Shown here: positions 1 through 64,000 of the stretch, one piece after another | How positions within the stretch are numbered: position 1 is the stretch's first letter | Layout of the letters: the number at the start of each line of letters is the position of its first letter | Source of the DNA: Minisyncoccota bacterium | Lineage (GTDB): Bacteria; Patescibacteriota; Minisyncoccia; UBA6257; 2-01-FULL-56-20 | Direction of reading: 5' to 3' | Length of the DNA: 64,000 nucleotides | Assembly: GCA_041664245.1 (NCBI GenBank) | Contig: JBAYLC010000004.1 | Coordinates: 16,932-80,931, forward strand | Made by a program: the position numbers and the translations under genes | The notes under the pieces: generated by a model | The model's input: the letters and a program-made list of their open reading frames with translations, nothing else | The model's database searches: none | What the model was told of the DNA's origin: nothing

Positions 1-409
1 AACGGCCGAATTGAGGATTTTCGTGCCGGAACATCGGACCAATATAGTAAAGTTTCTGAGGCTGCCCCATTTTACTCATTCCGTGTTCAAGATAAGCTCG
101 AGCCACCGACGCCGTTCCTTCTGGTCTCATAGCCAACAAATTTCCACTCTTCGTTTTTAAAACATACATCTCCTTCTCCACAATATCGCTATCAACTCCA
201 ACCGTTCTTTGGAAAAGCTCCGCCGGCTCAAGAATTGGCGTATCGATTCGGCCAAAATTATAAAAATCAGCCAACTCCTTAGCTGTTTTTTCAATTCGAT
301 CCCACCACAACTGATCCATCGGTAAAACATCCCTCATCCCCTTCGGTGCCTGAAAAGAATTAAGCGCCGATTTATTTTTAACTTTCACAATTTTTTCTTT
401 CTTTGGCAT
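1..409 (-). CDS. hisS: Histidyl-tRNA synthetase, N-terminal part; gene continues beyond window start
   Basis: Manual translation of the minus strand from ATG at 409 gives MPKKEKIV...KGMRDVLP...MRPEGTASVARAYLEHGM...LYYIGPMFRHENPQFGR. This reading frame has no stop before the window edge. It matches the class II HisRS motifs (KGTRD, RPEGTA, YRYIGPMFRHE). The gene is absent from the ORF track because it is truncated at the window edge. Confidence 0.75.
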   Translation of the reverse strand, partial: MPKKEKIVKVKNKSALNSFQAPKGMRDVLPMDQLWWDRIEKTAKELADFYNFGRIDTPILEPAELFQRTVGVDSDIVEKEMYVLKTKSGNLLAMRPEGTASVARAYLEHGMSKMGQPQKLYYIGPMFRHENPQFGR

Positions 410-417
410 CAAATTAT

Positions 418-1029
418 TTATATCCCATACTGAGGTGCGGCAAACGCCCTTAAGGTATCAACTGGCCACAGTCGCAATCTCACTAAACCAACAATCTCCT
501 TTGACTCAAGCACTCCCCATCCCCTTGAATCAAAACTATATGGCCGGTTATCTCCTAGGGCAAAATATTGATTTGGACCTAATTTAAATTCAGAAACATT
601 ATTCATATTCGTAGTCACCGTTCCAGCTGGCAAATATTTTTCCACTAATGCTTTCTCTTCTCCGTTGCTGGTTCTTAATATATACACTTTATTCTCCTTT
701 ATCCTGACAATCTCCCCTGGTAAGCCGATCACTCTCTTTATAAAATAAACCGACTCATCTTGAGGGTTATGAAAAACCACCACCTCCCCCCGTTCCGCCG
801 GCCTAATGCGATAAGTAAGCTCATCTATCAATAGATAATCGCCGTCGGAAAAATTCGGCACCATACTCATTCCGCTAACCAAAAATGGTTGGACCAAAAA
901 CGTCCTTATAAGAAAAACAGAAACTACCGCAATTAAGGCGATTTCTCCTATTTCTAAAACTGAAATAAAAAACTTTTTCATAAAAAATTTTATCCTATTG
1001 CGCTTCCTTTTTCCCTGCCAGAAAAGCAA
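418..1029 (-). CDS. lepB: Signal peptidase I
   Basis: N-terminal TM helix; motifs SMVPNF (Ser box), KRVIGLPGE (Lys box), GDNRPYSFDSR. The true start may be the internal Met (MKKFFIS) near 981. Confidence 0.85.
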   Translation of the reverse strand: MLFWQGKRKRNRIKFFMKKFFISVLEIGEIALIAVVSVFLIRTFLVQPFLVSGMSMVPNFSDGDYLLIDELTYRIRPAERGEVVVFHNPQDESVYFIKRVIGLPGEIVRIKENKVYILRTSNGEEKALVEKYLPAGTVTTNMNNVSEFKLGPNQYFALGDNRPYSFDSRGWGVLESKEIVGLVRLRLWPVDTLRAFAAPQYGI

Positions 1030-1080
1030 ATCGCGCTAAATATTGGCGTCAATATTTAACTTATTCTATAATAGAAAACA

Positions 1081-1632
1081 ATGTCTGGCAAGTTCAACTT
1101 AGTCATTGGCCTTGGTAATCCCGGCCCTGAATATAAAAAAACCTATCATAATATTGGCTTTCTTGCCACTGATTTTATTACCACTAAGTCCGGCTTCAAA
1201 AAATTCAGCAAAAGTTCGACTAAAAAATTTGAATTTTTAGAGGTTAAAAACACAATAATCTGCCGGCCCCTCACCTTTATGAATGACTCTGGCCAAGCTG
1301 TCGTCCTAATTTTGAAATATTTTAAAATAAAACCCGAAAATATTTTAGTTATTCACGATGATAGTGACTTAGAAATTGGAAAATACAAGCTTGTCTATGA
1401 TCGCGGTTCGGCCGGCCACAAAGGGATAATCTCCGTAATCAACCACCTCAAAACAAAAAAAATCTGGCGCCTCCGGATCGGAATTCGCCCAAAACCTAAT
1501 AATAACGACACAACTCCTCAAAAAAGAATAAAAGCGGAAAAATTTGTCCTTAAGGATATAAAGCCCACCGACCAAAAAATATTTGATCACATTTTCGGCG
1601 AAATTACCGAAAAAGTTATCGGGAATGAATAA
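1081..1632 (+). CDS. pth: Peptidyl-tRNA hydrolase
   Basis: LVIGLGNPGPEYKKTYHNIGF N-terminal signature and HDDSDLEIG motif typical of Pth. Confidence 0.9.
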   Translation: MSGKFNLVIGLGNPGPEYKKTYHNIGFLATDFITTKSGFKKFSKSSTKKFEFLEVKNTIICRPLTFMNDSGQAVVLILKYFKIKPENILVIHDDSDLEIGKYKLVYDRGSAGHKGIISVINHLKTKKIWRLRIGIRPKPNNNDTTPQKRIKAEKFVLKDIKPTDQKIFDHIFGEITEKVIGNE

Positions 1633-3104
1633 TCTCCATCAGGGTCCAATGTTATCTTGGTAAACTGAAAATCGACGCTTCCAAAAAAAGGGTCGGAGTT
1701 AAACACTTTTTCCAACTTCGCAGCATCTTCTCTTGTCTTTGATTCTCCGACAAGAGTAACTGGGGTATCAAAAGAGCTAAAACTAAATTTAGTTAAAACC
1801 GAATTATTAGTCACCAGTATACTATTAATTTTCTCAAACACTGCCGCCTTCGATAACTTCACGTCTCGAATTGGAGCGATTATATCTAAAGATTTATTAA
1901 AATCCTCGGCTTGTTGTTTTAAAAACTTAACCTCATTAAATTTCTGGCTATCACCATCACTAATTTTCGATTCCCGAATTAGATCATTATTTGTTTTAGT
2001 TAAAAAACCTATCGTCAAAGCGAAAACCAATAGCAACACCCCCATTGCGATTGGTGCCGCCGCAAGCCAAAATCTCAAAAAATTAAGAATCTGCCCTCGC
2101 CGATAATTATCTTCCGCCTCTACTCCCGAAAGATTTATTTCCCTATCATCTCGTCTGGAAGCAATTGATCTAATTCCGCCCCCCAAGGCCCCAAACCATT
2201 CCGAACTAACTGGCCGATCCAGTTTTAGTTCCAGATTTTTGACCCTTAGCGAAAAATTATCCTTAATTATTTTTGTAATCTCCTCTCCTAATCCAGGCGT
2301 TGCCAGAATAACATCCTCCACCGGCTCGCTCCAATGCTGTCCGTAAAAATTCAAAACTTGTCTTAAATTTCTAACCACGACTGTTCGAAATTCAGAAATT
2401 GAAATCTCTTTGCCTCCTCCTTTCAAATCTTGCCAAGAATTGAAATACTCAAAATACATTTGTCCCCGCTTTATAATAATAAAATCCAAACTTTCATTAT
2501 CCAAACTTAAGAGAATATAAGGCCGAAAACTATCTATTCCCAAAGATTGCTCACGGAAAATTCTTGTTAGCGAAAAAGATCTTGACTCAACCGCAATTAC
2601 TAAAAAACCGGCCTCTAGCAAGGCCTTGCTAAGTTCATCAACCATCGTTCGGCCAACAAACACCGAAAGAATATCAACTTTTTTGGCCGTTTCGTCGGTT
2701 CCAACCAGTTGCCACCCTGAATAATGCTCGCCAACCTGAGAAGGAGCTACCATTTGTAAATTAAGTTTAACCGCTTCCTTCAGGGCATGGCCCTCTAATT
2801 TCGGCAAACTGAAAATCTGAGTGTAAATATTAAGCGACCCCAACGAAACTACCACTAAAATCTTTTTTTGAGGCTGGTCTTTTTTAAAAATTTCCTTCTT
2901 TAATATAAAAAGGGACTCAACAAATTTATGATAATCCAAAATTACATTGGCCTTCATAATCCCCGGCGCCAATCTGATACTAGTCATCTGCCACTCCCGA
3001 TTATTTTTTAAATAAGCAAAACGCAAAGAAAAATCAGAAATCTCCAACCCGCCGATCATCGAGTTGCCCTTTAAAAAATTTAAAACTTTTCTCAAATATC
3101 TCAT
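1587..3104 (-). CDS. pilM: Type IV pilus assembly protein, PilM-like actin-fold domain fused to a C-terminal TM plus PilN-like region
   Basis: Roughly 500 aa with a TM segment (LAAAPIAMGVLLLVFALTIGF) two-thirds of the way in, followed by a PilN-like periplasmic segment. It sits at the head of the pilus locus. The ORF-track start at 3212 overlaps the upstream pilin gene; the Met at 3104 (MRYLRKV) avoids that overlap. Confidence 0.5.
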   Translation of the reverse strand: MRYLRKVLNFLKGNSMIGGLEISDFSLRFAYLKNNREWQMTSIRLAPGIMKANVILDYHKFVESLFILKKEIFKKDQPQKKILVVVSLGSLNIYTQIFSLPKLEGHALKEAVKLNLQMVAPSQVGEHYSGWQLVGTDETAKKVDILSVFVGRTMVDELSKALLEAGFLVIAVESRSFSLTRIFREQSLGIDSFRPYILLSLDNESLDFIIIKRGQMYFEYFNSWQDLKGGGKEISISEFRTVVVRNLRQVLNFYGQHWSEPVEDVILATPGLGEEITKIIKDNFSLRVKNLELKLDRPVSSEWFGALGGGIRSIASRRDDREINLSGVEAEDNYRRGQILNFLRFWLAAAPIAMGVLLLVFALTIGFLTKTNNDLIRESKISDGDSQKFNEVKFLKQQAEDFNKSLDIIAPIRDVKLSKAAVFEKINSILVTNNSVLTKFSFSSFDTPVTLVGESKTREDAAKLEKVFNSDPFFGSVDFQFTKITLDPDGDYSFPITFSVISPKM

Positions 3105-3141
3105 TTTAAAATTACTTTCACCTTTAAAATAACATAACTCC

Positions 3142-3675
3142 TTATAAGTGTATACAAGAACCCACGCACAAACACGTCCCAATAACTGGGTCGGAACACT
3201 CAGTTTTAACATCGCCTATCTTCAAACTAACCACCTCAACTTTGCTGCTATATTTATCCACCGACAACACCCCGAAGAGCACGTATGCTTTTCCGGCAAT
3301 TGTCGCCTCCGACCTGATCACAAACTGATTTTTATCAACAGAGTAATAATCATTAATACAAACTGGTGAGGTAGAAGTTGGCGGAGCAATTCGAATCTCA
3401 AGTGTCCCTTCGGTACTCAAATTGGGATTATACGTTGAAGCGCATCCTCCGTTACTCAACTCCTTGTTTCTATTTATCCTTAAAGCCGCATCCTGAACCC
3501 CCGCTAAAGCCAGCTGTGCCGCCTTATTAACATCCCGAGAACCGTAACTGGAATAAATAAAATTAAAAACTAAAAACGCCAAAGTAATTCCTACGATAAC
3601 GATCACTCCCCCAATCAAAAGTACCAACGACAACGCCGTTTGCCCGTTTTTTTGATTGAATTTATTAATCATCAT
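3142..3675 (-). CDS. Pilin-like or pseudopilin-like protein with a noncanonical leader
   Basis: N-terminus MMINKFNQKNGQTALSLVLLIGGVIVIVGITLAFLVF resembles a prepilin leader plus hydrophobic alpha1 helix, but lacks the Glu at +5. Cys-rich C-terminus. Confidence 0.4.
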   Translation of the reverse strand: MMINKFNQKNGQTALSLVLLIGGVIVIVGITLAFLVFNFIYSSYGSRDVNKAAQLALAGVQDAALRINRNKELSNGGCASTYNPNLSTEGTLEIRIAPPTSTSPVCINDYYSVDKNQFVIRSEATIAGKAYVLFGVLSVDKYSSKVEVVSLKIGDVKTECSDPVIGTCLCVGSCIHL

Positions 3676-3714
3676 TTTTTGCTTATTACAATGTACGTGC
3701 CCCGAGACGAGACA

Positions 3715-4743
3715 CTACGGACTCCAGTTCACCGTCACTTCATCAATTCTCGGCGTTAACGCCTGGTCTGGATCTGATTTCAATCTAACCAGATACTTAA
3801 AGTATCTCTTATTAGTGAAATCAGAAACGTTGTCAATCTTCACGCGGTATACTCCCGGCGAGTCAAAAACCGTAGCGTAAGAATTATAATAAGATGAAAT
3901 CGAGCCGTTCGGCCCCAAGAAAATCCACGGTCCGCTCGTTGAATTTGCCGCGGCTAGCTTAAAGCTCACACCAGTAGTAACTGGTAAATTTCCTTTCCAA
4001 ATAATCGAATTTATTTGAACCCCTTTAACTATGCCAGTATCAATAATAGCCGACTCCAGTGTTCCGTATGTTGAAGTTGCAAACCAATCCGTCGCCACTT
4101 TATAATCAGAGCCGTTTAATAAACACTCAGAGGGAGTGCCGCAACTGAAACTAATCCAGCCGGCAATATCATTCCAAGCGTAATTATAAAAATTCGATGG
4201 CGGTTCATCAATCCCAGTTGAAGAAGACGGGTATACGCCCACTCCCCAATAAACCGTAGTAGTTGCATGCTGAATTTCATTCCAAACCGTACTGCTTCCA
4301 GCAAAACTAATCCAACCGATTGCATCATTCCACGCCCAGCCAGAAACATGGCCCCGGCCATCATTTTTAACTCCCCAATTTCCAGCCGGACCAGTGCAAT
4401 TACTAGAACCCCCAGGCGGCAAAGTTGCGCAATTTAAAACAACTTCCCCAATTGAAGAACTCGCCCAGCCCTCTAAGTATTTTGAATGAACAATAACGTT
4501 ATGAGTACTATGAAAATCTATCCAGCCAATTGGACCGCTCCAACCCCAAGAATAATTTGAATTGGAATAAAGAGTGGAAGGGCTATAAAGAGAATTAACT
4601 GTTGGGTGAATATTGGTTCCCGGGTCTGGATTGGCCTTAGTAACCCTAAAACCGGTTACTAAAAAAACCGTCAAAATAACTCCGCCCAAAACAAAAACGC
4701 TGAATATTCCGACTGTTTTATTTCCTTTAAGATACTTTTTCAT
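3715..4743 (-). CDS. Membrane-anchored secreted protein with Trp-rich GWIxF repeats; candidate pilus tip or adhesin subunit
   Basis: N-terminal anchor MKKYLKGNKTVGIFSVFVLGGVILTVFLVTGF. Repeated motifs GWIDFHS, GWAWNDAIGWISFAGSS, YAWNDIAGWISFSCGT, GWSGPIGWIDF. Confidence 0.4.
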   Translation of the reverse strand: MKKYLKGNKTVGIFSVFVLGGVILTVFLVTGFRVTKANPDPGTNIHPTVNSLYSPSTLYSNSNYSWGWSGPIGWIDFHSTHNVIVHSKYLEGWASSSIGEVVLNCATLPPGGSSNCTGPAGNWGVKNDGRGHVSGWAWNDAIGWISFAGSSTVWNEIQHATTTVYWGVGVYPSSSTGIDEPPSNFYNYAWNDIAGWISFSCGTPSECLLNGSDYKVATDWFATSTYGTLESAIIDTGIVKGVQINSIIWKGNLPVTTGVSFKLAAANSTSGPWIFLGPNGSISSYYNSYATVFDSPGVYRVKIDNVSDFTNKRYFKYLVRLKSDPDQALTPRIDEVTVNWSP

Positions 4744-4748
4744 TTATA

Positions 4749-5426
4749 TTAAATTCCTAAAATTTTTATTGAACCGTTGGCATTTGAATAATCAATATTT
4801 GATGAGGTCGAAAAATTATTGGTGCTGGTCGCAACCAATAACTCGTTCGGCCCGCCCGACCAATCCGCTTGGTCAAAAATTTTACTCCGGAAACGAACTA
4901 AAAACGTCTGCAAACTGCTCGTTGTCGCCCCCGACCAGCCGTAAGTAACAGTCAAGCGTCGAATTGATGGATCAAACACCGTAAGGGCGGGGCAAGCGGA
5001 AACCGGATTAGGAGAAATAGTAGTCGTGGCAAAATTACCCAATGCGTTTCGGCAAACTGCCTCAATTTTAAAATATCGCGTGTAAGTTGTGGTGCCGTTT
5101 ATAATTGACTCCGGCCCCGACATCGCTTTAAAAGGAGAAGTACCGGTAGTCATCGTGGTTGCCATATAATAAAAATAATTAGTCGACGTTGCCATAATAT
5201 TATCAAGATTATGCCAGTCGCTTGCCGAAAAAACCTTTACCCTTTCAATCAAATCTAGTCCTAGTCCCACCGCAAACTTTGACTCATTAGCCGTTTTATT
5301 AGTTTTTAGAGTCGGAATAATAATCGCTGCCACCGCCCCGATTAGAAGAACCCCAACTGCTATTGCTATCAAAATCTCAATCAAAGATTGCCCCCGTCGA
5401 CCATAAATTTTAAACTTTTTTTTCAT
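4749..5426 (-). CDS. Minor pilin or pseudopilin
   Basis: Prepilin-type N-terminus KIYGRRGQSLIEILIAIAVGVLLIGAVAAII (Gly cleavage site, Glu5, hydrophobic helix). Confidence 0.55.
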   Translation of the reverse strand: MKKKFKIYGRRGQSLIEILIAIAVGVLLIGAVAAIIIPTLKTNKTANESKFAVGLGLDLIERVKVFSASDWHNLDNIMATSTNYFYYMATTMTTGTSPFKAMSGPESIINGTTTYTRYFKIEAVCRNALGNFATTTISPNPVSACPALTVFDPSIRRLTVTYGWSGATTSSLQTFLVRFRSKIFDQADWSGGPNELLVATSTNNFSTSSNIDYSNANGSIKILGI

Positions 5427-5463
5427 AATTACTGCATTAAAATATCACCTGACGAAACTCTAT

Positions 5464-6735
5464 TTATTGCGCTGTTCCAAAAACAATATTTGATATCGTA
5501 GAAGTATTTCCTGCGTCATCAATCGCTTTGATGGCAAAATAATATCTAGTGCCTATAACAAGACCCGACACAGTCCACGTCTCTGGGCTTCCCGCAATTT
5601 GAGGCAAAGACAAATCCATCTCTCGGGAATAAGAAGACCAATTACTGTCAAGAATTGAAATTGGCGAAGTGGAATACCTTAAATCATAAATCGTGGCGGT
5701 GCCGCTGTTACCATCGTCGCCAGGAGCAATCCAAGTGAGCAAAACCCTACCAGTAGAACCACCGCCTCCAGCTGCGAGTGAGGAGAAAAGTGAAGCAAGT
5801 GAAACATCAGTCTGGGTAGCGGCAAAACCACCAATATCGACATTGAGACTAGCTATCGCAGCTGGCCGAGTGGTATCCAAAGCCAAAGCTTCCGTGGTGG
5901 CCGAAGCCGGAGCTGATTGACCAGAGGCATTTCCTCTAGCATCATAAGCATCAACAGTATAAGTGTAAGTGGTAGATGGACTAAGACCAGAGTTAGAATA
6001 ACCAGGGCTAAAAACAGTAGCGATTGGAACTGGATTGCCATCTCGATAAATCCGATATCCAGCAACGCCGACATTATCGGTCGAGGCCGACCAAGAGAGA
6101 TCGATTCGAGAAGAAGATATAGGAACAGCCAAAAGGTTTGCGGGAATAGTAGGTGAAATATCATCAGGCAAAGGCGGAACATAAGGAGGCGTACTCGAAG
6201 AAGGGGTTGAAAAACTTACCACCCCTATTGGCGAAACCGAAATAGTTGACGAAACATTCGGATTGCTTTTCAGAAAAACCGAAAAAGTGGCCGACGCTGA
6301 AGATCCGACAAGAAATCCTTGAGATGCGGAAAATTTAATAAGAATTTTTTTATACTGCGACAAACAGCTAGAACTAGAATTATTAAAATTAGGGGAGGAA
6401 AAATTAATATTATCAGGCAATGTATATTTATTTTTAGGAGTATTAATATTTAGTTCATCATATAAACCGAAAAATAACTGGCTTGAACTGCAGAACGGAT
6501 TTCCCAACCCAACTTGCCAAGCCCATCCGCTATCCTGAAATTTAGATTTATCTCTTGCTGTATTTAAAAGCGAAACAATTTTTTCAACGGTTGCATTAAA
6601 TTCCTTAAGCTTATTTTGTGGTAAAAGATTTAAAAAAGTCATTCCGATTAAAATCGCCATTATCACCATCACAATAATAAGTTCTATTATTGTAAACCCA
6701 TTTTTATTATTATGTTTTTTAATATTTTTAACCAT
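5464..6735 (-). CDS. Large minor pilin with fibronectin type III domains
   Basis: Prepilin N-terminus KNGFTIIELIIVMVIMAILIG. C-terminal FN3-like segments (PTIPANLLAVPISSSRIDLSWSASTDNVGVAGYRIYRDG; TWIAPGDDGNSGTATIYDLRYS). Start taken at the Met at 6735; the track gives 6780. Confidence 0.6.
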   Translation of the reverse strand: MVKNIKKHNNKNGFTIIELIIVMVIMAILIGMTFLNLLPQNKLKEFNATVEKIVSLLNTARDKSKFQDSGWAWQVGLGNPFCSSSQLFFGLYDELNINTPKNKYTLPDNINFSSPNFNNSSSSCLSQYKKILIKFSASQGFLVGSSASATFSVFLKSNPNVSSTISVSPIGVVSFSTPSSSTPPYVPPLPDDISPTIPANLLAVPISSSRIDLSWSASTDNVGVAGYRIYRDGNPVPIATVFSPGYSNSGLSPSTTYTYTVDAYDARGNASGQSAPASATTEALALDTTRPAAIASLNVDIGGFAATQTDVSLASLFSSLAAGGGGSTGRVLLTWIAPGDDGNSGTATIYDLRYSTSPISILDSNWSSYSREMDLSLPQIAGSPETWTVSGLVIGTRYYFAIKAIDDAGNTSTISNIVFGTAQ

Positions 6736-6812
6736 ATTTATATGTTTAAATTTTTTATTTAAATTTCGTATTGGCATCATTTGATTATTAATAAAAAACT
6801 TTATCTATTTAT

Positions 6813-8024
6813 TTAAGAAAATTGCGCCGTCAATTGATAAATCGGAATTATTATCGAAAGAGCCACCAGCCCCACTAATAACCCCATGAATAAAAGCAAT
6901 ATTGGCTCCAAAAAAGAAACCAGGGATTTTATCGCCGACTCGGCTCTCGAGGCATAAAACTCAGAAAGCGTCTGTAAAAGATCTTCTAAATGTCCGGCCC
7001 TCTCCGATGCCGCAATCAAATTAGTAACCAGCTTCGGGAAAACTGTTTCTTTTCTGAAAGCCTCTCCTATTGTTAACCCTTTTGCCAAACCCTCTTCGCT
7101 GATTCGAAGCAAACTCGCCCGAAATTCAAGAACATTTACCGTCTCTGCTGCTATATTGAGCGATTGTATAATCGAAAGTCCCGCCTTCATCAACGAACTG
7201 GTTGTCGTTGCAAAACGTTGCACCGCCAACTCCCGATAAACCGTTTTGACTAAAGGTAATCGGCTAAACATTCGCTGGGCCAATTTCCGCCCCACATCGA
7301 ATTTCCAAAAAAACACTGCCGAAAAAACCACAATAATAATCAGGCCCGGAATAAATAGAAGCGCATGAGCATTTATAAAAAGCCCGATCCCAAACACCAC
7401 CCTTGAGAAAAGCGGCGGATTAATTCCTCCATCGGAAAAAACTTTCGCTATCTTAGGAAGTGCGAAAGTTACCAAAAAAATAAATATTGACATTGACGTC
7501 ACGAGCAAGATGACCGGATAGACCAGCGCCGATCGGATGCTATTCCGCAACGCTGCTTCCCTGCCAAGCGACACGCTTAATTCCTCAAATGTTTGCTGTA
7601 AATTTCCTGATGCCTCTGCGGCTTTAACTAAATTTATAAACACTGGCGAAAAAATTCTTGGATACCTTGCGAAAGCCGCATAAAATGGCTGGCCCCGCCC
7701 CAAATTGTCCCGAACCTCAAGTAAAAAGTTTTTCAGGGCTGGTTTATCAAAGTCAGAAATCAAAATATTTATTGCTGAAAGCAAATCAGTTCCCACTCGT
7801 AACATCAAAGAAAGATACCGAGTCAAAAAAATCTTGTCGGTTAAATTAATATTCCCAAAAATCCGCCGTGCCCCAAAACCCTCAGATTCTTTAATCGGCT
7901 TTACCGAAATCGGCCTCAGTTCTTTACCGGCTAGATATTGGAGAGCCTGAGTGAAATCATCGACTTCCAAATCCCCCTCGCTAATTTTTCCGCTTTTATC
8001 CGTTGCTAAATAATGAAAGAGCAT
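6813..8024 (-). CDS. pilC: Type IV pilus platform protein PilC (GspF family)
   Basis: 403 aa polytopic protein with duplicated GspF-type domains, located between the pilin genes and the PilB ATPase. Confidence 0.8.
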   Translation of the reverse strand: MLFHYLATDKSGKISEGDLEVDDFTQALQYLAGKELRPISVKPIKESEGFGARRIFGNINLTDKIFLTRYLSLMLRVGTDLLSAINILISDFDKPALKNFLLEVRDNLGRGQPFYAAFARYPRIFSPVFINLVKAAEASGNLQQTFEELSVSLGREAALRNSIRSALVYPVILLVTSMSIFIFLVTFALPKIAKVFSDGGINPPLFSRVVFGIGLFINAHALLFIPGLIIIVVFSAVFFWKFDVGRKLAQRMFSRLPLVKTVYRELAVQRFATTTSSLMKAGLSIIQSLNIAAETVNVLEFRASLLRISEEGLAKGLTIGEAFRKETVFPKLVTNLIAASERAGHLEDLLQTLSEFYASRAESAIKSLVSFLEPILLLFMGLLVGLVALSIIIPIYQLTAQFS

Positions 8025-8140
8025 AATAAAAAATCACCAATTCAAACAATTAATTCGAACCAACTCTTCTTAATTATAAACTTTTCTATAAAACTAGTCA
8101 CTAAAACATCCCCAAAGGGTAAATAGTAAAATTCTCAAAG

Positions 8141-9856
8141 CTATTCCCTAATGACCCGCAAAACCTCATCAATAGTGGTCATTGCTAATTCAACTTTTTT
8201 TAGTCCGTCCTCAAACATCGAAATCATTCCGTTTTCTCTGGCAACTTTGTGCAATTTTTCCAAATTAAAATCCGGGCTAATTATGGTTTTTTTCACCTCC
8301 TCACCAACATCTAAAACTTCATATATTCCCAGCCGTCCTCGATACCCGGTCATCCCACAACTTGAACATCCTTTTCCATGAAAAAAGTTTTTTGGTAGCT
8401 TAACCTTATTTGGGTCAAGATTTAGTTGTTCTAGTTGATTCATAATCACCTTGGTAATCTCTGGACTCGGCTCGTAAGAATATATACAGGCCTGGCAAAC
8501 CCTCCGCACTAAACGTTGGGCAATAATAACATTCAAAACCGAAACCACTAGAAAAGGCGGCACTTCTAAGTCAAAAAGTCGGGGTACCACCGTTGGCGCA
8601 TCGTTAGTGTGAAGTGAGGAAAGAAGTAAGTGGCCAGTCAAAGCCGCCTGCACTGCAATTCCCGCCGTCTCCGCGTCTCTAATCTCACCAACCATTATAA
8701 TATTCGGATCTTGCCTTAAAATTGCCCTGAGACCGGAAGCAAAAGTTATCCCCGCCTGAGTATTTATCTGGGTTTGATTAACATATCGCATATTGTATTC
8801 CACCGGATCTTCGACGGTAACTATATTCACCGTCGGTCTGTTTAAAATATCCATCATTGCGTAGAGCGTTGTTGATTTTCCTGATCCCGTTGGCCCGCAG
8901 CACAAAACCATTCCGTAAGCTTTCTTTAAGTTGTCGGCGACAATTTTCTCCATATCCGGAAACATTCCGATCTCGGTAAGCGATAGTGGTTTTTGAGCCG
9001 CCTCAAGAAGCCTCATCACAATTTTCTCTCCATAAAATGTTGGCAAAACCGAGACCCGAACATCTATCACCTGGCTGCCGACCTGATAATGAAAACGTCC
9101 GTCTTGTGGTTTATAATGTTCGTCAATCTTTAACCCAGACAAAATTTTAATTCTTGCCGTGAGAGCCGCGTGAATCGCTTTCGGCATCCGCATTATTTCA
9201 AAAAGAATTCCATCAATCCGATAGCGCACAATCGTTACATCTTCCATAATTTCCATATGAACATCCGACGCTCGCGAAGCAATCGCATACGACATCAAGT
9301 TGTCCACGATCGAAACTATCGGCAGAAGCGAGGCAGACTCCTCAACACTCTTTGCCTGTCCTCTCAGTGATTCCTGAACATTATTTTCAATTAATTTCTT
9401 AAAATCTTGCGCCGACTGTGAACCGTAAATAGAAAATCCCTTATTCAAATCACTACCCGTGGCAAAAAAGGGATTTATTTTTGCGTTCAAATGCTGGGAA
9501 AGAAATTTAATTGTCTCTAAATCGCTAGGATCGCTCATTGCCACATCGAAACTTCCGTCTGGCTCTTTCTTAAAAACAATAACTTCCCGCTGCCTAGCAG
9601 CACCCTCTTCGAGTAGCTTAATCGCATCCTTGTCTATCCCCTGAACCTCAAGGTTAGCCAAAGAAACCCCCAGCATCTCCGCTAAAAGATTATTCAAATA
9701 ACTTACTTCAACAATTTTTAGAGATATCAAAGAATCAAGCAATCCTTGATTTTTTCTTCTTGAATCTTCGTAGATGGTGTCGAATCGCTCGGCCGTAATC
9801 AAACCCTCCTGCACTAATCTGTTTTTCAACTGGGGAACTGGTATTGGTATTCTCAT
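8141..9856 (-). CDS. pilB: Type IV pilus assembly ATPase PilB (GspE family)
   Basis: Walker A GPTGSGKST, Asp and His boxes, tetracysteine motif (CQAC...CSSCGMTGYRGR), N-terminal GspII-like domain. Confidence 0.9.
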   Translation of the reverse strand: MRIPIPVPQLKNRLVQEGLITAERFDTIYEDSRRKNQGLLDSLISLKIVEVSYLNNLLAEMLGVSLANLEVQGIDKDAIKLLEEGAARQREVIVFKKEPDGSFDVAMSDPSDLETIKFLSQHLNAKINPFFATGSDLNKGFSIYGSQSAQDFKKLIENNVQESLRGQAKSVEESASLLPIVSIVDNLMSYAIASRASDVHMEIMEDVTIVRYRIDGILFEIMRMPKAIHAALTARIKILSGLKIDEHYKPQDGRFHYQVGSQVIDVRVSVLPTFYGEKIVMRLLEAAQKPLSLTEIGMFPDMEKIVADNLKKAYGMVLCCGPTGSGKSTTLYAMMDILNRPTVNIVTVEDPVEYNMRYVNQTQINTQAGITFASGLRAILRQDPNIIMVGEIRDAETAGIAVQAALTGHLLLSSLHTNDAPTVVPRLFDLEVPPFLVVSVLNVIIAQRLVRRVCQACIYSYEPSPEITKVIMNQLEQLNLDPNKVKLPKNFFHGKGCSSCGMTGYRGRLGIYEVLDVGEEVKKTIISPDFNLEKLHKVARENGMISMFEDGLKKVELAMTTIDEVLRVIRE

Positions 9857-9871
9857 AAAATTATTTAAAAA

Positions 9872-10543
9872 TTACTTTCCCAAAAAAAGTCCGATAAAAT
9901 CTCCCAGAGATAATTGCCCCCAAACATATTCCAATCCAAAAATCGGAAGCAACCAAATCTTTACTATGATAGCAAAAATTGCTATCGGCAACCAAAAATA
10001 AAAAAGCGGCAGCCGTCCCTTGGAAAAAATCGTGTAGACCACGGAAAACAAAACTCCAAAAATCAGAATAGCCGCCCAAAAAAACAAAAATCCCGGATAC
10101 CCTGAGAGAAAAGTCCCGAGCGCGATAAGTTCAACTTCTTCGTTTTCAAAAAATCTATTACCAAATCTTTTATTCAAAAATTTCGCCAACCGGCTTACTA
10201 AAATAGAAGCCAGAAAAGCGACTATCCAAAAAATAAAAAAATGGACAAATACATATGACAAAAAATAAGAGATCGGGGCATAAGGCGGCAAAAGGCCTCT
10301 GCTAAGCGGATTACTCTCCCAAACTTGATACTGCTTGTAAGATATATAAACATTAACTGCTACCACAATCACAAACAAAATCAACCACAAAATCTTTAAA
10401 TACTTCTTTACCGTTTCTCGGGAAAATTTTCCTTCTCTTTTTGAGTCCAAAAATCGCCGGCCCCAAAAAATCTGTGCCGCAAAAAGCAAAATCAAAGCCA
10501 CTAAATTAAAATATTGAGCTACTGCAAACATTCTCAAAATCAA
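9872..10543 (-). CDS. pilD: Prepilin peptidase (A24 family)
   Basis: 223 aa polytopic membrane protein immediately downstream of pilA and adjacent to pilB. Size and position are typical of PilD; the assignment rests on context and topology. Confidence 0.65.
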   Translation of the reverse strand: MILRMFAVAQYFNLVALILLFAAQIFWGRRFLDSKREGKFSRETVKKYLKILWLILFVIVVAVNVYISYKQYQVWESNPLSRGLLPPYAPISYFLSYVFVHFFIFWIVAFLASILVSRLAKFLNKRFGNRFFENEEVELIALGTFLSGYPGFLFFWAAILIFGVLFSVVYTIFSKGRLPLFYFWLPIAIFAIIVKIWLLPIFGLEYVWGQLSLGDFIGLFLGK

Positions 10544-10556
10544 TTATAACACAAAA

Positions 10557-10576
10557 AGCGCCCTAAGGCGCTTTTT
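10557..10576 (-). terminator. Intrinsic terminator hairpin between pilA and pilD; probably a partial, attenuating terminator
   Basis: AGCGCC-CTAA-GGCGCT perfect hairpin flanked by an A-tract and a T-tract (aaaaAGCGCCctaaGGCGCTtttt). pilD starts right after it on the same strand. Confidence 0.55.
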
Positions 10577-10601
10577 GTTGAATAATAATTAATACTCTTT
10601 T

Positions 10602-11222
10602 CTAGAGAGCTAGACCAGGATTAGTCCCAACCTCATACAAAGTAACGCTGTTCCCCCCATCATTAACCGAACTACTCGAAAACTTCTGGCTTTCAATTCT
10701 AGTATTCACCTCATATGTGTTATTCGTTCCAGTCATATATGCGTAATAGAAATCATCACTCGTCGTAGTTACGGTAGGACCAAAAGTATTTGGCACAACA
10801 GGGTCAACTGGTAACTGCGGTAGCGGCGAACCAGTACTAATTTTAGTAAAATCAATCGGAATCCATCCGGTTCCATTAATCGCCCGAGAAGTAGTCGCTC
10901 CAACAGTTGCAGCCCCAGCCCCTAACGACGGGAAACGAAACCCGCACTGATTACCAGCAGTACCAAGCGTAGAAGAAGCGTCCAAAGAAGTGAAGCACCA
11001 TGTCGTACTTGTTCCAAGATACGCCGCCGGCACATCAGAGAGATAAAGCGCAATAGCGCTATTCAAAGTCGACAAATCCGAAAACCTGGTCGTATCCCGT
11101 GACTGCCTTAGCAACTCGGCCGGATTTAAAGTCAAAATAACGACCGTCGCGAGAATGGCAATAATACCAATAACAATCAGAAGTTCAATAAGAGTAAAAC
11201 CCTTAACTTGCTTATTTTGCAT
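10602..11222 (-). CDS. pilA: Major type IV pilin
   Basis: Canonical KGFTLIELLIVIGIIAILATVVILTL prepilin leader and alpha1 helix. Own promoter upstream and hairpin downstream. Confidence 0.8.
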   Translation of the reverse strand: MQNKQVKGFTLIELLIVIGIIAILATVVILTLNPAELLRQSRDTTRFSDLSTLNSAIALYLSDVPAAYLGTSTTWCFTSLDASSTLGTAGNQCGFRFPSLGAGAATVGATTSRAINGTGWIPIDFTKISTGSPLPQLPVDPVVPNTFGPTVTTTSDDFYYAYMTGTNNTYEVNTRIESQKFSSSSVNDGGNSVTLYEVGTNPGLAL

Positions 11223-11264
11223 TGAATTTTTTCTTTAAATTCGACCTTTTTATAACGTAAAATC

Positions 11265-11273
11265 ATTATAGCA
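11265..11273 (-). promoter_or_regulatory. Extended -10 promoter element (TGcTATAAT) for pilA
   Basis: The minus strand reads ...tttgTGcTATAATgattttacg... about 45 nt upstream of the pilA ATG, with an A/T-rich region further upstream. Confidence 0.5.
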
Positions 11274-11403
11274 CAAAGAAAATAGGCTGATTAAAAAATT
11301 GTGGATAACTCCCGATTTCCTATGAACGCAGTGAATAAAGGAAATCAAGGACCCCGCCCGCTGGTGAGATATTCATTTTCCCCATTAGCGATTTGCCATC
11401 TAG

Positions 11404-11475
11404 TGCGTGTGGAAGGAATCGAACCTTCGACCTCTGTCTTATCAGGACAGCGTTCTACCACTGAACTACACACGC
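11404..11475 (-). tRNA. tRNA-Ile (anticodon GAT)
   Basis: Minus-strand cloverleaf GCGTGTGTAGTTCAGTGGTAGAACGCTGTCCTGATAAGACAGAGGTCGAAGGTTCGATTCCTTCCACACGCA. Anticodon loop CTGATAA. No encoded CCA. Confidence 0.85.
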
Positions 11476-11499
11476 GTTCTTTTCTACCTTCCACCTTTG

Positions 11500-11571
11500 T
11501 GCGCGGTAGAAGGATCGAACTTCTGACCTCTTCGATGTCAACGAAGCGCTCTACCACTGAGCTAACCGCGC
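11500..11571 (-). tRNA. tRNA-Val (anticodon GAC)
   Basis: Minus-strand GCGCGGTTAGCTCAGTGGTAGAGCGCTTCGTTGACATCGAAGAGGTCAGAAGTTCGATCCTTCTACCGCGCA. Anticodon loop TTGACAT. Confidence 0.85.
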
Positions 11572-11681
11572 ATCCCTAAGCTTAAACTAAACAAACCCAT
11601 CCCTACCTAATAAAATCAATTTTCTAACAAAAAACGCCAACCCGAAACCAGCTACCATTAAAACCCAAAATCGAAAAAAAA

Positions 11682-11888
11682 TCAAAACCTTGGCTCAATT
11701 TGAAGTCGCTTAGCTTTTTCGATATCAAAACTGACCGACCCCCCTCCGCCGCTATTCAAATTATTCGCTATCGAAAACCCATTAGCCACCACCCTCACTG
11801 CCCAAACAAAATAAGCAACCACGATTACAAGTAAAACAACCGAAAGAATAGCTAATATTTTTTCGTAATGTTCTTTCAAAAAATTCAT
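11682..11888 (-). CDS. Small single-pass membrane protein, unknown function
   Basis: 68 aa with one TM helix (ILAILSVVLLVIVVAYFVWAV) and a Gly-rich segment. Directly downstream of the PilO/PilN-like gene. Confidence 0.35.
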   Translation of the reverse strand: MNFLKEHYEKILAILSVVLLVIVVAYFVWAVRVVANGFSIANNLNSGGGGSVSFDIEKAKRLQIEPRF

Positions 11889-11906
11889 TGTTTTTTCTTT
11901 TTAAAA

Positions 11907-12443
11907 CTACTCCTTAAAATAAACCAATCCCTTTGCGTTAAGAACATAATCATTTGAAGTTTTTGCTATATCCGCGCTTTCAAAGCTCATTAAAAACCTA
12001 GGTGATGCAGTTTCTAAATATCTTAGAAAAGCGATTAAATTAGATAGAGGACCAGTTACACTAAGCGAGAATCCAGCGTGTCCAAAGGAAGTTGGAGTCG
12101 GTTTTACCTCTACCCCTTGTTGAAAATCAAAAGTCACTCCCACTCCATAATTTGTTCCCTGATTACTTAATACTCGCGATAAATCGGAAATCAACTGATC
12201 TTTCGCTGGCACTAAGGCGCCAATTCCTTTTATATACGCGGCGGCACTATCATTGCCATTTTTTAAATCCGCCAGCACCCCATTGATATTAGAGTTTTCA
12301 TAAACCAAAAATCTTTGATTGGAAATATCCTTAGAAAGTTTCGCAATATAACTAGCGGAAAAATAAAGAATCACTCCGGAAACCAAAAACAGCCCCAAAA
12401 TAATCAACGCTTTATTCCTAAATTGTTTTTTAAAATTCTCCAT
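11907..12443 (-). CDS. Membrane-anchored periplasmic protein, possibly a PilO/PilN-like pilus alignment subunit
   Basis: 178 aa with an N-terminal TM anchor (ALIILGLFLVSGVILYF) followed by a coiled-coil-like region. Adjacent to the pilus locus. Weak assignment. Confidence 0.3.
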   Translation of the reverse strand: MENFKKQFRNKALIILGLFLVSGVILYFSASYIAKLSKDISNQRFLVYENSNINGVLADLKNGNDSAAAYIKGIGALVPAKDQLISDLSRVLSNQGTNYGVGVTFDFQQGVEVKPTPTSFGHAGFSLSVTGPLSNLIAFLRYLETASPRFLMSFESADIAKTSNDYVLNAKGLVYFKE

Positions 12444-12521
12444 TACTTTTTTAATTATAACATAAAACTAATCTACCCGAACCAATGAGACCAAAAAATT
12501 GACTTCGATTTTCCCTCCGTT

Positions 12522-13580
12522 ATGCTTATAAAAATGGACGAAAAAATTTATTACAATGCCATAAACATTGCCCTTGGCAGTGACTACCGAAAATTAGGAA
12601 AGTTGATAGAAAAGTCCGGCTGTTGGGAAATTGCTTGGGAAAATTTAGGTGTCGCCGAAAAAAATAAAATCAATCCGGAAAAACTTTGGGAGAAACTTCT
12701 AAGGTCAAAAATTGAGCTGACCTTAATAAACGAAAAAAAATACCCCTCCTTACTTCGCGAAATATCCTTTCCGCCTTTTGGAATTTATTCTATCGGCAAT
12801 TTTTCGGCTCTAAATCAAAAATATAAAATAAGCATCGTCGGTACCAGAAAGGCCACCGAGCAAGGCAAGGAAATCGCTCGAGAATTCGCCAGAAATCTCG
12901 GGCAAAACAATTTCGCCATAATAAGCGGTTTGGCTTTAGGAATTGACGCCGCTGCTCACTCCGGCGCCCTTGACGCTAACGCTCCCACCATCGCCGTCCT
13001 CGCCAACGGCCTTGATCATTTCTATCCCAGTTATAATTCTAAATTGGCTGAAAAAATAATCTCAAGCAATGGACTAATAGTTTCAGAATATCCAATAGGA
13101 AGCCCAACCCTCCCTTATCGATTTATAGAAAGAAATAGAATCATCAGCGGCCTTTCCGCCGGCACCCTTGTTATTGAAGCCCCCGAAGGGTCTGGCTCGC
13201 TCGCCACCACTAGATTTGCCCTTGATCAAAATCGGGAAATTTTTGTTACTCCCGGACCTCTAAAACATCCAAATTTCTCCGGCTCCCATAAATTAATCCG
13301 CCTTGGCGCCATCCTAGTTACCTCTCCTGAAGAAATTATTGAGTCTCTCGCCCCAGAAATTCTCGAGGGTAAAAACAGCCCACTAAACCAGCTAAATCTA
13401 TTAAATAGCCTAGAAGAAAAGAGAATATACGAAATTTTAAAAAACAGCGCTAAACCAATCACAGTTGACAAAATTATTGAACTATCTAATCTTAATGCCA
13501 AAATCATCAATCAAACTCTTACCTTCCTGACTATAAAGAATATAATCAGTGAAACTGAGGCTGGGTTTGTCGTTCTATGA
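12522..13580 (+). CDS. dprA: DNA processing protein A (Smf), competence-associated
   Basis: Rossmann-like DprA core (IVGTRKATEQG, ISGLALGIDAAAHSGAL, EAPEGSGSLATTRFALDQNREIF) plus a C-terminal winged-helix. The stop overlaps the topA start (ATGA). Confidence 0.85.
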   Translation: MLIKMDEKIYYNAINIALGSDYRKLGKLIEKSGCWEIAWENLGVAEKNKINPEKLWEKLLRSKIELTLINEKKYPSLLREISFPPFGIYSIGNFSALNQKYKISIVGTRKATEQGKEIAREFARNLGQNNFAIISGLALGIDAAAHSGALDANAPTIAVLANGLDHFYPSYNSKLAEKIISSNGLIVSEYPIGSPTLPYRFIERNRIISGLSAGTLVIEAPEGSGSLATTRFALDQNREIFVTPGPLKHPNFSGSHKLIRLGAILVTSPEEIIESLAPEILEGKNSPLNQLNLLNSLEEKRIYEILKNSAKPITVDKIIELSNLNAKIINQTLTFLTIKNIISETEAGFVVL

Positions 13581-15655
13581 ATATGAGTACAAAGCTAATT
13601 ATTGTTGAATCCCCCACTAAGGCCAAAACAATCTCTAAATTTGTCGGTTCTGGCTATAAAGTCGAATCTTCTTTCGGTCATGTTCGCGACCTTCCGAAAA
13701 GCAAGCTCGGCATTGATGTCGAAAATAATTTTGAGCCCCAATATGTCATTCCCCGGAAAATCCAACCTCGAGTCACCGCCCTTAAAAAAATCGCGGCGAA
13801 AGCTGATGAAGTGATACTAGCCACTGACGAAGACCGCGAAGGAGAAGCTATTGCCTGGCACCTCGTTACCGCCCTCAAATTAAAAAATGACTCTGACAAA
13901 CCGATAAAGCGGATTGTTTTCCATGAAATTACAAAAACCGCTATTAAAAACGCTTTAGACAATCCCCGCACAATTTTCCAAAATCTTGTTAATGCCCAAC
14001 AAGCCCGCCGCGTTCTTGACCGTCTTGTCGGTTATCAACTCTCGCCGTTCCTCTGGAAAAAAGTGGTCCGCGGCCTCTCCGCCGGCCGGGTTCAATCGGC
14101 CGCTATGCGCTTAATCGCCGCTCGCGAAGAAGAAATAAATAAATTCAAAAGTTATGAATACTGGACTATCGAAGCAAAACTCGAAACTGAAAAAAGGGAA
14201 ATTCTTGAAGCGTCTCTTTCAAAAATCGGGGACGAATCCGTTCCAAAACTAGGCATTGGAACTGAAACTGAGGCCCAAAAAATTCTTTCCGATCTGAAAG
14301 ACGCAAATTATAAAATAGAAAATATCGAACGGAATGAAACCAAAAAAAATCCCTATCCCCCTTTTATAACCAGCACCCTTCAACAAACAGCCTCTCGCCA
14401 CTTTGGTTTTTCCGCCAAACGAACAATGATGATTGCCCAATCTCTCTATGAAGGCGGCCACATCACCTACATGCGCACCGACTCCGTTAATCTCTCCAAA
14501 GAAGCCCTCGTGGCTTCAACTGAATGGATCAAAGCTCACTTACCAGAAGAATATCAAATTCCTCCGAAAAATTACGAAAACAAATCCCGGTTAGCCCAAG
14601 AAGCTCACGAAGCTATCCGGCCAACCGATCCCAACCTAGCGCCGGAAGAATGGGATGATTCTCGAAAATCAAAACTCGACAAAGACCAAGAGAAACTCTA
14701 CAGCCTCATCTGGCGCCGGTTCATCGCCTCTCAACTTCCCCACGCTAAACTCGACGCCACTAAAATAGAGGTTAGAGCCACTGCCGGAAAAAATAATTAT
14801 ATTCTAGCGGCTAACGGTAATATTCTCCGTTTTGACGGCTTTCTAAAAATCTGGCCAATTAAAATGGAAGAGAAAATTCTTCCCGAGCTTACAAAAGACG
14901 ACCCCGTCAGCCTCATTGAAGTAACGCCAACTCAGCACTTCACCGAACCGCCGCCGCGTTACAACGAAGCCAGTCTGATTAAAACTCTGGAAAAATACGG
15001 CATCGGCCGCCCATCAACCTACGCTCCGATTATTTCGGTTATTCAAAATCGCAACTACGTCGAAAAAATTCAAGGCCGCCTCCAACCCACCGAGATTGGC
15101 CTTTTAGTTGACAAGGTTCTCAAAGAAAATTTTCCGGAAATTGTTGATCTTGATTTCACCGCCAAAATGGAAAACGAACTCGATGAAATCGCTGAAGATA
15201 AAAAACAGTGGCAGGAAGTCATCAGGGAATTTTACGAACCTTTTTCTGTCCACCTTAAACAAAAATATGAAGAAGTTTCCAAAAAAGAAATCGCCGAGGA
15301 AAAAACCGACCAGAAATGCGAACTTTGCGGAAAAGATATGATCATTAAATTCGGCCGCTTCGGAAAATTTATGGCTTGCTCCGGATTTCCGGAATGCAAG
15401 AACACGAAAAATTTAAAGGATCCACCGAAACCAATCGGCCTCAAATGCCCCAAATGCGGCGAAGGCGACGTAATTGAAAGGCGGGTAAGCCGCAAAGGCC
15501 GCGCCCGCGGCAAAATCTTTTGGGGCTGTAATCGCTATCCCGATTGCGACTACGCCTCTTGGACCAACCCTTTGAATCCGGAAGAGAAAAAACCCTTAGA
15601 AATCGAAGCCCTAGAGCCCAAAACAACTGCCACAATCGAAGAAGACTCTGAATAA
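13577..15655 (+). CDS. topA: DNA topoisomerase I
   Basis: Toprim domain (LIIVESPTKAKTI...ILATDEDREGEAIAWHL), catalytic region (YMRTDS) and C-terminal Zn-ribbon repeats (CELCGKDM...CSGFPECKN; CPKCGEG...GCNRYPDC). Confidence 0.95.
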   Translation: MNMSTKLIIVESPTKAKTISKFVGSGYKVESSFGHVRDLPKSKLGIDVENNFEPQYVIPRKIQPRVTALKKIAAKADEVILATDEDREGEAIAWHLVTALKLKNDSDKPIKRIVFHEITKTAIKNALDNPRTIFQNLVNAQQARRVLDRLVGYQLSPFLWKKVVRGLSAGRVQSAAMRLIAAREEEINKFKSYEYWTIEAKLETEKREILEASLSKIGDESVPKLGIGTETEAQKILSDLKDANYKIENIERNETKKNPYPPFITSTLQQTASRHFGFSAKRTMMIAQSLYEGGHITYMRTDSVNLSKEALVASTEWIKAHLPEEYQIPPKNYENKSRLAQEAHEAIRPTDPNLAPEEWDDSRKSKLDKDQEKLYSLIWRRFIASQLPHAKLDATKIEVRATAGKNNYILAANGNILRFDGFLKIWPIKMEEKILPELTKDDPVSLIEVTPTQHFTEPPPRYNEASLIKTLEKYGIGRPSTYAPIISVIQNRNYVEKIQGRLQPTEIGLLVDKVLKENFPEIVDLDFTAKMENELDEIAEDKKQWQEVIREFYEPFSVHLKQKYEEVSKKEIAEEKTDQKCELCGKDMIIKFGRFGKFMACSGFPECKNTKNLKDPPKPIGLKCPKCGEGDVIERRVSRKGRARGKIFWGCNRYPDCDYASWTNPLNPEEKKPLEIEALEPKTTATIEEDSE

Positions 15656-15732
15656 CAATAAAACTCCCAACCCGTAGCATACTAAATAATTGCTTCCTTA
15701 TTACTATATGTTATATATGTAAAATCAAGGAG

Positions 15733-17208
15733 ATGAGTATATTAGAATCAGCGGAAAAAAATAAAAACGGCCTGATAGCCAAAGCTCTCGAGTTTGCCAA
15801 AATTGCCCACCAAGACCAGCCTCGCCTTAACGGTGAATCCTATTTTAACCACTGCCTCGAAACTGCTGAAACCCTTAATCTTTGGCACATGGACGAAGAG
15901 ACAATCGCCGCCGGCCTTCTTCATGACACTCTCAAGCACAATAAAGCCACCGAATTCGAGCTTAAGGAAAAATTCGGCGAAGAAGTCGCCTTCTTAGTTC
16001 AGGGCGTTACCAAACTCGGCCTTTTAAAATACCGCGGCACGCAAACTAAAATCGAAAACATAAGAAAAATGATTTTGGCTTTGAGCCGCGATCTTCGGAT
16101 TGTTTTTATCAAACTAGCTAACCGCCTTCACAATCTGAAAAGTCTCGACGCTCTTCCTAAAGAAAAACAAGAAGCTATCGCTTTTGAGACAAACGAAATC
16201 TACGCTCCCTTGGCTTCTCTAATTGGTATGCCTAACCTCGCCGGCGAGATGCAAGATTTTTGCTTTCCTATTCTTAACCCTGACAAATACAGCTGGCTCA
16301 TCGGGAATGTTAAAGAAAAATATGAGGAACGCCACGCTTACCTTGAAAAATTCAAACCATCCCTAGAGAAGCTTCTGGAAGAAAATAATCTCCACCCAAC
16401 CTTGGTTGATTTTCGAGCCAAACGCTATTCCAGTCTTTATCACAAGCTTTTAAGATACGATATGGATCTAGAAAGAATTCACGACCTCATCGCCACTTGG
16501 GTTGTTTTTAAAGACGTTAAAGATTGCTACAAGGCCTTAGGCGTCATTCACCAAAAATGGTCGCCTATTTCTGCCGATCGAATCAAAGACTATATCGCCG
16601 CCCCAAAACCAACCGGCTATCGCTCTCTTCACACTACCGTTGTTGGCCCCGAAAACAAAAATATCGAAATTCAAATCCACACCGAGCGAATGCACGAAGA
16701 AAACAAAAACGGCCTTGCCGCTCATTGGTTTTATAAACAATGTCCCACTAAAGATCTTCCTCCAAAATCATTCCTGCGAAAAACTATTCAGGAATTGCCT
16801 CTGATCAAGCACCTAAGACGCTGGCAAGATCCTTTAAGCGACATTGCCTCCACCAACCAAGAATTTCGCGAAACTATGAAGATAGATTTTTTTGCCGATC
16901 GCATTTTTGTAATTACTCCCAAAGGTGATGTTGTTGATCTCCCCAATGACTCAACTCCTATTGATTTTGCCTACAAAATTCACACCGAAGTCGGCGACAC
17001 CTGCGTCAAAGCGAAAGTTAATAATGAATTTAAGCCCTTAAATACAAAACTAAAATCAGCCGATCTAGTGGAAATAATTACTCAAAAAAACAAAAAACCG
17101 TCTGCCGACTGGCTGAAATTCGCCCAAACCTCTCTCGCTAAAGAACGCATCCGCTTTCTTATCAACCAAAAAAATTACCACTTAAAAAATCCGCCGTTTG
17201 CCAGCTAG
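15733..17208 (+). CDS. Short bifunctional RelA/SpoT-family (p)ppGpp synthetase/hydrolase (HD, synthetase and TGS domains; no ACT domain)
   Basis: HD motif (LLHDTLKH), synthetase core (YRSLHTTVVGP...IEIQIHTERMHEENKNGLAAHWFYK), TGS domain (IFVITPKGDVVDLPNDSTPIDFAYKIHTEVG). RBS aaggag 8 nt upstream. Confidence 0.85.
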   Translation: MSILESAEKNKNGLIAKALEFAKIAHQDQPRLNGESYFNHCLETAETLNLWHMDEETIAAGLLHDTLKHNKATEFELKEKFGEEVAFLVQGVTKLGLLKYRGTQTKIENIRKMILALSRDLRIVFIKLANRLHNLKSLDALPKEKQEAIAFETNEIYAPLASLIGMPNLAGEMQDFCFPILNPDKYSWLIGNVKEKYEERHAYLEKFKPSLEKLLEENNLHPTLVDFRAKRYSSLYHKLLRYDMDLERIHDLIATWVVFKDVKDCYKALGVIHQKWSPISADRIKDYIAAPKPTGYRSLHTTVVGPENKNIEIQIHTERMHEENKNGLAAHWFYKQCPTKDLPPKSFLRKTIQELPLIKHLRRWQDPLSDIASTNQEFRETMKIDFFADRIFVITPKGDVVDLPNDSTPIDFAYKIHTEVGDTCVKAKVNNEFKPLNTKLKSADLVEIITQKNKKPSADWLKFAQTSLAKERIRFLINQKNYHLKNPPFAS

Positions 17209-18254
17209 AAACCGCTACTCTCCTTTTCTAGTCTTTCTAATATCCCCATCAATTCCTCCTCGGAGTAAAAACTAATCATAATTCTGCCCTTGTCTCCCCT
17301 TTTCTCAATCGCCACCGGCGCACCCAGCTGGGAGGCTATTTTCTCTTGTGCGTATTTAACTTCCATCGGCAACTCCTCGAGAGTTCTATCTTTTTGAACT
17401 TGCGGCTTAGAAGGGCTGACTTTTTCTTTCAATTCCCGAGTAGTTAATTTATTGGAAATAATATCGTCAAAAAGTTTCTTCTGTGAGGCCGCGTCTTGAA
17501 CTACCAAAAGCAATCGCCCGTGAGTTTCGCTGATTAGATTTTTCCCGAGCGCTTCCTGAATGTAGGCCGGCAAATCTAACAAACGAACACTATTAGCAAT
17601 CGCCTCCCGGCTTTTTCCCAAACGAGTGGCAATCTCTCTCTGGGTCAAATTAAATTCATCTTGCAATCTGGAAAATGCTCGCGCGGTTTCAATCGGGCTT
17701 AAATCTTCTCTCTGAAGATTTTCAATAATCGCCATTTCCAACCGCTCTCTTTCAAAATCAACTCTCTTAACAATTGCCGGCACCCTTTCTAATCCTAAAA
17801 GTTTCGCCGCCATCAATCGACGTTCCCCGGCAATCAAAATATATTCCACGTCCGTACCAATCGGTGTTTCATTTTCAACTTTCGTCACTACTAAAGGTTG
17901 TAAAATTCCCACCTCTCGGATTGACGCCGCCAAATCCTTTAGCGCTTCGTCATCAAAATCTTTTCTCGGTTGATGCGGATTTGGTTTTATCTTCTCAACT
18001 TCAATTTGAAAAATCGCCTCCTGCCTTCTCCTCTCCCCCTTATTAGTCGCTGAATCATCTTCTTTCCTAGCTTTAAATTGGTCTGAAAAATTCAAAGTCG
18101 GCGCCGCCTCATCGTCTTTTTTGTTCAAATCAAAAACCAGATCTTCTTTTGGAAGATAATTCGCATCGCTGCTATTAGCATTATCGCCGTTTGCTCCGCC
18201 ATTATTGAAACCTTTATTCGGCGGTATTAATGATTCAAGTCCTTTTCCTAACAT
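17205..18254 (-). CDS. parB: Chromosome partitioning protein ParB
   Basis: ParB box GERRLMAAK, HTH region LTQREIATRLGKSREAIANSVRLL. Overlaps the relA/spoT-like gene end by 4 nt. Confidence 0.85.
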   Translation of the reverse strand: MLGKGLESLIPPNKGFNNGGANGDNANSSDANYLPKEDLVFDLNKKDDEAAPTLNFSDQFKARKEDDSATNKGERRRQEAIFQIEVEKIKPNPHQPRKDFDDEALKDLAASIREVGILQPLVVTKVENETPIGTDVEYILIAGERRLMAAKLLGLERVPAIVKRVDFERERLEMAIIENLQREDLSPIETARAFSRLQDEFNLTQREIATRLGKSREAIANSVRLLDLPAYIQEALGKNLISETHGRLLLVVQDAASQKKLFDDIISNKLTTRELKEKVSPSKPQVQKDRTLEELPMEVKYAQEKIASQLGAPVAIEKRGDKGRIMISFYSEEELMGILERLEKESSGF

Positions 18255-18268
18255 TTTGTTTATAAATT

Positions 18269-19099
18269 CTACAGTATATTAAAATTTCCGTAATCCTTGC
18301 TCACTATCGCCTCTGTGGGGTTTAGAAAATTCCTCTCTTCGGCAATAATCTCATCCGCCAAATTTTTATAAGCCAGCGCCCCAATCGAATCCGGCCGGTA
18401 AAGCATTATTGGCTTTGAGAAACTCGGCGCCTCCGCCAAAGCCACGCTCCGGGGAATCTCGGTTTTAAAAACCGGATGCGGAAAATGTCGCCGCAGATCC
18501 CTCGCCACCTCCCGACTCAACCGCTCGTTTTTGTTATACATAGTGATAAGCGCTCCCCTCACTTTCAAATCATGTCCAAGATTGTTTCGAATTAAATTGA
18601 CTGTATCTAAGAGTTGTCCTAGTCCTTCTAAGCTATAATACTCCGCCTGCACGGGAATGATCACCTCATCCGAGGCCACCAAACCGTTAACTGTTAGCAA
18701 GCTTAAGGACGGCGGCAAATCAATCAAAATATAGTCATATTGATGCCGCAACCGGTGCAAAAATTTTCGCAAAAAATATTCCCGCTCCGGCAAATTAACA
18801 AATTCAATTAGCGCTCCGGCTAAGTGCGGCGCAGCCGGAATATAGTGAAAATTAAAAAGCATCGTCGGCTTTAACACTCGCTCCGGCGGCACAGCATTTA
18901 TTATTCCATGATAGATACTCTCCTCGATCTTAGAAACCTCGCTTCCTAAAGATGAGCTCGCATTCGCTTGCGGATCAAAATCAACCAAAAGAACTCTCCG
19001 GCCAGCCGCCGCCAAATATGCTCCCAAATTAACACTTGTGGTTGTTTTTCCAACTCCCCCCTTCTGATTACAAATCGCAATAACCTTTGCCATCGCCAT
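18269..19099 (-). CDS. parA: Chromosome partitioning ATPase ParA/Soj
   Basis: Deviant Walker A KVIAICNQKGGVGKTT. Start probably at the MAMAK Met codons (19099 or 19093), not the track's 19129. Confidence 0.85.
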   Translation of the reverse strand: MAMAKVIAICNQKGGVGKTTTSVNLGAYLAAAGRRVLLVDFDPQANASSSLGSEVSKIEESIYHGIINAVPPERVLKPTMLFNFHYIPAAPHLAGALIEFVNLPEREYFLRKFLHRLRHQYDYILIDLPPSLSLLTVNGLVASDEVIIPVQAEYYSLEGLGQLLDTVNLIRNNLGHDLKVRGALITMYNKNERLSREVARDLRRHFPHPVFKTEIPRSVALAEAPSFSKPIMLYRPDSIGALAYKNLADEIIAEERNFLNPTEAIVSKDYGNFNIL

Positions 19100-19193
19100 A
19101 ATTGTATAGATTTCGAAATGATAACGCAAAAAATATCGGAGGTTTTAGCTTGATTTTAGCAACAAAAAAATAGTAAAATCCTTGTAGTAAAAT

Positions 19194-19275
19194 GCCCGGG
19201 TGGCGGAATTGGTAGACGCGCACGACTCAAAATCGTGTGAGGAAACTCATGCCGGTTCGATTCCGGCCTCGGGCA
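19194..19275 (+). tRNA. tRNA-Leu (anticodon CAA)
   Basis: GCCCGGGTGGCGGAATTGGTAGACGCGCACGACTCAAAATCGTGTGAGGAAACTCATGCCGGTTCGATTCCGGCCTCGGGCA. Long variable arm; anticodon loop CTCAAAA. Confidence 0.85.
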
Positions 19276-19386
19276 CACTTAGAAAATCTTTCCCGCCGAA
19301 AGGCGGGATTAAATTTTCAAGTGCCCTGCAGAATGCGGGGCGTCCCGAACGACTTATCCCGAGTCATGTGGGGAACCAATACCACC

Positions 19387-19938
19387 CTAAATCTCCACCT
19401 TCCTATTTTTGAGCGCCTCGAAACTCGGTCGGAAAATTTCGTGCATTAAAATCGCGCTTAAAATTCCAAAAATTGCTCCTCCTAAAATATCCATCGGCCA
19501 ATGAACTCCGACAAATATTCTCGCCGCTCCGTTTAATAGCGCGATAAGCAACGCCCAAGATCCCAATTTTTTATCAAAAAAGAAAACCGACATCGCCAAG
19601 CAAAAAAATATCGTCGCGTGGCTTGATGGAAACGATGTTCCCAAAGTTAAAACCAGCGGGTTTAATCCTAAAAATTCATACGGCCTTGGCTGCTGGAAAA
19701 AGAAATGAAAAAACTGAGTTAAAATCCCCCGCGCCAAAACGAAGGCCAATATTATTTCAATAAAAAACAAAAACTTTGGCCGCCATTCTTTCTGCCTAAA
19801 AAAAAGCAGTAAAACAAAAAAAACAATTAGGAAAGGCAAAACCTCCGCCGCAAAAACTCCAACCGCGTCCAAAAAAGAACCCTGCCTCGCAAAACCGAAA
19901 ACAAATTGAAACAGTTTCTGATTTATTTCCTGCATCAA
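19387..19938 (-). CDS. PAP2-family phosphatase (undecaprenyl-diphosphatase-like)
   Basis: Polytopic protein with PAP2 motifs PSSHAT and GVHWPMDILGGA (SRxxxxxHxxxD-like). Confidence 0.65.
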   Translation of the reverse strand: MMQEINQKLFQFVFGFARQGSFLDAVGVFAAEVLPFLIVFFVLLLFFRQKEWRPKFLFFIEIILAFVLARGILTQFFHFFFQQPRPYEFLGLNPLVLTLGTSFPSSHATIFFCLAMSVFFFDKKLGSWALLIALLNGAARIFVGVHWPMDILGGAIFGILSAILMHEIFRPSFEALKNRKVEI

Positions 19939-19998
19939 ATTACAAAATAATCTATTTTTCTATCACTTATCACCTAAAACCTACCACCTCGCCCTTAA

Positions 19999-20202
19999 CT
20001 ATCTATTAACAAACGACAAGAGCCCGAGAAAACGCGCCCTCTTAACCGCTTGCGCTAAAATCCGTTGATGCTTGGCGCAAACACCGGTGTGTTTCGGATC
20101 AATAATTTTTGCCTGCCCTGAAACAAACCGCCTCAAAAGATCAACTTCTTTGTAGTCAATCCGTTTCAAATTTTGCGAACAAAAAAAACACTGATTCATC
20201 AT
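19999..20202 (-). CDS. rpsR: 30S ribosomal protein S18
   Basis: IDYKEVDLLRRFVSGQAKIIDPKHTGVCAKHQRILAQAVKRARFLGLL matches the S18 core (IDYKD...L..FI.E.GKI.P.R.TG..AK.QR.LA.AIKRAR.L.LLP). Confidence 0.8.
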   Translation of the reverse strand: MMNQCFFCSQNLKRIDYKEVDLLRRFVSGQAKIIDPKHTGVCAKHQRILAQAVKRARFLGLLSFVNR

Positions 20203-20208
20203 AATAAT

Positions 20209-20775
20209 TTAAATCTTTTTAACTTGTAGAGAATCTAATTCCAACGCCGTATCTCGACCGAAAATCGGCACCATCACTTTAATATGCCCTCGCTCTTCAT
20301 CAACCTCGGAAATTTTTCCGTCGTAGTCTTTAAACGGCCCATCGGTTATCTTCACTAAATCTCCCACTCGCAAATCAACATTAAACTTGCTCTCATCTTT
20401 GCCCATCCTGAAAAGCAAAGAATCAACTTCCTCTTTTGAAAGCGGCGTTGGCTTGGTGCTGTCTGGTCCCACAAACCCGGTCACCCGCGGCGTATTCCGG
20501 ACCACATACCAAGAATCCGCGCTTAAAACCATTTCGATAAGCACATATCCAGGATAAATTTTCTCTTCAATTGTTTGCCGATGCCCACCTTTAACTTTAA
20601 TCTTTTTTTCTTTCGGTACGATAATTTTAAAAATCTTGTCTTCCAAGCCCAAAACTTCCACCCGTTGCTTCAAATACCTCGCCACTGCTTCTTCGTAACC
20701 GGAATAGGTATGCACCGCATACCACTGCCTTAAGCCCGTCAGATCTTTTTGTTGAATTGCTTCTTTTGGTTCCAT
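20209..20775 (-). CDS. nusG: Transcription termination/antitermination factor NusG
   Basis: NGN domain (WYAVHTYSGYEE) and KOW motif (GDLVKITDGPFKDYDGKISEVD). Confidence 0.9.
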   Translation of the reverse strand: MEPKEAIQQKDLTGLRQWYAVHTYSGYEEAVARYLKQRVEVLGLEDKIFKIIVPKEKKIKVKGGHRQTIEEKIYPGYVLIEMVLSADSWYVVRNTPRVTGFVGPDSTKPTPLSKEEVDSLLFRMGKDESKFNVDLRVGDLVKITDGPFKDYDGKISEVDEERGHIKVMVPIFGRDTALELDSLQVKKI

Positions 20776-20784
20776 AAAAATAAT

Positions 20785-20973
20785 CTAGGCCGCCACAAAT
20801 GATTTGATTATGTAAGAAAAAAGAGTGTCGAAAACACCCAAAAATATCGCCATTCCAATGGAGATTCCGATTACAACAAAAGTCAGGCGAATCGCTTCTG
20901 CCCTGGTTGGCCAATTGACGCTTTTAAACTCTTGTCTGGCGTCTTCAAAAAACTGCTTTATTTTTTTGAACAT
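20785..20973 (-). CDS. secE: Preprotein translocase subunit SecE
   Basis: 62 aa with a single TM (LTFVVIGISIGMAIFLGVFD), directly upstream of nusG as in the conserved secE-nusG arrangement. Confidence 0.7.
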   Translation of the reverse strand: MFKKIKQFFEDARQEFKSVNWPTRAEAIRLTFVVIGISIGMAIFLGVFDTLFSYIIKSFVAA

Positions 20974-21026
20974 AAATATGCCTAAAAAAAGATAACTAAT
21001 GTCCGATTAGGCTACCAAAAATCCGC

Positions 21027-23093
21027 CTAAACGTCAAGATTTTTAACCGCTAAAGCGTGCAATTCAATGAATTTCCGCCTTGGCGCCACCTCGTCGCCCA
21101 TCAGCACATCAAACAGCCTGTCCGCCTCTTCAGCATCGTCTATCGTCACATTTAAGAGGACTCTGTTCTCTGGATTCATCGTCGTCTCCCAAAGCTGTTC
21201 CGGGTTCATTTCTCCTAAACCTTTATAACGCTGGATGTTAACTCCCTTAACTTGTTCCTTGCCCGGCTCACCTTCTTCAATCACCAACTCGCTATCTTCG
21301 GTTTTTATTTTTTTATCTTCCGCCTTGTCTTTTGCTTTCTGGGCTTTTATTTTTTGTAACTCCCCCACTAACTTATCTTTCTCATTATCCGAATAAGCAT
21401 ATTGAACTTCCTTGCCGCTCTGAATTCGATACAGTGGCGGCTGGGCAATATACAAGTAACCCGATTCAATAATCCCTTTGAAGTAACGGTAAAAAAGCGT
21501 AAGAAGAAGTGTGCGAATATGAGCGCCGTCAACATCAGCATCAGTCATGATAACAATCTTATGATATCTAATTTTAGTAATATCAAATTCCTCCGCAATC
21601 GCCGTTCCCATAGCCATCACTAAAGAACGGATTTCCTGGTTCATGAGCATCTTATCCAAACGCGATTTCTCCACGTTTAAAATTTTCCCTTTAAGCGGCA
21701 AAATCGCCTGCGTTCTTCTCTCCCGGCCAGACTTTGCGCTGCCGCCGGCGCTATCCCCCTCAACGAGAAATAATTCCGACTCCTCTGGGCTTTTAGAGCT
21801 GCAATCTGAGAGTTTCCCCGGCAAAGTCATTCCCTCAAGCACCCCTTTTCGAAGCACTGTGTCCCGCGCCGCTTTTGCCGCCTTTCTCGCTTTCGCCGCC
21901 AATAAAACTTTTTCGATAATTCGCCTTGCCTCCGGCGGCCGTTTTTCTAAAAACTCCTTGAGCGCTTCACCCACCACCGCTTCTACCGCTGTCCGCGCTT
22001 CGGTGTTCCCCAGTCGCGCCTTCGTCTGTCCTTCAAATTGCGGCTCGCGGATTTTTACCGAAACAATCGCCACCAAACCCTCTCGCACATCATCGCTTGT
22101 TAAATTTTCATCTTTTTCTTTCAGGTACCCCTCACCTCGAGCGTAGTTATTCAAACTCCGAGTCAGCGCCGATCGAAACCCGGTCAAATGCATTCCTCCG
22201 TCCGGCGTAAAAATATTATTGGCGAAACTTAATTCTTTTACTTCCAAATCATCAATGTAAGTAAACGCCGCTTCCACGTTCACCCCTTCGGAATCCTTGA
22301 CCACATAAAATATTTCCTCTTGAAGCATTTTTTCCTTTCGGCATAAATGCTTTGTAAAAGATAAAAGTCCTCCTTCAAAATAAAACCCGTGGAATTGAGG
22401 GGTCTCTGATCGCCAATCAACAAAAATAATTCTGACGCCTTTCGTTAGATATGCCTGCTGGCGCAAATGCTCGGCGATTTTTTTATCGTTAAAATCGAGT
22501 GTCGAAAAAATTTGAGTGTCCGGCGAAAAAGTAATTTTTGTTCCGTCGTGATTAGAGATTCCAATTTTTTTAACTTTCGCCTCCGGCACCCCGCGTTTAT
22601 AACGCTGGAAAAAACGTCCGCCTTCGCGAGAAACTTCTGCCTCCAACCATTCCGAAAGAGCGTTCACCACCGACACACCCACCCCGTGAAGTCCGCCGGA
22701 AACTTTATACGACTCCCCTCCGAATTTTCCGCCAGCGTGAAGGGTCGTCATCACCGTTTCGAGCGCCGATTTTTTTGTCTGCTTGTGAGTTTCAACCGGA
22801 ATTCCTCTTCCATCGTCAGTCACACTTACCTTACTACCCTTAAAAATCTCCACCGTTATATTTTTGGCAAATCCAGCCATCGCTTCGTCAATGGAATTAT
22901 CTACCACTTCCCAAATCAAGTGGTGAAGCCCAATTTCGCCGGTTGAACCGATGTACATTCCCGGCCGTTTCCGGACCGGTTCTAACCCCTCTAAAACATA
23001 AATATCATCCGCGCTGTAAGAACCCGGTTTATTAACTTTTATATTCTTTTTCGCTTCCAAATTTTCCTTCGGTTTTCCTGCGTTTTTAGGCAT
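21027..23093 (-). CDS. gyrB: DNA gyrase subunit B
   Basis: GHKL ATPase motifs (HHLIWEVVDNSIDEA, LHAGGKFGG), Toprim (EGDSAGGSAK, PLKGKILNVEK), C-terminal tail. gyrA is in the same window. Confidence 0.9.
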   Translation of the reverse strand: MPKNAGKPKENLEAKKNIKVNKPGSYSADDIYVLEGLEPVRKRPGMYIGSTGEIGLHHLIWEVVDNSIDEAMAGFAKNITVEIFKGSKVSVTDDGRGIPVETHKQTKKSALETVMTTLHAGGKFGGESYKVSGGLHGVGVSVVNALSEWLEAEVSREGGRFFQRYKRGVPEAKVKKIGISNHDGTKITFSPDTQIFSTLDFNDKKIAEHLRQQAYLTKGVRIIFVDWRSETPQFHGFYFEGGLLSFTKHLCRKEKMLQEEIFYVVKDSEGVNVEAAFTYIDDLEVKELSFANNIFTPDGGMHLTGFRSALTRSLNNYARGEGYLKEKDENLTSDDVREGLVAIVSVKIREPQFEGQTKARLGNTEARTAVEAVVGEALKEFLEKRPPEARRIIEKVLLAAKARKAAKAARDTVLRKGVLEGMTLPGKLSDCSSKSPEESELFLVEGDSAGGSAKSGRERRTQAILPLKGKILNVEKSRLDKMLMNQEIRSLVMAMGTAIAEEFDITKIRYHKIVIMTDADVDGAHIRTLLLTLFYRYFKGIIESGYLYIAQPPLYRIQSGKEVQYAYSDNEKDKLVGELQKIKAQKAKDKAEDKKIKTEDSELVIEEGEPGKEQVKGVNIQRYKGLGEMNPEQLWETTMNPENRVLLNVTIDDAEEADRLFDVLMGDEVAPRRKFIELHALAVKNLDV

Positions 23094-23178
23094 TTAAGAC
23101 ATAAAAAACAAGCCAAAATAGCCTATTCCTTGCTTAAATTTTACCATAAAAAACCGTTAAAATCCACCCGGGCAATGC

Positions 23179-25491
23179 CTATTTAACTAAATTCAATTCT
23201 CTCAAAATCGGATATATACTCTCGTACCCAATTACTTTTGTAATATCAACTTTCCTCATTACTTCGATAATCTGTTCCCTTGCTAGGTCATTCTGCTTAT
23301 CAAAAAAATAAGCGATTCCCAATTTTATCCCTACTTCCGGATTTCCTGGCTCCATTTCTAAAGATTTTTTGTATAGCTCTATGGCTTCTTTCAAGTGCCC
23401 AGAATCGGCAAAAAAATTCGCCACCACCAATGGTTCATGATAATTTTTCCACTTTCTCCCAAGCTCAATTGCCCTCTTTAATTCTTTATAACTCAACTCT
23501 TGATCTCCAATGACATGCGCAAATAAACCGTAATAAAAATGTCCGTCGGCAACATTTGGGTTTAAATCCAAAGCTTTCTTAATTAACTCAATGGCCCCCT
23601 TTGTGTCACCTCTTAAAGATTTCGTCTTGGCTAATGAAAACATAACTTGTTGGCGATTCGGACTCAATTCTAAGGCGATTTTTCCCTCTTTTTCAGCTTT
23701 ATCTAAAAATTCATTCTTATTAACCTCCGAAACCTCGTTATACATATCCAATAGCGCGTAATGATTATAGGCGTCCTTTGGATGCTCCGCTGTCGCTTCC
23801 TCCATCGCTACAATTGCCATTTTTACCTCGTCAGCTGAAATTGCCTCTGGTTTGTAAAAATAATTCTCCGCCACTGCCGCCGCGTAATCTCTCTGAACAT
23901 TCCACCGGTACGGACTCCAAATATCTATCGCTTTTTTAAAACTTTCCAAAGCGCCCCCAGGATTATTTTGAATGAAATCATTCATCCCTTGATACTGAAG
24001 TTTATTAGCGATTAGACTATTTACATTCAAAACATAAACCCAAACAACTCCCCCTAAAAGAACAATTCCAATCATCACATTCTTCGCAAATATATCTGGT
24101 TCGTCTCTGCCCTTTTTAAAATCAAAACCAGGCCTCTGTTCCTTTTTTTCTTCTACCTCCTTGCTCATTCGATAAAACCCGTCGATAAATCCAGTCGTAA
24201 CAAAAAACATAATTAACGGTCCAATCGTTTCAAATAAAAACAAATTTCTTATAAAATACCCAAAAACTAGAACTATAACTACTTGGCCAAGTAATTTATC
24301 TTTAATTTTTAAAGCGGAATAAATTAGAGCTCCTAAAACAAAAACATAAGAAAGCAATAAAAGCACCCCGCCAACAACCAGATATTCTAAAACAAGATTG
24401 TGAGGTTTATCAAAACGAGTTTCCTGGTAGTTGATCGACAATAAGCTTGGGTCGTAATATTTATTCGAAACAATATTGAAATTCTCAAAACCCCATCCCA
24501 ATATTGGCTTTTCTAAGAAACCTTTCCACGCCGACTCAATTGCCACTATTCTAGGCTTTAATCCTTGGTCAGAAAACGACAAATCCTTAAAACGATTCAA
24601 TCCCGGAATTGATTCCCATATACTATTCCCCTTAGTAAACCAAAACGCTCCTCCTAAAATAATAACCAATATGAAAACAGAGGCGTAAAACTTTCGGCTT
24701 CGAAAAACTCTAGTTTTAATCTCCGGTGGTCGAAAAGCGAAAAGCCCAAAAAGTGCAACTAGCGCTACTCCAAACCCAATTATATCTCCCCTAGTTTGAG
24801 TCTGAAAGAAAGACAAAACCGTAAGCAAAATCACTACTCCAAGAAAAATAACCTCCCCCCAATTTTTATTGTCGTTATTAAACCTCTCTTTTCCCGCCCA
24901 AAATTGTTTCAATAAAAAATACAAAGCGAAAAATATATTAAAAAGCAGATAACCAGCCAAGAAGCTCGGATTGCCAAAAGTGCTGCCTGGTCTTCCCGAT
25001 GCTAAATCTCCAGCAAGTAAAAAATTCGGATTACTCAATTGAATTAATCCAATAACACTCACGATCGAAGCGGAAATTAATGAAAAATAAGCAACTTTTT
25101 TAAAACTAATTTCCTTTCCTAGCGAACTAATTACCAATCCCAGCAAAATAAAATGTAGATACGTATAAACTCCCAAGGCCCTCTCTTGAGTTCCCCAAAA
25201 GCTACGAAGCGGGTCCTCGCCAAAAATCGAATTGATTATTAAGACCAACCCTAAAGTCAGAAAAGCCCAAAATATCGGCGTTAATTTCGGCCGGTATTTT
25301 TTGTCTATTATCACTAGGGAAATCCATAAAATTATTATCAACTCGCATAAAATCTGAAAAAACAAAGTTTTCGAAAAAGTATAGGGATAAACTGCCTGCT
25401 TGAGATAAAAAAGAGGCACTACTAGAACAATCGAGTAAATCAAATATCTTATAGCTTTCAGTAAATATTGCGAAATTTTTTTGTGTTCCAT
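23179..25491 (-). CDS. O-antigen ligase (Wzy_C)-like polytopic membrane protein with C-terminal TPR repeats
   Basis: About 12 TM helices N-terminally, then TPR-like repeats (AIELIKKALDLNPNVADGHFYYGL, AIELYKKSLEMEPGNPEVGIKLGIAYF). Start reassigned to the Met at 25491; the first 26 codons of the track ORF are encoded by the upstream terminator palindrome. Confidence 0.6.
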   Translation of the reverse strand: MEHKKISQYLLKAIRYLIYSIVLVVPLFYLKQAVYPYTFSKTLFFQILCELIIILWISLVIIDKKYRPKLTPIFWAFLTLGLVLIINSIFGEDPLRSFWGTQERALGVYTYLHFILLGLVISSLGKEISFKKVAYFSLISASIVSVIGLIQLSNPNFLLAGDLASGRPGSTFGNPSFLAGYLLFNIFFALYFLLKQFWAGKERFNNDNKNWGEVIFLGVVILLTVLSFFQTQTRGDIIGFGVALVALFGLFAFRPPEIKTRVFRSRKFYASVFILVIILGGAFWFTKGNSIWESIPGLNRFKDLSFSDQGLKPRIVAIESAWKGFLEKPILGWGFENFNIVSNKYYDPSLLSINYQETRFDKPHNLVLEYLVVGGVLLLLSYVFVLGALIYSALKIKDKLLGQVVIVLVFGYFIRNLFLFETIGPLIMFFVTTGFIDGFYRMSKEVEEKKEQRPGFDFKKGRDEPDIFAKNVMIGIVLLGGVVWVYVLNVNSLIANKLQYQGMNDFIQNNPGGALESFKKAIDIWSPYRWNVQRDYAAAVAENYFYKPEAISADEVKMAIVAMEEATAEHPKDAYNHYALLDMYNEVSEVNKNEFLDKAEKEGKIALELSPNRQQVMFSLAKTKSLRGDTKGAIELIKKALDLNPNVADGHFYYGLFAHVIGDQELSYKELKRAIELGRKWKNYHEPLVVANFFADSGHLKEAIELYKKSLEMEPGNPEVGIKLGIAYFFDKQNDLAREQIIEVMRKVDITKVIGYESIYPILRELNLVK

Positions 25492-25525
25492 AACCCTAAG
25501 TATAAATAAAAATAACCTAACTAAA

Positions 25526-25554
25526 AAGCACGTCCGCCTAAGGCGGACGTGCTT
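25526..25554 (-). terminator. Intrinsic terminator of the surface-protein gene (13-14 bp perfect stem)
   Basis: aAGCACGTCCGCC-taa-GGCGGACGTGCTt followed on the minus strand by TTTTTAGTT. Lies 35 nt after the stop of the 25589..28942 gene. Confidence 0.7.
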
Positions 25555-25588
25555 TCGAATTGCAATCAATACAGAATTTCTATCGAAA

Positions 25589-28500
25589 CTAAGAACCAGC
25601 TGCGTAAGAACCAGAGAACAACTGAATCGGAATACCCACGCCAGCGATTCTTACATTAACCGTACCGCCAGATTCCGCCGTAGTGTAAGTAGCATCAGTC
25701 ACCGCATTAAGGATTGCTGAAAGTCCTTGAGCCACACCGCTTACAGCAACGGCTGTATTGCTCAAAGTATTAGCCCTAAGCGTAAATGTCTTTGTAGTAC
25801 CAGCGCTGACAATATAGTTATTGAAGTCAAACGAAACTGAAGTTGTGGTAGTTGCAGACTGAGTCACATTAGTGCCGGCAGTCGGATTAAACAACGTAAA
25901 TGTGGCAGGTAACGAAAGGCTATTAGCCGAACCGCCAATAGTAACCACAAATGACTGAAGTTTAACCGATCCAAGTGGGTCCGCCGTGAAGCTAATAGTG
26001 GCCAACTCATCAGTTGTAGCCTTAGCTCTACCAGACGTAACTCCAATCGGAGTCGCCGATACTGTAAGTTTACCTCTCACAATCGTCTGAGCATTACCAG
26101 TCGCAGCAGTGAGAGTAACCGTCGAACTGTTATTCGAGGTACTACCACGAGCCACCACTACTTCTGCCGCTGTATCAAGAAGCGGGTCAGTAGAAGTTGA
26201 CGCAGCAAGCTTAAACACATGAGTAGTGTTGTCAGACGCACCGCTCGAGCTATAGTCAGACACATCGCCCTTCAGAACCAAGGTAATTGATCCAGATTTC
26301 GGAACTACGATCGGATTCTGGAAACTAAACAGGCGGTAATAACCCACACCAGCCACATCTGAGCCCTCGGTATTGTTGCTTGTTGTCGGTTCGCCACCCG
26401 TAGCCAACAATGTATTCAAATCCCTTGAATCGTACAACTTCAAACTAGCAAAGGAAGCCTTAACCGAAGGAGAAGCAACCGTCTGGAAAAGATAAAGTTG
26501 AGAAACCTTTATATCTTCAATATTGGTTGTTTCGGAGAAACGGTAAGCGGCCAAGGTATTTCCAGTTGAACCCATCACAATCTGGTTAGCTGACGGAGCA
26601 GTGGAGTCCAATGTAACAGTCAATGTTGACTGTCCAGCCACAACCACACTTTGTCCGGTTCTTGCTGTGCAAGAAACCGCAGCATAGGTCGTCGCGCCAG
26701 ATCCCGTGCAACTCGCAAGTGTTGTAGCCGCCGTATGTGTACCAGCCACCGCAGATGAAAGTATATCAACATAAACATCCACTATCTTTGTTTGTCCAGC
26801 TGGAATATTTAGTTGACCGGTAAAATTATAGGTAGCAGCCGATAAAGTCGGTTGAACTGTCCCAAATTGAGTATTACCAACCATCAGCTTAAGGTTTTGG
26901 CTGCTAGTCGTAAGGCCACCCAATGTAACCCCAATACTCATGAGGTTCACCCCTTCCGCCGTTGAAGCCGCTATTGAGTAAGAACCAATTTTAGCGTTAG
27001 TTGTGCCAGCTGAATACGTTTGAGTTCCTACTGCGCTATTTCTAGCTGTAGTAGCTGAGCTAGTAACTCTAGTTAACACGCTGCCAGTTGCCGCGCCGCT
27101 TGATGCCGTCGCGCTTGATGTCTGGCCACGCAAGTTGCTTGACCCAGTCAACACCTTTGCCACAATCGTCGTGAAATCAGCTGTGGTTTGGATATCTCCT
27201 CGTAAGGTAAGCACCCGAGTTGTATTCGCCGGAACAATGTAGCTAATCGGAGAAGAACTCTTACCAAAACAATTTGTAGCCGTTGAAGATGCATAAGTTG
27301 CAGCACTATCAGTACAATCCACTGCTAACACTGTCGCCAAATTGGAAATTGTGCTCCCAACTTGAAAACCAGCATCATCAACTAAACTAACGTTCTTGAT
27401 TTGGCTATTTACTCCGAGAGTCGCTCCCGTGAAAGTCAAAGAAAATCCGAGCCACTGAACCTTAACTGGTTCGCCAGCCGCATAAATCTTGTATTTCAAG
27501 AGAGGTGTTGCCGATCCGCCGGCAACAATATTCCCAGTCGGTGTATCAGAAGCCAAAGTGGTTGTAAGTTGTCCAGGTTGAATAGTCACCTGCATTGAAC
27601 TTGCCGAACCGCCGTTGATAGTCACCGAAACCGGTACTCCATACTGGCTATCAACTCCCCAAACATCATACGAGTTCAAGAGGTTGAAAGTGAAATTGTA
27701 GTTTGGACTACCCGCAATGTCGGCGTAGACTTGCAAATTGCTGTTTCCGGTAGAAATAACCGCCGGAGCAGAACTGAAATCAAAAAACGCCACTCCATCA
27801 GCCGGAACCATCGCTAAGGTTTGGCCAACTTGAGTACCGTTCACAAAAAGCTTCACATTCTTAATGTCGCTCTTTGTCGCCGAACCAGTCACTTTAAAAG
27901 TAATTCCTTTAAGGTTAACTGGACTGTTCGTAGCTGTAATCGTCCACTGCGAAATCATTTGATTCTGATCGCCAGCATAAACTGATGTCTGCGGTGTACC
28001 CGAAGACACAGTTAAACTCGCAATTGACGGATTTGAGACCGTAGTCGCTGTGAAAACATTTCCACTCAAGGGAAAAGCCCCCACTGGAGTAACAGCCACG
28101 TTATTGCTGTCAACTGCCGTTATATCGGTAACCGCCATCAAACCAAAAGAGATAGTGTTTCCATCCGTAACTGTTCCTGGGTCAATAGCTAATTCAACAT
28201 TCCTGGTCTGACCGGCATTAATGCCTAATCCCAAACCATTGAATGTAATCACGCCACCAGAAAGCGAACTATACTGGGCGATTACCTTACCGTTTTCGAT
28301 TAGGTATGCCGCAGAAATACCACTATCCGAAACTATACCCAACTTCTTGAATTTCAAGTCGTTGACTGTAATTCCGCCAGCATTGCCAGCTGTAAGAGCA
28401 ACTCCTAAAACAGGCAATCGCGCCGAGGAAGCAATGAAAGAACTAACTGCAGGATTCTTCGAAGAGAGTCCTACTGAAAGACCAGAAACCGGAACCGGAT

Positions 28501-28942
28501 TTGGATTCGGGTTAGGATTTGGATTCGGATTTACTCCCATCGCGTTAACAAAAGCGCGAGTCTTTGGACCAAAATAACCAGCCGCCGGAGCGATTCCGTT
28601 GGCTGCTTGGAATTTACCCAAAGCCGCTTTTGTCATTGAACCGAAATAAGCAGTCGGAGCAGTAATATTCAAATACCCTCCTGTGATTAAGAACTGCTGA
28701 AGTGAAGTTACGTCGGCACCTCTGCTTCCAAGGGTGAGGTCCTTAGTGAAGCTGTAGGAACCAGTAACTGGAGTGCCTCCTTGAGCAGTCGCCAACTGAG
28801 CATTAAGCGCTTGAATTTGCGCCATAAGCGAATTAATCATCGCTTGAAGCTCAGCTGTTGTCTGTCCATGAGCCACTGGTGTGACGCCTGCGATAACCAT
28901 CGCAAAAAGCGCCAATGAAACTAATTTTTTTCCTATATTCAT
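25589..28942 (-). CDS. Large secreted cell-surface protein: signal peptide, peptidoglycan-binding domain, (PN)n linker, long beta-rich Ig-like repeat region
   Basis: Signal peptide MNIGKKLVSLALFAMVIAGVTPVAHG. PG_binding_1-like segment (GSRGADVTSLQQFLITGGYL...GSMTKAALGKFQAANGIAPAAGYFGPKTRAFV). NPNPNPNPNPNPVPVSG linker. Roughly 900 aa that is S/T/A/G/V-rich with no Cys. Confidence 0.6.
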   Translation of the reverse strand: MNIGKKLVSLALFAMVIAGVTPVAHGQTTAELQAMINSLMAQIQALNAQLATAQGGTPVTGSYSFTKDLTLGSRGADVTSLQQFLITGGYLNITAPTAYFGSMTKAALGKFQAANGIAPAAGYFGPKTRAFVNAMGVNPNPNPNPNPNPVPVSGLSVGLSSKNPAVSSFIASSARLPVLGVALTAGNAGGITVNDLKFKKLGIVSDSGISAAYLIENGKVIAQYSSLSGGVITFNGLGLGINAGQTRNVELAIDPGTVTDGNTISFGLMAVTDITAVDSNNVAVTPVGAFPLSGNVFTATTVSNPSIASLTVSSGTPQTSVYAGDQNQMISQWTITATNSPVNLKGITFKVTGSATKSDIKNVKLFVNGTQVGQTLAMVPADGVAFFDFSSAPAVISTGNSNLQVYADIAGSPNYNFTFNLLNSYDVWGVDSQYGVPVSVTINGGSASSMQVTIQPGQLTTTLASDTPTGNIVAGGSATPLLKYKIYAAGEPVKVQWLGFSLTFTGATLGVNSQIKNVSLVDDAGFQVGSTISNLATVLAVDCTDSAATYASSTATNCFGKSSSPISYIVPANTTRVLTLRGDIQTTADFTTIVAKVLTGSSNLRGQTSSATASSGAATGSVLTRVTSSATTARNSAVGTQTYSAGTTNAKIGSYSIAASTAEGVNLMSIGVTLGGLTTSSQNLKLMVGNTQFGTVQPTLSAATYNFTGQLNIPAGQTKIVDVYVDILSSAVAGTHTAATTLASCTGSGATTYAAVSCTARTGQSVVVAGQSTLTVTLDSTAPSANQIVMGSTGNTLAAYRFSETTNIEDIKVSQLYLFQTVASPSVKASFASLKLYDSRDLNTLLATGGEPTTSNNTEGSDVAGVGYYRLFSFQNPIVVPKSGSITLVLKGDVSDYSSSGASDNTTHVFKLAASTSTDPLLDTAAEVVVARGSTSNNSSTVTLTAATGNAQTIVRGKLTVSATPIGVTSGRAKATTDELATISFTADPLGSVKLQSFVVTIGGSANSLSLPATFTLFNPTAGTNVTQSATTTTSVSFDFNNYIVSAGTTKTFTLRANTLSNTAVAVSGVAQGLSAILNAVTDATYTTAESGGTVNVRIAGVGIPIQLFSGSYAAGS

Positions 28943-29317
28943 TTTTGTTTTTATATTTAGACTAATTTTTGTTTTTTACATCGACCTTATTTAATAAGGC
29001 CTCGACCTTTACTAAAATACTTACTTTTCTGTAAAGTCGTCACTTTTACCCCCGACAACCGCCAATCTAAGTGAGGATTAGTGGCAGTTAGATGCAAAAG
29101 TACAACCCTTAATATCAATAAAAAATCACTCGAATCGAGTGAGGTCAAAAAAACTTTATCCACAAAATCAGAGATACGACTCCGAAAACCAACCAAAACA
29201 GAAGAAACAAGGTTTAGCCTCACTTCCAAACCTTGCGCCAACTATAACAGATCAAATCAATAAACACAAAGACCGAACCCGGCCTTCCCTAGTAAAACGA
29301 GGTATCGAGTCAAAAGG

Positions 29318-30070
29318 TTACTTGCTTCCACTACTTCTTCTCATTCGATAAAAACTAGCCGGTCCTCCGCTTCCAACCCGCTCAACCGATCCCTTGTCGA
29401 TAAGTTTCTGAAGATCATACCTAAGAGTCCTCTCGCTTGATTCTGGTATAATCTCTTGAATATCCTTTAATCGGCAATACCCGCTTTGCCGAATTTTGCC
29501 CAATATTGCCGATTGCCGCATTTCTCCCCCTATCACCGATAGAGAAGAGTCATCGATGTCATTCTTTTTTGCCGGCAAAAGGCTATCAATATCAAATCTA
29601 ACTCCTTGGGAAAGCTTGATAGCGTCCCCTTTGATATTATGCTCGTCATTAACAACAACTCTACTTGGGAAAAAATCATTAGTACTTTCAGCGCTTTTTT
29701 GTTCAGAAACAGCCATCTCCAATTTTTCTTTTGAAAAAATTCCCCCTAAATCAATCACGTCATTTCTTTTCGCGTCATTAATATGCTCCTCGATTAATTT
29801 GGTAAGTCTATCTATTTCTCCATTTAAAATCTGAAAATTTTGGTCGCTTATGAGGCCCATTTCCAGGCCAATTTTTAATTTATGGCCAACACTACCCAAT
29901 ATTTTGACCACTTCCCCACAATCAAAAAAATGAGCTTTTTCTATTAGTTCTAATGAGTCTTTTTGAAGATGTCGGGAAAAATCAAAACTAGCACAACTCG
30001 CCGCCAACCGACCCAAAGCGTAACTAATCTCAAAACATTTTTTTACCAAGAAAGCTTGAAAATTATCCAC
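29318..30070 (-). CDS. Four-helix-bundle domain fused to a C-terminal DeoR-like winged-helix HTH (putative regulator)
   Basis: N-terminus FEISYALGRLAASCASFDFSRHLQKDSLELIEKAHFFDCGEVVKIL resembles the four-helix-bundle family found in 23S rRNA intervening sequences. C-terminus CRLKDIQEIIPESSERTLRYDLQKLIDKGSVERVGSGGPASFY is HTH-like. Confidence 0.4.
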   Translation of the reverse strand: MDNFQAFLVKKCFEISYALGRLAASCASFDFSRHLQKDSLELIEKAHFFDCGEVVKILGSVGHKLKIGLEMGLISDQNFQILNGEIDRLTKLIEEHINDAKRNDVIDLGGIFSKEKLEMAVSEQKSAESTNDFFPSRVVVNDEHNIKGDAIKLSQGVRFDIDSLLPAKKNDIDDSSLSVIGGEMRQSAILGKIRQSGYCRLKDIQEIIPESSERTLRYDLQKLIDKGSVERVGSGGPASFYRMRRSSGSK

Positions 30071-30123
30071 AACAAAAGAGTATAGTCAGCGCTGTTAAAT
30101 AAAGTCAACTCACCGGCAATCCC

Positions 30124-30912
30124 CTATTCTTGAACAAGCTTATTTCCCAAAAACGTTTCCGCTTTTTTTACTCCATCTAAATTTCCGCAATCAAACCTAT
30201 TTCCTTCAAATTCTATCCCGCAAACCTCCCCTCCTTGGTCCATATGCTTAGTAAATCCGATGTTAATAAACAAACAATCCTTTCCCTTCTCCGTCATCTT
30301 TCTCTCTTCTTCTTTTAGATAATCAATAATTTCTGCTGTAAGTAAATATCCGCCAATTACCGTAAAATCAGAAGGTGCCTCCTCTGCTTTTGGGTGTTCA
30401 ACAAGTCCCCGCACCCTATAAACCCTTCCTTCTTTTTGTTCTAACTGGACAACCCCATAATTCGAGATTAATTCATGTGGCATTTTTTCCAAACTGAAAA
30501 ACGGCGTTTGATATTTACGAAACAAATCACTAAAAGTTTTCAAAAGTGATGGTTGGCTAAGTAAAAGATCGTCTGGATAACGAACAATAAAAGGATCCGG
30601 ATAAACTACGTCATAAGCCTTAAACACCGCATCCCCGCTTCCAAAAGGTCCATCCTGAAATCGTAAATGGAACCTCAATTTCTTGAAGTCGTCTTTTATT
30701 TTTTTTAAATAATTCCCAATCGTCTCTTCTTGCGATTTACAAATAACCACCACTACCTCCTCAATTTCGGTGTCCAGTGTTTCTTCGAGCGCGTAGTAAA
30801 GCAATTCTTTTCCGGCCACCTTAATTAAGGCCTTTGGCGTATTAAGAGTGAGCGGCATGAGCCGCTCCCCTCTTCCCGCTACCGGCAAGACTAACTTCGT
30901 AATCTTGACCAT
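30124..30912 (-). CDS. Sugar-1-phosphate nucleotidyltransferase (UTP--glucose-1-phosphate uridylyltransferase-like)
   Basis: N-terminal LPVAGRGERLMPLTLNTPKALIKVAGKELLYYALEE nucleotidyltransferase signature. Confidence 0.7.
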   Translation of the reverse strand: MVKITKLVLPVAGRGERLMPLTLNTPKALIKVAGKELLYYALEETLDTEIEEVVVVICKSQEETIGNYLKKIKDDFKKLRFHLRFQDGPFGSGDAVFKAYDVVYPDPFIVRYPDDLLLSQPSLLKTFSDLFRKYQTPFFSLEKMPHELISNYGVVQLEQKEGRVYRVRGLVEHPKAEEAPSDFTVIGGYLLTAEIIDYLKEEERKMTEKGKDCLFINIGFTKHMDQGGEVCGIEFEGNRFDCGNLDGVKKAETFLGNKLVQE

Positions 30913-30960
30913 AAAAAATATTACTTAAATATAGAATAAAAAAAGCGAATAAGCCAGCTA

Positions 30961-31698
30961 CTACAAGCCCCAACTCGCCGCCGAAAAAATAAAAACAAAA
31001 AATGTTGCTGCGATTGAGAGTTCAATTAAAATTTTATTTCTAGAAATTGTTTCGTTATAAAAATCACTCATCATCTCCAAAAAAATAACGAAAATAAAAA
31101 ATAGTGAAAGTAATTTATAAATACTAGCCACCGGTAGGATCATTAAAGTTACTATCACCTGCCAAAGTAAAAATCCTGCCAGCCCAAAAACCATAAAATT
31201 CCTTCTCCTTCCTTCTTCCGTCACTACATTAATATGAAGCGGCGCTCTCCCTTCCGTTACAGCTACCCGAAGCGCCGTTAAACAAAAAACCACCAAAACC
31301 ACTGACCAAAAAATAAATCGGAATGACAGCCAATTATTAAAACCAAAAAACAGGACTAGCGCTCCCAAAAAGACCAACAGAAAACTAAGTAATTGAAAAT
31401 TAGTTTTTCGATCAATTAAAACTAAATCTTTAACGCCAAAAAGGAAGTACAGGGCCAAACCGAAAACCACCGCCATGAAGAAACTTCCTTGCCACAAAGA
31501 AAGGGAAGCGAAAAACATAATCGCCAAAAACGGTATTAAAAACCTCATCGGCCGAAAAGAAGGGAAAAAATAAACCGCCAGGCTTAAAATTAAAAAAATA
31601 GGGAAAGGTAGAAAAAACCAAACCAGCCCCAACGCCACCGCCTTAGCTATTAAATACCAATGCGTTCGCTTTAAAATTGACTTTAACTTTTCCTCCAT
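30961..31698 (-). CDS. Polytopic membrane protein, unknown function
   Basis: 245 aa with about 7 hydrophobic helices. The start may be further downstream, because the 5' end overlaps the clpB 3' end. Confidence 0.4.
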   Translation of the reverse strand: MEEKLKSILKRTHWYLIAKAVALGLVWFFLPFPIFLILSLAVYFFPSFRPMRFLIPFLAIMFFASLSLWQGSFFMAVVFGLALYFLFGVKDLVLIDRKTNFQLLSFLLVFLGALVLFFGFNNWLSFRFIFWSVVLVVFCLTALRVAVTEGRAPLHINVVTEEGRRRNFMVFGLAGFLLWQVIVTLMILPVASIYKLLSLFFIFVIFLEMMSDFYNETISRNKILIELSIAATFFVFIFSAASWGL

Positions 31699-34309
31699 CT
31701 TTTAACTCTCCCTTAATTATCCGATCGGCCAGCTTATCCAAGATAACCTTTTGAATCAAACGCTTTAGCGGCCGCGCTCCAAACTCCGGGCTGAATCCTT
31801 CCTTGGCTAAATATCGCCTCGCCGCTTCATCAACCGAAATCTTTATCTTGCTTTTTGAAAGCCGCTTCTCAATTAGCTTAAATTGAATATCCACTATTTT
31901 CTCGATATCTTCAAGTTTTAGCGATTCAAAAATTACAACTTCATCTATTCGATTTAAAAACTCCGGCCGAAAACCCTCTTTTAGAGCCCCCATCACCTTA
32001 TCCTTATAATCCGCATGGTCTGAATCGCCTTCTTCGCCGTCACCTGCCTTTTCCGCTCCAAAACCAAACCGCGCCGCCGAGCGGAGATACTGGCTGCCTA
32101 AATTAGAAGTCATTATAATAATTGAATTTCTGAAGTTAACAAACTTACCCTTACTATCCGTCAACCTTCCATCATCTAAAATTTGCAAGAGAAGATTAAA
32201 AACTTCCGGATGAGCTTTTTCGATCTCATCAAATAGAATTAAACTATAGGGCCTGTGTCGGAGCGCCTCAGTTAACTGTCCTCCCTCTTCATAACCCACA
32301 TAACCCGGCGGCGAGCCAATCAACCTGGCCGTCGCGTGCCGTTCCATATATTCCGACATGTCAAACCGAACCAGCGCTTTATCGTCGTTAAACATAAACT
32401 CTGCGAGCGCTCTGGCTAATTCTGTTTTTCCGACTCCGGTTGGACCCAAAAACATAAACGAACCTAGAGGCCGATTCTCGTCCGAAAGGCCGGCTCTCGC
32501 CCTTCTGAGCGCGTTTGAAACCGCTTTAATCGCCTCGGTCTGACCTACCACTCGCATTCCAAGAACCTCTTCTATTTTTGTTAATTTCTCGCCTTCTGAT
32601 TCAAGCATCCTCTGAAGTGGGATCCCCGTCCAACTCGAAACAATCGCCGCGATATCCTCTTTATCAACCATTTCTTTAAGAAACTTATCTTTACTTTTTA
32701 CTCCTTTCTTTTTTTGAGCTCCGCCGAAATGTTTTTTCTCAAAGCTTTCATACTCTTTTTGCGCTTGCGGCAATTCCCCGTAAATAATCTGCGCCACCCG
32801 CTCCAAGCTCCCACTTCGCTCCGCCACCTCCGCCTCTCTTTTTAGATTTTCAACTTTTTGCCGAAACTCATGCAAATTTTCAAAAACAATTTTTTCCGAA
32901 TGCCACTTCCCCGAGAGTTCATCATTAGTTAATTTTAGATTCTTTAATTCTTTCTCGATTTCTTTGATTCGAGAATTTTCTTCCGCCCCCTCTTTCATTA
33001 AGGCCTGTTTTTCAATTTCCAATTTTGTAATTTCGTGCCGGACCTTATCAATCTCTTTAGGCAAGCTCTCACTCTCCAGTCGCCGCGCCGCCATCGCTTC
33101 GTCAATCAAATCCACCGCTTTGTCCGGCAAAAATCGATCAGTAATATATCGAGCCGACAAATTTACCGCTTCCACAATCGCCTCGTCGCTGATTCTGATT
33201 CCATGATGAATTTCATATTTTTCTTTAAGCCCTCGCAAAATCGAGATACTGTCTTCAATTGACGGTTCATCAACCATAATTGGCTGGAACCGCCTCTCAA
33301 GCGCCGGATCTTTTTCAATATAATGTTGGTATTCCCTAATCGTTGTCGCCCCGACGGCATGAAGCTCGCCTCGCGCCAGTGCCGGCTTCAATAAATTCGA
33401 AGCGTCCACCGCTCCTTCGGCCGCTCCCGCTCCAACGATAGTGTGGATCTCATCAATAAATAGAATAATCCGTCCGCTTTCCTTTTTTACCTCCTTTATG
33501 AAGGCTTTAAGCCGATCCTCAAACTCTCCTCTAAATTTGGTTCCAGCAATAAGTGCTCCCAAATCGAGCATCACCACTTCCTTGTCCTTTAACGGCTCTG
33601 GAACATTGCCCGCCACAATTCTTTGGGCTAGACCCTCCACAATTGCCGTCTTTCCCACTCCCGGCTCGCCGATTAAAACCGGATTATTCTTTGTCCGCCT
33701 CGAAAGAACCTGGATCACTCTTCTTAATTCCTCTTCCCGGCCAATCACCGGATCCAATTCGCCCGCTCTCGCCCGCTCGGTAACATTAATCGCGTACTTC
33801 TCCAAAACTTGAAATTTATTTTCCGGAGTCTCGTCTGTCACCCGCACTGAACCCTTTAGTTGCGCCAGGATTCTCAACACTGATTCCCGCCGCAATCCGA
33901 ATTGTTTCAATATCTCCTGAGTAGAAGATGAAATTTCTAAAATCGCCAAAAGTAAATGCTCACAAGAAATAAATTCATCTTTTTGTTGTGCGGCAATCTT
34001 AGCGGCCTGGTCTAAAATCTGCATCAGCTCCTGCGAAAGATAAAGTTGGCTCACGCTTGAACCACTCACCAATTTCGGCAAGTGTTCCAACTCCGCCTCT
34101 ATCTGTTGATGAAGTTTTTCCAAATTGATTCCCGATCTAACCAAAACCGGCTGGACTAGCGATTGAGAATCCTCAAGAAGCGAGGAAAGCAAATGCAACG
34201 ATTTTAACTCGCCGTGGTTCATTCGCGCCGCTAACTCTTGCGCATTCTGCAATGATTCTTGAGCTTTAATTGTGAAACGATGAAAACTGGCCATTAATTT
34301 ATAAATCAA
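31643..34309 (-). CDS. clpB: ATP-dependent chaperone ClpB
   Basis: Two AAA+ modules (GEPGVGKT...; GPTGVGKTELARALA), coiled-coil middle domain, Clp N domain. The start is probably MASFHRF near 34294. Confidence 0.9.
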   Translation of the reverse strand: MIYKLMASFHRFTIKAQESLQNAQELAARMNHGELKSLHLLSSLLEDSQSLVQPVLVRSGINLEKLHQQIEAELEHLPKLVSGSSVSQLYLSQELMQILDQAAKIAAQQKDEFISCEHLLLAILEISSSTQEILKQFGLRRESVLRILAQLKGSVRVTDETPENKFQVLEKYAINVTERARAGELDPVIGREEELRRVIQVLSRRTKNNPVLIGEPGVGKTAIVEGLAQRIVAGNVPEPLKDKEVVMLDLGALIAGTKFRGEFEDRLKAFIKEVKKESGRIILFIDEIHTIVGAGAAEGAVDASNLLKPALARGELHAVGATTIREYQHYIEKDPALERRFQPIMVDEPSIEDSISILRGLKEKYEIHHGIRISDEAIVEAVNLSARYITDRFLPDKAVDLIDEAMAARRLESESLPKEIDKVRHEITKLEIEKQALMKEGAEENSRIKEIEKELKNLKLTNDELSGKWHSEKIVFENLHEFRQKVENLKREAEVAERSGSLERVAQIIYGELPQAQKEYESFEKKHFGGAQKKKGVKSKDKFLKEMVDKEDIAAIVSSWTGIPLQRMLESEGEKLTKIEEVLGMRVVGQTEAIKAVSNALRRARAGLSDENRPLGSFMFLGPTGVGKTELARALAEFMFNDDKALVRFDMSEYMERHATARLIGSPPGYVGYEEGGQLTEALRHRPYSLILFDEIEKAHPEVFNLLLQILDDGRLTDSKGKFVNFRNSIIIMTSNLGSQYLRSAARFGFGAEKAGDGEEGDSDHADYKDKVMGALKEGFRPEFLNRIDEVVIFESLKLEDIEKIVDIQFKLIEKRLSKSKIKISVDEAARRYLAKEGFSPEFGARPLKRLIQKVILDKLADRIIKGELKDGGKVKVNFKANALVFNS

Positions 34310-34376
34310 GTCCGAAAATCCTCGCGGCTATCCGCGATTAAATTCAAATCTGACTGTTATTTTCCTGATTATATCA

Positions 34377-35663
34377 CTATTCCGGTCTCTTGCCAAGAGT
34401 AACGCTAAGTGTTATTTCTTTCCCTCCCCGGTTTATTTTTAAAGTAACTCGGTCGCCAACATTGAACTCCGAAATTAAATCACTAAAAACATGGTCTTTA
34501 TCTATCTTTTTTCCGTTCGCCTCCAAAATAATATCTTCCGCCTGAATTCCCGCCTTAGCTCCCGGTGAGTTTAGCTCCACCGCTGGTCCGTCTTCGTTGC
34601 CTCTAACCAACGCTCCGTAATCAACCGGCAATTTATTTTTAGTCGCTAAATCTGTTGTTACTGTCATATATCTCACTCCCACATACGGCGCTTGAATCGT
34701 CCCGCCTGATTTTACCGATTGAATGTCTCTCTTGGCTCTATTAATAGGAATCGCAAAGCCGATGTTTTGGGCGTCTGAAGCAATCGCCGTATTTATTCCA
34801 ACTACCTCACCTCGCAAATTCAAGAGCGGTCCGCCGGAATTTCCCGGATTGATTGCCGCATCGGTTTGAATCACTCCGGAAATTGTCTCTGTCGTTCCCC
34901 CCCCCGAAGCCGTCACCGTTCGTGCTAAACCGGAAATTACCCCAGAAGAAACCGTATTTCTAAATTCGCCAAGCGCGTTTCCAATTGCAATCGCCGTCTG
35001 GCCAAGCTGCAAACTATCCGAATCACCGATAGTCACAGTTGGCAGTCCGCTCGCGTTAATCTTTACCACCGCCAAATCTTGCGCCGGATCTCGAGCTAAC
35101 ACCGTCGCGTCATATTTTTTCCCGTCATTGGTAAAAACTGTGTATGAAGCCTTTGTGTCTGCCACTACATGCTTATTGGTTAAAATCAAGCCGTTTGAAG
35201 AAATAATAAACCCGCTCCCACCTCCTACCTCCTGAAATTTGGTTCCTTTCTGGCAGGGCTGGGAAAATTGCGGAAAATCATTGCCAAAAAACTGCTGGAA
35301 CTCCGGTGGCAATCCTCCAAACGGATCCACCGGACAATTTTCAATAATCGGCACATTTTTCGAAACCGTAATCGCCACGACCGCCGGTGACGTCTTTTTA
35401 ACCGCTGCCACCACCGCTTGTTCATAATCAAGCGCCGGTTTATAAAGCGGAACCTGCACCCCCGAATTAGATGAATTATCGCCATTAGTAGTCTGTTCTG
35501 TCTGATTGCCTCCAGAAAAAGGTTTTGTCACGCTATTCCATAAATTCGAAAAGAAGTCGGCTCGCGCCATCGGCGCCCCGACGGTTGAGCCAATTAAATA
35601 ACTAATCAAAAGGAGCGCCACCACCACTCCTAACGCTTTTAAATTTGGTGAAATTTTATTCAT
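34377..35663 (-). CDS. htrA: HtrA/DegP-family serine protease with PDZ domain
   Basis: Signal/anchor, catalytic triad context (TNKHVV...; DLAVVKI; GNSGGPLLN) and a C-terminal PDZ domain. Confidence 0.85.
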   Translation of the reverse strand: MNKISPNLKALGVVVALLLISYLIGSTVGAPMARADFFSNLWNSVTKPFSGGNQTEQTTNGDNSSNSGVQVPLYKPALDYEQAVVAAVKKTSPAVVAITVSKNVPIIENCPVDPFGGLPPEFQQFFGNDFPQFSQPCQKGTKFQEVGGGSGFIISSNGLILTNKHVVADTKASYTVFTNDGKKYDATVLARDPAQDLAVVKINASGLPTVTIGDSDSLQLGQTAIAIGNALGEFRNTVSSGVISGLARTVTASGGGTTETISGVIQTDAAINPGNSGGPLLNLRGEVVGINTAIASDAQNIGFAIPINRAKRDIQSVKSGGTIQAPYVGVRYMTVTTDLATKNKLPVDYGALVRGNEDGPAVELNSPGAKAGIQAEDIILEANGKKIDKDHVFSDLISEFNVGDRVTLKINRGGKEITLSVTLGKRPE

Positions 35664-35713
35664 ACTTATATTTCATTCGAACGTTTCGAACAACTCGAAC
35701 TTCGAACAATTGT

Positions 35714-37039
35714 TTATTTTTTCAGCCGACTAATTAAATTTTTAAAAATCTTTATGGTTGTGTCAATCTCTTTTTTTGTGGTTGGCCACCCCAGGCTAAA
35801 TCTTATGCTCCTTCGCGCCCTCTCCTCACTATAACCCAACGCTGTAATCACATGAGAAACTTTTGCCGCCCTACTAGAACATGCCGAACCCGAAGAAACC
35901 GCCACTCCCGCCAAATCAAATCCAATCATTACCTCTTCCGCCTTATAATCCGGAAAATAAACATTCAATATATTCGGCAACTGACCGAAATTTTTTATCT
36001 TCGTGTCATTCGCGTTTTTTCGTGTCATTCGTGTCGGAACACCATTAATTTCCGCCTTCGAATAGATCTTCTTAATCCCACTCCATAAACGTTTTTTCAA
36101 TTCTAAAATCCGCCTCACTTCTTTCTCTCTATTTTTTTCCACCAACTCTACCACCTTTCCAAAACCAACAATATTCGGCACATTCTCCGTCCCCGATCTA
36201 AGTCCGAATTCCTGCCCTCCCCCGCTTACAATCGCCGAAATGAAAGGGTTCCCTAAATTATTATTTTTTATATAGAGCGCTCCGACTCCCTTCGGCCCAT
36301 AGATCTTATGCGCCGAGATAGTCATCAGATCCACTCCTAAATTATTTACGTTACAGTCTAAAAATTGTAACGCTTGAACGGCATCGGTATGAAAAAACGG
36401 GAATAATGAATTATGAATCTGGAATTTAGAATTTCCCACTGATTCTTTATTCCTAATTCCCAATTCTTCGCGGAAATCTCCGATGATTCTTGATATTTCC
36501 ACAATCGGCTGAATCGTCCCAATCTCGTTATTCGCATACATTATAGAAACAAAAACCGTTCGCTCATTTAGAATCTCTTTCAACTTCTTTAAATCCACAA
36601 TTCCGTTTTTATTAACTGGAATAATAATCACTTCTACCCCTTTTTTTTCGAGCGCTCGCACCGTCTCTAGAACTGATTCATGCTCAACCGCCGAGATTAT
36701 CAATCGCGGCTTCCAATCACCTGACACATGATACTTGATACCTGATACTAAACCTCGCAACACAAGATTGTTCGCCTCCGTCGCCGATCCCGTAAAAACA
36801 ACCTCCCGGAACTCGGCGCCAATCGCCTTGGCGATTATCTCTCGGCTCAAATCAACCGCCCCAATCGCTTCTTGTCCGAAACTATGAAGCGAACCCGGAT
36901 TCCCAAACTTCGCGCCAAAATACGGCCTCATTGCTTGAAACACTTTTTCGTCCACCGGCGTCGTCGCCGCATAATCTAGAAAAATCCTTCTTACGTTAGA
37001 ACCAATCTCCTTCATAAAAGCGGTGTTATATAGAGACAC
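35714..37039 (-). CDS. Cysteine desulfurase (class V aminotransferase, IscS/NifS-like)
   Basis: PLP-Lys motif ISAHKIYGPKGVGALY and catalytic Cys loop SSGSACSS. Contains a short low-complexity insertion encoded by a 19-nt-spaced direct repeat at 36001..36031. Confidence 0.85.
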   Translation of the reverse strand: MSLYNTAFMKEIGSNVRRIFLDYAATTPVDEKVFQAMRPYFGAKFGNPGSLHSFGQEAIGAVDLSREIIAKAIGAEFREVVFTGSATEANNLVLRGLVSGIKYHVSGDWKPRLIISAVEHESVLETVRALEKKGVEVIIIPVNKNGIVDLKKLKEILNERTVFVSIMYANNEIGTIQPIVEISRIIGDFREELGIRNKESVGNSKFQIHNSLFPFFHTDAVQALQFLDCNVNNLGVDLMTISAHKIYGPKGVGALYIKNNNLGNPFISAIVSGGGQEFGLRSGTENVPNIVGFGKVVELVEKNREKEVRRILELKKRLWSGIKKIYSKAEINGVPTRMTRKNANDTKIKNFGQLPNILNVYFPDYKAEEVMIGFDLAGVAVSSGSACSSRAAKVSHVITALGYSEERARRSIRFSLGWPTTKKEIDTTIKIFKNLISRLKK

Positions 37040-38063
37040 AATAGTGCTTCAAGTTATCAGAACAATCAAGCCCCATAAAATCTGGTTTATTTATACTGCT
37101 CTCCCTTTGGAAATTTAAAGTAGCCCTTAAAACGTAATGTTTACCATCTTCACCCAGAACATAATCAAAATTACGCTCCGGAAAATAAGCTATGCCAATA
37201 TCGCTGCCCTTTAAAATTATCCCCAATTCACTCGCATTAATTGATTGGCCATCAAAACCCAAGCACGTTCCCGTTGTTTCTTTAAAACCGGGATAGTACT
37301 CACATTTTGAAAAATAAAGTTCCAAGCCGTTTTGAATTTGTCTTAAATCAGAAACCGCTCGGGCGTCCTGACGCTTAAGTGGTTCGTCCTTATTTTGCTT
37401 AGCTAAAAAAGTTGCAAAAATAAAAAGAATGACAACAGCGCCGATAAAACAAAATATCTTAAACAATTTTCTATATCTATGCCCACCTATCCCCCCTATA
37501 TTGTCGTTTTCTTTTTTTGTTTTGAGAAAATCCAACAAACCTCGGTCGATAAAATAATAAATTACCAAAAATGCCAATATAATACTTGGAAAAATAAAAA
37601 AATCCGAAAACGCGAAAACAATCAAAAAAACGTAGGAAAGAATATTTATTTTCAAATCTATTCTTAATATCTCCGATATTTCTTTCTCTTTGTAAAAAAA
37701 CCATAAAATAACTCCTTCAATCAATACAGTCATTAGAAAAAGAATAAAAATTCCCTCGCTTTTCAAAAACCAAAGATTGGTGGAATAAATAATTATAGAC
37801 AACACCCCGATTAAACTCGACACAAAATTAATTAAAAAGGCAATCAGAAAACCCCGTCGATGATTTTCCTCAAATGACTTATTAATCAAGATTGCTTCAA
37901 TAATCCAAACTCCTAAAAATGCCAAAATTCCAAAAAATATTGGCAACCCCCAAAAAAATCCGACCATCATATCGGCTCTTGCAACAGACGGGAAAATCAA
38001 CCCAACAAAAATAACCGACACGATTCCAAGAAATCCAAAGTTTCTTTTGCTCATATTATCCAT
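37026..38063 (-). CDS. Polytopic membrane protein ending in a type IV pilin-like globular domain (no prepilin leader)
   Basis: About 6 TM helices, then a final hydrophobic helix running into DARAVSDLRQIQNGLELYFSKCEYYPG (pilin alpha1-C-like) and a C-terminal domain with two Cys pairs. Confidence 0.4.
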   Translation of the reverse strand: MDNMSKRNFGFLGIVSVIFVGLIFPSVARADMMVGFFWGLPIFFGILAFLGVWIIEAILINKSFEENHRRGFLIAFLINFVSSLIGVLSIIIYSTNLWFLKSEGIFILFLMTVLIEGVILWFFYKEKEISEILRIDLKINILSYVFLIVFAFSDFFIFPSIILAFLVIYYFIDRGLLDFLKTKKENDNIGGIGGHRYRKLFKIFCFIGAVVILFIFATFLAKQNKDEPLKRQDARAVSDLRQIQNGLELYFSKCEYYPGFKETTGTCLGFDGQSINASELGIILKGSDIGIAYFPERNFDYVLGEDGKHYVLRATLNFQRESSINKPDFMGLDCSDNLKHYCVSI

Positions 38064-38069
38064 TATACC

Positions 38070-38654
38070 CTAAAACAACTTCGCCTGATTATCCGCCGGC
38101 CGCAAAGCCACCCTTTGAATCTCCCCCGTTTGTCGGTCCGGAATCAAAAACGCCCCGTTTTTTAAATATAAATCATAAAGCTCTTTCGTCAGCCGAACAT
38201 CCTCTAGGCAATACTTTTTTAACTCTTCCATCTCTCCATTTTTATAAAGCTCAATTGCCTCTGCTCCCGATCTAGTTTTTGCCGTCCCCAAGTTCGCTTC
38301 CGCCAGTCGGCTTAAACTTATTCTTCTCCCAGTCGCCATCTCAATTTCATCTAATAAATCAACTCGGTCTTTTTGCCACAAATCAATATCCCTAGTCTCC
38401 GCTAAAGCTAAAAAATGATTTTGCAAAACCGGCACGTCGTATCGATTCGAACTAAAGCCGACTATCCGCCTAGCATTCCTAAAAATATCGCCCATTTGCT
38501 TCAACTCATTTTCGTCAAAACAAAAATACCTGTCTTGTATATAGGAATAAACTCCCACCACCGAAATCTGTAGCGCCTCAAAATTATTCCACCCCACCCC
38601 CGGGTCGGTAAAAAAATTCTTCGTTTCAATATCGAATACTAAAGTATCATTCAT
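38070..38654 (-). CDS. DEDDy-type 3'-5' exonuclease (RNase D / Pol I exonuclease-like fold)
   Basis: Exo I FDIETKNF, Exo II FSSNRYDVPVL, Exo III YCLEDVRLTKELY (Y-x3-D). Confidence 0.55.
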   Translation of the reverse strand: MNDTLVFDIETKNFFTDPGVGWNNFEALQISVVGVYSYIQDRYFCFDENELKQMGDIFRNARRIVGFSSNRYDVPVLQNHFLALAETRDIDLWQKDRVDLLDEIEMATGRRISLSRLAEANLGTAKTRSGAEAIELYKNGEMEELKKYCLEDVRLTKELYDLYLKNGAFLIPDRQTGEIQRVALRPADNQAKLF

Positions 38655-38677
38655 AAGTAAAATTCAAAAGGCGAAAA

Positions 38678-39169
38678 TCAAACATGGCGATCCGCCACAT
38701 TCGACGCCGCATAGCTCATTGGCTTTGTTTTCGGCTCAAAATTGTAGGCCCTAATCATCCCCACCACTTCTTGCATCATCGCTTTGGTCGGCCCCTTCTC
38801 GCCAATATCGGCGTGAATTTCAAAATCAAAATCAACCGCTTTAAACTTTTGAAATTCTTCCAATAACTTTTGGGCTGCCTCTAATGAAATCATCACCTCT
38901 TTTATTATTCTATCCCGCAAGTTATAAAACTTCCCCAATTCTATTCGCCGCCAGAAATACCGCCCGCCGTTTCCTACTCGGTGGACTACAATTGCCGTCA
39001 CAAAATCCGCCTGCTTGTTACTAAGTAAAAGCGAATCGGTCCCGATTGTAATTTTATAGCGTCGTTTCTGGTCAGCCTCCATAAATCGGATAATTTCTAG
39101 AACCACCTGATTTACAGAAAACCTTAGACCCAACGAGCTATTAAATAATAGTTCCTTCATTTCTTTCAT
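38678..39169 (-). CDS. YkuK/DUF458-like RNase H-fold protein (tentative)
   Basis: ITIGTDSLLLSNKQADFVTAIVVHRV resembles the IGTDS core of the YkuK family. Weak, memory-based assignment. Confidence 0.35.
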   Translation of the reverse strand: MKEMKELLFNSSLGLRFSVNQVVLEIIRFMEADQKRRYKITIGTDSLLLSNKQADFVTAIVVHRVGNGGRYFWRRIELGKFYNLRDRIIKEVMISLEAAQKLLEEFQKFKAVDFDFEIHADIGEKGPTKAMMQEVVGMIRAYNFEPKTKPMSYAASNVADRHV

Positions 39170-39274
39170 TTTACATACTATATAACCTACCTTCTGATGT
39201 AAATAAAAGGAGCCCGCGTGTGAAGAATCGAGGACTCCCTAAAAGAAAACCAGTTACTCATCCCTAAGGATCTC

Positions 39275-39658
39275 CTATCTTTTGACTCCAGATTCCTGCG
39301 ACAAGGCATCGAACTCCCACTTCTCCAATAACTCATCAGCTACTATAACGCCTCCACTCGCCAATAATCTTAAATCCTTAAGAATATCAGCTGGTTTCAG
39401 TTGTTTAGCTTTAATTCTTTGGAGTAAGTCATCAATCGAGATTTCACAGTCTGGAATTACCAGTTCGTCATTGCCAACCTTACTCGCATCCGTCACTAAC
39501 TTATTCAGTCTGCGACGGGATTCAACCAGGTCCAGCTTCCCGTTGAACAATTCGAATAAAACTTTACCGAGATCGCTAATGTTGATTTTTTTGAGTCCGA
39601 TCAACACAACGATTCTCTGGATCAGATCCGTAAAGAAAACTTCTGGCATTTCTCTCAC
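39275..39658 (-). CDS. Hypothetical protein (127 aa, soluble)
   Basis: ORF with a terminator-like hairpin after its stop (GGAGUCC...GGGCUCC then UUUUAUUU on the minus strand). No recognisable motifs. Confidence 0.35.
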   Translation of the reverse strand: MREMPEVFFTDLIQRIVVLIGLKKINISDLGKVLFELFNGKLDLVESRRRLNKLVTDASKVGNDELVIPDCEISIDDLLQRIKAKQLKPADILKDLRLLASGGVIVADELLEKWEFDALSQESGVKR

Positions 39659-39850
39659 CTCCTTTCTAGTTGTTATGGCGGTTGTATAAATTTCTATTCT
39701 CAGGTTACCACTCTTTCTAAAGACGTCAAGAAATAGAACTTTTTTAAATTATAAAGTTACAAACTTAAGGTGTAGCATACTAGCCTACGAACACCAAAAA
39801 AATAGGAAGTGAAAAAACGATCAGAATAATAAAATTTCTATGTAACTGAT

Positions 39851-42052
39851 CTAAAGTCCAGTATACAAATAATCCCCGTAAATTTTTTTAGTCTTATCAT
39901 AAATAGCTTTCCTAAAATCAGCCGGGATTTTTTGGTCGTATGAAGTTGTTATCTCTCCGGAGTAGTGAACCAGAATATCCATGTATCGCAAGCACTTTTC
40001 TCTATTGTCGCCGTTGCTATAGCCCCTAAGCTTAGCATCAGTACCGGATTTTCTAATTTGAACAAACATGTTTTCAAAAGCCAAATATGTAGCATCTCCG
40101 GTAAAACGAACATCTTCTAGGCTAGAAAAATCAAGCTCTGGCATGGCTTCTCTGAAAATTTCCTTCGCGTCACCAACGGCTATGAGTCCTTCTTTAAGGG
40201 CTAAAACAACACCAAGATAATAAAGATCTATTTTATCCCGCTTAACTTCACCCTGCGCTTTTTCAGCAAGAAGTTTTACTGGATCTGGTTCGCTCTCGTT
40301 ATAGTAAGTTATATCCACCCGTTCGTAATAACGATAAACAATTCTGCATTCTTTAAATATTTCTTCTAAATAATCGGCCATTGTCTGTTTTTTTAAAAAG
40401 AGATGCGCCGCCAAAGCCGATGCAATAATTGAAGCCTCACCGGCACTTTTTTCTCTCATCACAATCGCCTTCCTTCCGCCGCGACTCTGAACTATATTTT
40501 CCGGACCGATAATCATACCTCCGCTTTCCTCGCCCGTAAAAATAATCCTAGGATCCACTCCTAAGTTTATTCCTTTTGTCCAAATATCATTTACAATCAC
40601 TTCCTTGTCCGGCTCTGAAAATAGCTTTTTCTCCGCCTTCTTTATTATTGTCGCAATCTCCTTAAACCCTACCGGCGTTGTCAAAATTTTAACTCCCTGC
40701 GCCCTTCCCCACTCATTCCAAGCCCGTGAGCATGGCGTCGTCACAATCATAAACCTCGGATGATCACTCCATCTTCCTGAGTTTTTAAGCTGCTTGGCAT
40801 AAAAATCCATCACCATTAAAAAAGAAAATGTGGGATGATAAAACGAAGCTATCCTTTTTTCATCGATCGGAATGCAGTAAACACCTAAACTTCTTAAATT
40901 TTCCGCATTTGAAGCCTCCTCAATCTGTCCCATTGTTAGCCGATCGCCATCAGGATCGGTAATAAGAAAAACATATCCAATCGGCTTTTCTTTTAAAAAA
41001 TAATCATAAGACATCGTCTCTTGTACTTCCGGCAAAGATGCATCACAAGAAAGATCAAAAAATTCCTCTTTCCCGGTTTTGGGATTAGCTTTCTTAGTTT
41101 TACCTACTCCGTGAAAAAATGGATCTTCTAATTGGTTGTTCCACTCAAACGCTTCAAAAATTCCAAAATATTTTAAAAGTGGCACCATTGTCCTATACAT
41201 ACAACCACCCACTGTTTCGAACATGAGCCTCATACCATTACTTGTCGCATTTTTTATAAGACTCAAATTCTCCTCAGATGCAATTCCTTGTCTTAGATAA
41301 TTAGCATATGCCTCTATACCATCAACGTCCTGAACTACAAATGAATTTGTTTTTGGTGAAAGAGTGATAATGTAACCTTCCGGTGATTCTTTCGCTACTT
41401 TAATAATTCCCTCAATCTTGTCTATAAAAGCCATCGACATCTCCGGCAGAAACTGACTCCCTTGATTATCAAGATCCTTTGTAGCCGTCTTGCCACTTAT
41501 GGCGTGGCTTGAAGTCACGAACTCCCCGCCGTCATAATCCATCATGAAAATTAAAAACGAGGTGAGCCAAATTGCCACAACTTGATTATCAGAAGTCTGA
41601 TGAGTGTAGATACCTTGCGCCGAGTGAATCCTCGAAATTAACTCTATGTACTGTTTGGTATTATATCTTACCTCCCCAGCCACCAATTTATTAATTTCCC
41701 GATCTTTAATTCTGTCTTTTAAAACTAGGCTCTTCCCTAGGGTCGCTAAAACTACGCCTATTTGATTCAACGGAAACCTTGAGTCCCACGGATATAAAAC
41801 ATTTTGAGGACCCCTAATACCGCCAGTTGAATGCATTGCTTCTTTTTTGTAATTCTCCAACCATCCTTCAAGATTATATTTCTCCACAAATTCTCTATTT
41901 ATAATCAGCTTAATTTCTCCCTCATCCCTAAGATTGAATATCGGATTTTTCTTAATCCACTCCGGCGTAGCTCCCTCCACTCTTTCGTAATATTCTTCTT
42001 TTAAAGCTTGTAGAAACCCCTCCCGATCTTCTTTACTCTTAAAAATTTTCAT
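39851..42052 (-). CDS. Alpha-D-phosphohexomutase superfamily protein (phosphoglucomutase/phosphomannomutase-like, unusually long at 733 aa)
   Basis: Phosphoserine loop FVTSSHAISGK, metal loop ITDPDGDRLTMG, sugar-binding loop FTGEESGGMIIG. Confidence 0.7.
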   Translation of the reverse strand: MKIFKSKEDREGFLQALKEEYYERVEGATPEWIKKNPIFNLRDEGEIKLIINREFVEKYNLEGWLENYKKEAMHSTGGIRGPQNVLYPWDSRFPLNQIGVVLATLGKSLVLKDRIKDREINKLVAGEVRYNTKQYIELISRIHSAQGIYTHQTSDNQVVAIWLTSFLIFMMDYDGGEFVTSSHAISGKTATKDLDNQGSQFLPEMSMAFIDKIEGIIKVAKESPEGYIITLSPKTNSFVVQDVDGIEAYANYLRQGIASEENLSLIKNATSNGMRLMFETVGGCMYRTMVPLLKYFGIFEAFEWNNQLEDPFFHGVGKTKKANPKTGKEEFFDLSCDASLPEVQETMSYDYFLKEKPIGYVFLITDPDGDRLTMGQIEEASNAENLRSLGVYCIPIDEKRIASFYHPTFSFLMVMDFYAKQLKNSGRWSDHPRFMIVTTPCSRAWNEWGRAQGVKILTTPVGFKEIATIIKKAEKKLFSEPDKEVIVNDIWTKGINLGVDPRIIFTGEESGGMIIGPENIVQSRGGRKAIVMREKSAGEASIIASALAAHLFLKKQTMADYLEEIFKECRIVYRYYERVDITYYNESEPDPVKLLAEKAQGEVKRDKIDLYYLGVVLALKEGLIAVGDAKEIFREAMPELDFSSLEDVRFTGDATYLAFENMFVQIRKSGTDAKLRGYSNGDNREKCLRYMDILVHYSGEITTSYDQKIPADFRKAIYDKTKKIYGDYLYTGL

Positions 42053-42123
42053 AGTGTTTTAATTTTAATTGATAAGTTTGTATTTTTCCAATATTTATAA
42101 GAAAATAAGAGGGTTAATCGGAT

Positions 42124-44250
42124 ATGGCTAAACAAAAAAGAAAGAAATTCGACGAAGAGGAAGAAACCGAAGACGAAGATAACGGCAATCGTTATCTCCA
42201 TCCCGACACCAAAAATAGCATCTGGGGCATCATTTTTTTTGCCCTCGCGGTAATTTTAATTCTCGCCGGCATCCACAAAGCCGGTTCAGCGGGCGAATCA
42301 ATTTTTAGTTTTTTCACCACCCTCTTCGGCTGGGGTTACTTTATCTTGCCGGTCAGCTTAATCCTTATTGCCGGTGTTTTCCTCCTCTCCCATCGAAAAA
42401 AAATGGCCTGGTTAACTTTCCTCGGCGCCGGACTTTTTGTTTTTTCTTTTTTGGGCTTGATAGAAATCTTTAAAACCGATAAAGGCGGCTGGCTCGGCAA
42501 AGCTTTTGGCTCCTTAAAGAATCCTTTTGGTGATGTTGCCGCCACCGTCATTAATATTGCTATCTTTCTTATCTCTATTCTTATTACTCTGAACCTGCCC
42601 CTAAAAATAAAATTGCCAAAGTGGGATAAAAAACAAAAAATCACCGGTGAAAATAAAAATGAAGAAGTTGATAAAGAAAAACCCGAAGAAGAGGCAGGCG
42701 ATGAAGAAGAGAATGAAGAGGAAGACGAACCCGAAGAAGAGCCAAAAGAAGAAAAAAATCTTATCAAAACCTTCGGCCTTTTTCCGCCTAAAACAAAAAA
42801 GACTGTCGCCAAAATTAAAAACTACGTTCCCCCGCCCCTTGATCTTCTTAGATCCTCTGCCGAAAAGCCAACCACCGGCGATCTTCGCGCCAACGCCAAC
42901 ATAATCAAACGCACCTTAGAAAGTTTCGGTATTATGGTTGAAATGGGTGAAATAAATATTGGCCCCAAGGTTACCCGCTACACCCTGAAACCCGCCGAAG
43001 GCATTAAACTCTCTCGAATCACCGCCCTAAACCAAGACCTCTCTCTTGCCCTTGCCACTCATCCGATTCGCATCGAAGCTCCAATCCCCGGCCGATCTTT
43101 AGTTGGTATCGAAGTTCCGAATAAAGCCGCCGCCTTAGTTCGATTGGGCAGTTTAATCATCTACCCCGAATTCCAGCAGGTCGGCCACCTCGGTTTTGCT
43201 CTCGGCCGCAATGTGAGCGGCGAACCAGTCTTTGCTTCAATTGAAAAAATGCCCCATCTTTTAGTTGCCGGTGCAACCGGTTCTGGCAAATCAATTATGA
43301 TCCATTCCATTATCGTTTCTCTTCTTTACCGCAACTCTCCTGCTACTCTAAAGATGATTTTAGTCGATCCCAAAAGAGTTGAGCTTTCCGTCTACGAAGG
43401 CCTGCCTCATCTCGCCACTCCCGTTATCACCGAAAACAAAAAAGCGATTAACGCTCTTCGCTGGGCTTTGGCCGAAATGGATCGCCGTTACGACATTCTT
43501 CTAAAAGCCGGCCGTCGAGACATTAAGGGTTACAACGAAACTAAACCCGAAGAACCGCTTCCCTATCTACTCATCGTTGTTGATGAACTTGCCGACTTGA
43601 TGACCACCTACGGCCGCGATGTCGAAGGCTACATCGTCCGTCTTGCTCAAATGGCGCGCGCTACCGGTATCCACTTAATTCTTTCTACTCAACGGCCCTC
43701 GGTTGAAGTCATCACCGGCTTAATCAAAGCCAACATCACCAGCCGCATCGCCCTCCAGGTCGCCAGCCAAATCGATTCTCGAACAATCCTCGATACTGCT
43801 GGCGCGGAAAAACTTCTAGGCGGCGGTGACTTATTATTCGTCTCATCTGAATTATCCAAACCAAAACGCATCCAAGGCGCTTACATTCCTGAAGAAGAAG
43901 TTACCAAAGTAGTGGAATTCATAAAAGAAAATAACCAGCCGGAGGAAAGCGAAGAAGAAATTAATCTAGAAAATAACAACCATTCTCTAAATCAAAAAGA
44001 TGTTCTAGACGGTTATAGCGAGGAAGGCAGCGATGATGAACTCTACCTTGAGGCCATCGAAGTAGTGCGAGAAGCCAAAAAAGCCTCCGCCTCTCTTCTT
44101 CAACGCCGGCTCAAGGTCGGCTACGCTCGCGCCGCTCGGCTTTTAGACTTAATGGAAGAAAACGGCGTTATTGGCCCCGGTGACGGCGCCAAGCCTAGAG
44201 ATGTTTATCTTGATGATAAAATCGGCGGAGATTTTCCAGGGTCAAATTAA
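42124..44250 (+). CDS. ftsK: DNA translocase FtsK/SpoIIIE
   Basis: N-terminal TM helices, acidic low-complexity linker, motor domain with Walker A GATGSGKS and Walker B LLIVVDELADL, C-terminal gamma winged-helix (LLQRRLKVGYARAARLLDLMEENGVIGP). Confidence 0.9.
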   Translation: MAKQKRKKFDEEEETEDEDNGNRYLHPDTKNSIWGIIFFALAVILILAGIHKAGSAGESIFSFFTTLFGWGYFILPVSLILIAGVFLLSHRKKMAWLTFLGAGLFVFSFLGLIEIFKTDKGGWLGKAFGSLKNPFGDVAATVINIAIFLISILITLNLPLKIKLPKWDKKQKITGENKNEEVDKEKPEEEAGDEEENEEEDEPEEEPKEEKNLIKTFGLFPPKTKKTVAKIKNYVPPPLDLLRSSAEKPTTGDLRANANIIKRTLESFGIMVEMGEINIGPKVTRYTLKPAEGIKLSRITALNQDLSLALATHPIRIEAPIPGRSLVGIEVPNKAAALVRLGSLIIYPEFQQVGHLGFALGRNVSGEPVFASIEKMPHLLVAGATGSGKSIMIHSIIVSLLYRNSPATLKMILVDPKRVELSVYEGLPHLATPVITENKKAINALRWALAEMDRRYDILLKAGRRDIKGYNETKPEEPLPYLLIVVDELADLMTTYGRDVEGYIVRLAQMARATGIHLILSTQRPSVEVITGLIKANITSRIALQVASQIDSRTILDTAGAEKLLGGGDLLFVSSELSKPKRIQGAYIPEEEVTKVVEFIKENNQPEESEEEINLENNNHSLNQKDVLDGYSEEGSDDELYLEAIEVVREAKKASASLLQRRLKVGYARAARLLDLMEENGVIGPGDGAKPRDVYLDDKIGGDFPGSN

Positions 44251-44273
44251 AAAAATATTTAGAATAGGAAAAA

Positions 44274-44987
44274 ATGGATTTTCAAATTTTCTTTGCCAAA
44301 AAACTAAAAGAGTCAGGGCTAACTCTTAAAAAACTCTCTGAACTCTCCGGCATCAGCCTTAAGCATCTCGAAAATATGAATTCGGGAAATTGGAACAATC
44401 TTCCGCCTGCTCCCTATCTCCGCGGCTATTTTTTAAAACTCGGGCAAATCCTAGAATTTAACGGCGAAGAACTCTGGGAATACTTTCAAAAAGAAACCGA
44501 AGTCTCCATCTCCGGCCCAAACGACACTTTACCAAAAAACCGATTCGTCAAAAAATCTTCTCTCAAAAAAATTTGGCTCGTCGTTATAGCGGTAATTATC
44601 TTAGGGTTTTTAGGTTATCGTCTTCCTAAAATTTTAGGCCGGCCGCAAGTCACCGTTTTTTCTCCGACCGATGAAACCACAATTATCACCAGCTCCACCT
44701 ACACTCTAAGCGGCAAAATTTTAAACGGCGACAAACTAACAATCTATCAAAACAGCGCCGATAACGGCGAAGTTGTCGGCTTGGCTAACGACGGCACCTG
44801 GCAAAAAGAAATTCTCCTTCAGCCCGGCCCCAATCAGATAAATATTATTGGCTCAAAATTCTTGGGCCGGCAAACCGAAGTTATTCGCCAGATTATCTTC
44901 GATGAACAAAAAGGAACTTCCAGTTTAAAAAATATCGATTCCCAATCATCTTCAACTATCACTTCTTCCACCCCCTCTTCAACTTAA
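44274..44987 (+). CDS. RodZ-like HTH membrane protein
   Basis: N-terminal HTH (LTLKKLSELSGISLKHLENMNSG), TM helix (IWLVVIAVIILGFLGY), Ser/Thr-rich C-terminus. Confidence 0.5.
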   Translation: MDFQIFFAKKLKESGLTLKKLSELSGISLKHLENMNSGNWNNLPPAPYLRGYFLKLGQILEFNGEELWEYFQKETEVSISGPNDTLPKNRFVKKSSLKKIWLVVIAVIILGFLGYRLPKILGRPQVTVFSPTDETTIITSSTYTLSGKILNGDKLTIYQNSADNGEVVGLANDGTWQKEILLQPGPNQINIIGSKFLGRQTEVIRQIIFDEQKGTSSLKNIDSQSSSTITSSTPSST

Positions 44988-45000
44988 AAAGTTATATCTA

Positions 45001-45037
45001 TTAAAATAAAAAGCCGGAAGTCCTTACAACCTCCGGC
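45001..45037 (-). terminator. Intrinsic terminator ending a minus-strand transcript from the 45.0-45.6 kb noncoding region
   Basis: Minus strand: GCCGGAGG-uuguaagga-CUUCCGGC (8 bp including one GU) followed by UUUUUAUUUUAA. No U-tract on the plus strand. Confidence 0.55.
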
Positions 45038-45591
45038 TCATCCTCCACCCTGGAGAGCGGTGAACTGTGCGAATCATCAACCATAAAACGTAAAGTTGCT
45101 CTCCATTATCCCCAAAAAGCCCTACGGTCCCGTAGTACCATCGCCCAAAGCTTTCCGCATCTTCATCCTCCCTCTCCCGGGTATCGTGGCCGATTCGGTT
45201 CTGCTGGATCAAATAATTTCTGCATCATCAACCTCCATCGGACGGTTGTAGTAAAATCAACCTCCGCCTATCAGGATCGCCAATGTCCACTTGACTACCC
45301 CCTGCATAAATATCGAGGCTGTTCATTTCTTCCGTAATTACCTCCCATAGGAAATTTAACCACGATTATTCACCAGAGAATTTTGTAATTCCCCGAAAAG
45401 TTCTCTCATGATCACCCCCTTCAATCGCTTTCAGTAAGGTCAAGCTCCCGGCAACAACCTAGTGGAATGATCACAATTACTCTCATTACCTTATCACCTC
45501 CTTTATAAGAACCTCACTTGCCAAAATCAAGTTACTACTTTCAAATTATCATAAATTTGCCCCAATTTCAAAACTTCCCTAAAATTAACCT

Positions 45592-46641
45592 ATGCCAAAA
45601 AAACAAGCTAAGGACGAAAAAAACCAAAATAAAAATCAACTCGAAGGGCTTCTCGCTTCGCTCCGCGAAAAATTCGGCGATGGCGCAGTTATGATGCTCG
45701 GCGACGCCAGAAAAGTAGACGTGGCCGTCATCCCCACCGGCTCCTTCTCTCTCGATATTGCTCTCGGTGTTGGCGGTCTCCCTCGCGGCCGGATTGTGGA
45801 AATATTCGGCCCCGAAGGCAGCGGCAAAACCACCCTTGCCCTTAACGTTGTTGCTCAAGCCCAAAAACAAGGCGGTAAAGCCGCCTTCATTGACGCCGAG
45901 CATGCTCTTGATCCCGAATACGCCTCCCGGCTCGGCGTAAAAATAAACGACCTCCTTATCTCTCAGCCAGATAACGGCGAGGAAGCGCTGAACATCTTAG
46001 ACTCTCTTGTCCGCTCTGATATGATTTCGGTAATTGTCGTTGATTCGGTGGCCGCTCTCACTCCCAAAGCCGAAATTGAAGGCGAAATGGGTGCCCAATT
46101 CATCGGTCTCCAGGCGCGGATGATGTCTCAAGCGCTCCGCAAATTAACCGCTATCTCTGCTAAATCCCAAACCCTAATTATTTTCATCAACCAAATCCGA
46201 ATGCAAATCGGCATGATGTTCGGCAATCCCGAAACCACTCCCGGCGGCCGAGCGCTTAAATTTTACGCTTCGGTTCGCATCGACGTTCGCCGCATCGCTC
46301 AAGTCAAAAAAGGCGAAGACATCGTCGGCTCGCGCGTAAAAGCCAAGGTGGTCAAAAACAAAGTCGCCGCACCGTTTAAACTGGCTGAATTTGATATTAT
46401 GTTTGGCACCGGCATTTCTTATGAAGCCGATGTTTTAAATGCCGCCATCAAACACGGCGTCGTCAAAAAATCCGGCGCCAGTTATAGTTTTGAAAATGAA
46501 CGACTCGGCACCGGCTTCGACAATATTCGCGAAAAACTAAAGGGTGATAAAAAACTCCTCAAAGAAATTGAGAAGAAAGTTGAATCCGTACTTAAAAATA
46601 AAATCATCATAGAAGAACCCGCCGCCGAAACCCCCGCCTAA
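45592..46641 (+). CDS. recA: Recombinase RecA
   Basis: [12 protein letters not shown] Walker [13 protein letters not shown]1/L2 loop context, C-terminal acidic tail. Confidence 0.95.
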
Positions 46642-46683
46642 TTAAAAGTCAGACTTTTTTTCGAATTATAATTCAACAAATAT

Positions 46684-47664
46684 TTAAAGTTTCGAAAGCG
46701 CCGCTCTTAAGCCTTCCTCCGACGTCGAAATAACAAAGTACTTACTATTAAACCAGCCATAAGTTAAACTTAAGCTCTGATTTTGAAACCGCAAAATTCG
46801 AGTTGGCTGACCGCTCTCCAAAACATCCCCAAAATTTCCGCTCGGCGAACCGGGATCATTCATAAATAAATAATTTAAATTTGGCGATTTCTCCAGTTTC
46901 GCTATTTCGGATTTCAAATACATCCAATTTTTGTCAGTCGCCAACTTGGCAATTATTCCCAGCCAAACGCCACTTTTGTTTTGGTAAGCGAACAAGGTAA
47001 AATCCGGTTCAAAATTAGTCGCCAAAAAATCTTCCGAGAGAATTTTTGAATTTGTTAAATAAAAAAATTCCGATATTGCTAAAGTTTGTCCTGGAATTTT
47101 TTCTAGATTGATCTCCAAAAAATCAGCGCTTTTATTTTGATTCGCGGCATCCTGAATCTTTGATTTTACTACACCGAAATCAGTCATTTTGGTTGGTGTA
47201 AAATCAACCGGAATCTTCACGATTTTAGCGCTGTTAATTTTTAAATATGAAATGTGATTGAACCTCGGCACCACTAAACTAGACGGCGTTACCGGAAGTG
47301 TTGGTGTTGTCGTTGAATTATCAACCACAACCGGCGGCGTTACCACTCCGTTATTTTGATCTTTAAATAAAATCGGATAGATAAACCAGCCCGCCGCTCC
47401 CACAAAAATTAAAGCCACTAATATAATCAGAAAAATTTTTAGTCCGTGGCTCTCTGGCTTATTCTCTTCTCTTATCAGCGGCGCCGCCTCCTGGCTCGGC
47501 GATTTTACATAAACTTTCTGCCCCTGAACAAAACCGCCGCCCGAAAGCGCCATTGCTTTTATATCCGAGCCCATTGTCCTAATAACCACCTCACTTGGCG
47601 GTGGTGCCACATAATCCCCCGCCACTTTATTATTTTGATTTTGTAATCCAGATACCTCTCCCAT
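46684..47664 (-). CDS. Single-pass membrane protein, unknown function
   Basis: 326 aa with one TM (IFLIILVALIFVGAAGWFIY) and a large extracytoplasmic C-terminal domain. Confidence 0.4.
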   Translation of the reverse strand: MGEVSGLQNQNNKVAGDYVAPPPSEVVIRTMGSDIKAMALSGGGFVQGQKVYVKSPSQEAAPLIREENKPESHGLKIFLIILVALIFVGAAGWFIYPILFKDQNNGVVTPPVVVDNSTTTPTLPVTPSSLVVPRFNHISYLKINSAKIVKIPVDFTPTKMTDFGVVKSKIQDAANQNKSADFLEINLEKIPGQTLAISEFFYLTNSKILSEDFLATNFEPDFTLFAYQNKSGVWLGIIAKLATDKNWMYLKSEIAKLEKSPNLNYLFMNDPGSPSGNFGDVLESGQPTRILRFQNQSLSLTYGWFNSKYFVISTSEEGLRAALSKL

Positions 47665-47745
47665 TTCCTAATTTTATCACGATAAACAAAAAGTGCCCAT
47701 CATCTTAGGCACTTCTTTATTTTCAAATTCTCTATTCTAAATTCT

Positions 47746-49860
47746 TCATTCCTTGTCCCCTTCTCCCAGCTGCTTAATCGACAGGCCGATATGCCCGTCT
47801 GTATCCACCCTGATAATCTTTGCTCTAACAAAGTCTCCCGCCTTTACCACATCCGAAACATTCTTCACAAAACCGTCCTTCAATTCCGAAACATGGACCA
47901 TTCCGTCTTTTCCGCCGCCCAAGTCAACAATCGCTCCAAAATCCAAAAGCTTTATAACTTTTCCCTCGATAATTTCTCCAGCTTTATACTCCTTCGTTAA
48001 CGCCCCTATTTCCAAAAGAGCAGTCTCTACTTTTTCATAAGAATCAGCCGAGACAAAAACCCGTCCGTCTTCTTCGATATCAATGCTCGTCAAGCCAAAT
48101 CGCTCAATCATTCCATTGATCGTCTTTCCGCCGGGCCCGATTACTAGTCCTATCTTATCTGGATTAATCGTAATTTTAGATATAATCGGCGCATACTTGG
48201 ATAATTTTTCCCTCGGCTTCTCCAAAACCGTTTTAATAAATTTCAAAATATGGAGCCGGGCTTTTTTTGTTTGCTCGAGCGCTTTCTCTAAAATTTCCAA
48301 AGAAAGGCCATCCACCTTAACGTCCATTTGGATTGCCGTAATTCCATCTTCTGTTCCGGCCACTTTTAAATCCATATCGCCGTGATGATCTTCCGGTCCC
48401 TGGATGTCGGTCAAAACTTTGTAATTGCCCTTTTCGTCCATCATCAACCCCATCGCGATTCCCGCCGCCGGTTTTTTTATCGGCACGCCTGCTTCCATCA
48501 AAGACAAAGATGAAGCGCAAACCGTTGCCATCGAAGACGACCCGTTAGAAGACAAAATTTCCGAAACCACCCGAATGGTGTAAGGAAAATCGTCTTTTGA
48601 AGGAATGAGCGGCAAAAGCGCTTTTTCTGCTAGGGCGCCATGGCCGATTTCTCGCCGTCCCGGTCCGCGGAAAGATCCTATCTCGCCAACCGAATAAGGC
48701 GGAAAATTATAGTGGAGCATAAACCGGCGCTTGCCCGTGAGTTCCATCGTTTCGATTAATTGCTCGGCATTAGGCGGAGCTAAAGTTACTACTGCCAAAG
48801 ATTGCGTGTTGCCGCGCTGAAAAAGCGCTGAACCGTGAGTCCGCGCAAAAAGCCCCACCTCGCCGGAAAGCTCTCGCACCTCATCAAGCGCCCGTCCGTC
48901 CGGCCGCTTTTCTTTTTCTAGGATATTTTTATGGACCAATTTATCAATCGCCTCGTCAAAAAGAAAATCAATTGCTTTAAAATTAATTATTTTCCCGTCT
49001 GTTTCAAAATTTTCTTTTGCATAAGCCACTAACTCCGCTTTCAACGCTCCTAAATTTTTATGGAACTCGGCTTTATTGGGATGGTAAACCGCCGCCTCTA
49101 ATCTTGTTGATAAAAATTTTTCTACGCCGGCTCTGATTTCTGGATCAATTTCCGCCATCGCTACTTCCTCTTTCGGCTTGCCCACCTCCTTGATAATATT
49201 CTTTTGAAAATTAATAAGCTTATTAATTTCTTCTTTGGCGATTCCAAAAGCCTCGAGCACCTCTTTCTCTTGAGCTTCGTTGCCACCGAGTTCAATCATA
49301 TTAATTTTATCTTCCGATCCAGACACAAAAGTTTCAAAAACTGTTTCCGATCCTAAAAGTTCCGAACGGTTTGGATTAATCACGTACTTGCCTCCAATTT
49401 TTGCCACTCTCACTCCGCTAACCGGCCCGCTCCATGGCACCTCGGAAATTCCTAAGGCTGCCGAAGCGCCTAATAGTCCGACAAAGTCCGGGTCATTTTC
49501 TTCGTCAATCGCCAAAACTGTCACCACCACCTGAATTTCCCGTCTGATTCTATTATCAAAAAGCGGGCGGATTGTTCGGTCAACCAATCGGCCAGAAAGG
49601 ATTGCCTCTTCCGACGGTCGTCCCTCTCGGCGGATGAATCGGCTGCCAATAATTTTTCCCGCCGCATAAAATCTTTCTTCGTAATCAACTTTGAGCGGCA
49701 TATAGTCGAGATTAACGTCGTTTTTTGACATCACCACCGTGACCAAAACCACCGTCTCGCCATATTTAGCTAAAACCGCCGAGTTGGCTTGCTCGGCTAA
49801 ATGTGAAACTTCTAAAACTAATTCTTTTCCTCCTACTTGGGTTTTAAATTCTTTTTTCAT
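47746..49860 (-). CDS. pnp: Polyribonucleotide nucleotidyltransferase (PNPase)
   Basis: Two RNase PH domains, KH (KINPDKIGLVIGPGGKTIN) and S1 (GKVIKLLDFGAIVDLGGGKDGMVHVSEL) domains. Confidence 0.95.
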   Translation of the reverse strand: MKKEFKTQVGGKELVLEVSHLAEQANSAVLAKYGETVVLVTVVMSKNDVNLDYMPLKVDYEERFYAAGKIIGSRFIRREGRPSEEAILSGRLVDRTIRPLFDNRIRREIQVVVTVLAIDEENDPDFVGLLGASAALGISEVPWSGPVSGVRVAKIGGKYVINPNRSELLGSETVFETFVSGSEDKINMIELGGNEAQEKEVLEAFGIAKEEINKLINFQKNIIKEVGKPKEEVAMAEIDPEIRAGVEKFLSTRLEAAVYHPNKAEFHKNLGALKAELVAYAKENFETDGKIINFKAIDFLFDEAIDKLVHKNILEKEKRPDGRALDEVRELSGEVGLFARTHGSALFQRGNTQSLAVVTLAPPNAEQLIETMELTGKRRFMLHYNFPPYSVGEIGSFRGPGRREIGHGALAEKALLPLIPSKDDFPYTIRVVSEILSSNGSSSMATVCASSLSLMEAGVPIKKPAAGIAMGLMMDEKGNYKVLTDIQGPEDHHGDMDLKVAGTEDGITAIQMDVKVDGLSLEILEKALEQTKKARLHILKFIKTVLEKPREKLSKYAPIISKITINPDKIGLVIGPGGKTINGMIERFGLTSIDIEEDGRVFVSADSYEKVETALLEIGALTKEYKAGEIIEGKVIKLLDFGAIVDLGGGKDGMVHVSELKDGFVKNVSDVVKAGDFVRAKIIRVDTDGHIGLSIKQLGEGDKE

Positions 49861-49921
49861 AAATTTTTTAATCTCTATTTGTATTTCATTTTCTCTATTC
49901 TCTATTCCGTATTCTATTTTT

Positions 49922-50476
49922 CTACCTTCTCAAAATCGCCCGCGGTATCTCTTCAATATTTATAAATCGATCAGCAACTTCTTGAATTTTAGAAGAAGCG
50001 CTCCGTCTAAAAGCAGCCACTTCTACCAATCTTCCCATTCCCCATTTTAAATAATCAACCAGCGGAATAAAATCACCATCGCCGGTGACTAAAATCACCA
50101 CATCCAAAAAACTTGCCATCCTTATCGCGTCCACCGCCATCCCCACATCCCAATCGGCTTTTTTAAGTCCATCGGCATAAATTTGTAAATCCTTCACCCG
50201 CAGCTCTAACCCAGACTTTTCCAAAGCTTCAAAAAAAGCCGCCTCCGGCGTCGCCACCGAGCTACCTCTCGATTCTGGCCGAGGAGTCTCAATCACCGTA
50301 TCGCTTTTGACCACATAGGCCATTGACCGGATCAATTGCCGTCCGCCCACTAAATTTTTTATCAATTCCGGGTAATTAACCCGGGCGTGATACAAATTCT
50401 TTGCCGAATGGTAAAGATTTTGAACATCAATAAAAATTCCAACTCGCTGATTATAAAAATTACTTGTCGCCTTCAT
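49922..50476 (-). CDS. NYN/LabA-like (PIN-like) nuclease domain protein
   Basis: VGIFIDVQNLY and VILVTGDGDFIPLV motifs are typical of NYN/YacP-like domains. Confidence 0.55.
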   Translation of the reverse strand: MKATSNFYNQRVGIFIDVQNLYHSAKNLYHARVNYPELIKNLVGGRQLIRSMAYVVKSDTVIETPRPESRGSSVATPEAAFFEALEKSGLELRVKDLQIYADGLKKADWDVGMAVDAIRMASFLDVVILVTGDGDFIPLVDYLKWGMGRLVEVAAFRRSASSKIQEVADRFINIEEIPRAILRR

Positions 50477-50515
50477 TCTTATTATTCCTCGTTCTTTATT
50501 CTGTATTCCAAAACC

Positions 50516-50782
50516 CTACTTCTTAAGCCCAAGTTTTTTGATTAACTTCGTATAAGCTTCCGGCTCTTTCTTGCCGAGATAGCTCAAAAACTTCCTCCGT
50601 TGATTAACCATTTTCAGAAGACCTCTTCGTGAATGATTATCTTTGGGATTTTTTTTCAAATGCTTCGCTAATTCGTCAATCTGGCGGCTCAAAACCGCCA
50701 CCTGAACCTGTGCCGAACCAGTGTCTTTCTCGTGCTTCTTGTGCTCGCCAATTACTTTCGATTTAACTCGCTTTGTAAGCAT
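50516..50782 (-). CDS. rpsO: 30S ribosomal protein S15
   Basis: TGSAQVQVAVLSRQIDELAKHLKKNPKDNHSRRGLLKMVNQRRKFLSYL matches S15. Start reassigned to the Met at 50782 (MLTKRVKSK). Confidence 0.85.
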   Translation of the reverse strand: MLTKRVKSKVIGEHKKHEKDTGSAQVQVAVLSRQIDELAKHLKKNPKDNHSRRGLLKMVNQRRKFLSYLGKKEPEAYTKLIKKLGLKK

Positions 50783-50904
50783 TAGTAACCATTCTACCGT
50801 AACTGCCTCAAAAAAGCAACCGTAAGCCAGCAACCATAATCTGTCGCAAAATATTGTATAATTAAATCAAAATAATTCGCAATTTGTAGATTGGCATTAC
50901 CCAT

Positions 50905-51798
50905 ATGAACATAAACAACGCCCTCAATGACTATCTCAATTATCTCGAAATAGAAAAAAACCGTTCCCCTAAAACTCGCGAAAATTATAATCGCTATCTT
51001 TTAGAATTTCTTAAATTTGCCAAAATAAAATCCCCGGAAGATATCACCGAAGACATCGTCCGTAATTTTCGTGTTGCCCTCGCCCGAAAAAACATCAAAA
51101 AAATAACCCAAAGCTATTACGTCATTGCCCTCCGTAATTTTCTAAAATATCTCATTAAAAGAAATCTCGAAGTTCTCGCTCCGGACAAAATCGAACTTCC
51201 CAAAGTTTCCCGCCGCCAAATCGAGATTTTAGAATACCAAGACCTTGAACGGCTCATCTCCTCTCCTTCCGGCTCCGACCTTAAATCTCTCCGCGACCGG
51301 GCTATCTTAGAAACTTTTTTCTCAACCGGACTTCGACTCTCCGAACTTTGCGCTCTTGATCGCTTTCTCGATCTAAATCGCGAAGAAATATCCGTCCGCG
51401 GCAAAGGCGAAAAAATCCGTGTTGTCTTTCTCTCCAAAACCGCCATCGCCGCTATTAAAAAATATTTAGAAAAAAGAAGCGACGCCGAACAGGCTTTGTT
51501 TGTAAGTTTCACTAAAGCCAAAAATCCAAAAGTAATCGGCCGCATCACTCCCCGTGCCGTCGAACGCCTCGTGGCTTTCTACGGAAAAAAAGCCGGCATT
51601 CCAGCCAGCAAAATCAGTCCCCATAAAATCCGCCACCAGTTTGCCACCGATCTTCTTTTAAACGGCGCCGACCTTCGTTCGGTTCAGGAAATGCTCGGCC
51701 ACGCCAATATCTCTACCACTCAAATTTACACTCACCTCACCAATAAAGAGCTAAAAGAAATTCATTCGGCTTTTCACGCTCGCCGCCGGAAAAAATAA
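50905..51798 (+). CDS. Tyrosine recombinase XerC/XerD-like
   Basis: 297 aa with RHQFAT, LGHANISTTQIYTH (catalytic Tyr) and an N-terminal SAM-like domain. The size fits the Xer family rather than phage integrases. Confidence 0.8.
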   Translation: MNINNALNDYLNYLEIEKNRSPKTRENYNRYLLEFLKFAKIKSPEDITEDIVRNFRVALARKNIKKITQSYYVIALRNFLKYLIKRNLEVLAPDKIELPKVSRRQIEILEYQDLERLISSPSGSDLKSLRDRAILETFFSTGLRLSELCALDRFLDLNREEISVRGKGEKIRVVFLSKTAIAAIKKYLEKRSDAEQALFVSFTKAKNPKVIGRITPRAVERLVAFYGKKAGIPASKISPHKIRHQFATDLLLNGADLRSVQEMLGHANISTTQIYTHLTNKELKEIHSAFHARRRKK

Positions 51799-52913
51799 TT
51801 TCTAACATCTTTAACCCCCCCTGTCATATATTTCAAAAAACCTCGATAATCTTCTTGAATATAATCGATAATTCTAAGCGGCGGCCCGCCTTTATAGTAT
51901 TTTTTCTCTAAGGCCAAAAGCATTTCTGTAACCGCTATCGCCAAAATAGCCACCACCAGGCCAGCGAAAATATCCACGGCGTAATGTTCGCCCGTATAAA
52001 CCGCCCCGATCATCTGGAAAATCATCCACGGCGCCAAAAATAACAAAAGTGGCGGCCAAAGCTTGGCGCCGTAATACAAGACTCCCGTTCCCCAGCCCGC
52101 GTGCATACTCGGTATCGTTGTCAGGTCTAGATAACTATTCGCCTGGTTTTGATATCCATCCACTTGCTCCAAAAAACCCAAGAGTTTTTCGTTCGGCTGA
52201 AAATCTTTCGCCGCCATCGAAATTCTATTCGGCAATTTCGCCCCAATCGAATTTCTAATATACATGTTATAAGGCGAGAGCGCCGGCAATGCATACCAGA
52301 TTGGAAAACTGATAATCTGGCTCACAAAGAAAAATAAAATAAATTTCCGGGCGATCGCTTTTTTAAAAAATATAAAGACGAGCAAAAAAACCGGCAAAAT
52401 GATTGATAGCCAGTTATAAGCCCACAAAAAAATTGCGCTCCAAAATCCTCCAATCGCGCTCAAAGAAAAAAACGGATATTCTCCAAAAATCGAAAAATCC
52501 AAATTCATTAAAAAATTACTAGTTGAAGCAATTCTCTCGATTTGACTGGAGTTAGAAAGATTGCTCACCAAAACCGCCGACAGGAACGACCCCAAGGCTA
52601 GAATCAATAAAAAAAACAACTGACTTTTTGCAAGCTTTAGTACTCGCTTCCCCGTCTCTTTTTTATTCGTTTCGTGAAGAAAAAATCCCTTGCCTAAAAC
52701 AATTAAAATTTTTGCCAAAAAATATAAATTAATTAACGAAAGCGCGATAATCAAAAAACTGCCGCCGAACAAAAAATAATAAATTAGAGTGCTGAGATAC
52801 CTTCCCGAAAAAAGCGCGCTCGCGTGGCCAGAAAAAATAAAAATCCCTGCCGTCAAAATCGGCAGCCCAATCAAAACATAAACTTCTATCGGCCAATTCT
52901 TAAATAATTTCAT
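51774..52913 (-). CDS. Polytopic membrane protein with PAP2-like motifs
   Basis: PSMHAGWG and GEHYAVDIFAGLV (H...D) near the C-terminus. About 9 TM helices. Confidence 0.4.
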   Translation of the reverse strand: MKLFKNWPIEVYVLIGLPILTAGIFIFSGHASALFSGRYLSTLIYYFLFGGSFLIIALSLINLYFLAKILIVLGKGFFLHETNKKETGKRVLKLAKSQLFFLLILALGSFLSAVLVSNLSNSSQIERIASTSNFLMNLDFSIFGEYPFFSLSAIGGFWSAIFLWAYNWLSIILPVFLLVFIFFKKAIARKFILFFFVSQIISFPIWYALPALSPYNMYIRNSIGAKLPNRISMAAKDFQPNEKLLGFLEQVDGYQNQANSYLDLTTIPSMHAGWGTGVLYYGAKLWPPLLLFLAPWMIFQMIGAVYTGEHYAVDIFAGLVVAILAIAVTEMLLALEKKYYKGGPPLRIIDYIQEDYRGFLKYMTGGVKDVRNYFFRRRA

Positions 52914-52918
52914 AAAAG

Positions 52919-53001
52919 TGCTCCCGAGAGGATTTGAACCTCTAACCCTTTTGGGGACAGCGTCCTAAGCGCTGCGCGTATGCCAATTCCGCCACGGGAG
53001 C
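52919..53001 (-). tRNA. tRNA-Leu (anticodon TAG)
   Basis: Minus-strand GCTCCCGTGGCGGAATTGGCATACGCGCAGCGCTTAGGACGCTGTCCCCAAAAGGGTTAGAGGTTCAAATCCTCTCGGGAGCA. Anticodon loop CTTAGGA; long variable arm. Confidence 0.85.
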
Positions 53002-53107
53002 AAAAATCAATTGATTCCTAAAACCTATCATTTCAAACCTATATTTATCAACTAAAAACCCTTATAAAATAAGGCTTCTCAGGCCATTATATCCCATCCT
53101 TCCATAT

Positions 53108-53136
53108 TTGACAAATCGCAAATTCTATGCTAGAAT
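53108..53136 (+). promoter_or_regulatory. Near-consensus sigma70 promoter (TTGACA-17-TAGAAT) for the 53216..55323 operon
   Basis: atTTGACAaatcgcaaattctatgcTAGAATatatcc, with purine-rich RBS agaaagagagaaaaaa before the ATG at 53216. Confidence 0.55.
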
Positions 53137-53215
53137 ATATCCATAAACTTCAATAGTGTTAATTGAGGTTTTAGCAATTTGAAAATTGAAAATAATCATA
53201 GAAAGAGAGAAAAAA

Positions 53216-53821
53216 ATGCCTACTATTAGTTTCCAACCGAACCCAGGAAATTCGAGGTTGAGTTTGGATCTAACCGAACCAAACAAGACCGAAGAATTAT
53301 GGGAAATCACCGTCACTGCTATTGTTTCCGACGATGGCAAGCCGGCACCAGGAATACAAGTTCAGCTCTACCATAATGGTCGAGCTATCGATTCTCCCTA
53401 TCTCACCGATGGAGAAGGAAGAACCGAGCCAAGAACCTTTTCTGATCTTGAAAAAGGTACTCACACCTTTGAAGCCATAATAGTCAGCACGAGCATTAAG
53501 GCTCGCCGAACTGTTAAACTCAAAGATGAAAGGCCAAAAAAACCGGCAAAGCTCATCGTCGATAGAGAATATGCGGGAGGCAGCAATGATAAGGTAATTG
53601 TCTTCTGCACCGTCTTAACCGACGATAACGTTCCGGTTAAAGGAATCGATATCAGAATCCTTGGGCTAACTAACCCGACATTAGCGACAACCGACAAAAG
53701 CGGCGTCGCCACCATGAAGATTAAACTGGAGAAAAATCACCGTGTGGTCGTCTTCATAGTAAAAGGAAGTCCAATTCAAAAAAGAATCCATCTATTCAGA
53801 AAGACAGGAAAAACATCATGA
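53216..53821 (+). CDS. Protein with two prealbumin-like (CarboxypepD_reg / Cna-B-like) beta-sandwich domains
   Basis: VTAIVSDDGKPAPGIQVQLYHNGRAIDSPYLTDGEGRTEPRTF and VIVFCTVLTDDNVPVKGIDIRILGLTNPTLATTDKSGVATMKI fit the D..G.P..G..V.L...TD..G motif. The track ORF begins at a TTG (53186); the ATG at 53216 is preferred. The stop overlaps the next gene's start. Confidence 0.4.
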   Translation: MPTISFQPNPGNSRLSLDLTEPNKTEELWEITVTAIVSDDGKPAPGIQVQLYHNGRAIDSPYLTDGEGRTEPRTFSDLEKGTHTFEAIIVSTSIKARRTVKLKDERPKKPAKLIVDREYAGGSNDKVIVFCTVLTDDNVPVKGIDIRILGLTNPTLATTDKSGVATMKIKLEKNHRVVVFIVKGSPIQKRIHLFRKTGKTS

Positions 53822-55323
53822 GTGTTAAATCATTTTTTGTTGGTTTGGCTGGCGATCTAGGCCTTGATTTCTTGGTCCATTCATGGCTGACCAAGCATGG
53901 GGCCGATGCCTTCCAGCATGTCGTTGAAAAGGTCACCGACGATGTTCGTGTCGAAGTGCTTTCTTACATCCAAAGTCTTCCCGACGAAGAAGCCAGAAAA
54001 AACTGGTGGAGACGTTACAAAAAGACAAATAGAAGTGGAGAGCCAATCGATACTGAAAATCGATTTATGAACCTTGCTTCGCGGATCTACCTTGCTCTTA
54101 AAGATGATCCCGATGAGCTTGAGGGGATGTTCATCCTTCTCGGCCGAATGAGCGATAATGATTTTGAAGAGTCGCTGAAAGCCGTCGAAAACGACAGCGT
54201 CAAAGTTTTCTTCAAAAAAGTGGGCGAAGCCTTCAAAAAATTCGCCCAACCAATCACCGACTCCCTAAACTCTCTCAGTACTAATCTGAAAAAAAGAAAC
54301 AACTCCAACAGAAGGAGAAAAGGCTACAAATACCAACGTAGCCGCAAGCCAGCATCAGGACTTTTCGGTTCTATTTTGGAAACAATCCGAGAAATCGGCC
54401 GGGAAATAATTTACGATGCGGCCGAACTCTCCCATCTTACCACTTGGGTATCGCGTCATGATCGCTCGGCCTTAGAAGTCTACCTCCGTAATCTAGCGGT
54501 AATCGCCGGCTTCATCATTCTTTTCCCGTTTGTCCCATTGATTATTAGAACATTGGGCGGACCGGGATGGATAGTTTCTTTTGCCGGGCTTTTCCTCGCC
54601 CTGTGTACATTTTGGTTGGCTCTAATAGCTACCCCATTAGCGATTGTGCTAGGCGCAATCCAACACGGCATTAAGGGTACCGTATCCTTGATTAAAGACG
54701 GCCCGGGAGACCTGGGGAAACGGTATGTACATTTTGTACTATGGTTCTTCTTGATTGAAACCTTCGCCTTTTTGAGCCTTTCGATCATCCCAATCTATAA
54801 CAATCCAAAACTCGTCCCGATTATTCTGTTGGCGGTGTTGGTCATTGTTACTGTCAACCTGATATTGGGAGTTGGAAACTGGTTCAAGAAATTTGCCCGG
54901 TTTTCATCGGTAGCCGTAGTCATTATCCTTATTCTCTCTCTCGTTTTTCCCCAAACAACCAATAGTCTTCTAAAGATCGAGGTTGACAAAGGAATAGCCG
55001 AGACCGTAGATACTATGAGAAATTCCTCAATCACCTCTACCGCCCAAGCTGCCCCCATCCCAAAGATAAAGAAAGTGGTGGCTAAAGCGAATCAGTGGTC
55101 GGACAAAGTTACCAATGACGATGTCCCGGCCAACTGGGAGCGTTGGATCTATTCCTCCGAAAAAACTCTAATTCGTTTTTCGGATGGGACAATCGGTCCC
55201 GCGCTAGGCAGTTATGGAGTAAGACCAGGTGCTGTTGATTTTATGTGTCCCACAGGAGAGGACACTGTAACAGTCCTGTTTCTTCAGAAAGGCATTGCCC
55301 CGCCTTCGGAAGCACCTAAATAA
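53818..55323 (+). CDS. 501 aa polytopic membrane protein with a cytoplasmic N-terminal domain and an extracytoplasmic C-terminal domain; unknown family
   Basis: About 200 aa charged N-terminal domain, a cluster of about 6 TM helices (450-900 nt into the ORF), and a C-terminal soluble domain. Translationally coupled to the upstream gene. Confidence 0.45.
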   Translation: MSVKSFFVGLAGDLGLDFLVHSWLTKHGADAFQHVVEKVTDDVRVEVLSYIQSLPDEEARKNWWRRYKKTNRSGEPIDTENRFMNLASRIYLALKDDPDELEGMFILLGRMSDNDFEESLKAVENDSVKVFFKKVGEAFKKFAQPITDSLNSLSTNLKKRNNSNRRRKGYKYQRSRKPASGLFGSILETIREIGREIIYDAAELSHLTTWVSRHDRSALEVYLRNLAVIAGFIILFPFVPLIIRTLGGPGWIVSFAGLFLALCTFWLALIATPLAIVLGAIQHGIKGTVSLIKDGPGDLGKRYVHFVLWFFLIETFAFLSLSIIPIYNNPKLVPIILLAVLVIVTVNLILGVGNWFKKFARFSSVAVVIILILSLVFPQTTNSLLKIEVDKGIAETVDTMRNSSITSTAQAAPIPKIKKVVAKANQWSDKVTNDDVPANWERWIYSSEKTLIRFSDGTIGPALGSYGVRPGAVDFMCPTGEDTVTVLFLQKGIAPPSEAPK

Positions 55324-55344
55324 AGTGTGATTCTAAAAGGGTAA

Positions 55345-55392
55345 ACCAAAAACCCCTGGAGAAACTTCTCTCCAGGGGTCTTTTTTTATTTT
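55345..55392. terminator. Bidirectional intrinsic terminator between convergent genes
   Basis: CCCCTGGAGA-aacttc-TCTCCAGGGG perfect 10-bp stem, flanked by aaaaa on the left and tctttttttatttt on the right. Confidence 0.75.
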
Positions 55393-55400
55393 AATAAATA

Positions 55401-55841
55401 TTAACCGTTTATGTCTCCCAGCACATTATAATCACCATATGGAGTTCCTCCACCCCCGGGCGTCCCGCCAGAATCACCCGAAAGAAAATTCTCAACCAAT
55501 GCTGGCAATCCCCAGGCCATTAGTCCAATCGCCATTGCCACCACCGCATAAAGTAATTGCGTCTTCGCTTTTTTTACCCGTTCTGGATCAGCCGAAGAAC
55601 CGAGATAAAGAAACCCGGCGTAAAAGACTGCCATTATCGCCGCAATCCAGAATATCCTTGCCATCCAAGTGAGAATCGTTCCAGCTAAATTAACGATTCC
55701 GGAAACGCTGGTAATCGGCGCCGTAGGCGGCGGATCAAGCGCCAGCACTCCTGTAGGAAAAATAACCCACCCAGCAAGAAGCAGTAATACTAAAACCAAT
55801 CCGTATTTTTTGAAAAACTTTGCCAATTTATTTTTCATCAT
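55401..55841 (-). CDS. VirB2/TrbC-like secretion-pilin-type small membrane protein, paralog 3
   Basis: Signal peptide (MMKNKLAKFFKKYGLVLVLLLLAGWVIFPTGVLA), then helix-loop-helix: ILTWMARIFWIAAIMAVFYAGFLYLGSSADPERVKKAKTQLLYAVVAMAIGLMAWGL. Gly-rich tail. Start taken at the Met at 55841; the track's 55994 would read through the intergenic palindrome. Confidence 0.45.
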   Translation of the reverse strand: MMKNKLAKFFKKYGLVLVLLLLAGWVIFPTGVLALDPPPTAPITSVSGIVNLAGTILTWMARIFWIAAIMAVFYAGFLYLGSSADPERVKKAKTQLLYAVVAMAIGLMAWGLPALVENFLSGDSGGTPGGGGTPYGDYNVLGDING

Positions 55842-55885
55842 AAAAAAATCAATTCCCTTCAACCCGACTTCTAATTTTTCTTTAT

Positions 55886-55910
55886 CTTGGGCGGCTATAG
55901 CCGCCCAAGA
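55886..55910 (-). promoter_or_regulatory. Perfect 11-bp inverted repeat (stem-loop) between pilin-like paralogs 2 and 3
   Basis: TCTTGGGCGGC-tata-GCCGCCCAAGA, 14 nt after the stop of 55924..56328 and 45 nt before the start at 55841. No strong U-tract, so it looks like an mRNA processing or stability element or a partial terminator. Confidence 0.5.
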
Positions 55911-55923
55911 TAAATACTTATCA

Positions 55924-56328
55924 CTATTGTCCGCTAAGACCAGTGCCAACAAGCTTCGGAATACCATAAGCCATAAGTCCAATAACAATCGCAATTACGG
56001 CGTACAAAAGAGTGTGGCTCGCTTTCTTCACTTTTTCCGGATCGCCAGCCGCCGTAAGATAAAGAAACGCTGCCCAAAAGATAAACAAAATTGCCGCTAT
56101 CCAGAATATTCTTGCCACCCAAGTAAGAATGGTTCCAAACCAATCGATTGCTCCTCCAACGCTGCTCGGTCCGGGCGTCGTGCCAATGGGCGGATTAACT
56201 TGGGTTATATCCTGAGCCATCACTGCCACCGGTCCGGCAAAAATAACCATCAAAAAGATTATCGCGCCTACCTTTAATAAATTTTTCTGCATTATTCCTA
56301 TTTTTTCTTTCTTAATATACTTCCACAA
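55924..56328 (-). CDS. VirB2/TrbC-like secretion-pilin-type small membrane protein, paralog 2
   Basis: Signal peptide (MQKNLLKVGAIIFLMVIFAGPVAVMA), then ILTWVARIFWIAAILFIFWAAFLYLTAAGDPEKVKKASHTLLYAVIAIVIGLMAYGI. Confidence 0.45.
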   Translation of the reverse strand: MWKYIKKEKIGIMQKNLLKVGAIIFLMVIFAGPVAVMAQDITQVNPPIGTTPGPSSVGGAIDWFGTILTWVARIFWIAAILFIFWAAFLYLTAAGDPEKVKKASHTLLYAVIAIVIGLMAYGIPKLVGTGLSGQ

Positions 56329-56394
56329 ACAACAGTGTGGAAAAATCGACCTTTCAAAACATCTGCTTAATTATAAAAAATTATCACCTTATCA

Positions 56395-56835
56395 TCAACC
56401 CGTGCATTGCAGATTAAAAATACTGCAAACAATTGGCACCACCCCGCCGGCAATAAGTACTACCGCGAATCCAATCACCGCGTAAAGCAGGGTTTTTTTG
56501 CCACTTTTGAACTTCTCTGGGTTCCCAGCAGCTGTAAGTATTTGAAAAGCACCTATTATCACCATTATTCCCGTGAGTGGCACCGCGATCCAGAAAAGCG
56601 TGTTCATAATATTTTTAAACACGCAAGAAAAATTTGTGCAACCAATTGGGGTCGTTAGATTTATTGTAACGCTCCCCCCGGGCCCAGTATTACTATTCCC
56701 GGGGCCACCAGTATTACTGTTTCCTTGCGCCCAAACAGTCGTATAAAAACTCAAAACCACTACCACGCTTAGCACCAAACAAATACTTAATAAAACTTTT
56801 TTCATATTTCTAAAAATTATTTTCAACTTTACCAA
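56395..56835 (-). CDS. VirB2/TrbC-like secretion-pilin-type small membrane protein, paralog 1 (more divergent)
   Basis: Signal peptide (MKKVLLSICLVLSVVVVLSFYTTVWA), Cys pair (CTNFSC), then LFWIAVPLTGIMVIIGAFQILTAAGNPEKFKSGKKTLLYAVIGFAVVLIAGGV. Start possibly at the Met at 56805. Confidence 0.45.
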   Translation of the reverse strand: MVKLKIIFRNMKKVLLSICLVLSVVVVLSFYTTVWAQGNSNTGGPGNSNTGPGGSVTINLTTPIGCTNFSCVFKNIMNTLFWIAVPLTGIMVIIGAFQILTAAGNPEKFKSGKKTLLYAVIGFAVVLIAGGVVPIVCSIFNLQCTG

Positions 56836-56856
56836 CTCTAGAATTATAACATTTTC

Positions 56857-57894
56857 CTAACCCCCTGTTTGGCAATTATACAAATGTCCCCAACAAAGAT
56901 GCCAATGATCAACTTCCCAATAATAATTCACTCCGTCGTTGCCCGTATACCAAGTATTCGGAACCGGAGTGCTTAAACCGATTTGAGAATACACGTAATT
57001 ATTAACGGACGGAGTGTTATCTATATCCACTCTGGCCTTTCCTGGTCCGTGGGTATTATGACCCACCTCCGTTCCGCCCGTCACAATTAAATCGCAACTC
57101 GGGCAAGCGTTTTTAATCGCCTTAAGTCCGTCAACTGCCGACCATGGCAATCCCAGCAAACTCGTACAACTAGGATTACTGATATCATTACAATTACCGC
57201 TACTATGGATTTTGATCCCCGCCGCCGTAAGTATCGCTCTAATCGTTGCGTCATCATTACCAGTCCCTCCAGGCAACTGCCCTGTTCCCGTTGCATTATT
57301 TCCCGTGCCGTTATTTCCAGTACCATTATTCCCCGTGCCATTATTTCCGGTGCCCGCCCCACCTAAACCACCGCTCCCCATCGGCGGCGGGGTACAAACA
57401 ACCGTTCCCCAACCGATCTTTCCTTGCCCCTGCCCAGCAAAAAGACCCAAACCCCAAATAAATGTATTAATAATTAAAAATGAACCTACACCAAGCGCCG
57501 CTCCAATAATCGCTCCAGTCAAAATTTTCTTTCCTCGCGATATCCCCGCTGGTGATCCCTTTTTCCCGCCCTCTAAAATAGTTGACGCTCCGCCACTTGT
57601 TAAAATTGTGAGTCCTCCCCACATCACCATGATCGGCACAATAATAAAAAGAAGAATGGTAAGCGCGAAATAAACCACTCTTTGCCCCAAATCCATCAAG
57701 TCGCATAAGCTCTGGCAAGATTGCTCTTGGCACTGCGGCGGCACCAAACCGTCAGTTGCCCAAAATCCGGCCGGCCAAAGAGAAACCTCTCCGTGCGCCA
57801 CTTGCGGCACTATCAAAAAAACCAGGAAAAAAATTCCGGTGAGCACTAAAGGAAAAAACTTCCAAAATTTTCCCATTAATATAAATTGTAGCAC
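56857..57894 (-). CDS. Fusion protein: N-terminal secretion-pilin-like domain, (GTGNN)4 linker, C-terminal Cys-rich LAS-type (M15/M23-like) Zn-peptidase-like domain; putative peptidoglycan hydrolase
   Basis: N-terminal signal plus helix-loop-helix (VVYFALTILLFIIVPIMVMWGGLTILTSGG...GKKILTGAIIGAALGVGSFLII). GTGNNGTGNNGTGNNGTGNNATGTG linker encoded by 15-bp tandem repeats (57280..57345). C-terminal HNTHGPGKARVDID and EVDHWH motifs, reminiscent of the HxxGxAxD and HxH zinc ligands, plus Cys pairs. Confidence 0.45.
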   Translation of the reverse strand: MLQFILMGKFWKFFPLVLTGIFFLVFLIVPQVAHGEVSLWPAGFWATDGLVPPQCQEQSCQSLCDLMDLGQRVVYFALTILLFIIVPIMVMWGGLTILTSGGASTILEGGKKGSPAGISRGKKILTGAIIGAALGVGSFLIINTFIWGLGLFAGQGQGKIGWGTVVCTPPPMGSGGLGGAGTGNNGTGNNGTGNNGTGNNATGTGQLPGGTGNDDATIRAILTAAGIKIHSSGNCNDISNPSCTSLLGLPWSAVDGLKAIKNACPSCDLIVTGGTEVGHNTHGPGKARVDIDNTPSVNNYVYSQIGLSTPVPNTWYTGNDGVNYYWEVDHWHLCWGHLYNCQTGG

Positions 57895-57896
57895 AT

Positions 57897-59204
57897 TTAA
57901 CTGCCCAACCTCGCCGCTTTCATCACCGCATTGATCTGATCCTGCGCCTGGCCCAAAGCCCTAAAAGAATCCGTTTGCCCCATTAGGACATTCGCAATCG
58001 CTCCTGAAAAAATATTTTTTATCTGCCGGTCATCGGCTTGCGCCCAAGAACGGGCAATGAGGGCTTGGCGGGCAAAAATTCCGATATCCGGATCATTTTT
58101 TTTCTCGTCAATAATTGATTTCAAAGCTGGCGACCGATTAGTGCCGCTAAGATAATCATGGGAAACCGCCGGCGTTGTGGCCAGATAAATAATAAAATCC
58201 CAAGCCGCCGCCGGCGCCCGGCTCTGTTTAGAAACAGTCAGTCCTCTATAGTTAGCATAAGCAATCGATCTTTCCGCTCCCGTCGGTTGGGGCGCCGCCG
58301 CGGCCGCAAAATTAAGAAATGGATTTTTATTCTTCACTAAATTAAACGTGCTTTGATATCCGAAAATCATCGCCGTTCCCTCGCTCGAAAAACTATCAAT
58401 CGCGTTTGGCTGGGTGTCACCCCATGTATAAAACTGGGAATAAGGATTAGCAAAGCTTAAATAAAAATTAAAAGCCGCCATCCCTTTCCCGTTCTTTCCA
58501 CCATCAGAAAAAACCGCCGCGTATCCCTTTTGGTCTAACATCTCGGTGCCATTTTGGAGCATAAGTAAATTTAGTAAATCCACTGCTCCCGGAATAGTTT
58601 TTTCTGACCCCCCAATTGCCGCGCCGGCTATTTTAATCCGGTCGCCGCTCTCAATTTTTCTAAGCGCCGCCACGTCCGATTGAAACTCATCCCAAGTTTT
58701 CGGCGGATAAACAATTCCTGCCTGGTCAAAAAAATCCTTGTTATATAGAAGCGAAAGCGTATCGATATAAAGCGGCAAAGCCCATATTCTTCCGTCTTGA
58801 ACAAAATCCTGCTCCACCACTTGCGGAAAATCCGATCTTAGCTGGGTCAGCAAATACTGTGTCGCCGCCGCTGGTTGCATTTTATTTTTTTGCCTTGCCA
58901 CCGATCGATTACCAACCATAAAGATATCCGGCCCAGTCCCGGCCGCTAACGCGTCAATAAGCAGGCTATCATAGTTAGTCTCGCTCACTTTTTGATACTT
59001 AACTTTTATGCCGGTGCGAGATTTTTGGTAGGATTCAATGGCTTTATCAAAAACCGGCTTATCATCAAAACCCCACATCAAAAGATTGGCCGGCGGCAAA
59101 ACCGGTCCGTTCTGGCGCAAATTAGAAAAAACAACTATCAGCAAAACAATGATAAAAATAAAAACTCCTCCAATAATCAAAACTTGTTTTTTCGAAAACT
59201 TCAT
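57897..59204 (-). CDS. ABC transporter extracellular solute-binding protein (family 1, sugar-type)
   Basis: N-terminal membrane anchor/signal, about 430 aa periplasmic binding-protein fold (WGFDDKP...LPLYIDTLSLLYNKDFF). Confidence 0.65.
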   Translation of the reverse strand: MKFSKKQVLIIGGVFIFIIVLLIVVFSNLRQNGPVLPPANLLMWGFDDKPVFDKAIESYQKSRTGIKVKYQKVSETNYDSLLIDALAAGTGPDIFMVGNRSVARQKNKMQPAAATQYLLTQLRSDFPQVVEQDFVQDGRIWALPLYIDTLSLLYNKDFFDQAGIVYPPKTWDEFQSDVAALRKIESGDRIKIAGAAIGGSEKTIPGAVDLLNLLMLQNGTEMLDQKGYAAVFSDGGKNGKGMAAFNFYLSFANPYSQFYTWGDTQPNAIDSFSSEGTAMIFGYQSTFNLVKNKNPFLNFAAAAAPQPTGAERSIAYANYRGLTVSKQSRAPAAAWDFIIYLATTPAVSHDYLSGTNRSPALKSIIDEKKNDPDIGIFARQALIARSWAQADDRQIKNIFSGAIANVLMGQTDSFRALGQAQDQINAVMKAARLGS

Positions 59205-59244
59205 AATTTAAATTTTCAATACCTAATATCTATAACCTAAACAT

Positions 59245-61686
59245 TTAAATAACCACCACCCCCGCCAACCTATCTCCAGATTTTAGATTCATAATTTTCA
59301 CTCCTTGAGCCGCTCGGCCGGTATTTCTAACGCTTTTAAGCGGTGTTCTTATAATCTGCCCCTTCGCCGAAAGCGCCAAAATTTCTTCCTCGTTAGTTAT
59401 CACTTTACTGGAAACCACTATTCCTGTTTTTGAAGTTATCTTTGCTGTCTTAATGCCCGAACCTCCTCGGCTCTGCACTTTATACTCCGAAAGCTTTGTC
59501 TGCTTAGCGAACCCATTTGCCATCACCACCAAAAACCGCGCTGTTTTCATTGCCTCCTTATCCTCCTCGTTAATTATATCAAACCCAGCCACCACGTCGC
59601 CTTTTCTCAAACGCACCGCTCTCACGCCCGCTGCTGTTCTTCCCATCGCCCTTATTTGTGATTCCTTGAATCTTATCGCCTGCCCATTCTTAGTCGTCAA
59701 AATAATCTGATCCTTTCCGCTTGAAATTCTCACCCAACCCAAAAAATCGTCTTTTTTAAGATCAATCGCAATTATTCCCGTCCTCCGAATATTTTGAAAA
59801 TCCGCCACCCTCGTTTTTTTAACCAGCCCGTCTTTTGTGACCATCACCAAAAATCCGCCGCTATCTTTTCCGCCCTTGATATCTGAATAGCTCACAATCG
59901 CGCTTACCTTTTCCGTTGTCGGTAGTTCAAGAAAATTATGGACGGCTTTCCCTTTTGACGTCCGGCTGGCCACCGGAATATCATAGGCTTTAGTTTGGAA
60001 AACTCTCCCCCGGTCAGTAAAAAACAAAAGATTGTCGTGCGTGTTAGCGCCCAAAAAATGAGTTAAGAAATCGTCTTCTGCCACCTCTGAACCGATTAAT
60101 CCTTTGCCGCCTCGATGTTGACTCTTAAACGAAGTCGGTGGCATCCGTTTTATATACCCCCCCGCGGAAAGCGAAATCACCGCTTCTTCCTGTGGCACTA
60201 AATCTTCTTCTCTAAAAGCGGTGACGCCCGCTCCAACCACTTTCGTCCTCCGCTCGTCGCCATATTTTGATTTCAATTCCGCTAATTCTTCCTTGATAAT
60301 TTTCAAAATCCGCGTTGGACCCTTTAAAATTAAATTCAACTCTTTTATTAGCTCCAATTTTTCTTTAAGCTCGCTCTCAATTTTCTCCCGCTCCAACGCC
60401 GCTAATGCTTGCAACCTCATTTCCAAAATCGCCACCGCTTGAATCTCGGAAAATTTAAAATTCTTTATTAAGTTAACTTTTGCCTCTTCCCGATTCGCTG
60501 ATCTTTTAATCGTTGAGATAATTTTATCAATCGCATTAAGCGCCATCGCTAAACCAGTTAAAATATGTGCCCGCTCTTCCGCTTTCCTCAAATCAAATTC
60601 CGTTCGGCGCCGAACGACAATTTTTCTATAAGCCAAATAATAATTAAGAATTTCCGCAAGTGATAAAAGTCGCGGCTGAATTCCATCAACAAGTGCAATC
60701 ATATTCAAATTAAAATTCTTCTGAAGGTCGGTGTGTTTGTAGAGTTGGTTTAAGATTTTCTGCGGTGGCACATCATTTTTAAGCTCAATCACGATCCTTA
60801 GGCCTTCTCTCCCTGATTCGTCCCGAAGATCTCGAATCCCCTCAATTTTTTTATCAGTTACCAACTCCGCCATATGTTTGATCAACTCCGACTTGTTTAC
60901 TTGGTAAGGAATTTCAGTAATCACAATCTCGCAACTTCGGCTCTTTTTTTCCACCACCTCCGCCACCGCCCGAGTCATGATCGACCCCTTGCCGGTAACG
61001 TAAGCTTCCCTAATCGCCCCCGAGTCAAAAATTATCCCTCCAGTTGGAAAATCCGGCCCCTTCACAAATTTAAGCAAGTCCTCCGAAGAAGCCTCCGGAT
61101 TTTCAATCAAAAAATTAATTGCTTCGATTATTTCGCTTAAATTATGAGGCGGAATATTAGTCGTCATTCCAACCGCAATTCCCAAACTTCCATTTAAAAG
61201 CAAATTAGGAAGTTTCGCTGGCAATACTTTCGGTTCTTGCCGGCTGCCGTCATAATTCGGCTGCCAATCAACCGTTTCTTTTTCAATATCAATAAGAAGT
61301 TCTTGGGAAATTTTAGCCAGCTTCGTTTCGGTATACCTCATCGCCGCCGCCGAATCACCGTCGATTGAACCAAAGTTTCCCTGTCCCTGAATCAACGGAT
61401 ACCGCAAAGAAAAATCCTGTGCCATTCGAACCAAAGTATCATAAATCGCCATATCGCCGTGAGGATGATATTTACCCATTACTTCACCGACAATGTTGGC
61501 CGATTTTTTGAATTTCGCGTCCGCCGTAGAACCGCTATCCCACATTCCCCAAAAAATTCTCCGCTGGACCGGTTTTAATCCGTCCCGCACATCCGGCAAA
61601 GCGCGGCTCACGATAACCGACATCGCGTAATCCAAATACGACTCTTGGAGCTCTTTAACTATTTCTCTTTTATCAATTCTTCCCAT
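59245..61686 (-). CDS. gyrA: DNA gyrase subunit A
   Basis: Active-site region AAMRYTE(T) and QRR motif, with a C-terminal beta-pinwheel repeat domain (813 aa). Confidence 0.95.
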
Positions 61687-61735
61687 TTGTTTTTTTAAAA
61701 ATAATTTTCATTAATTGTTGATTATCAATCATTCG

Positions 61736-62023
61736 TTACTTAATAATATATTCCCGGGGTTGGCTAAAAATATTCCCTATCAAACTTCTCGCTGTATCAA
61801 AAACGGCTGCCACCGCATTCTTTGCTGTTTCCAAGAAAGAGAAGCCCCCGATTTTCTGGAGCGGTGGCTCCTGAGGCAAACTAAGTGTGAAGATAAGATT
61901 GTTAAAATAACCAATCCAAATATAAATTACAATCGCGATGATCACTGTTGCGCTTCCAATCATCCAACGCTTTTTTGTTTGGTCATCTGACGACTGAAGT
62001 CTTTCTAAGAATTTTCTAAACAT
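61736..62023 (-). CDS. Small membrane protein, unknown function
   Basis: 95 aa with one TM helix (MIGSATVIIAIVIYIWIGYF). Confidence 0.35.
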   Translation of the reverse strand: MFRKFLERLQSSDDQTKKRWMIGSATVIIAIVIYIWIGYFNNLIFTLSLPQEPPLQKIGGFSFLETAKNAVAAVFDTARSLIGNIFSQPREYIIK

Positions 62024-62037
62024 TTCTATTTATAAAA

Positions 62038-62616
62038 CTAAACGTTCTCTTTTAGTAAAATTACCTGCATCTTCCCTAACTCCAAATCTTTTTTCTTAAA
62101 AACAAATTTATCCTGCGTTGTTATGTTCTGGCCAAAAACTTTGGAAACCAGTTTTTCATCAGCCGAAAAAGTTGGAATTACCACCGCTGGCTCCAATTGC
62201 TTCACCATTTTCAAAACATCTTCCTGATTTAAATAACTTCCGCCAAAAGGAACAAAAACAATACTAGGATCATTGAAATTTTCTAAAATTTCCGCCGACG
62301 GCATTTTTTTAGTCGCCCCCAAAAACACAAAACTAATATCCTCCCACTTAATCAAATAAGCGGTCTTTATTGATTTTTGATTTGACTCATCCGGAATCAT
62401 CCACCCAGTAATTTCAATTCCCTGAACCTCGTATTCTCCGGGAACGGTTATCTCACCTATTTGATTAAGATTTAAGTGCGCCAAATCAGTCTCCGTTTTT
62501 AAAACCACATCGGCTTTTAAGCGATTATTTGGAGGGTTAATTAAAACCGATAAACTGCCGTTTTGAAGGCGAAAACCGCCTTCACCGCAATAATTTATAA
62601 CCATCAGTTCCATCAT
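62038..62616 (-). CDS. Hypothetical soluble protein (possibly MBL-fold hydrolase-like)
   Basis: 192 aa with no clear motifs. The assignment is weak. Confidence 0.3.
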   Translation of the reverse strand: MMELMVINYCGEGGFRLQNGSLSVLINPPNNRLKADVVLKTETDLAHLNLNQIGEITVPGEYEVQGIEITGWMIPDESNQKSIKTAYLIKWEDISFVFLGATKKMPSAEILENFNDPSIVFVPFGGSYLNQEDVLKMVKQLEPAVVIPTFSADEKLVSKVFGQNITTQDKFVFKKKDLELGKMQVILLKENV

Positions 62617-62694
62617 TTTATCAGAGAAAATCGCCTTTGGGAAGCCGAAATTGACTATCCCGATTCAATAACCTATAATCAGCTAATCTAAAAA

Positions 62695-63786
62695 ATGATA
62701 GCTAACAACAAAAAGATTTCCCCCGTCATCAACCAACTTCTCAAATCGGGAACAGTTAATTTAAACGGCCCCCGGGAAGGCGACGTGGTGGAAGCCGAAC
62801 TCATCTCTAAAGATGGCCGCCAGGCATTTTTTGACATTGGGAGCTTCGGCACCGGCATTATCTACGGCTCCGAATTTTCCAATGCTAAAAATATAATCAA
62901 AAATCTCCAGCCCGGCGACCGCCTTCCGGCTAAAATTGTTAACCTTGACGGCGAAGCCGGCTATGTTGAACTCTCACTTTCTGAAGCCGACAAACAACAA
63001 ATTTGGCAGCAAATCAAAGAACTTCAAGAATCGGGCGAAATCGTAAAAACCAAGGTTACTGGAGTAAATAGCGGCGGCTTAACTGTGAACATTCTCAATC
63101 TCAAAGCCTTTCTTCCGGTTTCCCAACTCTCAAATAATCACCAACCTAAAGTAACCGACGGCGATAAGCAAAAAGTAATCGAGGAGCTCAAAAAAATTAT
63201 CGGCGAAGAGTTGAGCGTCAAAATAATTGACGTTAACCCTCGCGGTAATAAGTTAATAGTTTCAGAACGGGAAACCGCCAGCGTTAATGTTAAAGAACTG
63301 CTCACAAAATACGAAATCGGCCAAGAAGTTGACGGACTAGTTTCCGGCATTGCCGACTTCGGAGTTTTCGTTCGCTTTGTCGACAATCCAGACATTGAAG
63401 GCATGATTCATATTTCCGAATTGAGCCATCACTTAGTTGATAATCCAAAAGAAATAGTTAAATTAAACGACGCCATTCGGGTAAAAATCATCAACATTCG
63501 AGACGGTCGCGTTCTCTTGTCACTAAAAGCGCTCCAGTCAAATCCTTGGGAAAAAATAACCGAAGAATATGAGGCTGGAAAAGAAATAGCAGGTCAGGTC
63601 TATAAATTCACTCCTTTCGGCGCGATAATCAATTTAGGTAAAGAAATTCAAGGCATGATTCACGTTTCCAAATTCGAAAGTTCTGAGGATATGAAAAATA
63701 AACTCGCCCTAAATCAAGATCATAAATTTATAATCGAATCAGTTAATAAGGAAGAAAAACGCCTCACCTTGGATTTGAAAAAGTAG
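62695..63786 (+). CDS. S1 RNA-binding domain protein (ribosomal protein S1-like, four S1 repeats)
   Basis: Repeated S1 signatures (GDVVEAELISKDGRQAFFDIGSFGTGIIY; GEIVKTKVTGVNSGGLTVNI; GQEVDGLVSGIADFGVFVRF; GKEIAGQVYKFTPFGAIINL). Confidence 0.75.
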   Translation: MIANNKKISPVINQLLKSGTVNLNGPREGDVVEAELISKDGRQAFFDIGSFGTGIIYGSEFSNAKNIIKNLQPGDRLPAKIVNLDGEAGYVELSLSEADKQQIWQQIKELQESGEIVKTKVTGVNSGGLTVNILNLKAFLPVSQLSNNHQPKVTDGDKQKVIEELKKIIGEELSVKIIDVNPRGNKLIVSERETASVNVKELLTKYEIGQEVDGLVSGIADFGVFVRFVDNPDIEGMIHISELSHHLVDNPKEIVKLNDAIRVKIINIRDGRVLLSLKALQSNPWEKITEEYEAGKEIAGQVYKFTPFGAIINLGKEIQGMIHVSKFESSEDMKNKLALNQDHKFIIESVNKEEKRLTLDLKK

Positions 63787-63853
63787 GTTTCTATTCTCGT
63801 CCTCTTTATTGGGGGTTCACTTATTCGAAACTATAGAGTAAAATTTTCGCTAG

Positions 63854-63928
63854 GCCTGGGTAGCTCAGTGGCAGAGCGCAGCCCTGAAGAGGCTGGCGTC
63901 CGGTGTTCGATTCACCGCCCAGGCACCA
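63854..63928 (+). tRNA. tRNA-Phe (anticodon GAA), CCA encoded
   Basis: GCCTGGGTAGCTCAGTGGCAGAGCGCAGCCCTGAAGAGGCTGGCGTCCGGTGTTCGATTCACCGCCCAGGCACCA. Anticodon loop CTGAAGA. Confidence 0.85.
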
Positions 63929-63935
63929 ATAAAAA

Positions 63936-63966
63936 AACAACCCTTTGATTGGGGTTGTTTTTTTAT
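63936..63966 (+). terminator. Intrinsic terminator after tRNA-Phe
   Basis: aaCAACCC-tttgattg-GGGTTGtttttttatt. Confidence 0.7.
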
Positions 63967-64000
63967 TGCCTAGATTATCCTGTTAAATTTTCGGCTTTCT

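Follow-up and report, generated by a model that had tools for sequence, protein, structure and literature searches.

The window, i.e., the whole stretch of 64 kb that was analysed, very probably contains a T4aP-like type IV pilus cluster without a secretin, which is conserved in Paceibacterota (Parcubacteria, CPR) and whose minor pilins and adhesin would be situated at the pilus tip. The gene order pilA-X-pilB-pilC-p438-p225-Trp342-p177-pilMN-Pth-LepB is common to 24 independent related loci drawn from Parcubacteria, Liptonbacteria, Harrisonbacteria, and Paceibacterota MAGs, three of which were found via the Trp-repeat protein Trp342, independently of the membrane protein X. The predicted pilus ORFs all lie on the minus strand, and the intergenic gaps from pilA to pilMN measure 5-116 bp. 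A sequence-only reading of this DNA had proposed a pilus locus with an elaborate set of minor pilins and tip proteins, and this is borne out by profile matches of the core genes, by class III signals at the pilin N-termini (N_methyl matches and motif scan), and by the retention of the locus, pilins included, in the 24 relatives. The two last-named results answer both conditions which that reading had set for its own refutation. Every ORF lies at the coordinates it had given, and PilB, PilC, PilA, two more prepilins of canonical type, tRNA-Ile/tRNA-Val, and dprA-topA are confirmed by profile searches; a PilO/GspM-like 178-aa gene and a conserved 68-aa gene had been overlooked.

Type IV pili are foremost among the structures proposed to let ultrasmall CPR bacteria locate their hosts, hold on to them, and import DNA, and to our knowledge functional work on CPR type IV pili has so far been confined to Saccharibacteria. 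The present locus defines a conserved Paceibacteria/Parcubacteria version of the machine and names testable parts of it, i.e., a minor pilin that would act as carrier and whose adhesive module is exchanged, fused, or separated depending on the lineage, a putative priming pilin decorated with FN3 domains, and an unannotated membrane protein, X, at the expected site of the prepilin peptidase. It is a lineage-specific variant; elaborate minor-pilin sets in the type IV pili of CPR, as well as CPR competence genes, have been described before: both the pili and the genes for competence are widely distributed among CPR, with PilQ absent (PMC6744442), and the pili of Saccharibacteria bind the host via lectin-like minor pilins (PMC11623550).

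Core machinery and its closest counterparts

The assembly ATPase PilB/GspE (8141..9856) is a member of the hexameric GspE/PilB family typical of type IV filaments and carries an MshEN N-domain (PF00437, T2SSE, 5e-119; PF05157, 9.8e-9; TIGR02538, 2.9e-154). The polytopic platform protein PilC/GspF (6813..8024) contains two PF00482 (T2SSF) repeats (1.3e-44) and matches TIGR02120 (1.4e-79), such that both assignments of the sequence-only reading hold against Pfam and TIGR profiles. The same applies to the major pilin candidate PilA (10602..11222; 206 aa), which exhibits the class III signal VKG|FTLIE and exceeds the N_methyl cut-off of 21.2 bits with a score of 33.5 bits (2.8e-8; TIGR02532, 8e-7). 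Among the pilin genes of the operon, pilA comes first.

Concerning the proposed PilM-PilN fusion (1587..3104), which has a GspL-like architecture, the two halves fared differently. The ORF is open to 3212, but the likely start is the Met at 3104, from which the orthologs (502-517 aa) align. The PilM half is firm (TIGR01175 pilM, 4e-8): a profile of five orthologs matches the PilM structures 3jc8 (6.8e-14) and 2ych (9.5e-12) in the PDB, and the ortholog in L005 matches PF11104 (PilM_2). The PilN half is weak, with matches below the cut-off for PF05137 (E 0.005) and at E 0.65 for PilN of 3jc8. The bitopic protein p178 (11907..12443, minus strand; 178 aa) exhibits weak but concordant, full-length matches to NF040576 GspM (0.02), T2SSM (0.044), T2SSM_b (0.18), and, over residues 18-158, PilO of the PDB (3jc8_O, E 0.12); it is restricted to the sub-clade that possesses the dprA block. 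The matches of the PilN half and p178 are sub-threshold, yet collinear and of the right topology for PilN and PilO/GspM, and both assignments, like that of p177 (see below), are best taken as candidates that draw on sub-threshold hits, motifs, and gene position. Next to p178, a single-pass membrane protein of 68 aa (11682..11888, minus strand) is encoded, which has no Pfam match and is a conserved candidate partner of p178, its orthologs adjoining p178 in six independent related loci. PilB, PilC, and PilMN/O would drive extension of a filament whose shaft would be formed by PilA.

Several of these proteins also recall type II secretion, since PilC scores best with the GspF model, the minor pilins match GspH models, the PilM-PilN fusion has the architecture of GspL, and p178 weakly matches GspM. 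A protein-exporting pseudopilus of the type II secretion kind, in place of a surface pilus, is nevertheless highly improbable as the product of the cluster: PilB scores slightly better with the pilB model TIGR02538 (514.8 bits, below the equivalog cut-off of 675) than with gspE (498.3 bits), the 206-aa major pilin is encoded in 1-4 tandem copies at its position in relatives, and adhesin modules of tip type are meaningful only on a filament that is exposed. Furthermore, neither a secretin (window and flanking DNA) nor another outer-membrane component was found, and CPR are without PilQ and apparently without a Gram-negative-type envelope (PMC6744442).

As a surface pilus, the cluster is closest to the type IVa pili of monoderm and CPR bacteria, especially to the two pili of Nanosynbacter lyticus TM7x (PMC11623550), and to the CPR-wide set of type IV pilus and competence genes (PMC6744442). 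It shares with them PilB, PilC, PilM and candidate PilN/O-type alignment proteins, the missing secretin, a small major pilin accompanied by several minor pilins similar to T2SS pseudopilins, large modules of jelly-roll or lectin-like type on candidate tip proteins whose signals are non-canonical, and recombination or competence genes nearby. There are also differences: here PilM is fused to a putative PilN half, PilT is missing from the locus, X takes the place of a recognisable PilD (which is present in TM7x locus one), the adhesin is either an independent Sec-type protein or fused to a PilV/W-like pilin, and its Trp-repeat region has no annotated relative.

Minor pilins and the candidate tip adhesin

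At least five pilin-type genes had been proposed, whereas the motif scan of all window ORFs yielded four, i.e., three with canonical class III signals (PilA, p438, and p225) and one variant lacking Glu5 (p177). The three canonical proteins combine Gly-1, Glu+5, and a hydrophobic helix, and score above the cut-off of PF07963.

The 438-aa pilin with FN3 domains, p438 (5464..6780), was read correctly. It consists of a GspH/FimU-like module (N_methyl, 3.2e-8; TIGR01708 gspH, 3.7e-8) and two FN3 domains (fn3, 4.3e-16, two stretches), and thus unites a prepilin motif and an additional domain foreign to type IV pilins in one polypeptide, as is characteristic of modular pilins. These are widespread, with FN3 (IPR003961) among their frequent architectures, and p438 resembles PilB and PilC of S. 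sanguinis in its sequence of pilin module, linker, and two FN3 domains (Raynaud et al. 2021, PMC8179133). Its orthologs at 19 distinct loci measure 155-317 aa (one is truncated at the edge of its contig) and do not extend beyond the pilin module, for which reason the FN3 pair is regarded as an addition in this genome.

The second minor pilin, p225 (4749..5426; 225 aa), belongs to the PilV/PilW class and would serve as carrier of an adhesin module. It had been called a pseudopilin, and its N_methyl score lies just above the cut-off (21.7 versus 21.2 bits); its class III signal is RRG|QSLIE, and a match to TIGR02523 PilV (1.4e-6) remains below the cut-off. The p225-type pilins of relatives contain an inserted LamG-like module or are fused to either the jelly-roll alone or the full Trp-repeat protein, the LamG-like and jelly-roll modules being comparable to those of modular pilins, whereas in the window the lectin-like module is encoded apart from its pilin carrier, as a secreted protein of its own.

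This protein, Trp342 (3715..4743; 342 aa), is a Sec-type secreted protein with a signal or anchor at its N-terminus and three copies of a W-x-W-N-D-x-x-G-W-I-x-F repeat, in agreement with its earlier description as a secreted Trp-repeat protein. No Pfam match was found. The predicted fold (AF2 model, pLDDT 82) comprises a Trp-repeat beta region and a C-terminal jelly-roll, the latter resembling discoidin, CBM32, and the ligand-binding domain of Eph. Among 119 homologs, 11 are fused to the neighbouring minor pilin and start with prepilin signals of the G|QSLIE type; one protein, P0069, spans both p225 and Trp342 of the window. Because of these fusions, Trp342 is probably a tip adhesin.

In having a large Sec-exported non-pilin encoded among about four minor pilins, with an expected tip position and a role in adhesion, the cluster is similar to the PilY1/FimU-PilVWX priming complex of Pseudomonas and Myxococcus. 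Unlike PilY1, however, Trp342 lacks the beta-propeller (no match to PF05567) and has another predicted fold, such that the resemblance is a functional analogy only.

Between the adhesin gene and pilMN, always at the same place in related loci, lies the gene for p177 (3142..3675; 177 aa). It had been described as a leaderless pilin, but it does possess a leader of 11 residues ending in a nearly invariant Gly-1, and the residue that is missing is Glu5. Profile searches returned no family match for p177. In its 15 orthologs, the Gly is followed by a hydrophobic helix of about 22 residues and by an A-x-A-G-x-x-D-A motif with invariant G59 and D62, and this motif together with the gene position makes p177 a candidate for a GspK/PilX-like minor pilin.

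Taken as a tip complex, the minor pilins would prime filament assembly and come to lie at the tip of the pilus, where they would display the FN3 and lectin-like modules for binding to a surface, most plausibly to glycans of the host cell. The pilus is probably built to carry sticky modules at its tip, and these modules probably bind sugars; analogy and gene fusions suggest such a location and glycan binding.

The membrane protein X and components not found

Between pilA and pilB, a polytopic membrane protein, X (9872..10543), is encoded, which is a conserved, lineage-specific candidate core component of the pilus and not a demonstrable A24 prepilin peptidase. The protein is 223 aa long here (219-223 aa in general) and represents an unannotated family of at least 588 sequence clusters or representatives, the gene of which is always situated between pilA and pilB in pilus operons of the Paceibacteria type. 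In the window it lies 15 bp upstream of pilB, and it occupies the classical pilD slot in every locus spanning that junction. Among 40 diverse members, N124, P150, and W184 are invariant and E136 is nearly so.

A24 peptidases possess two catalytic Asp residues, the second within a GxGD motif. The sequence-only reading had taken X for PilD, and X indeed equals the A24 peptidases (PilD, GspO, FlaK) in being polytopic, in its length of about 200 aa, in being encoded beside pilA, pilB, and pilC, and in having acidic residues clustered on the face predicted to be cytoplasmic. It differs from them in lacking any match by sequence or profile, a conserved Asp dyad, and a family-wide GxGD: there was no A24 match in Pfam (PF01478) or NCBIfam, none of the 40 members matched any Pfam family even at E<=10, hhalign against seven A24 peptidases gave a probability of 0.5% (P 0.12), no Asp is invariant in the family, and no PDB sequence or fold match to A24/FlaK-type peptidases was obtained, the model of X reaching a pLDDT of only 68. 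These results leave the PilD call unsupported.

The existence of a prepilin peptidase is implied by the canonical Gly-1/Glu+5 signals. Neither the window, the flanking DNA, nor the 24 related loci contain an A24 gene (own A24 HMM, E<=10), and the Pfam-annotated loci L001-5, L033, and L034 agree with this. X might accordingly be the peptidase of this lineage, either as an extremely divergent A24 relative or as a new class using the ExEE cluster of the cytoplasmic face, and a greedy hhalign alignment of X with A24 is collinear and of similar spacing (LLPP~LLPD, ExEE~GxGD, LWLP~PFGP); the near-invariance of E136 and the position in the pilD slot also speak for it. Besides the failed matches, however, the position aligned to the first catalytic Asp is not conserved, an SLGD tail is confined to the closest 13 homologs, and LLPP would, according to the positive-inside rule, face outward, unlike LLPD in A24 peptidases. 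This function for X is unlikely, and equally so is the most far-reaching view of X and its family, an unrecognised core component of type IV pili that, put most boldly, would be a non-A24 ExEE prepilin peptidase replacing PilD. Canonical PilD is reportedly widespread in CPR (PMC6744442) and may therefore lie elsewhere in this genome, which is the most likely location of the prepilin peptidase gene. If X were needed for piliation or processed prepilins, it would constitute a new component or a new class of peptidase; if neither, the locus would be a tidy, ordinary example of a known system.

The sequence-only reading had noted the lack of PilQ secretin, PilT, and ComEC in the window, which proved correct and extends to the flanking DNA: PilT, ComEC, a secretin, and an A24 peptidase are all missing from 75.4 kb of the contig (the window plus DNA at both ends), and ComEA from the window ORFs and flanks. 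The pilus system as seen is therefore incomplete. The window and every related locus have only a single PilB-like ORF each; twitching and the majority of DNA-uptake pili depend on the retraction ATPase PilT.

The dprA-topA neighbourhood and embedded elements

Divergently from p178 and separated from its start by 78 bp, the plus strand carries dprA (12522..13580; PF02481, 2.5e-74), coding for a recombination mediator of natural transformation, followed with an overlap of 4 bp by topA for topoisomerase I (13577..15655; PF01131, 2.1e-124, with Toprim and Zn-ribbon domains). This adjacency to the pilus genes is kept in seven independent loci (the window, L001=L018, L013, L016, L017, L019, and L027). 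It is embedded in a larger block of housekeeping genes that is itself conserved (ParA-ParB-RelA-TopA-DprA ... Pth-LepB), and in other clades with the same pilus operon (L003-5, L021, L022, and L026) no dprA-topA lies within 10 kb. The physical link proposed earlier is thus real, but for these two reasons it reflects synteny and provides no evidence of functional coupling; judged by gene order, dprA-topA adjoins the cluster through an arrangement conserved in one sub-clade. The pair dprA-topA is moreover a widespread one that is not known to depend on pili.

These observations bear on the idea of a dedicated competence pilus that captures DNA for processing by the neighbouring dprA-topA, for which, apart from the recurrent adjacency, it can be adduced that CPR are thought to scavenge DNA and that Saccharibacteria are naturally competent (PMC6744442, PMC10633639), as well as that the second pilus locus of TM7x contains recA/recX (PMC11623550). 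Mutants of that second TM7x pilus, however, show competence at wild-type level (PMC11623550), ComEC, ComEA, and PilT are not nearby, and the modules of the minor pilins belong to adhesin or lectin types and not to known DNA-binding types, which together with the housekeeping context renders a dedicated competence pilus rather doubtful. Of the two roles offered by the sequence-only reading, host attachment gains support from the lectin-like and FN3 modules predicted on, or fused to, minor pilins; competence and adhesion are not separated by these data.

Both tRNA genes reported as embedded in the locus, tRNA-Ile(GAT) (11403-11475) and tRNA-Val(GAC) (11499-11571), were recovered on the minus strand by ARAGORN and Rfam, and the pair is found at the equivalent place in L001, L013, L016, L017, L019, and L027. 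Directly 3' of pilA, a hairpin with a 12-bp stem (10551..10578, minus strand; -22.5 kcal/mol, z -5.3) is followed by TATAAT, an arrangement that is also present in L001/L018 and L024 and absent from most other relatives.

Organization of the pilus gene cluster

The source of the DNA is a MAG of Candidatus Paceibacterota (Parcubacteria, CPR), and the GC content of the window is around 0.38-0.47. GC skew is negative in all 2-kb bins of positions 1-64000 (-0.08 to -0.32) and most genes are encoded on the minus strand; the entire window accordingly belongs to a single replichore. Between 1587 and 12443, 13 genes are arrayed head to tail, all of them minus-strand, with intergenic gaps of 5-116 bp from pilA to pilMN, the PilM-PilN fusion gene. 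The 3' ends of pth (+) and pilMN (-) overlap convergently by 46 bp (1587-1632), and pilMN is followed by a Pth-LepB pair in nearly all related loci.

Profile searches bore out the assignments of PilC, PilB, PilA, the FN3 pilin and dprA-topA made in the sequence-only reading. PilB (T2SSE, 5e-119; TIGR02538, 2.9e-154) possesses an MshEN N-domain, PilC matches T2SSF (1.3e-44), and DprA and TopA are recovered at 2.5e-74 and 2.1e-124, respectively. PilA (206 aa; signal VKG↓FTLIE) exceeds the N_methyl cut-off, the 438-aa minor pilin p438 is a prepilin with a GspH-like N-terminus and two FN3 stretches, and the 225-aa minor pilin p225 is a prepilin with the signal RRG↓QSLIE and a weak PilV match. A motif scan of every ORF in the window, which confirmed canonical class III signals on three pilin N-termini, yielded exactly these three plus one variant lacking Glu5; the pilin-type genes therefore number four, not 'at least five' as had been counted. 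In the 541-aa ORF of pilMN, the start is most likely the Met at 3104, since the orthologs align from that residue. Only the first half of the proposed PilM-PilN fusion stood firmly: an ortholog profile matches PilM structures in the PDB at 6.8e-14 and 9.5e-12, and PF11104 is present on the ortholog in L005, one of the related loci, whereas the PilN half is weak (PF05137, E 0.005; PDB PilN, E 0.65). The 178-aa protein p178 gave several weak PilO/GspM matches, which are full-length and mutually consistent.

For comparison, two related loci (L001, L002) were reached via a homolog of X, the 223-aa membrane protein encoded at 9872-10543 (-), three (L003-L005) via homologs of the Trp-repeat protein and thus independently of X, and L013-L032 by a genome scan with X. 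As L018 is the contig of L001, 24 loci are independent; all were annotated by phmmer with the window proteins as queries. Across these 24 loci the pilus gene order recurs and reads pilA (1-4 copies)-X-pilB-pilC-p438 ortholog-p225-Trp342-p177-pilMN-Pth-LepB, where Trp342 is the 342-aa secreted Trp-repeat protein and p177 a 177-aa minor pilin.

The adjacency of dprA-topA, previously read as a physical link to the pilus genes, is real; however, dprA sits within a conserved housekeeping block, ParA-ParB-RelA-TopA-DprA, and its link to the pilus genes is lost in other clades with the same operon. The block, continued by p178, the 68-aa membrane protein p68 and the tRNA-Ile/Val pair, lies directly upstream of pilA in the window and in L001, L013, L016, L017, L019 and L027, and in all of these the tRNA pair is kept. 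L023 and L025 hold most of the block's genes nearby in rearranged order, and none was found within 10 kb in L003-5, L021, L022 and L026. Both embedded tRNA genes, tRNA-Ile(GAT) and tRNA-Val(GAC), are called in agreement by ARAGORN and Rfam; as the pair occupies the identical spot in relatives, it is not an integration site. Clades that lack the dprA block have a single-domain response regulator of 122-134 aa (PF00072) just upstream of the pilins (L003:4110-4490; L004:4010-4378; L005:2061-2465), with no histidine kinase in view near these three genes. ComEC, ComEA, PilT and a secretin were found neither in the window, where the absence of PilQ, PilT and ComEC had already been remarked, nor in the flanking DNA at both ends. 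The lack of a secretin matches what is reported for CPR (PMC6744442).

The membrane protein between pilA and pilB

In all loci that span the junction, X separates the last pilA from pilB, and it had been taken for the prepilin peptidase PilD. This claim gained no support from any of the comparisons with the prepilin peptidase family A24 (PilD, GspO; PF01478). X matches A24 neither in Pfam nor in NCBIfam, and its profile search returned exclusively 'hypothetical protein' entries devoid of Pfam domains. The X family (588 representatives at E<=1e-3) is 'hypothetical' in every source and equally lacks Pfam domains, and 40 diverse members never touched PF01478 in a scan at E<=10. Its longer members carry only low-complexity loop inserts, such that domain fusions offer no clue. 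An A24 HMM built here gave no match (E<=10) in the window or any related locus, and PF01478 is absent from the precomputed Pfam tables of loci L001-5, L033 and L034.

The family exhibits conserved motifs of its own (LLPP, RFFExEE, G(Y/H)P and LWLP) and the invariant residues N124, P150 and W184; the conserved Asp pair is absent, and an SLGD tail resembling GxGD is limited to the 13 closest homologs. When the X family was compared by hhalign with a control alignment of seven A24 peptidases annotated as such (GspO of E. coli and six plasmid genes), the probability was 0.5%. One point noted in favour of a distant A24 relationship is collinearity: in a greedy alignment, LLPP, ExEE and LWLP come to stand opposite LLPD, GxGD and PFGP at similar spacing. 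This alignment is not significant, and the X residue opposite the catalytic Asp1 is unconserved. Moreover, the LLPD of A24 peptidases is cytoplasmic, whereas the LLPP of X would face outward by the positive-inside rule; the collinear case is both statistically empty and at odds with the predicted topology. Lacking a significant A24 match and the conserved Asp pair, and given the conflict in topology, X cannot be filed as PilD; it is an uncharacterised membrane protein and the locus's remaining point of interest. Since PilD is reported to be widespread in CPR (PMC6744442), a canonical prepilin peptidase may be situated elsewhere in the same genome.

Directly after pilA, at 10551-10578 (-), lies a hairpin with a 12-bp stem (-22.5 kcal/mol, z -5.3), followed downstream by a TATAAT just before X. 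The same arrangement is found in L001/L018 and L024 and is missing in most other relatives. The hairpin, which few relatives share, fits high expression of pilA, the assembly genes being expressed either separately or by read-through; a promoter scan gave counts equal to the shuffled expectation.

Minor pilins and the Trp-repeat protein

In p438, the GspH-like pilin module stops where its orthologs of 155-317 aa stop and continues through a linker rich in Pro into two FN3 domains; the FN3 pair is therefore an addition in this genome. The 15 orthologs of p177 share a nearly invariant Gly, a hydrophobic helix of ~22 residues and an A-x-A-G-x-x-D-A motif. Like GspK/PilX, p177 lacks Glu5; database searches gave no supporting match, and the PilX_N assignment, finding none in Pfam or the PDB, is kept as a motif-based call.

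All 119 homologs of Trp342 are unannotated, and Foldseek against the PDB gave nothing significant for Trp342. Most homologs start with a Sec-type signal ending in A-x-A↓ATNI, and 11 of the 119 carry a prepilin signal of the G↓QSLIE type at the N-terminus. In one of these 11, P0069 (470 aa), the N-terminal part (residues 5-207) aligns to p225 (5e-29) and the C-terminal part (residues 203-470) to Trp342 (3e-61); thus p225 and Trp342, neighbours in the window, form one protein in some relatives. The split is no frameshift artefact, as a separate Trp-repeat protein with a signal peptide of its own prevails both among the homologs and in the syntenic loci. Further p225 orthologs bear a LamG-like insert, read by eye (L026:14287-15624), or are fused to the C-terminal jelly-roll alone (L028:6676-7797; L032:13951-15069), and a p225-type pilin at L005:8401-9813 possesses the full Trp-repeat and jelly-roll. 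The p225-type carrier pilin is a clear case of module swapping between species.

With the pilus machinery and the p225-Trp342 fusions demonstrated, the best-supported mechanism is one in which a PilA filament would be extended by PilB, PilC, PilMN and the PilO-like protein, and in which p438, p225 and p177 would prime this filament and stay at its tip. FN3 and lectin-like modules would then be displayed at the tip, the Trp342 module being either part of p225 by fusion or, in this genome, exported as a separate protein that presumably docks there. A position at the tip, the docking and the binding of glycans are suggested by analogy with FimU-PilVWX-PilY1, modular pilins (PMC8179133) and Saccharibacteria, whose lectin-like minor pilins are reported to bring about binding to the host (PMC11623550). 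Published work already covers T4P with competence genes in CPR, modular pilins bearing FN3 and, for Patescibacteria, tip pilins of lectin-like type. Specific to the Paceibacteria version are the PilM-N fusion, the conserved X in the PilD slot and the split-or-fused family of Trp-repeat/jelly-roll adhesins, no description of which was found in the literature searched.

Further surface genes in the window

Three tandem genes with a PF18895 T4SS_pilin domain (55401-56835, -) are adjoined by two further genes, one (56857-57894) for a secreted protein of 345 aa rich in Gly and Asn, the other (53818-55323) for a membrane protein of 501 aa that has no annotation. This cluster (53818-57894) resembles the type IV secretion-type pilin cluster of Patescibacteria (compare PMC12102498) and would give the window a second filament system, unrelated to the first. 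Another 345-aa protein (37026-38063, -) consists of a polytopic N-terminal membrane domain and a pilin-like helix (RQDARAVSDLRQIQNGLELYFS...) and ends in a small Cys-containing globular part; it has neither a class III cleavage motif nor a Pfam match. A 1117-aa secreted protein (25589-28942, -) begins with a PG_binding_1 domain, continues with a (Pro-Asn)n linker and then long beta repeats rich in Thr and Ser, and is probably a cell-surface or S-layer-like protein.

Follow-up and report, generated by a model that had tools for sequence, protein, structure and literature searches.

Attachment to other cells is thought to be a necessity for CPR bacteria, whose most widely conserved surface machinery is the type IV pilus (T4P). 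To our knowledge, no modular pilin of the FN3 type has been characterised so far. A catalogue of more than 1,200 modular pilins, many of them from CPR phyla, was presented by Raynaud et al. in 2021 (PMC8179133). Such proteins have been proposed to be tip-exposed and adhesive, with FN3 among their frequent modules; the combination of IPR012902 with IPR003961 (FN3) is one of the fifteen commonest architectures, and FN3 is given there as having 'no clear function' (PMC8179133). For S. sanguinis PilB (vWA) and PilC (lectin), the same article describes adhesion as shown and tip exposure as proposed (PMC8179133). In TM7x, efficient host binding requires PilX2, whereas filament formation does not (PMC11623550). 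An adaptor role in tip complexes has been proposed for FimU and GspH, which form part of the priming/tip complex; pilins of this class have been placed within or just under the tip complex, as adaptors at its base rather than at its apex (PMC8897410, PMC7541494).

The protein described here (hereafter the FN3 pilin) is considered, with moderate confidence, to be a modular minor pilin of a CPR type IV pilus, which would display its FN3 domains near the tip and make contact through a loop.

Type IV pilus operon and gene start

The window (the whole 64-kb stretch of DNA analysed) carries a T4P operon on its minus strand, in the order major pilin, orf223, PilB, PilC, FN3 pilin, PilV-like protein, orf342, orf177 and PilM/N. 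The same T4P gene order recurs in L001-L004, including the three other contigs that carry orthologues of the FN3 pilin. Proteins identical to PilB and to the major pilin bear the NCBI name 'Candidatus Paceibacterota bacterium', which places the organism in CPR/Patescibacteria. The genes are as follows:

10602..11222, minus strand: putative major pilin of 206 aa (MQNKQVKG/FTLIE; N_methyl 33.5 bits), 100% identical in L002, with dN = 0
8141..9856, minus strand: PilB/GspE extension ATPase (Pfam T2SSE, E 5e-119, plus MshEN)
6813..8024, minus strand: PilC/GspF platform protein, directly upstream of the FN3 pilin (Pfam T2SSF, E 1e-44)
5464..6735, minus strand: FN3 pilin, its probable true CDS of 423 aa and a stop codon (start placed from P0002, P0005 and the upstream stops and frame shift in L002)
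4749..5426, minus strand: second minor pilin, PilV-like (G/QSLIE, with E+5; N_methyl 21.7 bits; TIGR02523 PilV 28.8 bits, under the cut-off)
3715..4743, minus strand: orf342, 342 aa, third of the minor-pilin block, a putative minor pilin by position only
3142..3675, minus strand: orf177, 177 aa, fourth of the block (G/QTALS, without E+5), in a PilX/GspK-like position, with a putative minor-pilin role
1587..3212, minus strand: PilM-PilN-like fusion (TIGR01175 pilM, E 4e-8; Pfam PilN, E 0.005; both under their cut-offs)

Situated between the major pilin and PilB, orf223 is a membrane ORF of 223 aa. It was considered as a candidate prepilin peptidase and dropped, and is given no function here because it has no Pfam support. 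Both orf342 and orf177 possess a hydrophobic N-terminal segment; the former lacks E+5, contains three W..IGWI.F motifs and matches no known family, and the latter gives a weak Class_IIIsignal match. No PilT paralogue was identified in the 64-kb window by tblastn, and Pfam analysis found no PilY1-type C-terminal beta-propeller in the FN3 pilin, orf342 or orf177. The remainder of the window consists of ordinary chromosomal genes (gyrA, gyrB, parA, parB, ftsK, clpB, pnp, relA/spoT, topA and dprA).

The ORF listing of the window contains, at 5464..6780 of the minus strand, an ORF of 438 aa, which the preliminary description had taken as the gene. This ORF exists and holds the three sequence strings quoted for it (KNGFTIIELIIVMVIMAILIG, SRIDLSWSASTDNVGVAGYRIYRDG and RVLLTWIAPGDDGNSGTATIYDLRYS); the strand is corrected here to minus, and the start at 6780 is not retained. 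The true start is probably the ATG at 6735 (M16 of the 438-aa ORF), as the 90%-identical orthologue P0002 begins MVKNIKK, the 326-aa orthologue P0005 begins at the equivalent Met, and at the P0002 locus (L002) neither of the two ATGs farther upstream is in frame, with stop codons before both. A start at 6735 would therefore give a precursor of 423 aa, 13 of which form the leader, and residue numbers of the FN3 pilin are counted from M16 (window position 6735). A promoter scan of the sequence returned matches no more numerous than those in shuffled sequence.

Prepilin leader and pilin head

Within the FN3 pilin, the following parts were distinguished:

6697..6735, minus strand: class III (prepilin) leader MVKNIKKHNNKNG, basic, ending in Gly-1 (read from the sequence; N_methyl and TIGR02532 matches; putative cleavage)
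6541..6696, minus strand: mature alpha-1 helix (FTIIELIIVM...), in which F+1 and E+5 lie (helix in the AF2 model; profile fits alpha-1 of solved pilins)
6202..6540, minus strand: globular pilin head, predicted FimU/GspH fold
6151..6201, minus strand: Pro/Ser/Thr-rich linker SSSTPPYVPPLPDDISP (composition; low pLDDT)
5869..6150, minus strand: FN3a, a canonical 'DNVGV...GYRIYRDG' FN3 (Pfam fn3, E 4e-16; missing from P0005)
5467..5868, minus strand: FN3b, the C-terminal FN3, of the 'WTAPGDDGxxGTAxxYDLRYS...YYFAIKxxDxxGNxS' subtype (Pfam, AF2 and PDB; in three orthologues)
within 5749..5844 (a span of ~32 aa), minus strand: lineage-specific insertion of ~23 aa in the A-B region of FN3b (..DIGGFAATQTDVSLASLFSSLAAGGGGSTG..; alignment, hot spot, low pLDDT)

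The claim of a modular pilin made in the preliminary description is thus borne out, with a class III signal, a pilin head and two FN3 folds in one protein encoded within a T4P minor-pilin block. The N-terminus reads MVKNIKKHNNKNG/FTIIELIIVMVIMAILIG, and its motif ...KNG/FTIIE provides Gly-1, Phe+1 and Glu+5. The sequence carries the type IV pilin/class III signal peptide signature (IPR012902, PF07963, TIGR02532), scoring 33.3 bits against Pfam N_methyl (PF07963; cut-off 21.2) and 25.9 bits against TIGR02532 (NCBIfam IV_pilin_GFxxxE; cut-off 16.3), and AF2 places a helix at residues 16-65 with pLDDT 88-98. The canonical prepilin leader and alpha-1 helix that had been proposed are therefore confirmed. 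Conservation of Gly-1 and Glu+5 among homologues had been named as a check on this: across 38 family members Glu+5 is invariant and Phe+1 almost so, and position -1 in the head family is mostly Gly, with Ala in several members.

A pilin-like N-terminus could also act solely as an anchor, as in a pseudopilin-like surface protein held in the membrane, with its FN3 domains in the cell-wall space and never polymerised. By regex alone, the 64-kb window shows no GxGDxK motif of a prepilin peptidase, whose gene presumably lies elsewhere; the lack of a visible peptidase gene would suit such an anchored protein, as would the poor fit of bulky modular pilins into the body of a fibre and the report that TM7x PilX1 and PilX2 have no predicted PilD signals (PMC11623550). 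This alternative is nevertheless considered quite improbable, given the canonical G-1/F+1/E+5 motif with E+5 invariant in the family, the position of the gene inside the minor-pilin block straight after pilC, and a head whose predicted fold is that of a bona fide fibre subunit.

AF2 modelling with an 80-sequence head alignment gave pLDDT ~90 over residues 11-180, and the predicted head has the fold characteristic of FimU, GspH, EpsH and FimT. The FN3 pilin gives no match to Pfam GspH (PF12019) at E<=0.1. Its score against TIGR01708 is 33.5 bits (cut-off 80), an N-terminal match covering residues 27-88 only, and a sequence-profile search of the PDB matched alpha-1 helices only, with FimU at just E 0.019. 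As in fimU-pilVWX and gspH-I-J-K, the gene opens the minor-pilin block. Since the family sequence models miss threshold, the head is assigned to the FimU/GspH class on the basis of its predicted fold together with synteny.

Searching 1.84 billion cluster representatives with a profile built from head residues 1-189 returned 4944 at E<=1e-3, mostly of 150-190 aa. This family is visible only by exhaustive HMMER search; a word-indexed search with the head returned just P0005 and P0121. At least 300 aa in length are 32 of 149 head-family representatives (21%), and nearly all of these consist of an N-terminal pilin head and a C-terminal extension. Among 38 long members, which include the FN3 pilin of the window and its two orthologues, Pfam identified NHL/SGL propellers (6), fn3 (6), Laminin_G_3 lectin domains (5), Kelch (3), DUF2341, PT-HINT and others. 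Because its long members bear such varied C-terminal modules, the head is a recurrent carrier of grafted modules. Distant loci in Parcubacteria encode a major pilin, PilB and PilC, with a plain, unextended head-family pilin of 158-175 aa farther downstream. FN3a and FN3b are paired only in the small lineage to which the window belongs.

The two FN3 domains and their variation

The FN3-like C-terminal segments reported in the preliminary description were recovered by both domain annotation and structure prediction. Against Pfam fn3 (PF00041), the FN3 pilin scores 59.3 bits (E 4e-16; cut-off 25) over two stretches, and the C-terminal 138 aa (FN3b) scanned alone score 29.4 bits (E 9e-7; cut-off 25); the gathering score is thus exceeded by both FN3a (59.3 bits) and FN3b (29.4 bits), and the FN3 assignment of the C-terminal region is far above chance level. 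FN3b was modelled by AF2 with a pLDDT of 82.7, and its best 50 Foldseek matches in the PDB are all FN3 domains, so that it is predicted to adopt the seven-stranded beta-sandwich of the FN3 fold. FN3a reads as an FN3 module from its profile match. Alignments mixing the parts of the protein were discarded because MAFFT misaligned both pilin heads and homologues of FN3b to FN3a; separate alignments were used instead to model the head and FN3b, and the FN3 portions of the full-length AF2 model are unreliable. Beyond FN3, no recognisable binding domain was identified in the FN3 pilin.

FN3a (approximately residues 196-289) is 55-67% identical to the FN3 repeats of multi-FN3 surface proteins from many phyla. 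Homologues of FN3b (approximately residues 290-423) are small secreted or repeat proteins with precomputed fn3 matches. The sole likeness between the two domains is a stretch of 26 aa around strands F-G, and they are members of different FN3 subfamilies that did not arise by duplication of one another. Of the tandem arrangement that had been described, the adjacent position of the domains therefore stands and the repeat relationship does not.

Acidic residues outnumber basic ones (D+E > K+R) in the linker and in each FN3 domain, with pI values of 4.1-4.3. This bears on whether the protein could be the DNA receptor of a competence pilus, capturing extracellular DNA as does FimT of the GspH family, a function that would fit the neighbouring dprA. 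Such a role is very unlikely and is down-weighted here because the appended domains are acidic. FimT, moreover, uses an arginine-rich patch on its head and tail and not added domains, and its genes are typically orphans (PMC8897410), whereas the FN3 pilin is encoded in a minor-pilin operon and has no FimT-like tail, as the C-terminus of its head runs on into the linker.

In comparison with 26 homologous domains of the FN3b type, the three pilin orthologues have ~23 extra residues between strands A and B. The core of this insertion, (V/I)SLAS(L/I)xSSLAxGGGG, is kept in all three, and its pLDDT is <55 in the AF2 model, suggesting that it may be disordered. True orthologues in the databases searched are P0001, P0002 and P0005 only. 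The full-length homology search was dominated by multi-FN3 'chitodextrinase' proteins, and scans of GTDB genomes and JGI metagenomes with the head alignment yielded no further orthologues, returning only distant pilins through the generic alpha-1 pattern. P0005 differs by an exact, in-frame indel of 94 aa that removes FN3a, with the FN3 boundary motif D-x-x-x-P-x-x-I/L-x-x-L repeated at its flanks. As this orthologue is without FN3a and yet keeps FN3b together with the A-B insertion, FN3a appears to act like an optional spacer and FN3b like a conserved terminal unit.

Identity and dN/dS values between the window and L002, the locus of a 90%-identical relative, were as follows:

Major pilin: identity 100%, dN/dS 0.00
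PilB: identity 99.7%, dN/dS 0.01
PilC: identity 99.3%, dN/dS 0.02
Other genes of the minor-pilin block: identity 94-96%, dN/dS 0.09-0.17
FN3 pilin, whole: identity 90%, dN/dS 0.25
FN3 pilin, head: identity 94.7%, dN/dS 0.14
FN3 pilin, FN3a: identity 89%, dN/dS 0.32
FN3 pilin, FN3b region: identity 84%, dN/dS 0.31

With the lowest identity and the highest dN/dS, the FN3 pilin is the fastest-evolving gene of the operon; dN/dS is <1 everywhere, and the gene is under purifying selection. Against P0002, residues 289-333 (the A strand and the inserted loop) contain 16 differences in 45 positions, compared with 29 in 378 elsewhere (Fisher p 1.4e-6), a count that owes part to a register shift of 1 aa and is accompanied by a raised dS of 0.41, so that recombination or alignment error could add to this hot spot. 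Hypervariability had been predicted for the gene. A mild form of it is seen in the top dN/dS, the FN3 indel and the loop hot spot, but a dN/dS of 0.25 under purifying selection is not that of a hypervariable gene.

FN3 is a generic beta-sandwich that often serves as a spacer, and IPR003961 is a module of 'no clear function'; the earlier suggestion that its presence indicates binding to a protein or glycan is weak for these reasons. The FN3 pilin could instead perform the normal adaptor and priming job of a FimU-like protein, with the FN3 pair as passive bulk that has no specific ligand, acting for instance as a steric stop to retraction through the envelope or S-layer, or as a shield of the tip complex. 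Besides the generic spacer fold, the dispensability of FN3a in P0005 and the purifying selection on the whole gene are in keeping with this, as are the place of IPR003961 among pilin modules of 'no clear function' (PMC8179133) and the proposal that the large globular domains of M. xanthus minor pilins act as a cork (PMC7541494). Passive bulk would, however, predict neither a fast-changing loop with a conserved core that is specific to the pilin copies of FN3b nor the fusion of lectins and propellers to the same head in relatives, and this explanation is regarded as unlikely.

Proposed role and comparison with known systems

For the preferred reading of a modular minor pilin with FN3 domains near the tip, the following course is proposed. 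The 13-aa class III leader would be cut off by a prepilin peptidase encoded outside the window, and the mature alpha-1 helix and FimU/GspH-fold head would then be built into the pilus. The FN3 pilin would be the first member of a set of four core minor pilins that also includes the PilV-like protein and, putatively, orf342 and orf177. These four would prime assembly on PilC and finish at the distal end of the fibre, where the FN3 pilin would take the FimU position at the foot of the tip complex. The Pro/Ser-rich tether, the optional spacer FN3a and the terminal FN3b could in this way be shown beside or past the tip, with the fast-changing, lineage-specific A-B loop of FN3b as the likeliest contact element for a surface ligand. 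This ligand would probably lie on the host or partner cell to which CPR bacteria attach. The prepilin motif, the folds, the gene order, the FN3a indel and the variation pattern were observed directly or by prediction, and from them we infer processing, incorporation into the pilus and ligand binding; a location near the tip is plausible. The FimU-class head, the place in the operon, the variable loop and the swapping of modules in the family lend a possible tip adhesin indirect support.

A broader and speculative proposal, which is judged improbable, is that in CPR/Patescibacteria the FimU/GspH adaptor, and not a PilY1-type protein, is the general scaffold for host-recognition modules. A fast-changing amphipathic loop (SLASLFSSLAAGGGG core), inserted into the terminal FN3 at its A-B region, would then be the recognition determinant, and an FN3 spacer would be added or removed to tune reach. 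If this were true, a head of the FimU/GspH class would take swapped propellers, lectins and FN3 domains, and partner-cell specificity would be encoded in ~30 residues that could be read directly from metagenomes.

The locus represents a clean and compact modular minor pilin, with an assignable carrier, one optional module and variation focused in a loop of the terminal domain; because of these three features, loop-swap and binding experiments would be straightforward. It also suggests where in metagenomes host-specificity determinants may be sought. Since pilin-plus-FN3 architectures have already been catalogued (e.g. Raynaud 2021), no new type of system is revealed. Modestly new are the FimU/GspH class of the carrier, the frequent use of this head to carry modules in CPR, the clean gain or loss of an FN3 domain and the loop hot spot. 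The CPR pilus of a 2026 preprint, which relies on donor-strand exchange and has an RbmA-like FN3 anchor, was considered and set aside as unrelated to the type IV pilin.

Like the modular pilins of Raynaud et al., the FN3 pilin is composed of a pilin module, a linker and a domain that is not T4P-specific, and the architecture of IPR012902 with IPR003961 is common to both. In contrast to the FN3 class described there, its carrier has the predicted FimU/GspH fold, and the two FN3 domains are of unrelated subtypes, the terminal one with a loop insertion. The predicted head fold is shared with P. aeruginosa FimU, T2SS GspH/EpsH and Legionella FimT; the solved GspH/FimT members compared are single-domain proteins of ~125-150 residues, whereas the FN3 pilin adds ~245 aa of linker and two FN3 domains. 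PilB and PilC of S. sanguinis are also minor pilins with a grafted module, in a monoderm T4P, although they have other heads and show no sequence kinship; unlike that of FN3, the binding chemistry of their modules is known (a vWA domain with MIDAS in PilB and a ConA-like lectin in PilC). ETEC CofB resembles the FN3 pilin in its pilin module, flexible linker and beta-rich domains and is likewise proposed to be tip-located (PMC8179133), but it belongs to a T4b system, acts as a trimer that starts assembly and carries beta-repeat and beta-sandwich domains other than FN3. PilX1 and PilX2 of Nanosynbacter lyticus TM7x share its ecological setting and are likewise CPR minor pilins with C-terminal accessory domains; their modules, a 7-bladed propeller and a jelly roll, occur in proteins without predicted PilD signals, whereas the FN3 pilin combines FN3 modules with a canonical signal.

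Interval from the major pilin gene to pilB

Two features occupy this interval of the pilus operon:
10551-10578, (-) strand: strong terminator-like hairpin with a 12-bp stem (6 GC pairs) and a T-rich tail
9872-10543, (-) strand: orf223, a polytopic membrane ORF of 223 aa

The hairpin lies just 3' of the major pilin stop codon, ahead of orf223 and pilB, and might keep the level of major pilin well above that of the machinery and the minor pilins. A family match was sought for orf223 and none was obtained. Although orf223 lies at a position that could suit a prepilin peptidase gene, it lacks the GxGDxK motif. Its dN/dS of 0.23 is level with that of the FN3 pilin, the minor pilin encoded directly after pilC.

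Downstream genes of the pilus operon

Two ORFs downstream of the FN3 pilin gene are of note:
3715-4743, (-) strand: orf342 (342 aa), encoded third in the minor-pilin block
1587-3212, (-) strand: single PilM/PilN-like ORF, 541 aa (TIGR01175 and Pfam PilN)

Searches of Pfam and NCBIfam families returned no match for orf342, in which a W..(I)GWI.F motif occurs three times (as GPIGWIDFHS, WNDAIGWISFAG and WNDIAGWISFSCG). It shares 60% identity with its counterpart in L001, the distant comparison locus, and in that comparison its rate of divergence equals that of the FN3 pilin. The 541-aa ORF appears from its domain matches to be a PilM-PilN fusion, its N-terminal part being PilM-like (TIGR01175, E 4e-8) and its C-terminal part PilN-like (Pfam PilN, E 0.005). 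Its true start may be located further downstream, because its first ~70 nt overlap orf177; the counterpart in L003, a locus with the same operon order, was called as 531 aa.

Surroundings of the operon and other large ORFs

The following features lie outside the operon:
11403-11571, (-) strand: tRNA-Ile(GAT) and tRNA-Val(GAC) genes, immediately upstream of the operon
12522-13580, (+) strand: dprA, divergent and adjoining the operon
19194, 52918 and 63854: three more tRNAs
25589-28942, (-) strand: large ORF, 1117 aa
39851-42052, (-) strand: large ORF, 733 aa

Like dprA, topA is divergent and adjoins the operon. A tblastn search of the 64 kb with PilB detected only PilB itself, and so no paralogue resembling the PilT retraction ATPase. 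Annotation of the two large ORFs is poor: the sole domain of the 1117-aa ORF is PG_binding_1, near its N-terminus, and the 733-aa ORF had zero Pfam matches at E<=1e-5.

Relatives of the FN3 pilin domains

Homologues (P0271-P0299) of FN3b, the terminal FN3 domain of this pilin, share an almost invariant subtype signature, W-x-A-P-G-D-D-G ... D-x-x-G-N-x-S, the conserved acidic loops of which could form a metal site. These domains occur mostly in small secreted proteins (130-230 aa), some of which possess FlgD_ig or T9SS sorting domains. Among relatives of the pilin's N-terminal head, P0179, P0183, P0195, P0210, P0230, P0246 and P0258 have Ala rather than Gly at position -1 (..xAFTLVE..), a hint that some CPR prepilin peptidases may be less strict about their cleavage site.

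Follow-up and report, generated by a model that had tools for sequence, protein, structure and literature searches.

The gene described here occupies positions 37026–38063 on the reverse strand of the window (the whole 64-kb stretch of DNA that was analysed), and in the list of open reading frames it has an ATG start and 345 codons, plus a stop at 37026–37028. Both NCBI and IMG label its product only as a "hypothetical protein", in a Candidatus Paceibacterota MAG, and a scan against the curated families of Pfam and NCBIfam returned nothing usable. Hydropathy and an AlphaFold model give the 345-aa protein seven hydrophobic helices: a signal-peptide-like segment (residues 9–27), five transmembrane (TM) helices (approximately 35–60, 71–94, 103–124, 138–153, and 156–174), and a counterpart of the pilin α1N helix (200–222). 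An earlier note on this DNA had described a six-helix membrane domain, which is right if the segment at 9–27 is counted. The product is a FraC-like polytopic membrane domain fused in frame to an uncleavable type IV pilin module, FraC being a filament integrity or septal-junction protein of heterocyst-forming cyanobacteria. This architecture, a pilin on a FraC-like anchor, appears to be undescribed.

The family to which the protein belongs was exposed by an exhaustive phmmer search, which retrieved 167 representatives (E ≤ 1e-3) from a protein library 1.8 billion strong; a single-protein, word-indexed search found the closest orthologue only. That orthologue is full-length and 91% identical, comes from an independent sample, and lies in an identical gene order. 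Beyond it, the FraC-like fusion family extends in CPR metagenomes to no fewer than 40 other clusters (50% identity) that share the architecture, and dozens of relatives (25–35% identical, 316–365 aa) were recovered from JGI, ENA, NCBI, and Logan. The overall dN/dS is 0.15, with 0.12 in the membrane domain and 0.13 in the pilin part; purifying selection acts on both halves. The junction between the halves resembles a former prepilin leader, as it might if an error in sequencing or assembly had run a membrane-protein gene and a prepilin gene together, or if the gene were a decaying pseudogene. Such an artefact is extremely improbable and effectively already refuted, given that the frame is uninterrupted in the independent orthologue and the NCBI MAG, is intact in the dozens of distant relatives from all four sources, and has a similarly low dN/dS on either side of the junction. 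The fusion of the FraC-like unit to the pilin unit is ancient and in frame.

Residues 1–30 (37974–38063, reverse strand) resemble a signal peptide, with a basic N-terminus (K6, R7), a hydrophobic core (9–27), and the pattern P-x-x-[C/A]-x-A|D. By hydropathy the hydrophobic segment ends in VARA|D, and family alignments show at least 90% conservation of both P25 and A30. Cleavage is predicted after residue 30 because the pattern is of the AxA type. These residues probably form a Sec signal peptide that is cut by signal peptidase I, or else an uncleaved first TM helix; a signal peptidase I gene lies at 418–1029 of the same window.

The five-helix membrane domain that follows (residues 31–182, 37518–37973, reverse strand) was delimited from family alignments and the AF2 model, in which pLDDT is 85–95 across the domain. 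Five of its residues (E56, N79, G86, E116, and N140) are invariant in the family alignments. The domain is an internally duplicated helix-loop-helix hairpin, each copy of which places one invariant Glu and one invariant Asn in the membrane. The first repeat (residues 35–95, 37779–37961, reverse strand) consists of TM2 with E56, a basic cytoplasmic loop, and TM3 with N79, and the second (residues 103–153, 37605–37757, reverse strand) of TM4 with E116, another basic cytoplasmic loop, and TM5 with N140. Comparison of the two repeats with hhalign pairs E56 with E116 and N79 with N140 (probability 88.9%, P = 2.4e-6, score 30.7), in contrast to control scores of 7.9 for the reversed repeat, 9–10 against other TM segments, and no more than 14.3 over 30 column shuffles. 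The resulting Glu/Asn cluster would be placed in the inner leaflet of the membrane.

No match to this domain was found in the PDB, either by sequence or by fold. Nor is it a member of the prepilin peptidase (Peptidase A24), CPBP, rhomboid, or S2P families: the polar residues that never vary in it are all Glu or Asn, an Asp dyad, His, or Ser not being among them, and the peptidase families of Pfam and NCBIfam match neither the 345-aa protein nor any of 28 relatives. We also considered whether "GVWIIEA" in TM2 could be a relic of the pilin "GFTLIE" motif, and rejected it, as TM2 crosses the membrane in the opposite direction. Glu56 lies near the C-terminal, cytoplasmic end of TM2, and hhalign ties this helix to TM4 of the same domain and not to α1N, which also counts against a relic.

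Among the relatives, the membrane domain recurrently resembles FraC. The Pfam model (PF24301) gave sub-threshold matches in 9 of 28 relatives, the highest at 25.9 bits where the cut-off is 27, and the NCBIfam model (NF045624) matched 12 of 22 (best E = 3.9e-7, below the curated cut-off); the 345-aa protein itself matched neither model at E ≤ 1. These matches span only the first hairpin (profile positions 9–83 of 171), so that the likeness is between the first E-loop-N hairpin of the domain and the N-terminal half of each FraC model. FraC and the membrane domain described here are alike in being small, polytopic, and located in the inner membrane, and the sequence similarity suggests remote homology rather than family membership. 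FraC has approximately 180 aa and three predicted TM helices, with no ectodomain (PMC4488944), and is encoded in a fraC-fraD-fraE operon (PMC6463045). The protein described here differs in its phylum, in its fusion to a pilin, and in lacking that operon. Two stand-alone membrane-domain proteins were also identified (P0156 and P0157, 198 aa each), one of them from a MAG of the cyanobacterium Planktothrix. Both the duplication and the FraC-like nature of the membrane domain had been missed in the earlier note.

Between the membrane domain and the pilin module lies a K/R-rich linker, predicted to be cytoplasmic (DRGLLDFLKTKKENDNIGGIGGHRYRK; residues 175–199, 37467–37541, reverse strand), which was delimited by charge count and by alignment with prepilin leaders. 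It has six K/R, compared to a family mean of 4.3. Its end looks like a prepilin leader, yet the next residue is Leu and not Gly. This residue, L200, stands at position −1 of the counterpart of α1N (residues 200–222, 37398–37466, reverse strand), followed by F201 at the position of F1 and C205 at position 5. From F201 to D233 the alignment runs without gaps in the register of F1–D33 of free pilins. A GFTLIE-type motif (G/A-[FMILVYW]-[TS]-x-x-E) is absent from the whole 345-aa protein, and Pfam N_methyl (PF07963) does not match it, in contrast to three genuine prepilins of the same window, which do match. The Gly expected at −1 of a prepilin cleavage site is replaced by Leu and the Glu5 of pilins by Cys, and neither L200 nor C205 occupies a position that is conserved anywhere in the fused family. 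What is left is a hydrophobic helix of the right length and unconstrained sequence; judging by these features, residues 200–222 are now a generic transmembrane anchor.

The remainder of the protein (residues 223–345, 37029–37397, reverse strand) comprises an α1C helix (DARAVSDLRQIQNGLELYF) and an α/β pilin head, both predicted to be extracytoplasmic. About 80 of the 167 phmmer representatives are proteins of 150–180 aa with GFTLIE near the N-terminus that match residues 198–344 (E from 1e-12 to 1e-6, up to 43% identity over the matched stretches). Aligned as a whole, the 150-aa module is 26–38% identical to GFTLIE-bearing CPR prepilins, and the columns of D233, P258, C334, and C342 do not vary among the aligned sequences. 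A profile of the free pilins, which aligns with the module from end to end, matches GspG heads and pilins in the PDB; Foldseek against the PDB also ranked pilins first, at E values that are not significant (E ≥ 0.14). The α1C helix and head are homologous in sequence to those of bona fide prepilins, and the model predicts a pilin fold, with a long N-terminal helix on an antiparallel β-sheet and a disulfide-bonded C-terminal region. Residues 200–345 are a complete type IV pilin of the abundant CPR "RDARR-SDLRQIQ-LELY...YCV" class, whose leader and cleavage site have degenerated (Gly at −1 to Leu, Glu5 to Cys).

These results bear out most of what the earlier note had read from the sequence: that the C-terminal third is pilin-like, that it has two Cys pairs (C254/C267 and C334/C342), and that no cleavage motif is present. 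Its description of a head preceded by about 220 aa of membrane protein stands for the head only, since residues 200–222 are the pilin's own α1N and the whole pilin is present. With a polytopic domain ahead of the pilin and no cleavage motif, its phrase "membrane-tethered pseudopilin" is a fair one. The topology it had proposed to check also comes out as it anticipated, with the pilin domain outside by the K+R counts of the loops. Family means are 3.7, 2.8, and 4.3 in the inside loops compared to 0.5, 0.8, and 0.0 outside, a charge bias that places the head outside the cell. Residues 223–345 are on this basis predicted to be extracytoplasmic, and the four Cys of the C-terminal domain would fit such a location.

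Conservation along the pilin differs between free and tethered forms. The α1N helix is the fibre core in pili and is the best-conserved part of free pilins, with a mean pairwise identity of 0.66 compared to 0.56 for α1C. In the tethered pilins it is α1C and the head that stay conserved instead: identities for α1N and α1C are 0.20 and 0.38 in FraC-like fusions, and 0.17 and 0.48 in other polytopic fusions. As a whole the fused sequences vary more than the free pilins do, which could account for part of the α1N decay, although the ratio of α1N to α1C identity falls from 1.2 in free pilins to 0.35–0.5 in fused ones. We infer that α1N of the tethered pilins has been released from the constraints of both fibre and peptidase, and the loss of its conservation argues against incorporation into a fibre. 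Glu5, which a subunit would need in order to dock at the fibre base, is also absent. The absence of both Gly(−1) and Glu5, the tethered N-terminus, and the decayed α1N together argue against polymerisation by a PilB/PilC-type machine.

Compared with type IV pilins and GspG (Thermus PilA4, 6xxd; PulG, 5wda; EpsG, 4lw9), the module shares the full α1, with a TM α1N and an amphipathic α1C, the α/β head, and a C-terminal Cys pair. It differs in lacking a class III signal peptide, a free N-terminal Phe, and an N_methyl match, in an N-terminus that is continuous with a polytopic membrane domain, and in an α1N that is no longer conserved. Archaeal ArlF and ArlG (FlaF/FlaG), which are archaellin-like and kept at the membrane in the archaellum stator, are a precedent for a membrane-anchored, unpolymerised fold of the filament-subunit kind. 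Unlike the 345-aa protein, they have a single N-terminal helix and a β-sandwich archaellin domain, and are encoded by archaellum-operon genes. A pilin module and another domain are also combined in one polypeptide in Caulobacter CpaL, a minor pilin with a vWA domain (bioRxiv 10.1101/2025.02.12.637803). In such CpaL-type modular pilins the additional domain is found at the C-terminus, the prepilin cleavage site is intact, and a position at the pilus tip has been proposed, whereas here the extra domain is N-terminal and polytopic and destroys the cleavage site. The Pam pilus of a 2026 CPR preprint was also considered and is unrelated, belonging to Ig-like donor-strand pili.

As the earlier note had put it (about 25 kb), the main type IV pilus locus is some distance away: PilN-like, three prepilin, PilC, and PilB genes lie at 1587–11222, approximately 26 kb off. 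Among these genes, 10602–11222 encodes the candidate for the major pilin, 4749–5426 and 5464–6780 the other prepilins, and 6813–8024 PilC. Also as noted there, nuclease-type genes are adjacent, the two genes upstream belonging to the RNase H-like superfamily; a cysteine desulfurase-type aminotransferase gene is another neighbour. Only the 91% orthologue shares the nuclease-type neighbours, which therefore carry no functional information. Across 17 loci we found neither conserved synteny nor a link with type IV pilus genes, and family members in other genomes lie among unrelated housekeeping genes; of about 15 loci, a single one (L009) has a PilN-like gene within 6 kb (5 kb upstream). No fraD- or fraE-like neighbours, and hence no fraC-fraD-fraE operon context, occur at the family loci. 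Within the 64-kb window, tblastn detected no second copy of either domain, and no PilD gene is present.

The explanation we favor, with moderate confidence, is that the pilin head is displayed at the surface on a FraC-like anchor, uncleaved and retained in the membrane, and is not built into a pilus. The protein would be inserted via Sec/YidC, with the first segment probably removed by signal peptidase I. The basic loops would remain cytoplasmic, the former α1N helix would cross the membrane from inside to outside, and α1C and the disulfide-bonded head would fold on the cell surface. Prepilin peptidase should be unable to cut the protein because Gly(−1) is missing, and a chain with no free N-terminal Phe, no Glu5, and a polytopic domain would not be extracted or polymerised as a fibre subunit. 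It would thus remain in the membrane as a tethered pilin head, acting as the surface-exposed binding module of a FraC-like envelope protein, while the Glu/Asn cluster would serve the function of the membrane domain. Partners of the head might be the cell's own pili, the wall, or a host cell. The tethered pilin may also interact with the pilus machinery, given that a full pilus machine is encoded about 26 kb away and that F201 and the exact α1 spacing are retained.

A closer involvement with pili, as a pilus-base anchor, terminator, or nucleator, had been suggested in the earlier note. The tethered pilin would then dock through α1 and its head as the last or first subunit and, being unable to leave the membrane, would anchor or cap the fibre; the intramembrane Glu56 and Glu116 could pair with the N-terminal amine of a neighbouring pilin, replacing Glu5 in trans. 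Several observations are compatible with such a role: the pilin module is complete, with α1 of correct length and register and F201 retained, the same genome encodes a type IV pilus machine and three prepilins, the two invariant Glu would lie about as deep in the membrane as pilin Glu5 does, within its cytoplasmic half, and one family locus has the PilN-like gene nearby. We nevertheless consider it unlikely, because the fibre-core helix is not conserved (17–20% identity in fused compared to 66% in free pilins), Glu5 is absent, synteny with type IV pilus genes is not conserved, the same head occurs on many unrelated anchors, and the window holds no paralogue with this head type. Less probable by far is an alternative maturation route, in which the membrane domain, as a chaperone or a new kind of intramembrane peptidase (glutamyl-type), would cut the linker and release for assembly a pilin with a non-canonical N-terminus. 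The invariant intramembrane Glu/Asn pairs, the leader-like basic stretch directly before F201, and the absence of PilD from the window would all suit this idea, but the putative cut site has no conserved residue or motif across the family, similarity to peptidase families is lacking in Pfam, NCBIfam, and the PDB, the released product would still be without Glu5, and PilD may lie beyond the window.

The FraC likeness raises the further possibility of a cell-cell junction, in which the FraC-like domain would nucleate a membrane complex and the pilin head would bridge to the wall or to the host of the episymbiont. FraC and FraD are both cyanobacterial septal-junction proteins, and FraD (343 aa) has five TM helices and a periplasmic domain (PMC6463045). 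FraD of Anabaena is alike in size and in having an N-terminal five-helix domain followed by an extracytoplasmic one, a resemblance of layout only and by description; its external part is described as a coiled coil, whereas that of the 345-aa protein is a pilin. Together with the FraD layout, the recurrent FraC-model matches in relatives, the stand-alone homologue in a MAG of a filamentous cyanobacterium, and the attachment of CPR bacteria to host cells speak for a junction. We regard it as distinctly doubtful, since every FraC match is below the curated cut-offs and confined to the first hairpin, with none for the window protein, fraD- and fraE-like neighbours are missing, and the FraD analogy does not extend past layout. 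Similarly low odds attach to a bolder combination of these ideas, in which the FraC-like domain and tethered pilin together would serve episymbiotic CPR bacteria as a dedicated membrane socket, receiving either type IV pili or a cell-cell junction. Glu56 and Glu116 of the inner leaflet (with Asn79 and Asn140) would there bind a free pilin by its N-methylated amino terminus and so stand in for Glu5 in trans, the fused head and α1C would pair with the last fibre subunit, and a force-bearing pilus or a FraC/FraD-like junction would be locked to the cell membrane. If this is true, the protein would define a new class among those that anchor pili or form junctions, and the function of FraC would gain its first mechanistic clue.

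Members of the fused family are candidates for surface display or anchoring during host contact, and the family provides an unexpected evolutionary link for the FraC domain. The CPR organisms concerned are mostly uncultured. Type IV pili are described as among the few surface machines conserved in CPR/Patescibacteria, and as needed there for host attachment, twitching, and DNA uptake. The pilin fold in these bacteria is not a fibre subunit alone, as the head with its α1 helix has been repeatedly joined to polytopic membrane anchors, and genome-based counts of CPR "pilins" would need adjusting. The same head was found on at least 11 other polytopic N-terminal domains, as well as on single-pass proteins with large cytoplasmic domains; it is used as a module on unrelated anchors. 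All fusion examples found are annotated as hypothetical, and one of the single-pass proteins carries three heads in tandem.

The ORF at 37026..38063 (-) has an ATG start and a 345-aa product that neither Pfam nor NCBIfam scans recognize and that the public records consulted list only as "hypothetical." The gene is real: a full-length, 91% identical orthologue comes from an independent sequencing run and has the same neighbor genes, comparison of the pair gives dN/dS values of 0.12 in the membrane domain and 0.13 in the C-terminal one, the identical protein is found in IMG, ENA, and Logan, and NCBI holds a 342-aa variant, labeled "hypothetical protein," in a Candidatus Paceibacterota MAG that is also matched by the window's GyrA and PilB. 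An artefact is hardly tenable on this evidence. Hydropathy, together with an AlphaFold2 model that took 28 family members as input (mean pLDDT 79; 85–95 in the membrane part), gives seven hydrophobic helices at residues 9–27, ~35–60, 71–94, 103–124, 138–153, 156–174, and 200–222, followed by a long amphipathic helix (227–254) and a small domain of alpha/beta structure; this region holds four cysteines (254, 267, 334, and 342). An earlier note on this DNA had reported a polytopic membrane part ahead of a pilin-like domain with an alpha1-C amphipathic helix and two cysteine pairs; all of these features were recovered, the membrane part as six hydrophobic helices preceding helix 200–222.

Searched exhaustively with phmmer, a library of 1.84 billion representative proteins yielded 167 matches to this protein at E ≤ 1e-3. 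Among the best 150, ~80 are free pilins, i.e., proteins of 150–180 aa with G-F-T-L-I-E in their first residues, which cover query residues ~198–344 at E-values as low as 1e-12 and identities of up to 43%. An alignment of 61 GFTLIE pilins includes the window protein from residue 196 through its C-terminus; F201–D233 is gap-free and therefore in the same register as pilin F1–D33, invariant columns hold D233, P258, C334, and C342, and the terminal "YCVSI" corresponds to the "YCV.." ending of the free pilins. The free-pilin profile matches solved structures of geopilins (1.8e-18) and PulG (8e-12), as well as N-terminally truncated GspG heads (2e-3 to 7e-3), and a broader family profile independently matches Thermus PilA4 (E = 4e-5); Foldseek ranked pilins at the top, below significance. 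The alignment and the profile matches establish the pilin fold and homology of the C-terminal module, as the earlier note had proposed. That note saw only a head domain, however, and its extent had to be revised, since an alignment starting at residue 196 makes the C-terminal 146 residues a whole pilin and not the head alone. The prepilin peptidase cleavage position, Gly(-1), is L200 in this alignment, F1 is F201, and Glu5 is C205. Tests for the class III signal-peptide signature found Gly(-1), Glu5, and the N_methyl model all absent from the window protein, in line with the missing cleavage motif already remarked upon.

In the free CPR pilins of this class, no segment is better conserved than the transmembrane half of helix alpha1 (alpha1N), with an identity of 0.66, compared to 0.56 for the amphipathic half (alpha1C) and 0.30 for the rest of the head. 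In tethered pilins, alpha1N conservation collapses and alpha1C is maintained: values are 0.20 and 0.38 in the window protein's own family (rest of the head not reliable, few pairs), and 0.17, 0.48, and 0.30 in 11 other polytopic fusions. Evidently, the constraints on alpha1N in free pilins (peptidase recognition, platform extraction, and fibre-core packing) have been lifted in tethered ones, and the helix now serves only as an anchor.

The same pilin head (DARR.SDLRQIQ..LELY...YC[VI]) also occurs behind at least several unrelated membrane domains of 2–5 helices without the E/N hairpin motif described below (homologous proteins P0125, P0130, P0063, P0112, P0061, P0088, P0091, P0097, P0107, P0114, P0079, and P0152, the last with a precomputed PF18920 domain), and for this reason it seems that CPR evolved the tethering of such heads at their N-terminal side repeatedly. 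Five large proteins of 567–855 aa (P0026, P0074, P0094, P0142, and P0146) represent another undescribed mode of tethering, in which a conserved cytoplasmic domain at the N-terminus ("...L..YI...L..G.....I...L...GW...") is followed by a single transmembrane helix, then a long linker, and finally 1–3 of the same CPR pilin heads at the C-terminus, three in tandem in P0026. In these organisms the head behaves as a portable extracytoplasmic module. Searches of the literature turned up no account of a fusion in which the pilin follows a polytopic or FraC-like domain; known modular pilins such as CpaL carry their extra domain C-terminally and keep the cleavage site, whereas here the extra domain is N-terminal and the cleavage signature is gone.

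Residues 1–182 are common to roughly 40 phmmer matches and 17 genome or metagenome loci, encoding proteins of similar total length (316–365 aa), with E56, N79, G86, E116, and N140 invariant. Profile–profile comparison of residues 33–97 with 98–156 gave a probability of 88.9% (P = 2.4e-6) and paired E56 with E116 and N79 with N140. Its score, 30.7, is far above the controls (7.9 for the reversed repeat, 9–10 for other transmembrane segments, and ≤14.3 in 30 column shuffles), which makes the membrane domain a duplication of a unit comprising a helix with Glu, a basic cytoplasmic loop, and a helix with Asn. From how far they are from the basic loops, the four polar residues are all predicted to sit in the cytoplasmic half of the bilayer. 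The PDB yielded no sequence or fold match for this domain. Two independent curated models of the cyanobacterial septal protein FraC recurrently match the first hairpin of family members just below threshold: 9 of 28 members are matched by Pfam PF24301 (top score 25.9 bits vs. a cut-off of 27, profile positions 9–83 of 171) and 12 of 22 by NCBIfam NF045624 (best E = 3.9e-7); neither matches the window protein itself. The domain is remotely FraC-like and probably homologous to FraC. The domain also exists on its own, in 198-aa proteins recovered by a profile search that show the same E..N..E..N pattern (P0156 and P0157), one of them, with a weak FraC match, from a MAG of the filamentous cyanobacterium Planktothrix; the domain thus extends beyond CPR and may represent a superfamily related to FraC. 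The window protein fails the defining tests of two groups to which it is related, being homologous to prepilins yet without their signature, and probably homologous to FraC yet without a match to the family models. The fusion architecture is clear and recurrent, in organisms that are difficult to handle experimentally.

Topology was assessed from charge bias across 28 family members: mean Lys+Arg per loop is 3.7, 2.8, and 4.3 in loops assigned to the cytoplasm, vs. 0.5, 0.8, and 0.0 in those assigned to the outside. A basic n-region opens the first hydrophobic segment, which terminates in a conserved P-x-x-[C/A]-x-A|D motif (at least 90% conservation of P25 and A30 in the family) that fits the signal peptidase I site pattern; the window encodes a signal peptidase I (418-1029), and the segment is predicted to be removed by this enzyme. 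With or without cleavage, the data support a helix 200–222 that crosses from inside to outside like that of a normal pilin. Residues 223–345 are predicted from the charge bias to be extracytoplasmic, with which the conserved cysteines agree, and the outside location that the earlier note expected of its head is upheld.

These comparisons demonstrate that the protein is a fusion, that each half has its homologues, and that Gly(-1) and Glu5 have been lost; as the protein's role, we lean slightly toward a membrane-retained surface module. It would be inserted co-translationally, then lose its Sec signal peptide; it would not be a PilD substrate and could not polymerize, and would stay in the membrane with its disulfide-bonded pilin head on display; the FraC-like domain would carry out a membrane function of its own. 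A pilus anchor or nucleator, as the earlier note suggested, seems unlikely: the retained alpha1 register and F201 and the intramembrane Glu residues speak for it, but alpha1N conservation has collapsed in tethered pilins. In Anabaena, the integral membrane proteins FraC and FraD reside at the septa; filament integrity, nanopores, and septal junctions depend on them, and what they do at the molecular level is not known (PMC6463045; PMC4488944); a similar junction role for the window protein is quite improbable. That the membrane domain itself carries out an alternative maturation of the pilin is very doubtful.

The type IV pilus cluster (1587-11222, -) lies 26 kb from the pilin-fusion gene, close to the 25 kb noted earlier. 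It encodes a 541-aa protein that weakly matches PilN (1587-3212, -), a prepilin with an N_methyl motif (4749-5426, -), a 438-aa prepilin combining this motif with fibronectin type III (Fn3) domains (5464-6780, -), PilC/T2SSF (6813-8024, -), PilB/T2SSE (8141-9856, -), and a candidate major pilin with GFTLIE and an N_methyl motif (10602-11222, -). DprA (12522-13580) adjoins the cluster, which suggests a link to competence. Inspection of the whole 64-kb window revealed no PilD/prepilin peptidase gene. Two small membrane proteins at 55401-55994 and 56395-56835 (-) match Pfam T4SS_pilin (PF18895), a VirB2-like pilin typical of CPR conjugation-type type IV secretion systems.

Two RNase H-like superfamily genes, the nuclease-type neighbors previously recognized, lie close upstream of the pilin-fusion gene, and a class V aminotransferase gene follows it. 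The adjacent RNase H-like gene stops 6 nt ahead of the fusion gene's start, and the downstream aminotransferase ORF, as listed (GTG start at 37039), overlaps its end by 14 nt (37026-37039); these tightly packed same-strand genes are probably co-transcribed. Gene order is conserved only at the locus of the 91% orthologue (L001). Neighbors at other loci are unrelated (tRNA synthetase, acylphosphatase, metallo-beta-lactamase-fold protein, recombinase, and PEP-utilizing enzyme), and a PilN-like gene lies within 6 kb at only one family locus, L009, so gene context does not tie the family functionally to pili. The window has an HtrA-like serine protease gene (34377-35663, -) between the aminotransferase and ClpB genes, a position at which the otherwise syntenic L001 lacks it, and a phosphoglucomutase-like gene encodes 733 aa in the window (39851-42052) vs. 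446 aa in L001. Two very large ORFs of 796 and 1117 aa occupy 23179-28942 (-); the 1117-aa ORF is conserved in L001, where it has no precomputed Pfam match.

Follow-up and report, generated by a model that had tools for sequence, protein, structure and literature searches.

The rodZ-recA spacer and its predicted transcription signals

We analysed a window of 64,000 nucleotides, the whole stretch of Minisyncoccota DNA under study, from a CPR (candidate phyla radiation)/Paceibacteria bacterium, in which a rodZ-like gene and recA flank a spacer of 604 bp (44988..45591; Table 1). An earlier note on this DNA, made from the letters, had described the gap between these genes as exceptionally long. 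The gap is real: it is the largest in the window, most of the others measure less than 100 bp, and the runner-up, an apparent gap at 3213..3714, is occupied by a 177-aa ORF. It was likewise found, as the note had reported, that the plus strand holds no ORF of at least 60 aa and that the lone 62-aa ORF of the minus strand lies at 45024..45212. Gene callers placed no gene in the spacer, no repeats of it were found elsewhere in the window, and blastn searches of the spacer against phage and plasmid collections returned chance matches only (27-42 nt). Pfam searches with all long six-frame pieces of the spacer gave no match, the peptides being short, hydrophilic and without recognisable domains.

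Table 1. Genes, predicted signals and candidate small ORFs around the rodZ-recA spacer (asterisks denote stop codons).
Feature	Position	Strand	Sequence or remark
rodZ-like gene	44274..44987	+	HTH_25
Intrinsic terminator	45003..45039	-	stem GAGCCGGAGGTT/GACTTCCGGCTT, then U-run; terminator scan
3'-UTR hairpin	45051..45105	-	TGGAGAGC (45098..45105) with GCTCTCCA (45051..45058); RNAalifold helix 20
SD5 and mini-ORF5	45122..45172	-	GGGAGGATGA (within ORF4 end); MRKALGDGTTGP* (45160..45122)
mini-ORF4	45163..45228	-	MMQKLFDPAEPNRPRYPGEGG*, 21 aa; GGAGG before it at 45232..45236
SD3 and mini-ORF3	45228..45346	-	GGGAGGTAA (45338..45346); MNSLDIYAGGSQVDIGDPDRRRLILLQPSDGG* (45326..45228)
SD2 and mini-ORF2	45356..45420	-	AGGGGGTGATC (45410..45420); MRELFGELQNSLVNNRG* (45409..45356)
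SD1 and mini-ORF1	45421..45503	-	AAGGAGGTGAT (45493..45503); MRVIVIIPLGCCRELDLTESD* (45486..45421)
Palindrome	45542..45559		CAAATT-N6-AATTTG; between and over two divergent promoters
Candidate extended -10 box	45543..45551	-	TGATAATTT; identical in window, L086 and L093
recA promoter-like site	45557..45585	+	TTGCCC-17-TAAAAT; promoter scan; ends 6 nt before ATG 45592
Candidate -35 box	45566..45571	-	TTGAAA; read from the sequence
recA	45592..46641	+	

Two observations of the earlier note held in part. The C-richness of the plus strand is present in the spacer but is not specific to this region, because most genes of the window lie on the minus strand and the window as a whole therefore contains 16324 C against 10618 G. 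The GC skew is about -0.21 for the whole window and, somewhat stronger, about -0.36 for the spacer. Similarly, a perfect hairpin exists, but it sits at 45122..45135 rather than at 45127..45140; it falls within mini-ORF5 and is not retained in L093, one of two close relatives described below. When the whole region was folded and compared with shuffled sequences, the results were modestly better than those of the shuffles on both strands (z = -2.6 for the minus strand, z = -2.2 for the plus strand).

The window is present in identical form in three samples, and the contigs of the same organism (L081-L085) are 100% identical to it and hence uninformative. Comparisons were made with two close genomes, L086 (spacer of 588 bp) and L093 (657 bp), for which the flanking genes differ at fourfold sites by 0.21-0.26. 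Between the window and L086 the spacer carries 13.7% substitutions and 8 indels, whereas fourfold sites of the flanking genes differ by 24-26%, which suggests that the spacer is constrained. This constraint is uneven, in that blocks of 0-7.5% divergence alternate with blocks near the neutral rate.

The earlier note had also raised the possibility that recA has a long, structured 5' leader, formed by the spacer read on the plus strand. Such a reading suits the location of the spacer directly upstream of recA, and the lack of a Shine-Dalgarno (SD) sequence before this gene, which was confirmed. However, the plus-strand site TTGCCC-17-TAAAAT ends only 6 nt before the recA ATG, and a -10-like box (TAnAAT or TACAAT) is found 6-9 nt before this codon in about 15 relatives. 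Because of this spacing, both here and in the relatives, the recA mRNA appears to be leaderless, and the spacer would therefore not be its leader. The absence of an SD is no peculiarity of recA, since GGAGG or AGGAG precedes none of the 51 ordinary genes (long ORFs) of the window. Moreover, rodZ and recA are almost adjacent in many relatives (20-150 bp apart), and relatives having the same recA lack the spacer or carry an unrelated one, as would not be expected of a recA leader or riboswitch. Folding is no better for the plus strand than for the minus strand, no plus-strand signals for such a leader were found, and the terminator hairpin of the spacer is functional, by prediction, on the minus strand only. 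Taken together, these findings make a leader of recA highly improbable.

On the opposite strand, the promoter-like site TTGAAA-17-TGATAATTT (45571..45543) is conserved across the three close genomes; its candidate -35 box reads TTGAAT in L086 and TTGAAA in the other two. The more distant relative L177 has an analogue, TTGAAA-16-TATTAT, with TG before it. The promoter scan left the minus-strand site unflagged, since its -10 hexamer matches at only 3 of 6 positions. Transcription from this site is predicted to start near 45536. The palindrome CAAATT-N6-AATTTG occurs once in the window against 1.2 copies expected by chance and so is not significant by itself; neither of its arms varies among the three close genomes. 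It is a possible, if speculative, operator shared by recA and the minus-strand unit.

At the rodZ-proximal end of the spacer, a 12-bp stem (45039..45011) is followed by TTTTTATTTT, with a folding energy of -20.1 kcal/mol and z = -5.3. These are the characteristics of a Rho-independent terminator, and the hairpin is specific to the minus strand, as the earlier note had proposed, because of its G-U pairs. L093 keeps the hairpin through two compensatory pairs (A-U to G-C and G-C to A-U), and equivalent minus-strand terminators adjoin rodZ in six other lineages, L102, L177, L088, L105 and L089 among them. The separate minus-strand transcript that the note had read from this terminator thus gains support from both the compensated hairpin and its counterparts in other lineages.

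Small ORFs led by Shine-Dalgarno sequences

The minus strand of the spacer contains seven GGAGG motifs compared with 2.2 in dinucleotide shuffles, of which 8 in 2000 scored as high. Modules consisting of an SD and an ATG that open ORFs of at least 10 codons number five, against an expectation of 0.66 (17 of 2000 shuffles). L086 and L093 retain each of the five modules, and frame-breaking indels are confined to positions outside ORF1, ORF4, ORF5 and codons 1-10 of ORF3. The later ORFs form a chain in which UGAUG contains both the stop of ORF3 and the start of ORF4 and the ATG of ORF5 lies 2 nt past the ORF4 stop, which also overlaps an upstream ATG of ORF5 as AUGA. Because each upstream cistron contains GGAGG within its final codons, the motif GGAGGWTGAWGATGC recurs and the peptides end in '-GG*'.

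ORF1 is the most conserved block of the spacer, with a divergence of about 7.5% compared with 21-26% at fourfold sites. Its length and stop position are the same in L086 and L093 (stops TGA/TGA/TAA), and it shows no clear coding signature, with synonymous:nonsynonymous ratios of 1:4 and 2:4. An analogous SD-led hydrophobic ORF in L177 (MHVLFLSLSI*) resembles it without significant similarity. A type I toxin would require a hydrophobic membrane-spanning helix of at least about 18 residues, together with an overlapping antisense RNA, whereas ORF1 has only about 12 (MRVIVIIPLGCC). In addition, ORF3, ORF4 and ORF5 are hydrophilic, and no plus-strand promoter or terminator of a type I toxin-antitoxin system lies within the spacer.

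In the predicted structure, helix 8 joins the region of SD2 to codons of ORF1 through 15 pairs, with one compensatory change and one break. All three genomes retain SD2, but ORF2 has ATA in place of its start codon in L093 and indels of 1-2 bp fall inside the ORF, and so mini-ORF2 is probably not a conserved gene. ORF3 is conserved among the three genomes over codons 1-10 (MNS[LF]DIYAGG), where five successive codons show third-position turnover (GAT/GAC, ATT/ATC, GCA/GCC/GCT, GGG/GGA and GGT/GGG/GGA). Past codon 10, ORF3 is frame-shifted in L086 and truncated directly after GG in L093, and the window alone carries an insertion at 45239..45268, a duplication of GGAGGTTGAT.

The best-supported coding element of the spacer is ORF4, whose product is a predicted peptide. 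It reads MMRKKLFDPEEPSRPRHSEGQGG in L086 and MITRRLLDPEEPSRPRHPEVGG in L093, with start, frame and stop retained (TGA/TGA/TAA), and its indels are all of 3 bp although the block is near-neutral and fast-evolving. Synonymous and nonsynonymous changes stand at 4:5 and 4:7 in this frame, compared with 1-2:7-12 in the other frames. Changes are concentrated at the third codon position, and synonymous codons are exchanged for Pro (CCA/CCG/CCC), Glu (GAA/GAG) and Arg (CGG/CGA/AGA, thus both CGN and AGA).

ATG-initiated homologs of ORF4 are present at the same locus and on the same strand in L102 (MKRCWDPEEPFRPCGPEDGE) and L177 (MKKILDPTEPRRLFDKDGASPCRAKRCLEPGNGG), whose rodZ proteins are only about 50% identical. 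Their matching cores in these two independent lineages are KRCWDPEEPFRP and KKILDPTEPRR. AAGGAG/GGGGG precedes the homolog in L102, whereas the ATG of that in L177 (MKKILDPTEPRRLF...GG*) overlaps, as ATGA, the stop of an SD-led ORF of 6 codons. An HMM built from the three close genomes and run against 48,557 six-frame segments ranked L102 as the top non-self match (E = 0.004) and L177 third (E = 0.31, which is marginal alone). The pattern DP.EP.RP has no other occurrence in 1.04 Mb read in six frames. In its frame, start, stop, indels and third positions, ORF4 thus behaves as a small protein-coding ORF across a small sample of five sequences from three lineages, and it would define a new micro-peptide family.

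Other readings of the ORF4 segment fared less well. Amino-acid identity is about equally conserved in the in-register antisense frame, but this frame has no start codon in the window, the changes would fall mostly at its first codon position, and L102 and L177 list no ORF of at least 30 aa in it. Plus-strand ORFs antisense to ORF4 are either poorly conserved or closed in L102 and L177. Also set aside, because the key residues vary among homologs, were resemblances within the mini-ORF peptides to QKLF, a β-clamp-binding motif, and to LDIxA, found in the C-terminal peptide of FtsZ.

ORF5 encodes an identical peptide in L086, with two synonymous changes and the stop TAA instead of TAG, and a conservatively changed one in L093 (MRKALGEGGSGPS*). 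Its changes, like those in the first ten codons of ORF3, are almost confined to third positions. An ORF coupled to ORF4 and starting at most 1 nt downstream is also present in L177 (MEKILYPDEL*, at TGAGATG) and L102 (at TAGTATG). HMMs of ORF1 and ORF5 found no significant homologs beyond the species group.

RNA structure and the variability of the slot

The earlier note had suggested that the region is an unclassified large structured ncRNA. An Rfam cmscan of the whole window returned only 5 tRNAs, with 44900..45700 devoid of matches at the gathering score or at E<=10, and no matches were obtained with 12 sister loci. The families covered include RNase P, tmRNA, 6S, SRP, OLE, ROOL, GOLLD, raiA, HEARO and CsrB/Rsm. 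RNAalifold applied to the three genomes predicts 165 pairs with 6 double-sided changes, compared with 3.5 in shuffles (34 of 500 as high). Paired cells amount to 95.9% against 95.2% in the shuffled alignments, a figure to be read with the structure having been derived from the same three-genome alignment. Clean compensation is seen only at the terminator. The predicted structure includes, in each of the three genomes, a long hairpin joining ORF1 and SD2 and another in the 3' UTR. The latter (helix 20) is weakly supported; it has 10 pairs, one double-sided change, three changes that preserve wobble pairing and, in L093, two broken pairs. Beyond the species group, neither nhmmer with a profile of the three spacers nor blastn against all relatives detected significant DNA homology, and the spacer is unalignable outside mini-ORF4. 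With no Rfam match and such weak covariation, these results lend little support to a large structured ncRNA.

The minus-strand transcript might still act as RNA, with mini-ORFs that are incidental or secondary, as in a dual-function RNA. It could then be a structured regulatory RNA, or its GGAGG(U/A)UGA sites could serve as a decoy for the 16S anti-SD, 30S subunits or an RNA-binding protein. Several features agree with such a role, including the G-richness of the RNA, its many G-U pairs, the z of -2.6 for its fold, and the two hairpins predicted in the three genomes. The 5' block, which includes the 5' UTR and ORF1, shows nucleotide conservation but no coding signature, SD2 is retained where the ORF2 start codon is lost, and the SD-like sites are anomalous in a host whose genes are SD-less. 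Against these points must be set the lack of an Rfam family, double-sided changes that barely exceed those of the shuffles, and the fact that the sole cross-lineage element is conserved as a peptide with synonymous turnover rather than as sequence or structure.

The GGA and GGAGG motifs were also compared with those of CsrB/RsmY/RsmZ RNAs. The predicted RNA resembles these in its length of several hundred nucleotides, its many GGA/GGAGG motifs and its Rho-independent terminator. In contrast to CsrB/RsmZ sponges, the motifs are not preferentially unpaired (0.34-0.39 compared with 0.37-0.40 overall) or concentrated in loops, they stand at SD distance from ATG codons, and Rfam gave no CsrB/Rsm match. 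A CsrB/Rsm-type sponge was rejected because the GGA motifs are not exposed in loops, and we consider a transcript that acts chiefly as RNA to be unlikely overall.

The order ftsK-rodZ-recA is widespread among relatives, whereas the rodZ-recA spacer varies from about 20 bp to 1.5 kb. In five sister lineages (L088, L089, L092, L101 and L115) the slot holds a minus-strand, SD-led gene for a small protein, here called LFTM, whose C-terminus is near-invariant (...KSTFNTHDIMHSPVEKTINMIDKILSGERLFTM*) and which was found only in Patescibacteria. This family has no Pfam, NCBIfam or PDB match, and an AlphaFold2 model (pLDDT 56) is mostly disordered with one C-terminal helix. This clearly protein-coding gene has GGAGG-type SDs in four of five cases, which indicates that SD-led translation operates in the clade for genes of this slot. 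The gene is often followed by SD-led mini-ORFs encoding Gly/Asp/aromatic repeats, such as ...GGYWRDPTSGG*.

The window unit shares with LFTM the slot, the strand, an SD-led start and a minus-strand terminator adjacent to rodZ, but the window has no LFTM homolog or remnant, and the unrelated ORF1 stands in its place. Searches of the whole window in six frames with tblastn and a family HMM gave best E-values of about 0.5-3, and local DNA alignments were weak and mutually inconsistent. Because no trace of LFTM was detected, the spacer does not appear to be an LFTM pseudogene, an idea that a resemblance seen by eye had suggested.

The slot looks recombinogenic and hypervariable in this clade. The three close spacers form a mosaic: over the first 60 nt the window matches L093 exactly, whereas over roughly the last 95 nt it is nearly identical to L086, and L093 differs there by about 40%. 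Contigs of four relatives end just past rodZ.

These observations might also indicate that the spacer is largely non-functional DNA of fast turnover, the remnant of accessory small genes in a recombination-prone slot, with a few ORFs that persist by chance or lost their function only recently. Spacers of relatives range from 148 to 1,538 bp, with or without LFTM or Gly/Asp-rich ORFs, and both the mosaic pattern and the contig breaks after rodZ fit such a history. Divergence is about neutral in 45321..45263, 45205..45176 and 45119..45092, and there are at least 8 indels, a 24-nt window-specific duplication and an insertion of 80 nt in L093. However, the mean substitution level is about half of the fourfold-site rate, and blocks of 60-120 nt diverge by only 0-7.5%. 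The five SD-plus-start modules, the promoter-like site and the terminator are all maintained, ORF4 persists across lineages with rodZ proteins about 50% identical, and no trace of the near-invariant LFTM protein is left in the window. We therefore judge decay of the spacer to be quite unlikely.

A proposed operon of very small proteins

With moderate confidence, we favor the view that the spacer is an independent, lineage-specific operon of small ORFs on the minus strand, presumably expressed as a polycistronic mRNA, and neither a large ncRNA nor a recA leader. The comparisons described above show its anatomy, the conservation of its SD and start modules, the conservation of ORF4 as a peptide, the covariation in the terminator and the leaderless layout of recA, whereas its transcription, translation and coupling, and any function of the peptides, are inferred. 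The unit would span about 530 nt, roughly from 45536 to 45003, and would diverge from leaderless recA, beginning at the extended -10 promoter and ending at the intrinsic terminator that adjoins the rodZ stop. Its RNA would most likely be a polycistronic mRNA for very small proteins, with cistrons of 12-32 codons.

In this mRNA, ribosomes would load at near-perfect SD sites of a kind absent from the ordinary genes of the genome, and they could be relayed from ORF3 to ORF4 to ORF5 through the overlapping or abutting stop and start codons. The products of this relay would include at least a proline-rich, acidic ORF4 peptide of 21 aa, with the core [KR][KR][LI][FLW]-D-P-x-E-P-x-R, and a 12-aa ORF5 peptide. 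ORF1, ORF2 and the 5' block may work in cis, since, with SD2 paired to ORF1 codons in a hairpin, translation further downstream could come to depend on that of ORF1. Because the genome makes no other use of SDs, a different role for the GGAGG motifs is conceivable.

A literature search found nothing on such units in CPR bacteria, and comparisons were made with systems from other organisms. UGAUG and AUGA coupled junctions are typical of trp and ribosomal-protein operons. The window has UGAUG between ORF3 and ORF4 as well as AUGA, and L102 and L177 retain stop-to-ATG gaps of 1-2 nt, but the cistrons of the window have only 12-32 codons and lie in a host otherwise without SD-led initiation. Small ORFs in dual-function RNAs are exemplified by Staphylococcus RNAIII/hld, B. 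subtilis SR1/SR1P and E. coli SgrS/SgrT. The window unit is like these RNAs in its predicted transcript of about 0.5 kb, which has no long ORF and carries very short ORFs with their own ribosome-binding sites. It differs from them in lacking sequence or structural homology and in having cistrons chained by overlap of stops and starts.

The Drosophila tarsal-less/pri mRNA encodes several peptides of ~11 aa with a common LDPTGxY motif. Several peptides of the present clade share a short aromatic-Asp-Pro motif, as in FDPAEP, FFDPTKGE, WDPEEP and YWRDPTSGG, but the unit has no sequence or structural homology to this mRNA either.

More speculatively, an RNA with 5-7 near-perfect SDs could be a decoy or sensor that engages ribosomes or the anti-SD, or the DPxEP peptides of ORF4 could be trans-acting regulators, although we hold either proposal to be improbable. 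The first version may be translation-dependent and involve a divergent control region common with recA. The second may concern the control of DNA damage responses or cell division, as suggested by the ftsK-rodZ-[unit]-recA context. Either one, if true, would represent a new CPR-specific regulatory module in a recombining hotspot.

The locus illustrates that an ncRNA is not the necessary answer when a long, ORF-free, G-rich spacer ends in a terminator. It also draws attention to the rodZ-recA junction, where small genes occupy a slot that is hypervariable and recombining. If the small-ORF operon is real, it would be a conserved micro-protein operon that annotation has missed, with products of 12-32 aa that fall below the limits of gene callers. 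Genomes of CPR/Patescibacteria are tiny, so each retained element is likely to matter. The operon would also reveal a sharp contrast within one genome between ordinary genes that are SD-less or leaderless and accessory mini-genes with perfect SDs, a contrast that could be used to study how CPR ribosomes choose their start sites.

Mosaic structure of the rodZ-recA spacer

Comparison of the spacer between the rodZ-like gene and recA in the window with its diverged versions in two close genomes, L086 and L093, reveals a mosaic (see the table for coordinates). The 5' 60 nt of the window spacer are identical to those of L093, whereas its 3' 95 nt almost match those of L086 and differ by ~40% in L093. 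In addition, the L093 spacer carries an 80-nt insertion, and the window spacer carries a 24-nt duplication. Contigs of four other relatives (L087, L178, L179 and L180) stop 60-160 nt past rodZ, suggesting that the spacer is a recombining or strain-variable hotspot.

A perfect palindrome (CAAATT-ATCATA-AATTTG) overlaps the extended -10 box of the proposed minus-strand transcript (minus unit) and also covers the first 3 nt of the recA -35 box. Both arms are unchanged across the three genomes. The window has a single copy of the palindrome, although 1.2 copies would be expected by chance. This element is a possible shared operator.

Small proteins and mini-ORFs in related lineages

In sister lineages, the rodZ-recA slot is occupied by an unannotated small protein of 96-129 amino acids, found only in Patescibacteria. 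Its N-terminus is Lys-rich and disordered, and its 45-amino-acid C-terminus is near-invariant (IPDGLPKKYFFKSTFNTHDIMHSPVEKTINMIDKILSGERLFTM*). Searches of Pfam, NCBIfam and PDB with this protein yielded no match, and its AF2 model has a pLDDT of 56.

Mini-ORFs preceded by a Shine-Dalgarno sequence and encoding Gly/Asp/aromatic repeats (for example MACFKRGDDGGGGYWRGDDGCFRRGDDGETGGYWRDPTSGG*, ...GGYWRDPSDGD* and ...FWVRGDEGDG...) are present in the spacers of L089, L101, L088, L115 and a further relative, L105. Third codon positions vary, while the amino acids of the repeats are kept. An aromatic-(R)-D-P motif is common to these mini-ORFs and to the family of ORF4, the best-supported mini-ORF of the window's minus unit.

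Coordinates of features in the window and in related genomes
Feature	Sequence	Position	Strand
Spacer	window	44988..45591	
Spacer	L086	3715..4302	
Spacer	L093	1411..2067	
Palindrome	window	45542..45559	
Repeat mini-ORFs	L089	~3780..3905	(-)
Slot small protein	L089	3972..4328	(-)
Slot small protein	L092	3758..4099	(-)
Slot small protein	L088	~4373..4618	(-)
Slot small protein	L101		
Slot small protein	L115		
177-aa ORF	window	3142..3675	(-)
541-aa ORF	window	1587..3212	
Example gene starts (whole-window survey)	window	1081, 12443, 18254, 38063, 47664, 56835, 62695	

Strand asymmetry and gene starts across the window

Strand asymmetry is strong and uniform throughout the window (16324 C and 10618 G on the plus strand). 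Of the 114 GGAGG motifs, 107 lie on the minus strand and 7 on the plus strand, yet their total is in line with the 118 expected from dinucleotide composition.

The 177-amino-acid ORF begins with a hydrophobic segment that looks pilin-like by eye. It overlaps the annotated start of the 541-amino-acid ORF by ~70 nt, and the latter gene may actually begin further downstream.

Ordinary genes of the window lack a Shine-Dalgarno sequence, with GGAGG or AGGAG present at -20 to -4 in 0 of 51. Many carry a TATAAT-like hexamer 5-9 nt upstream of the start codon, a layout seen for recA in ~15 relatives. The proximity of this hexamer to so many start codons suggests that leaderless or very-short-leader mRNAs are widespread in the window.
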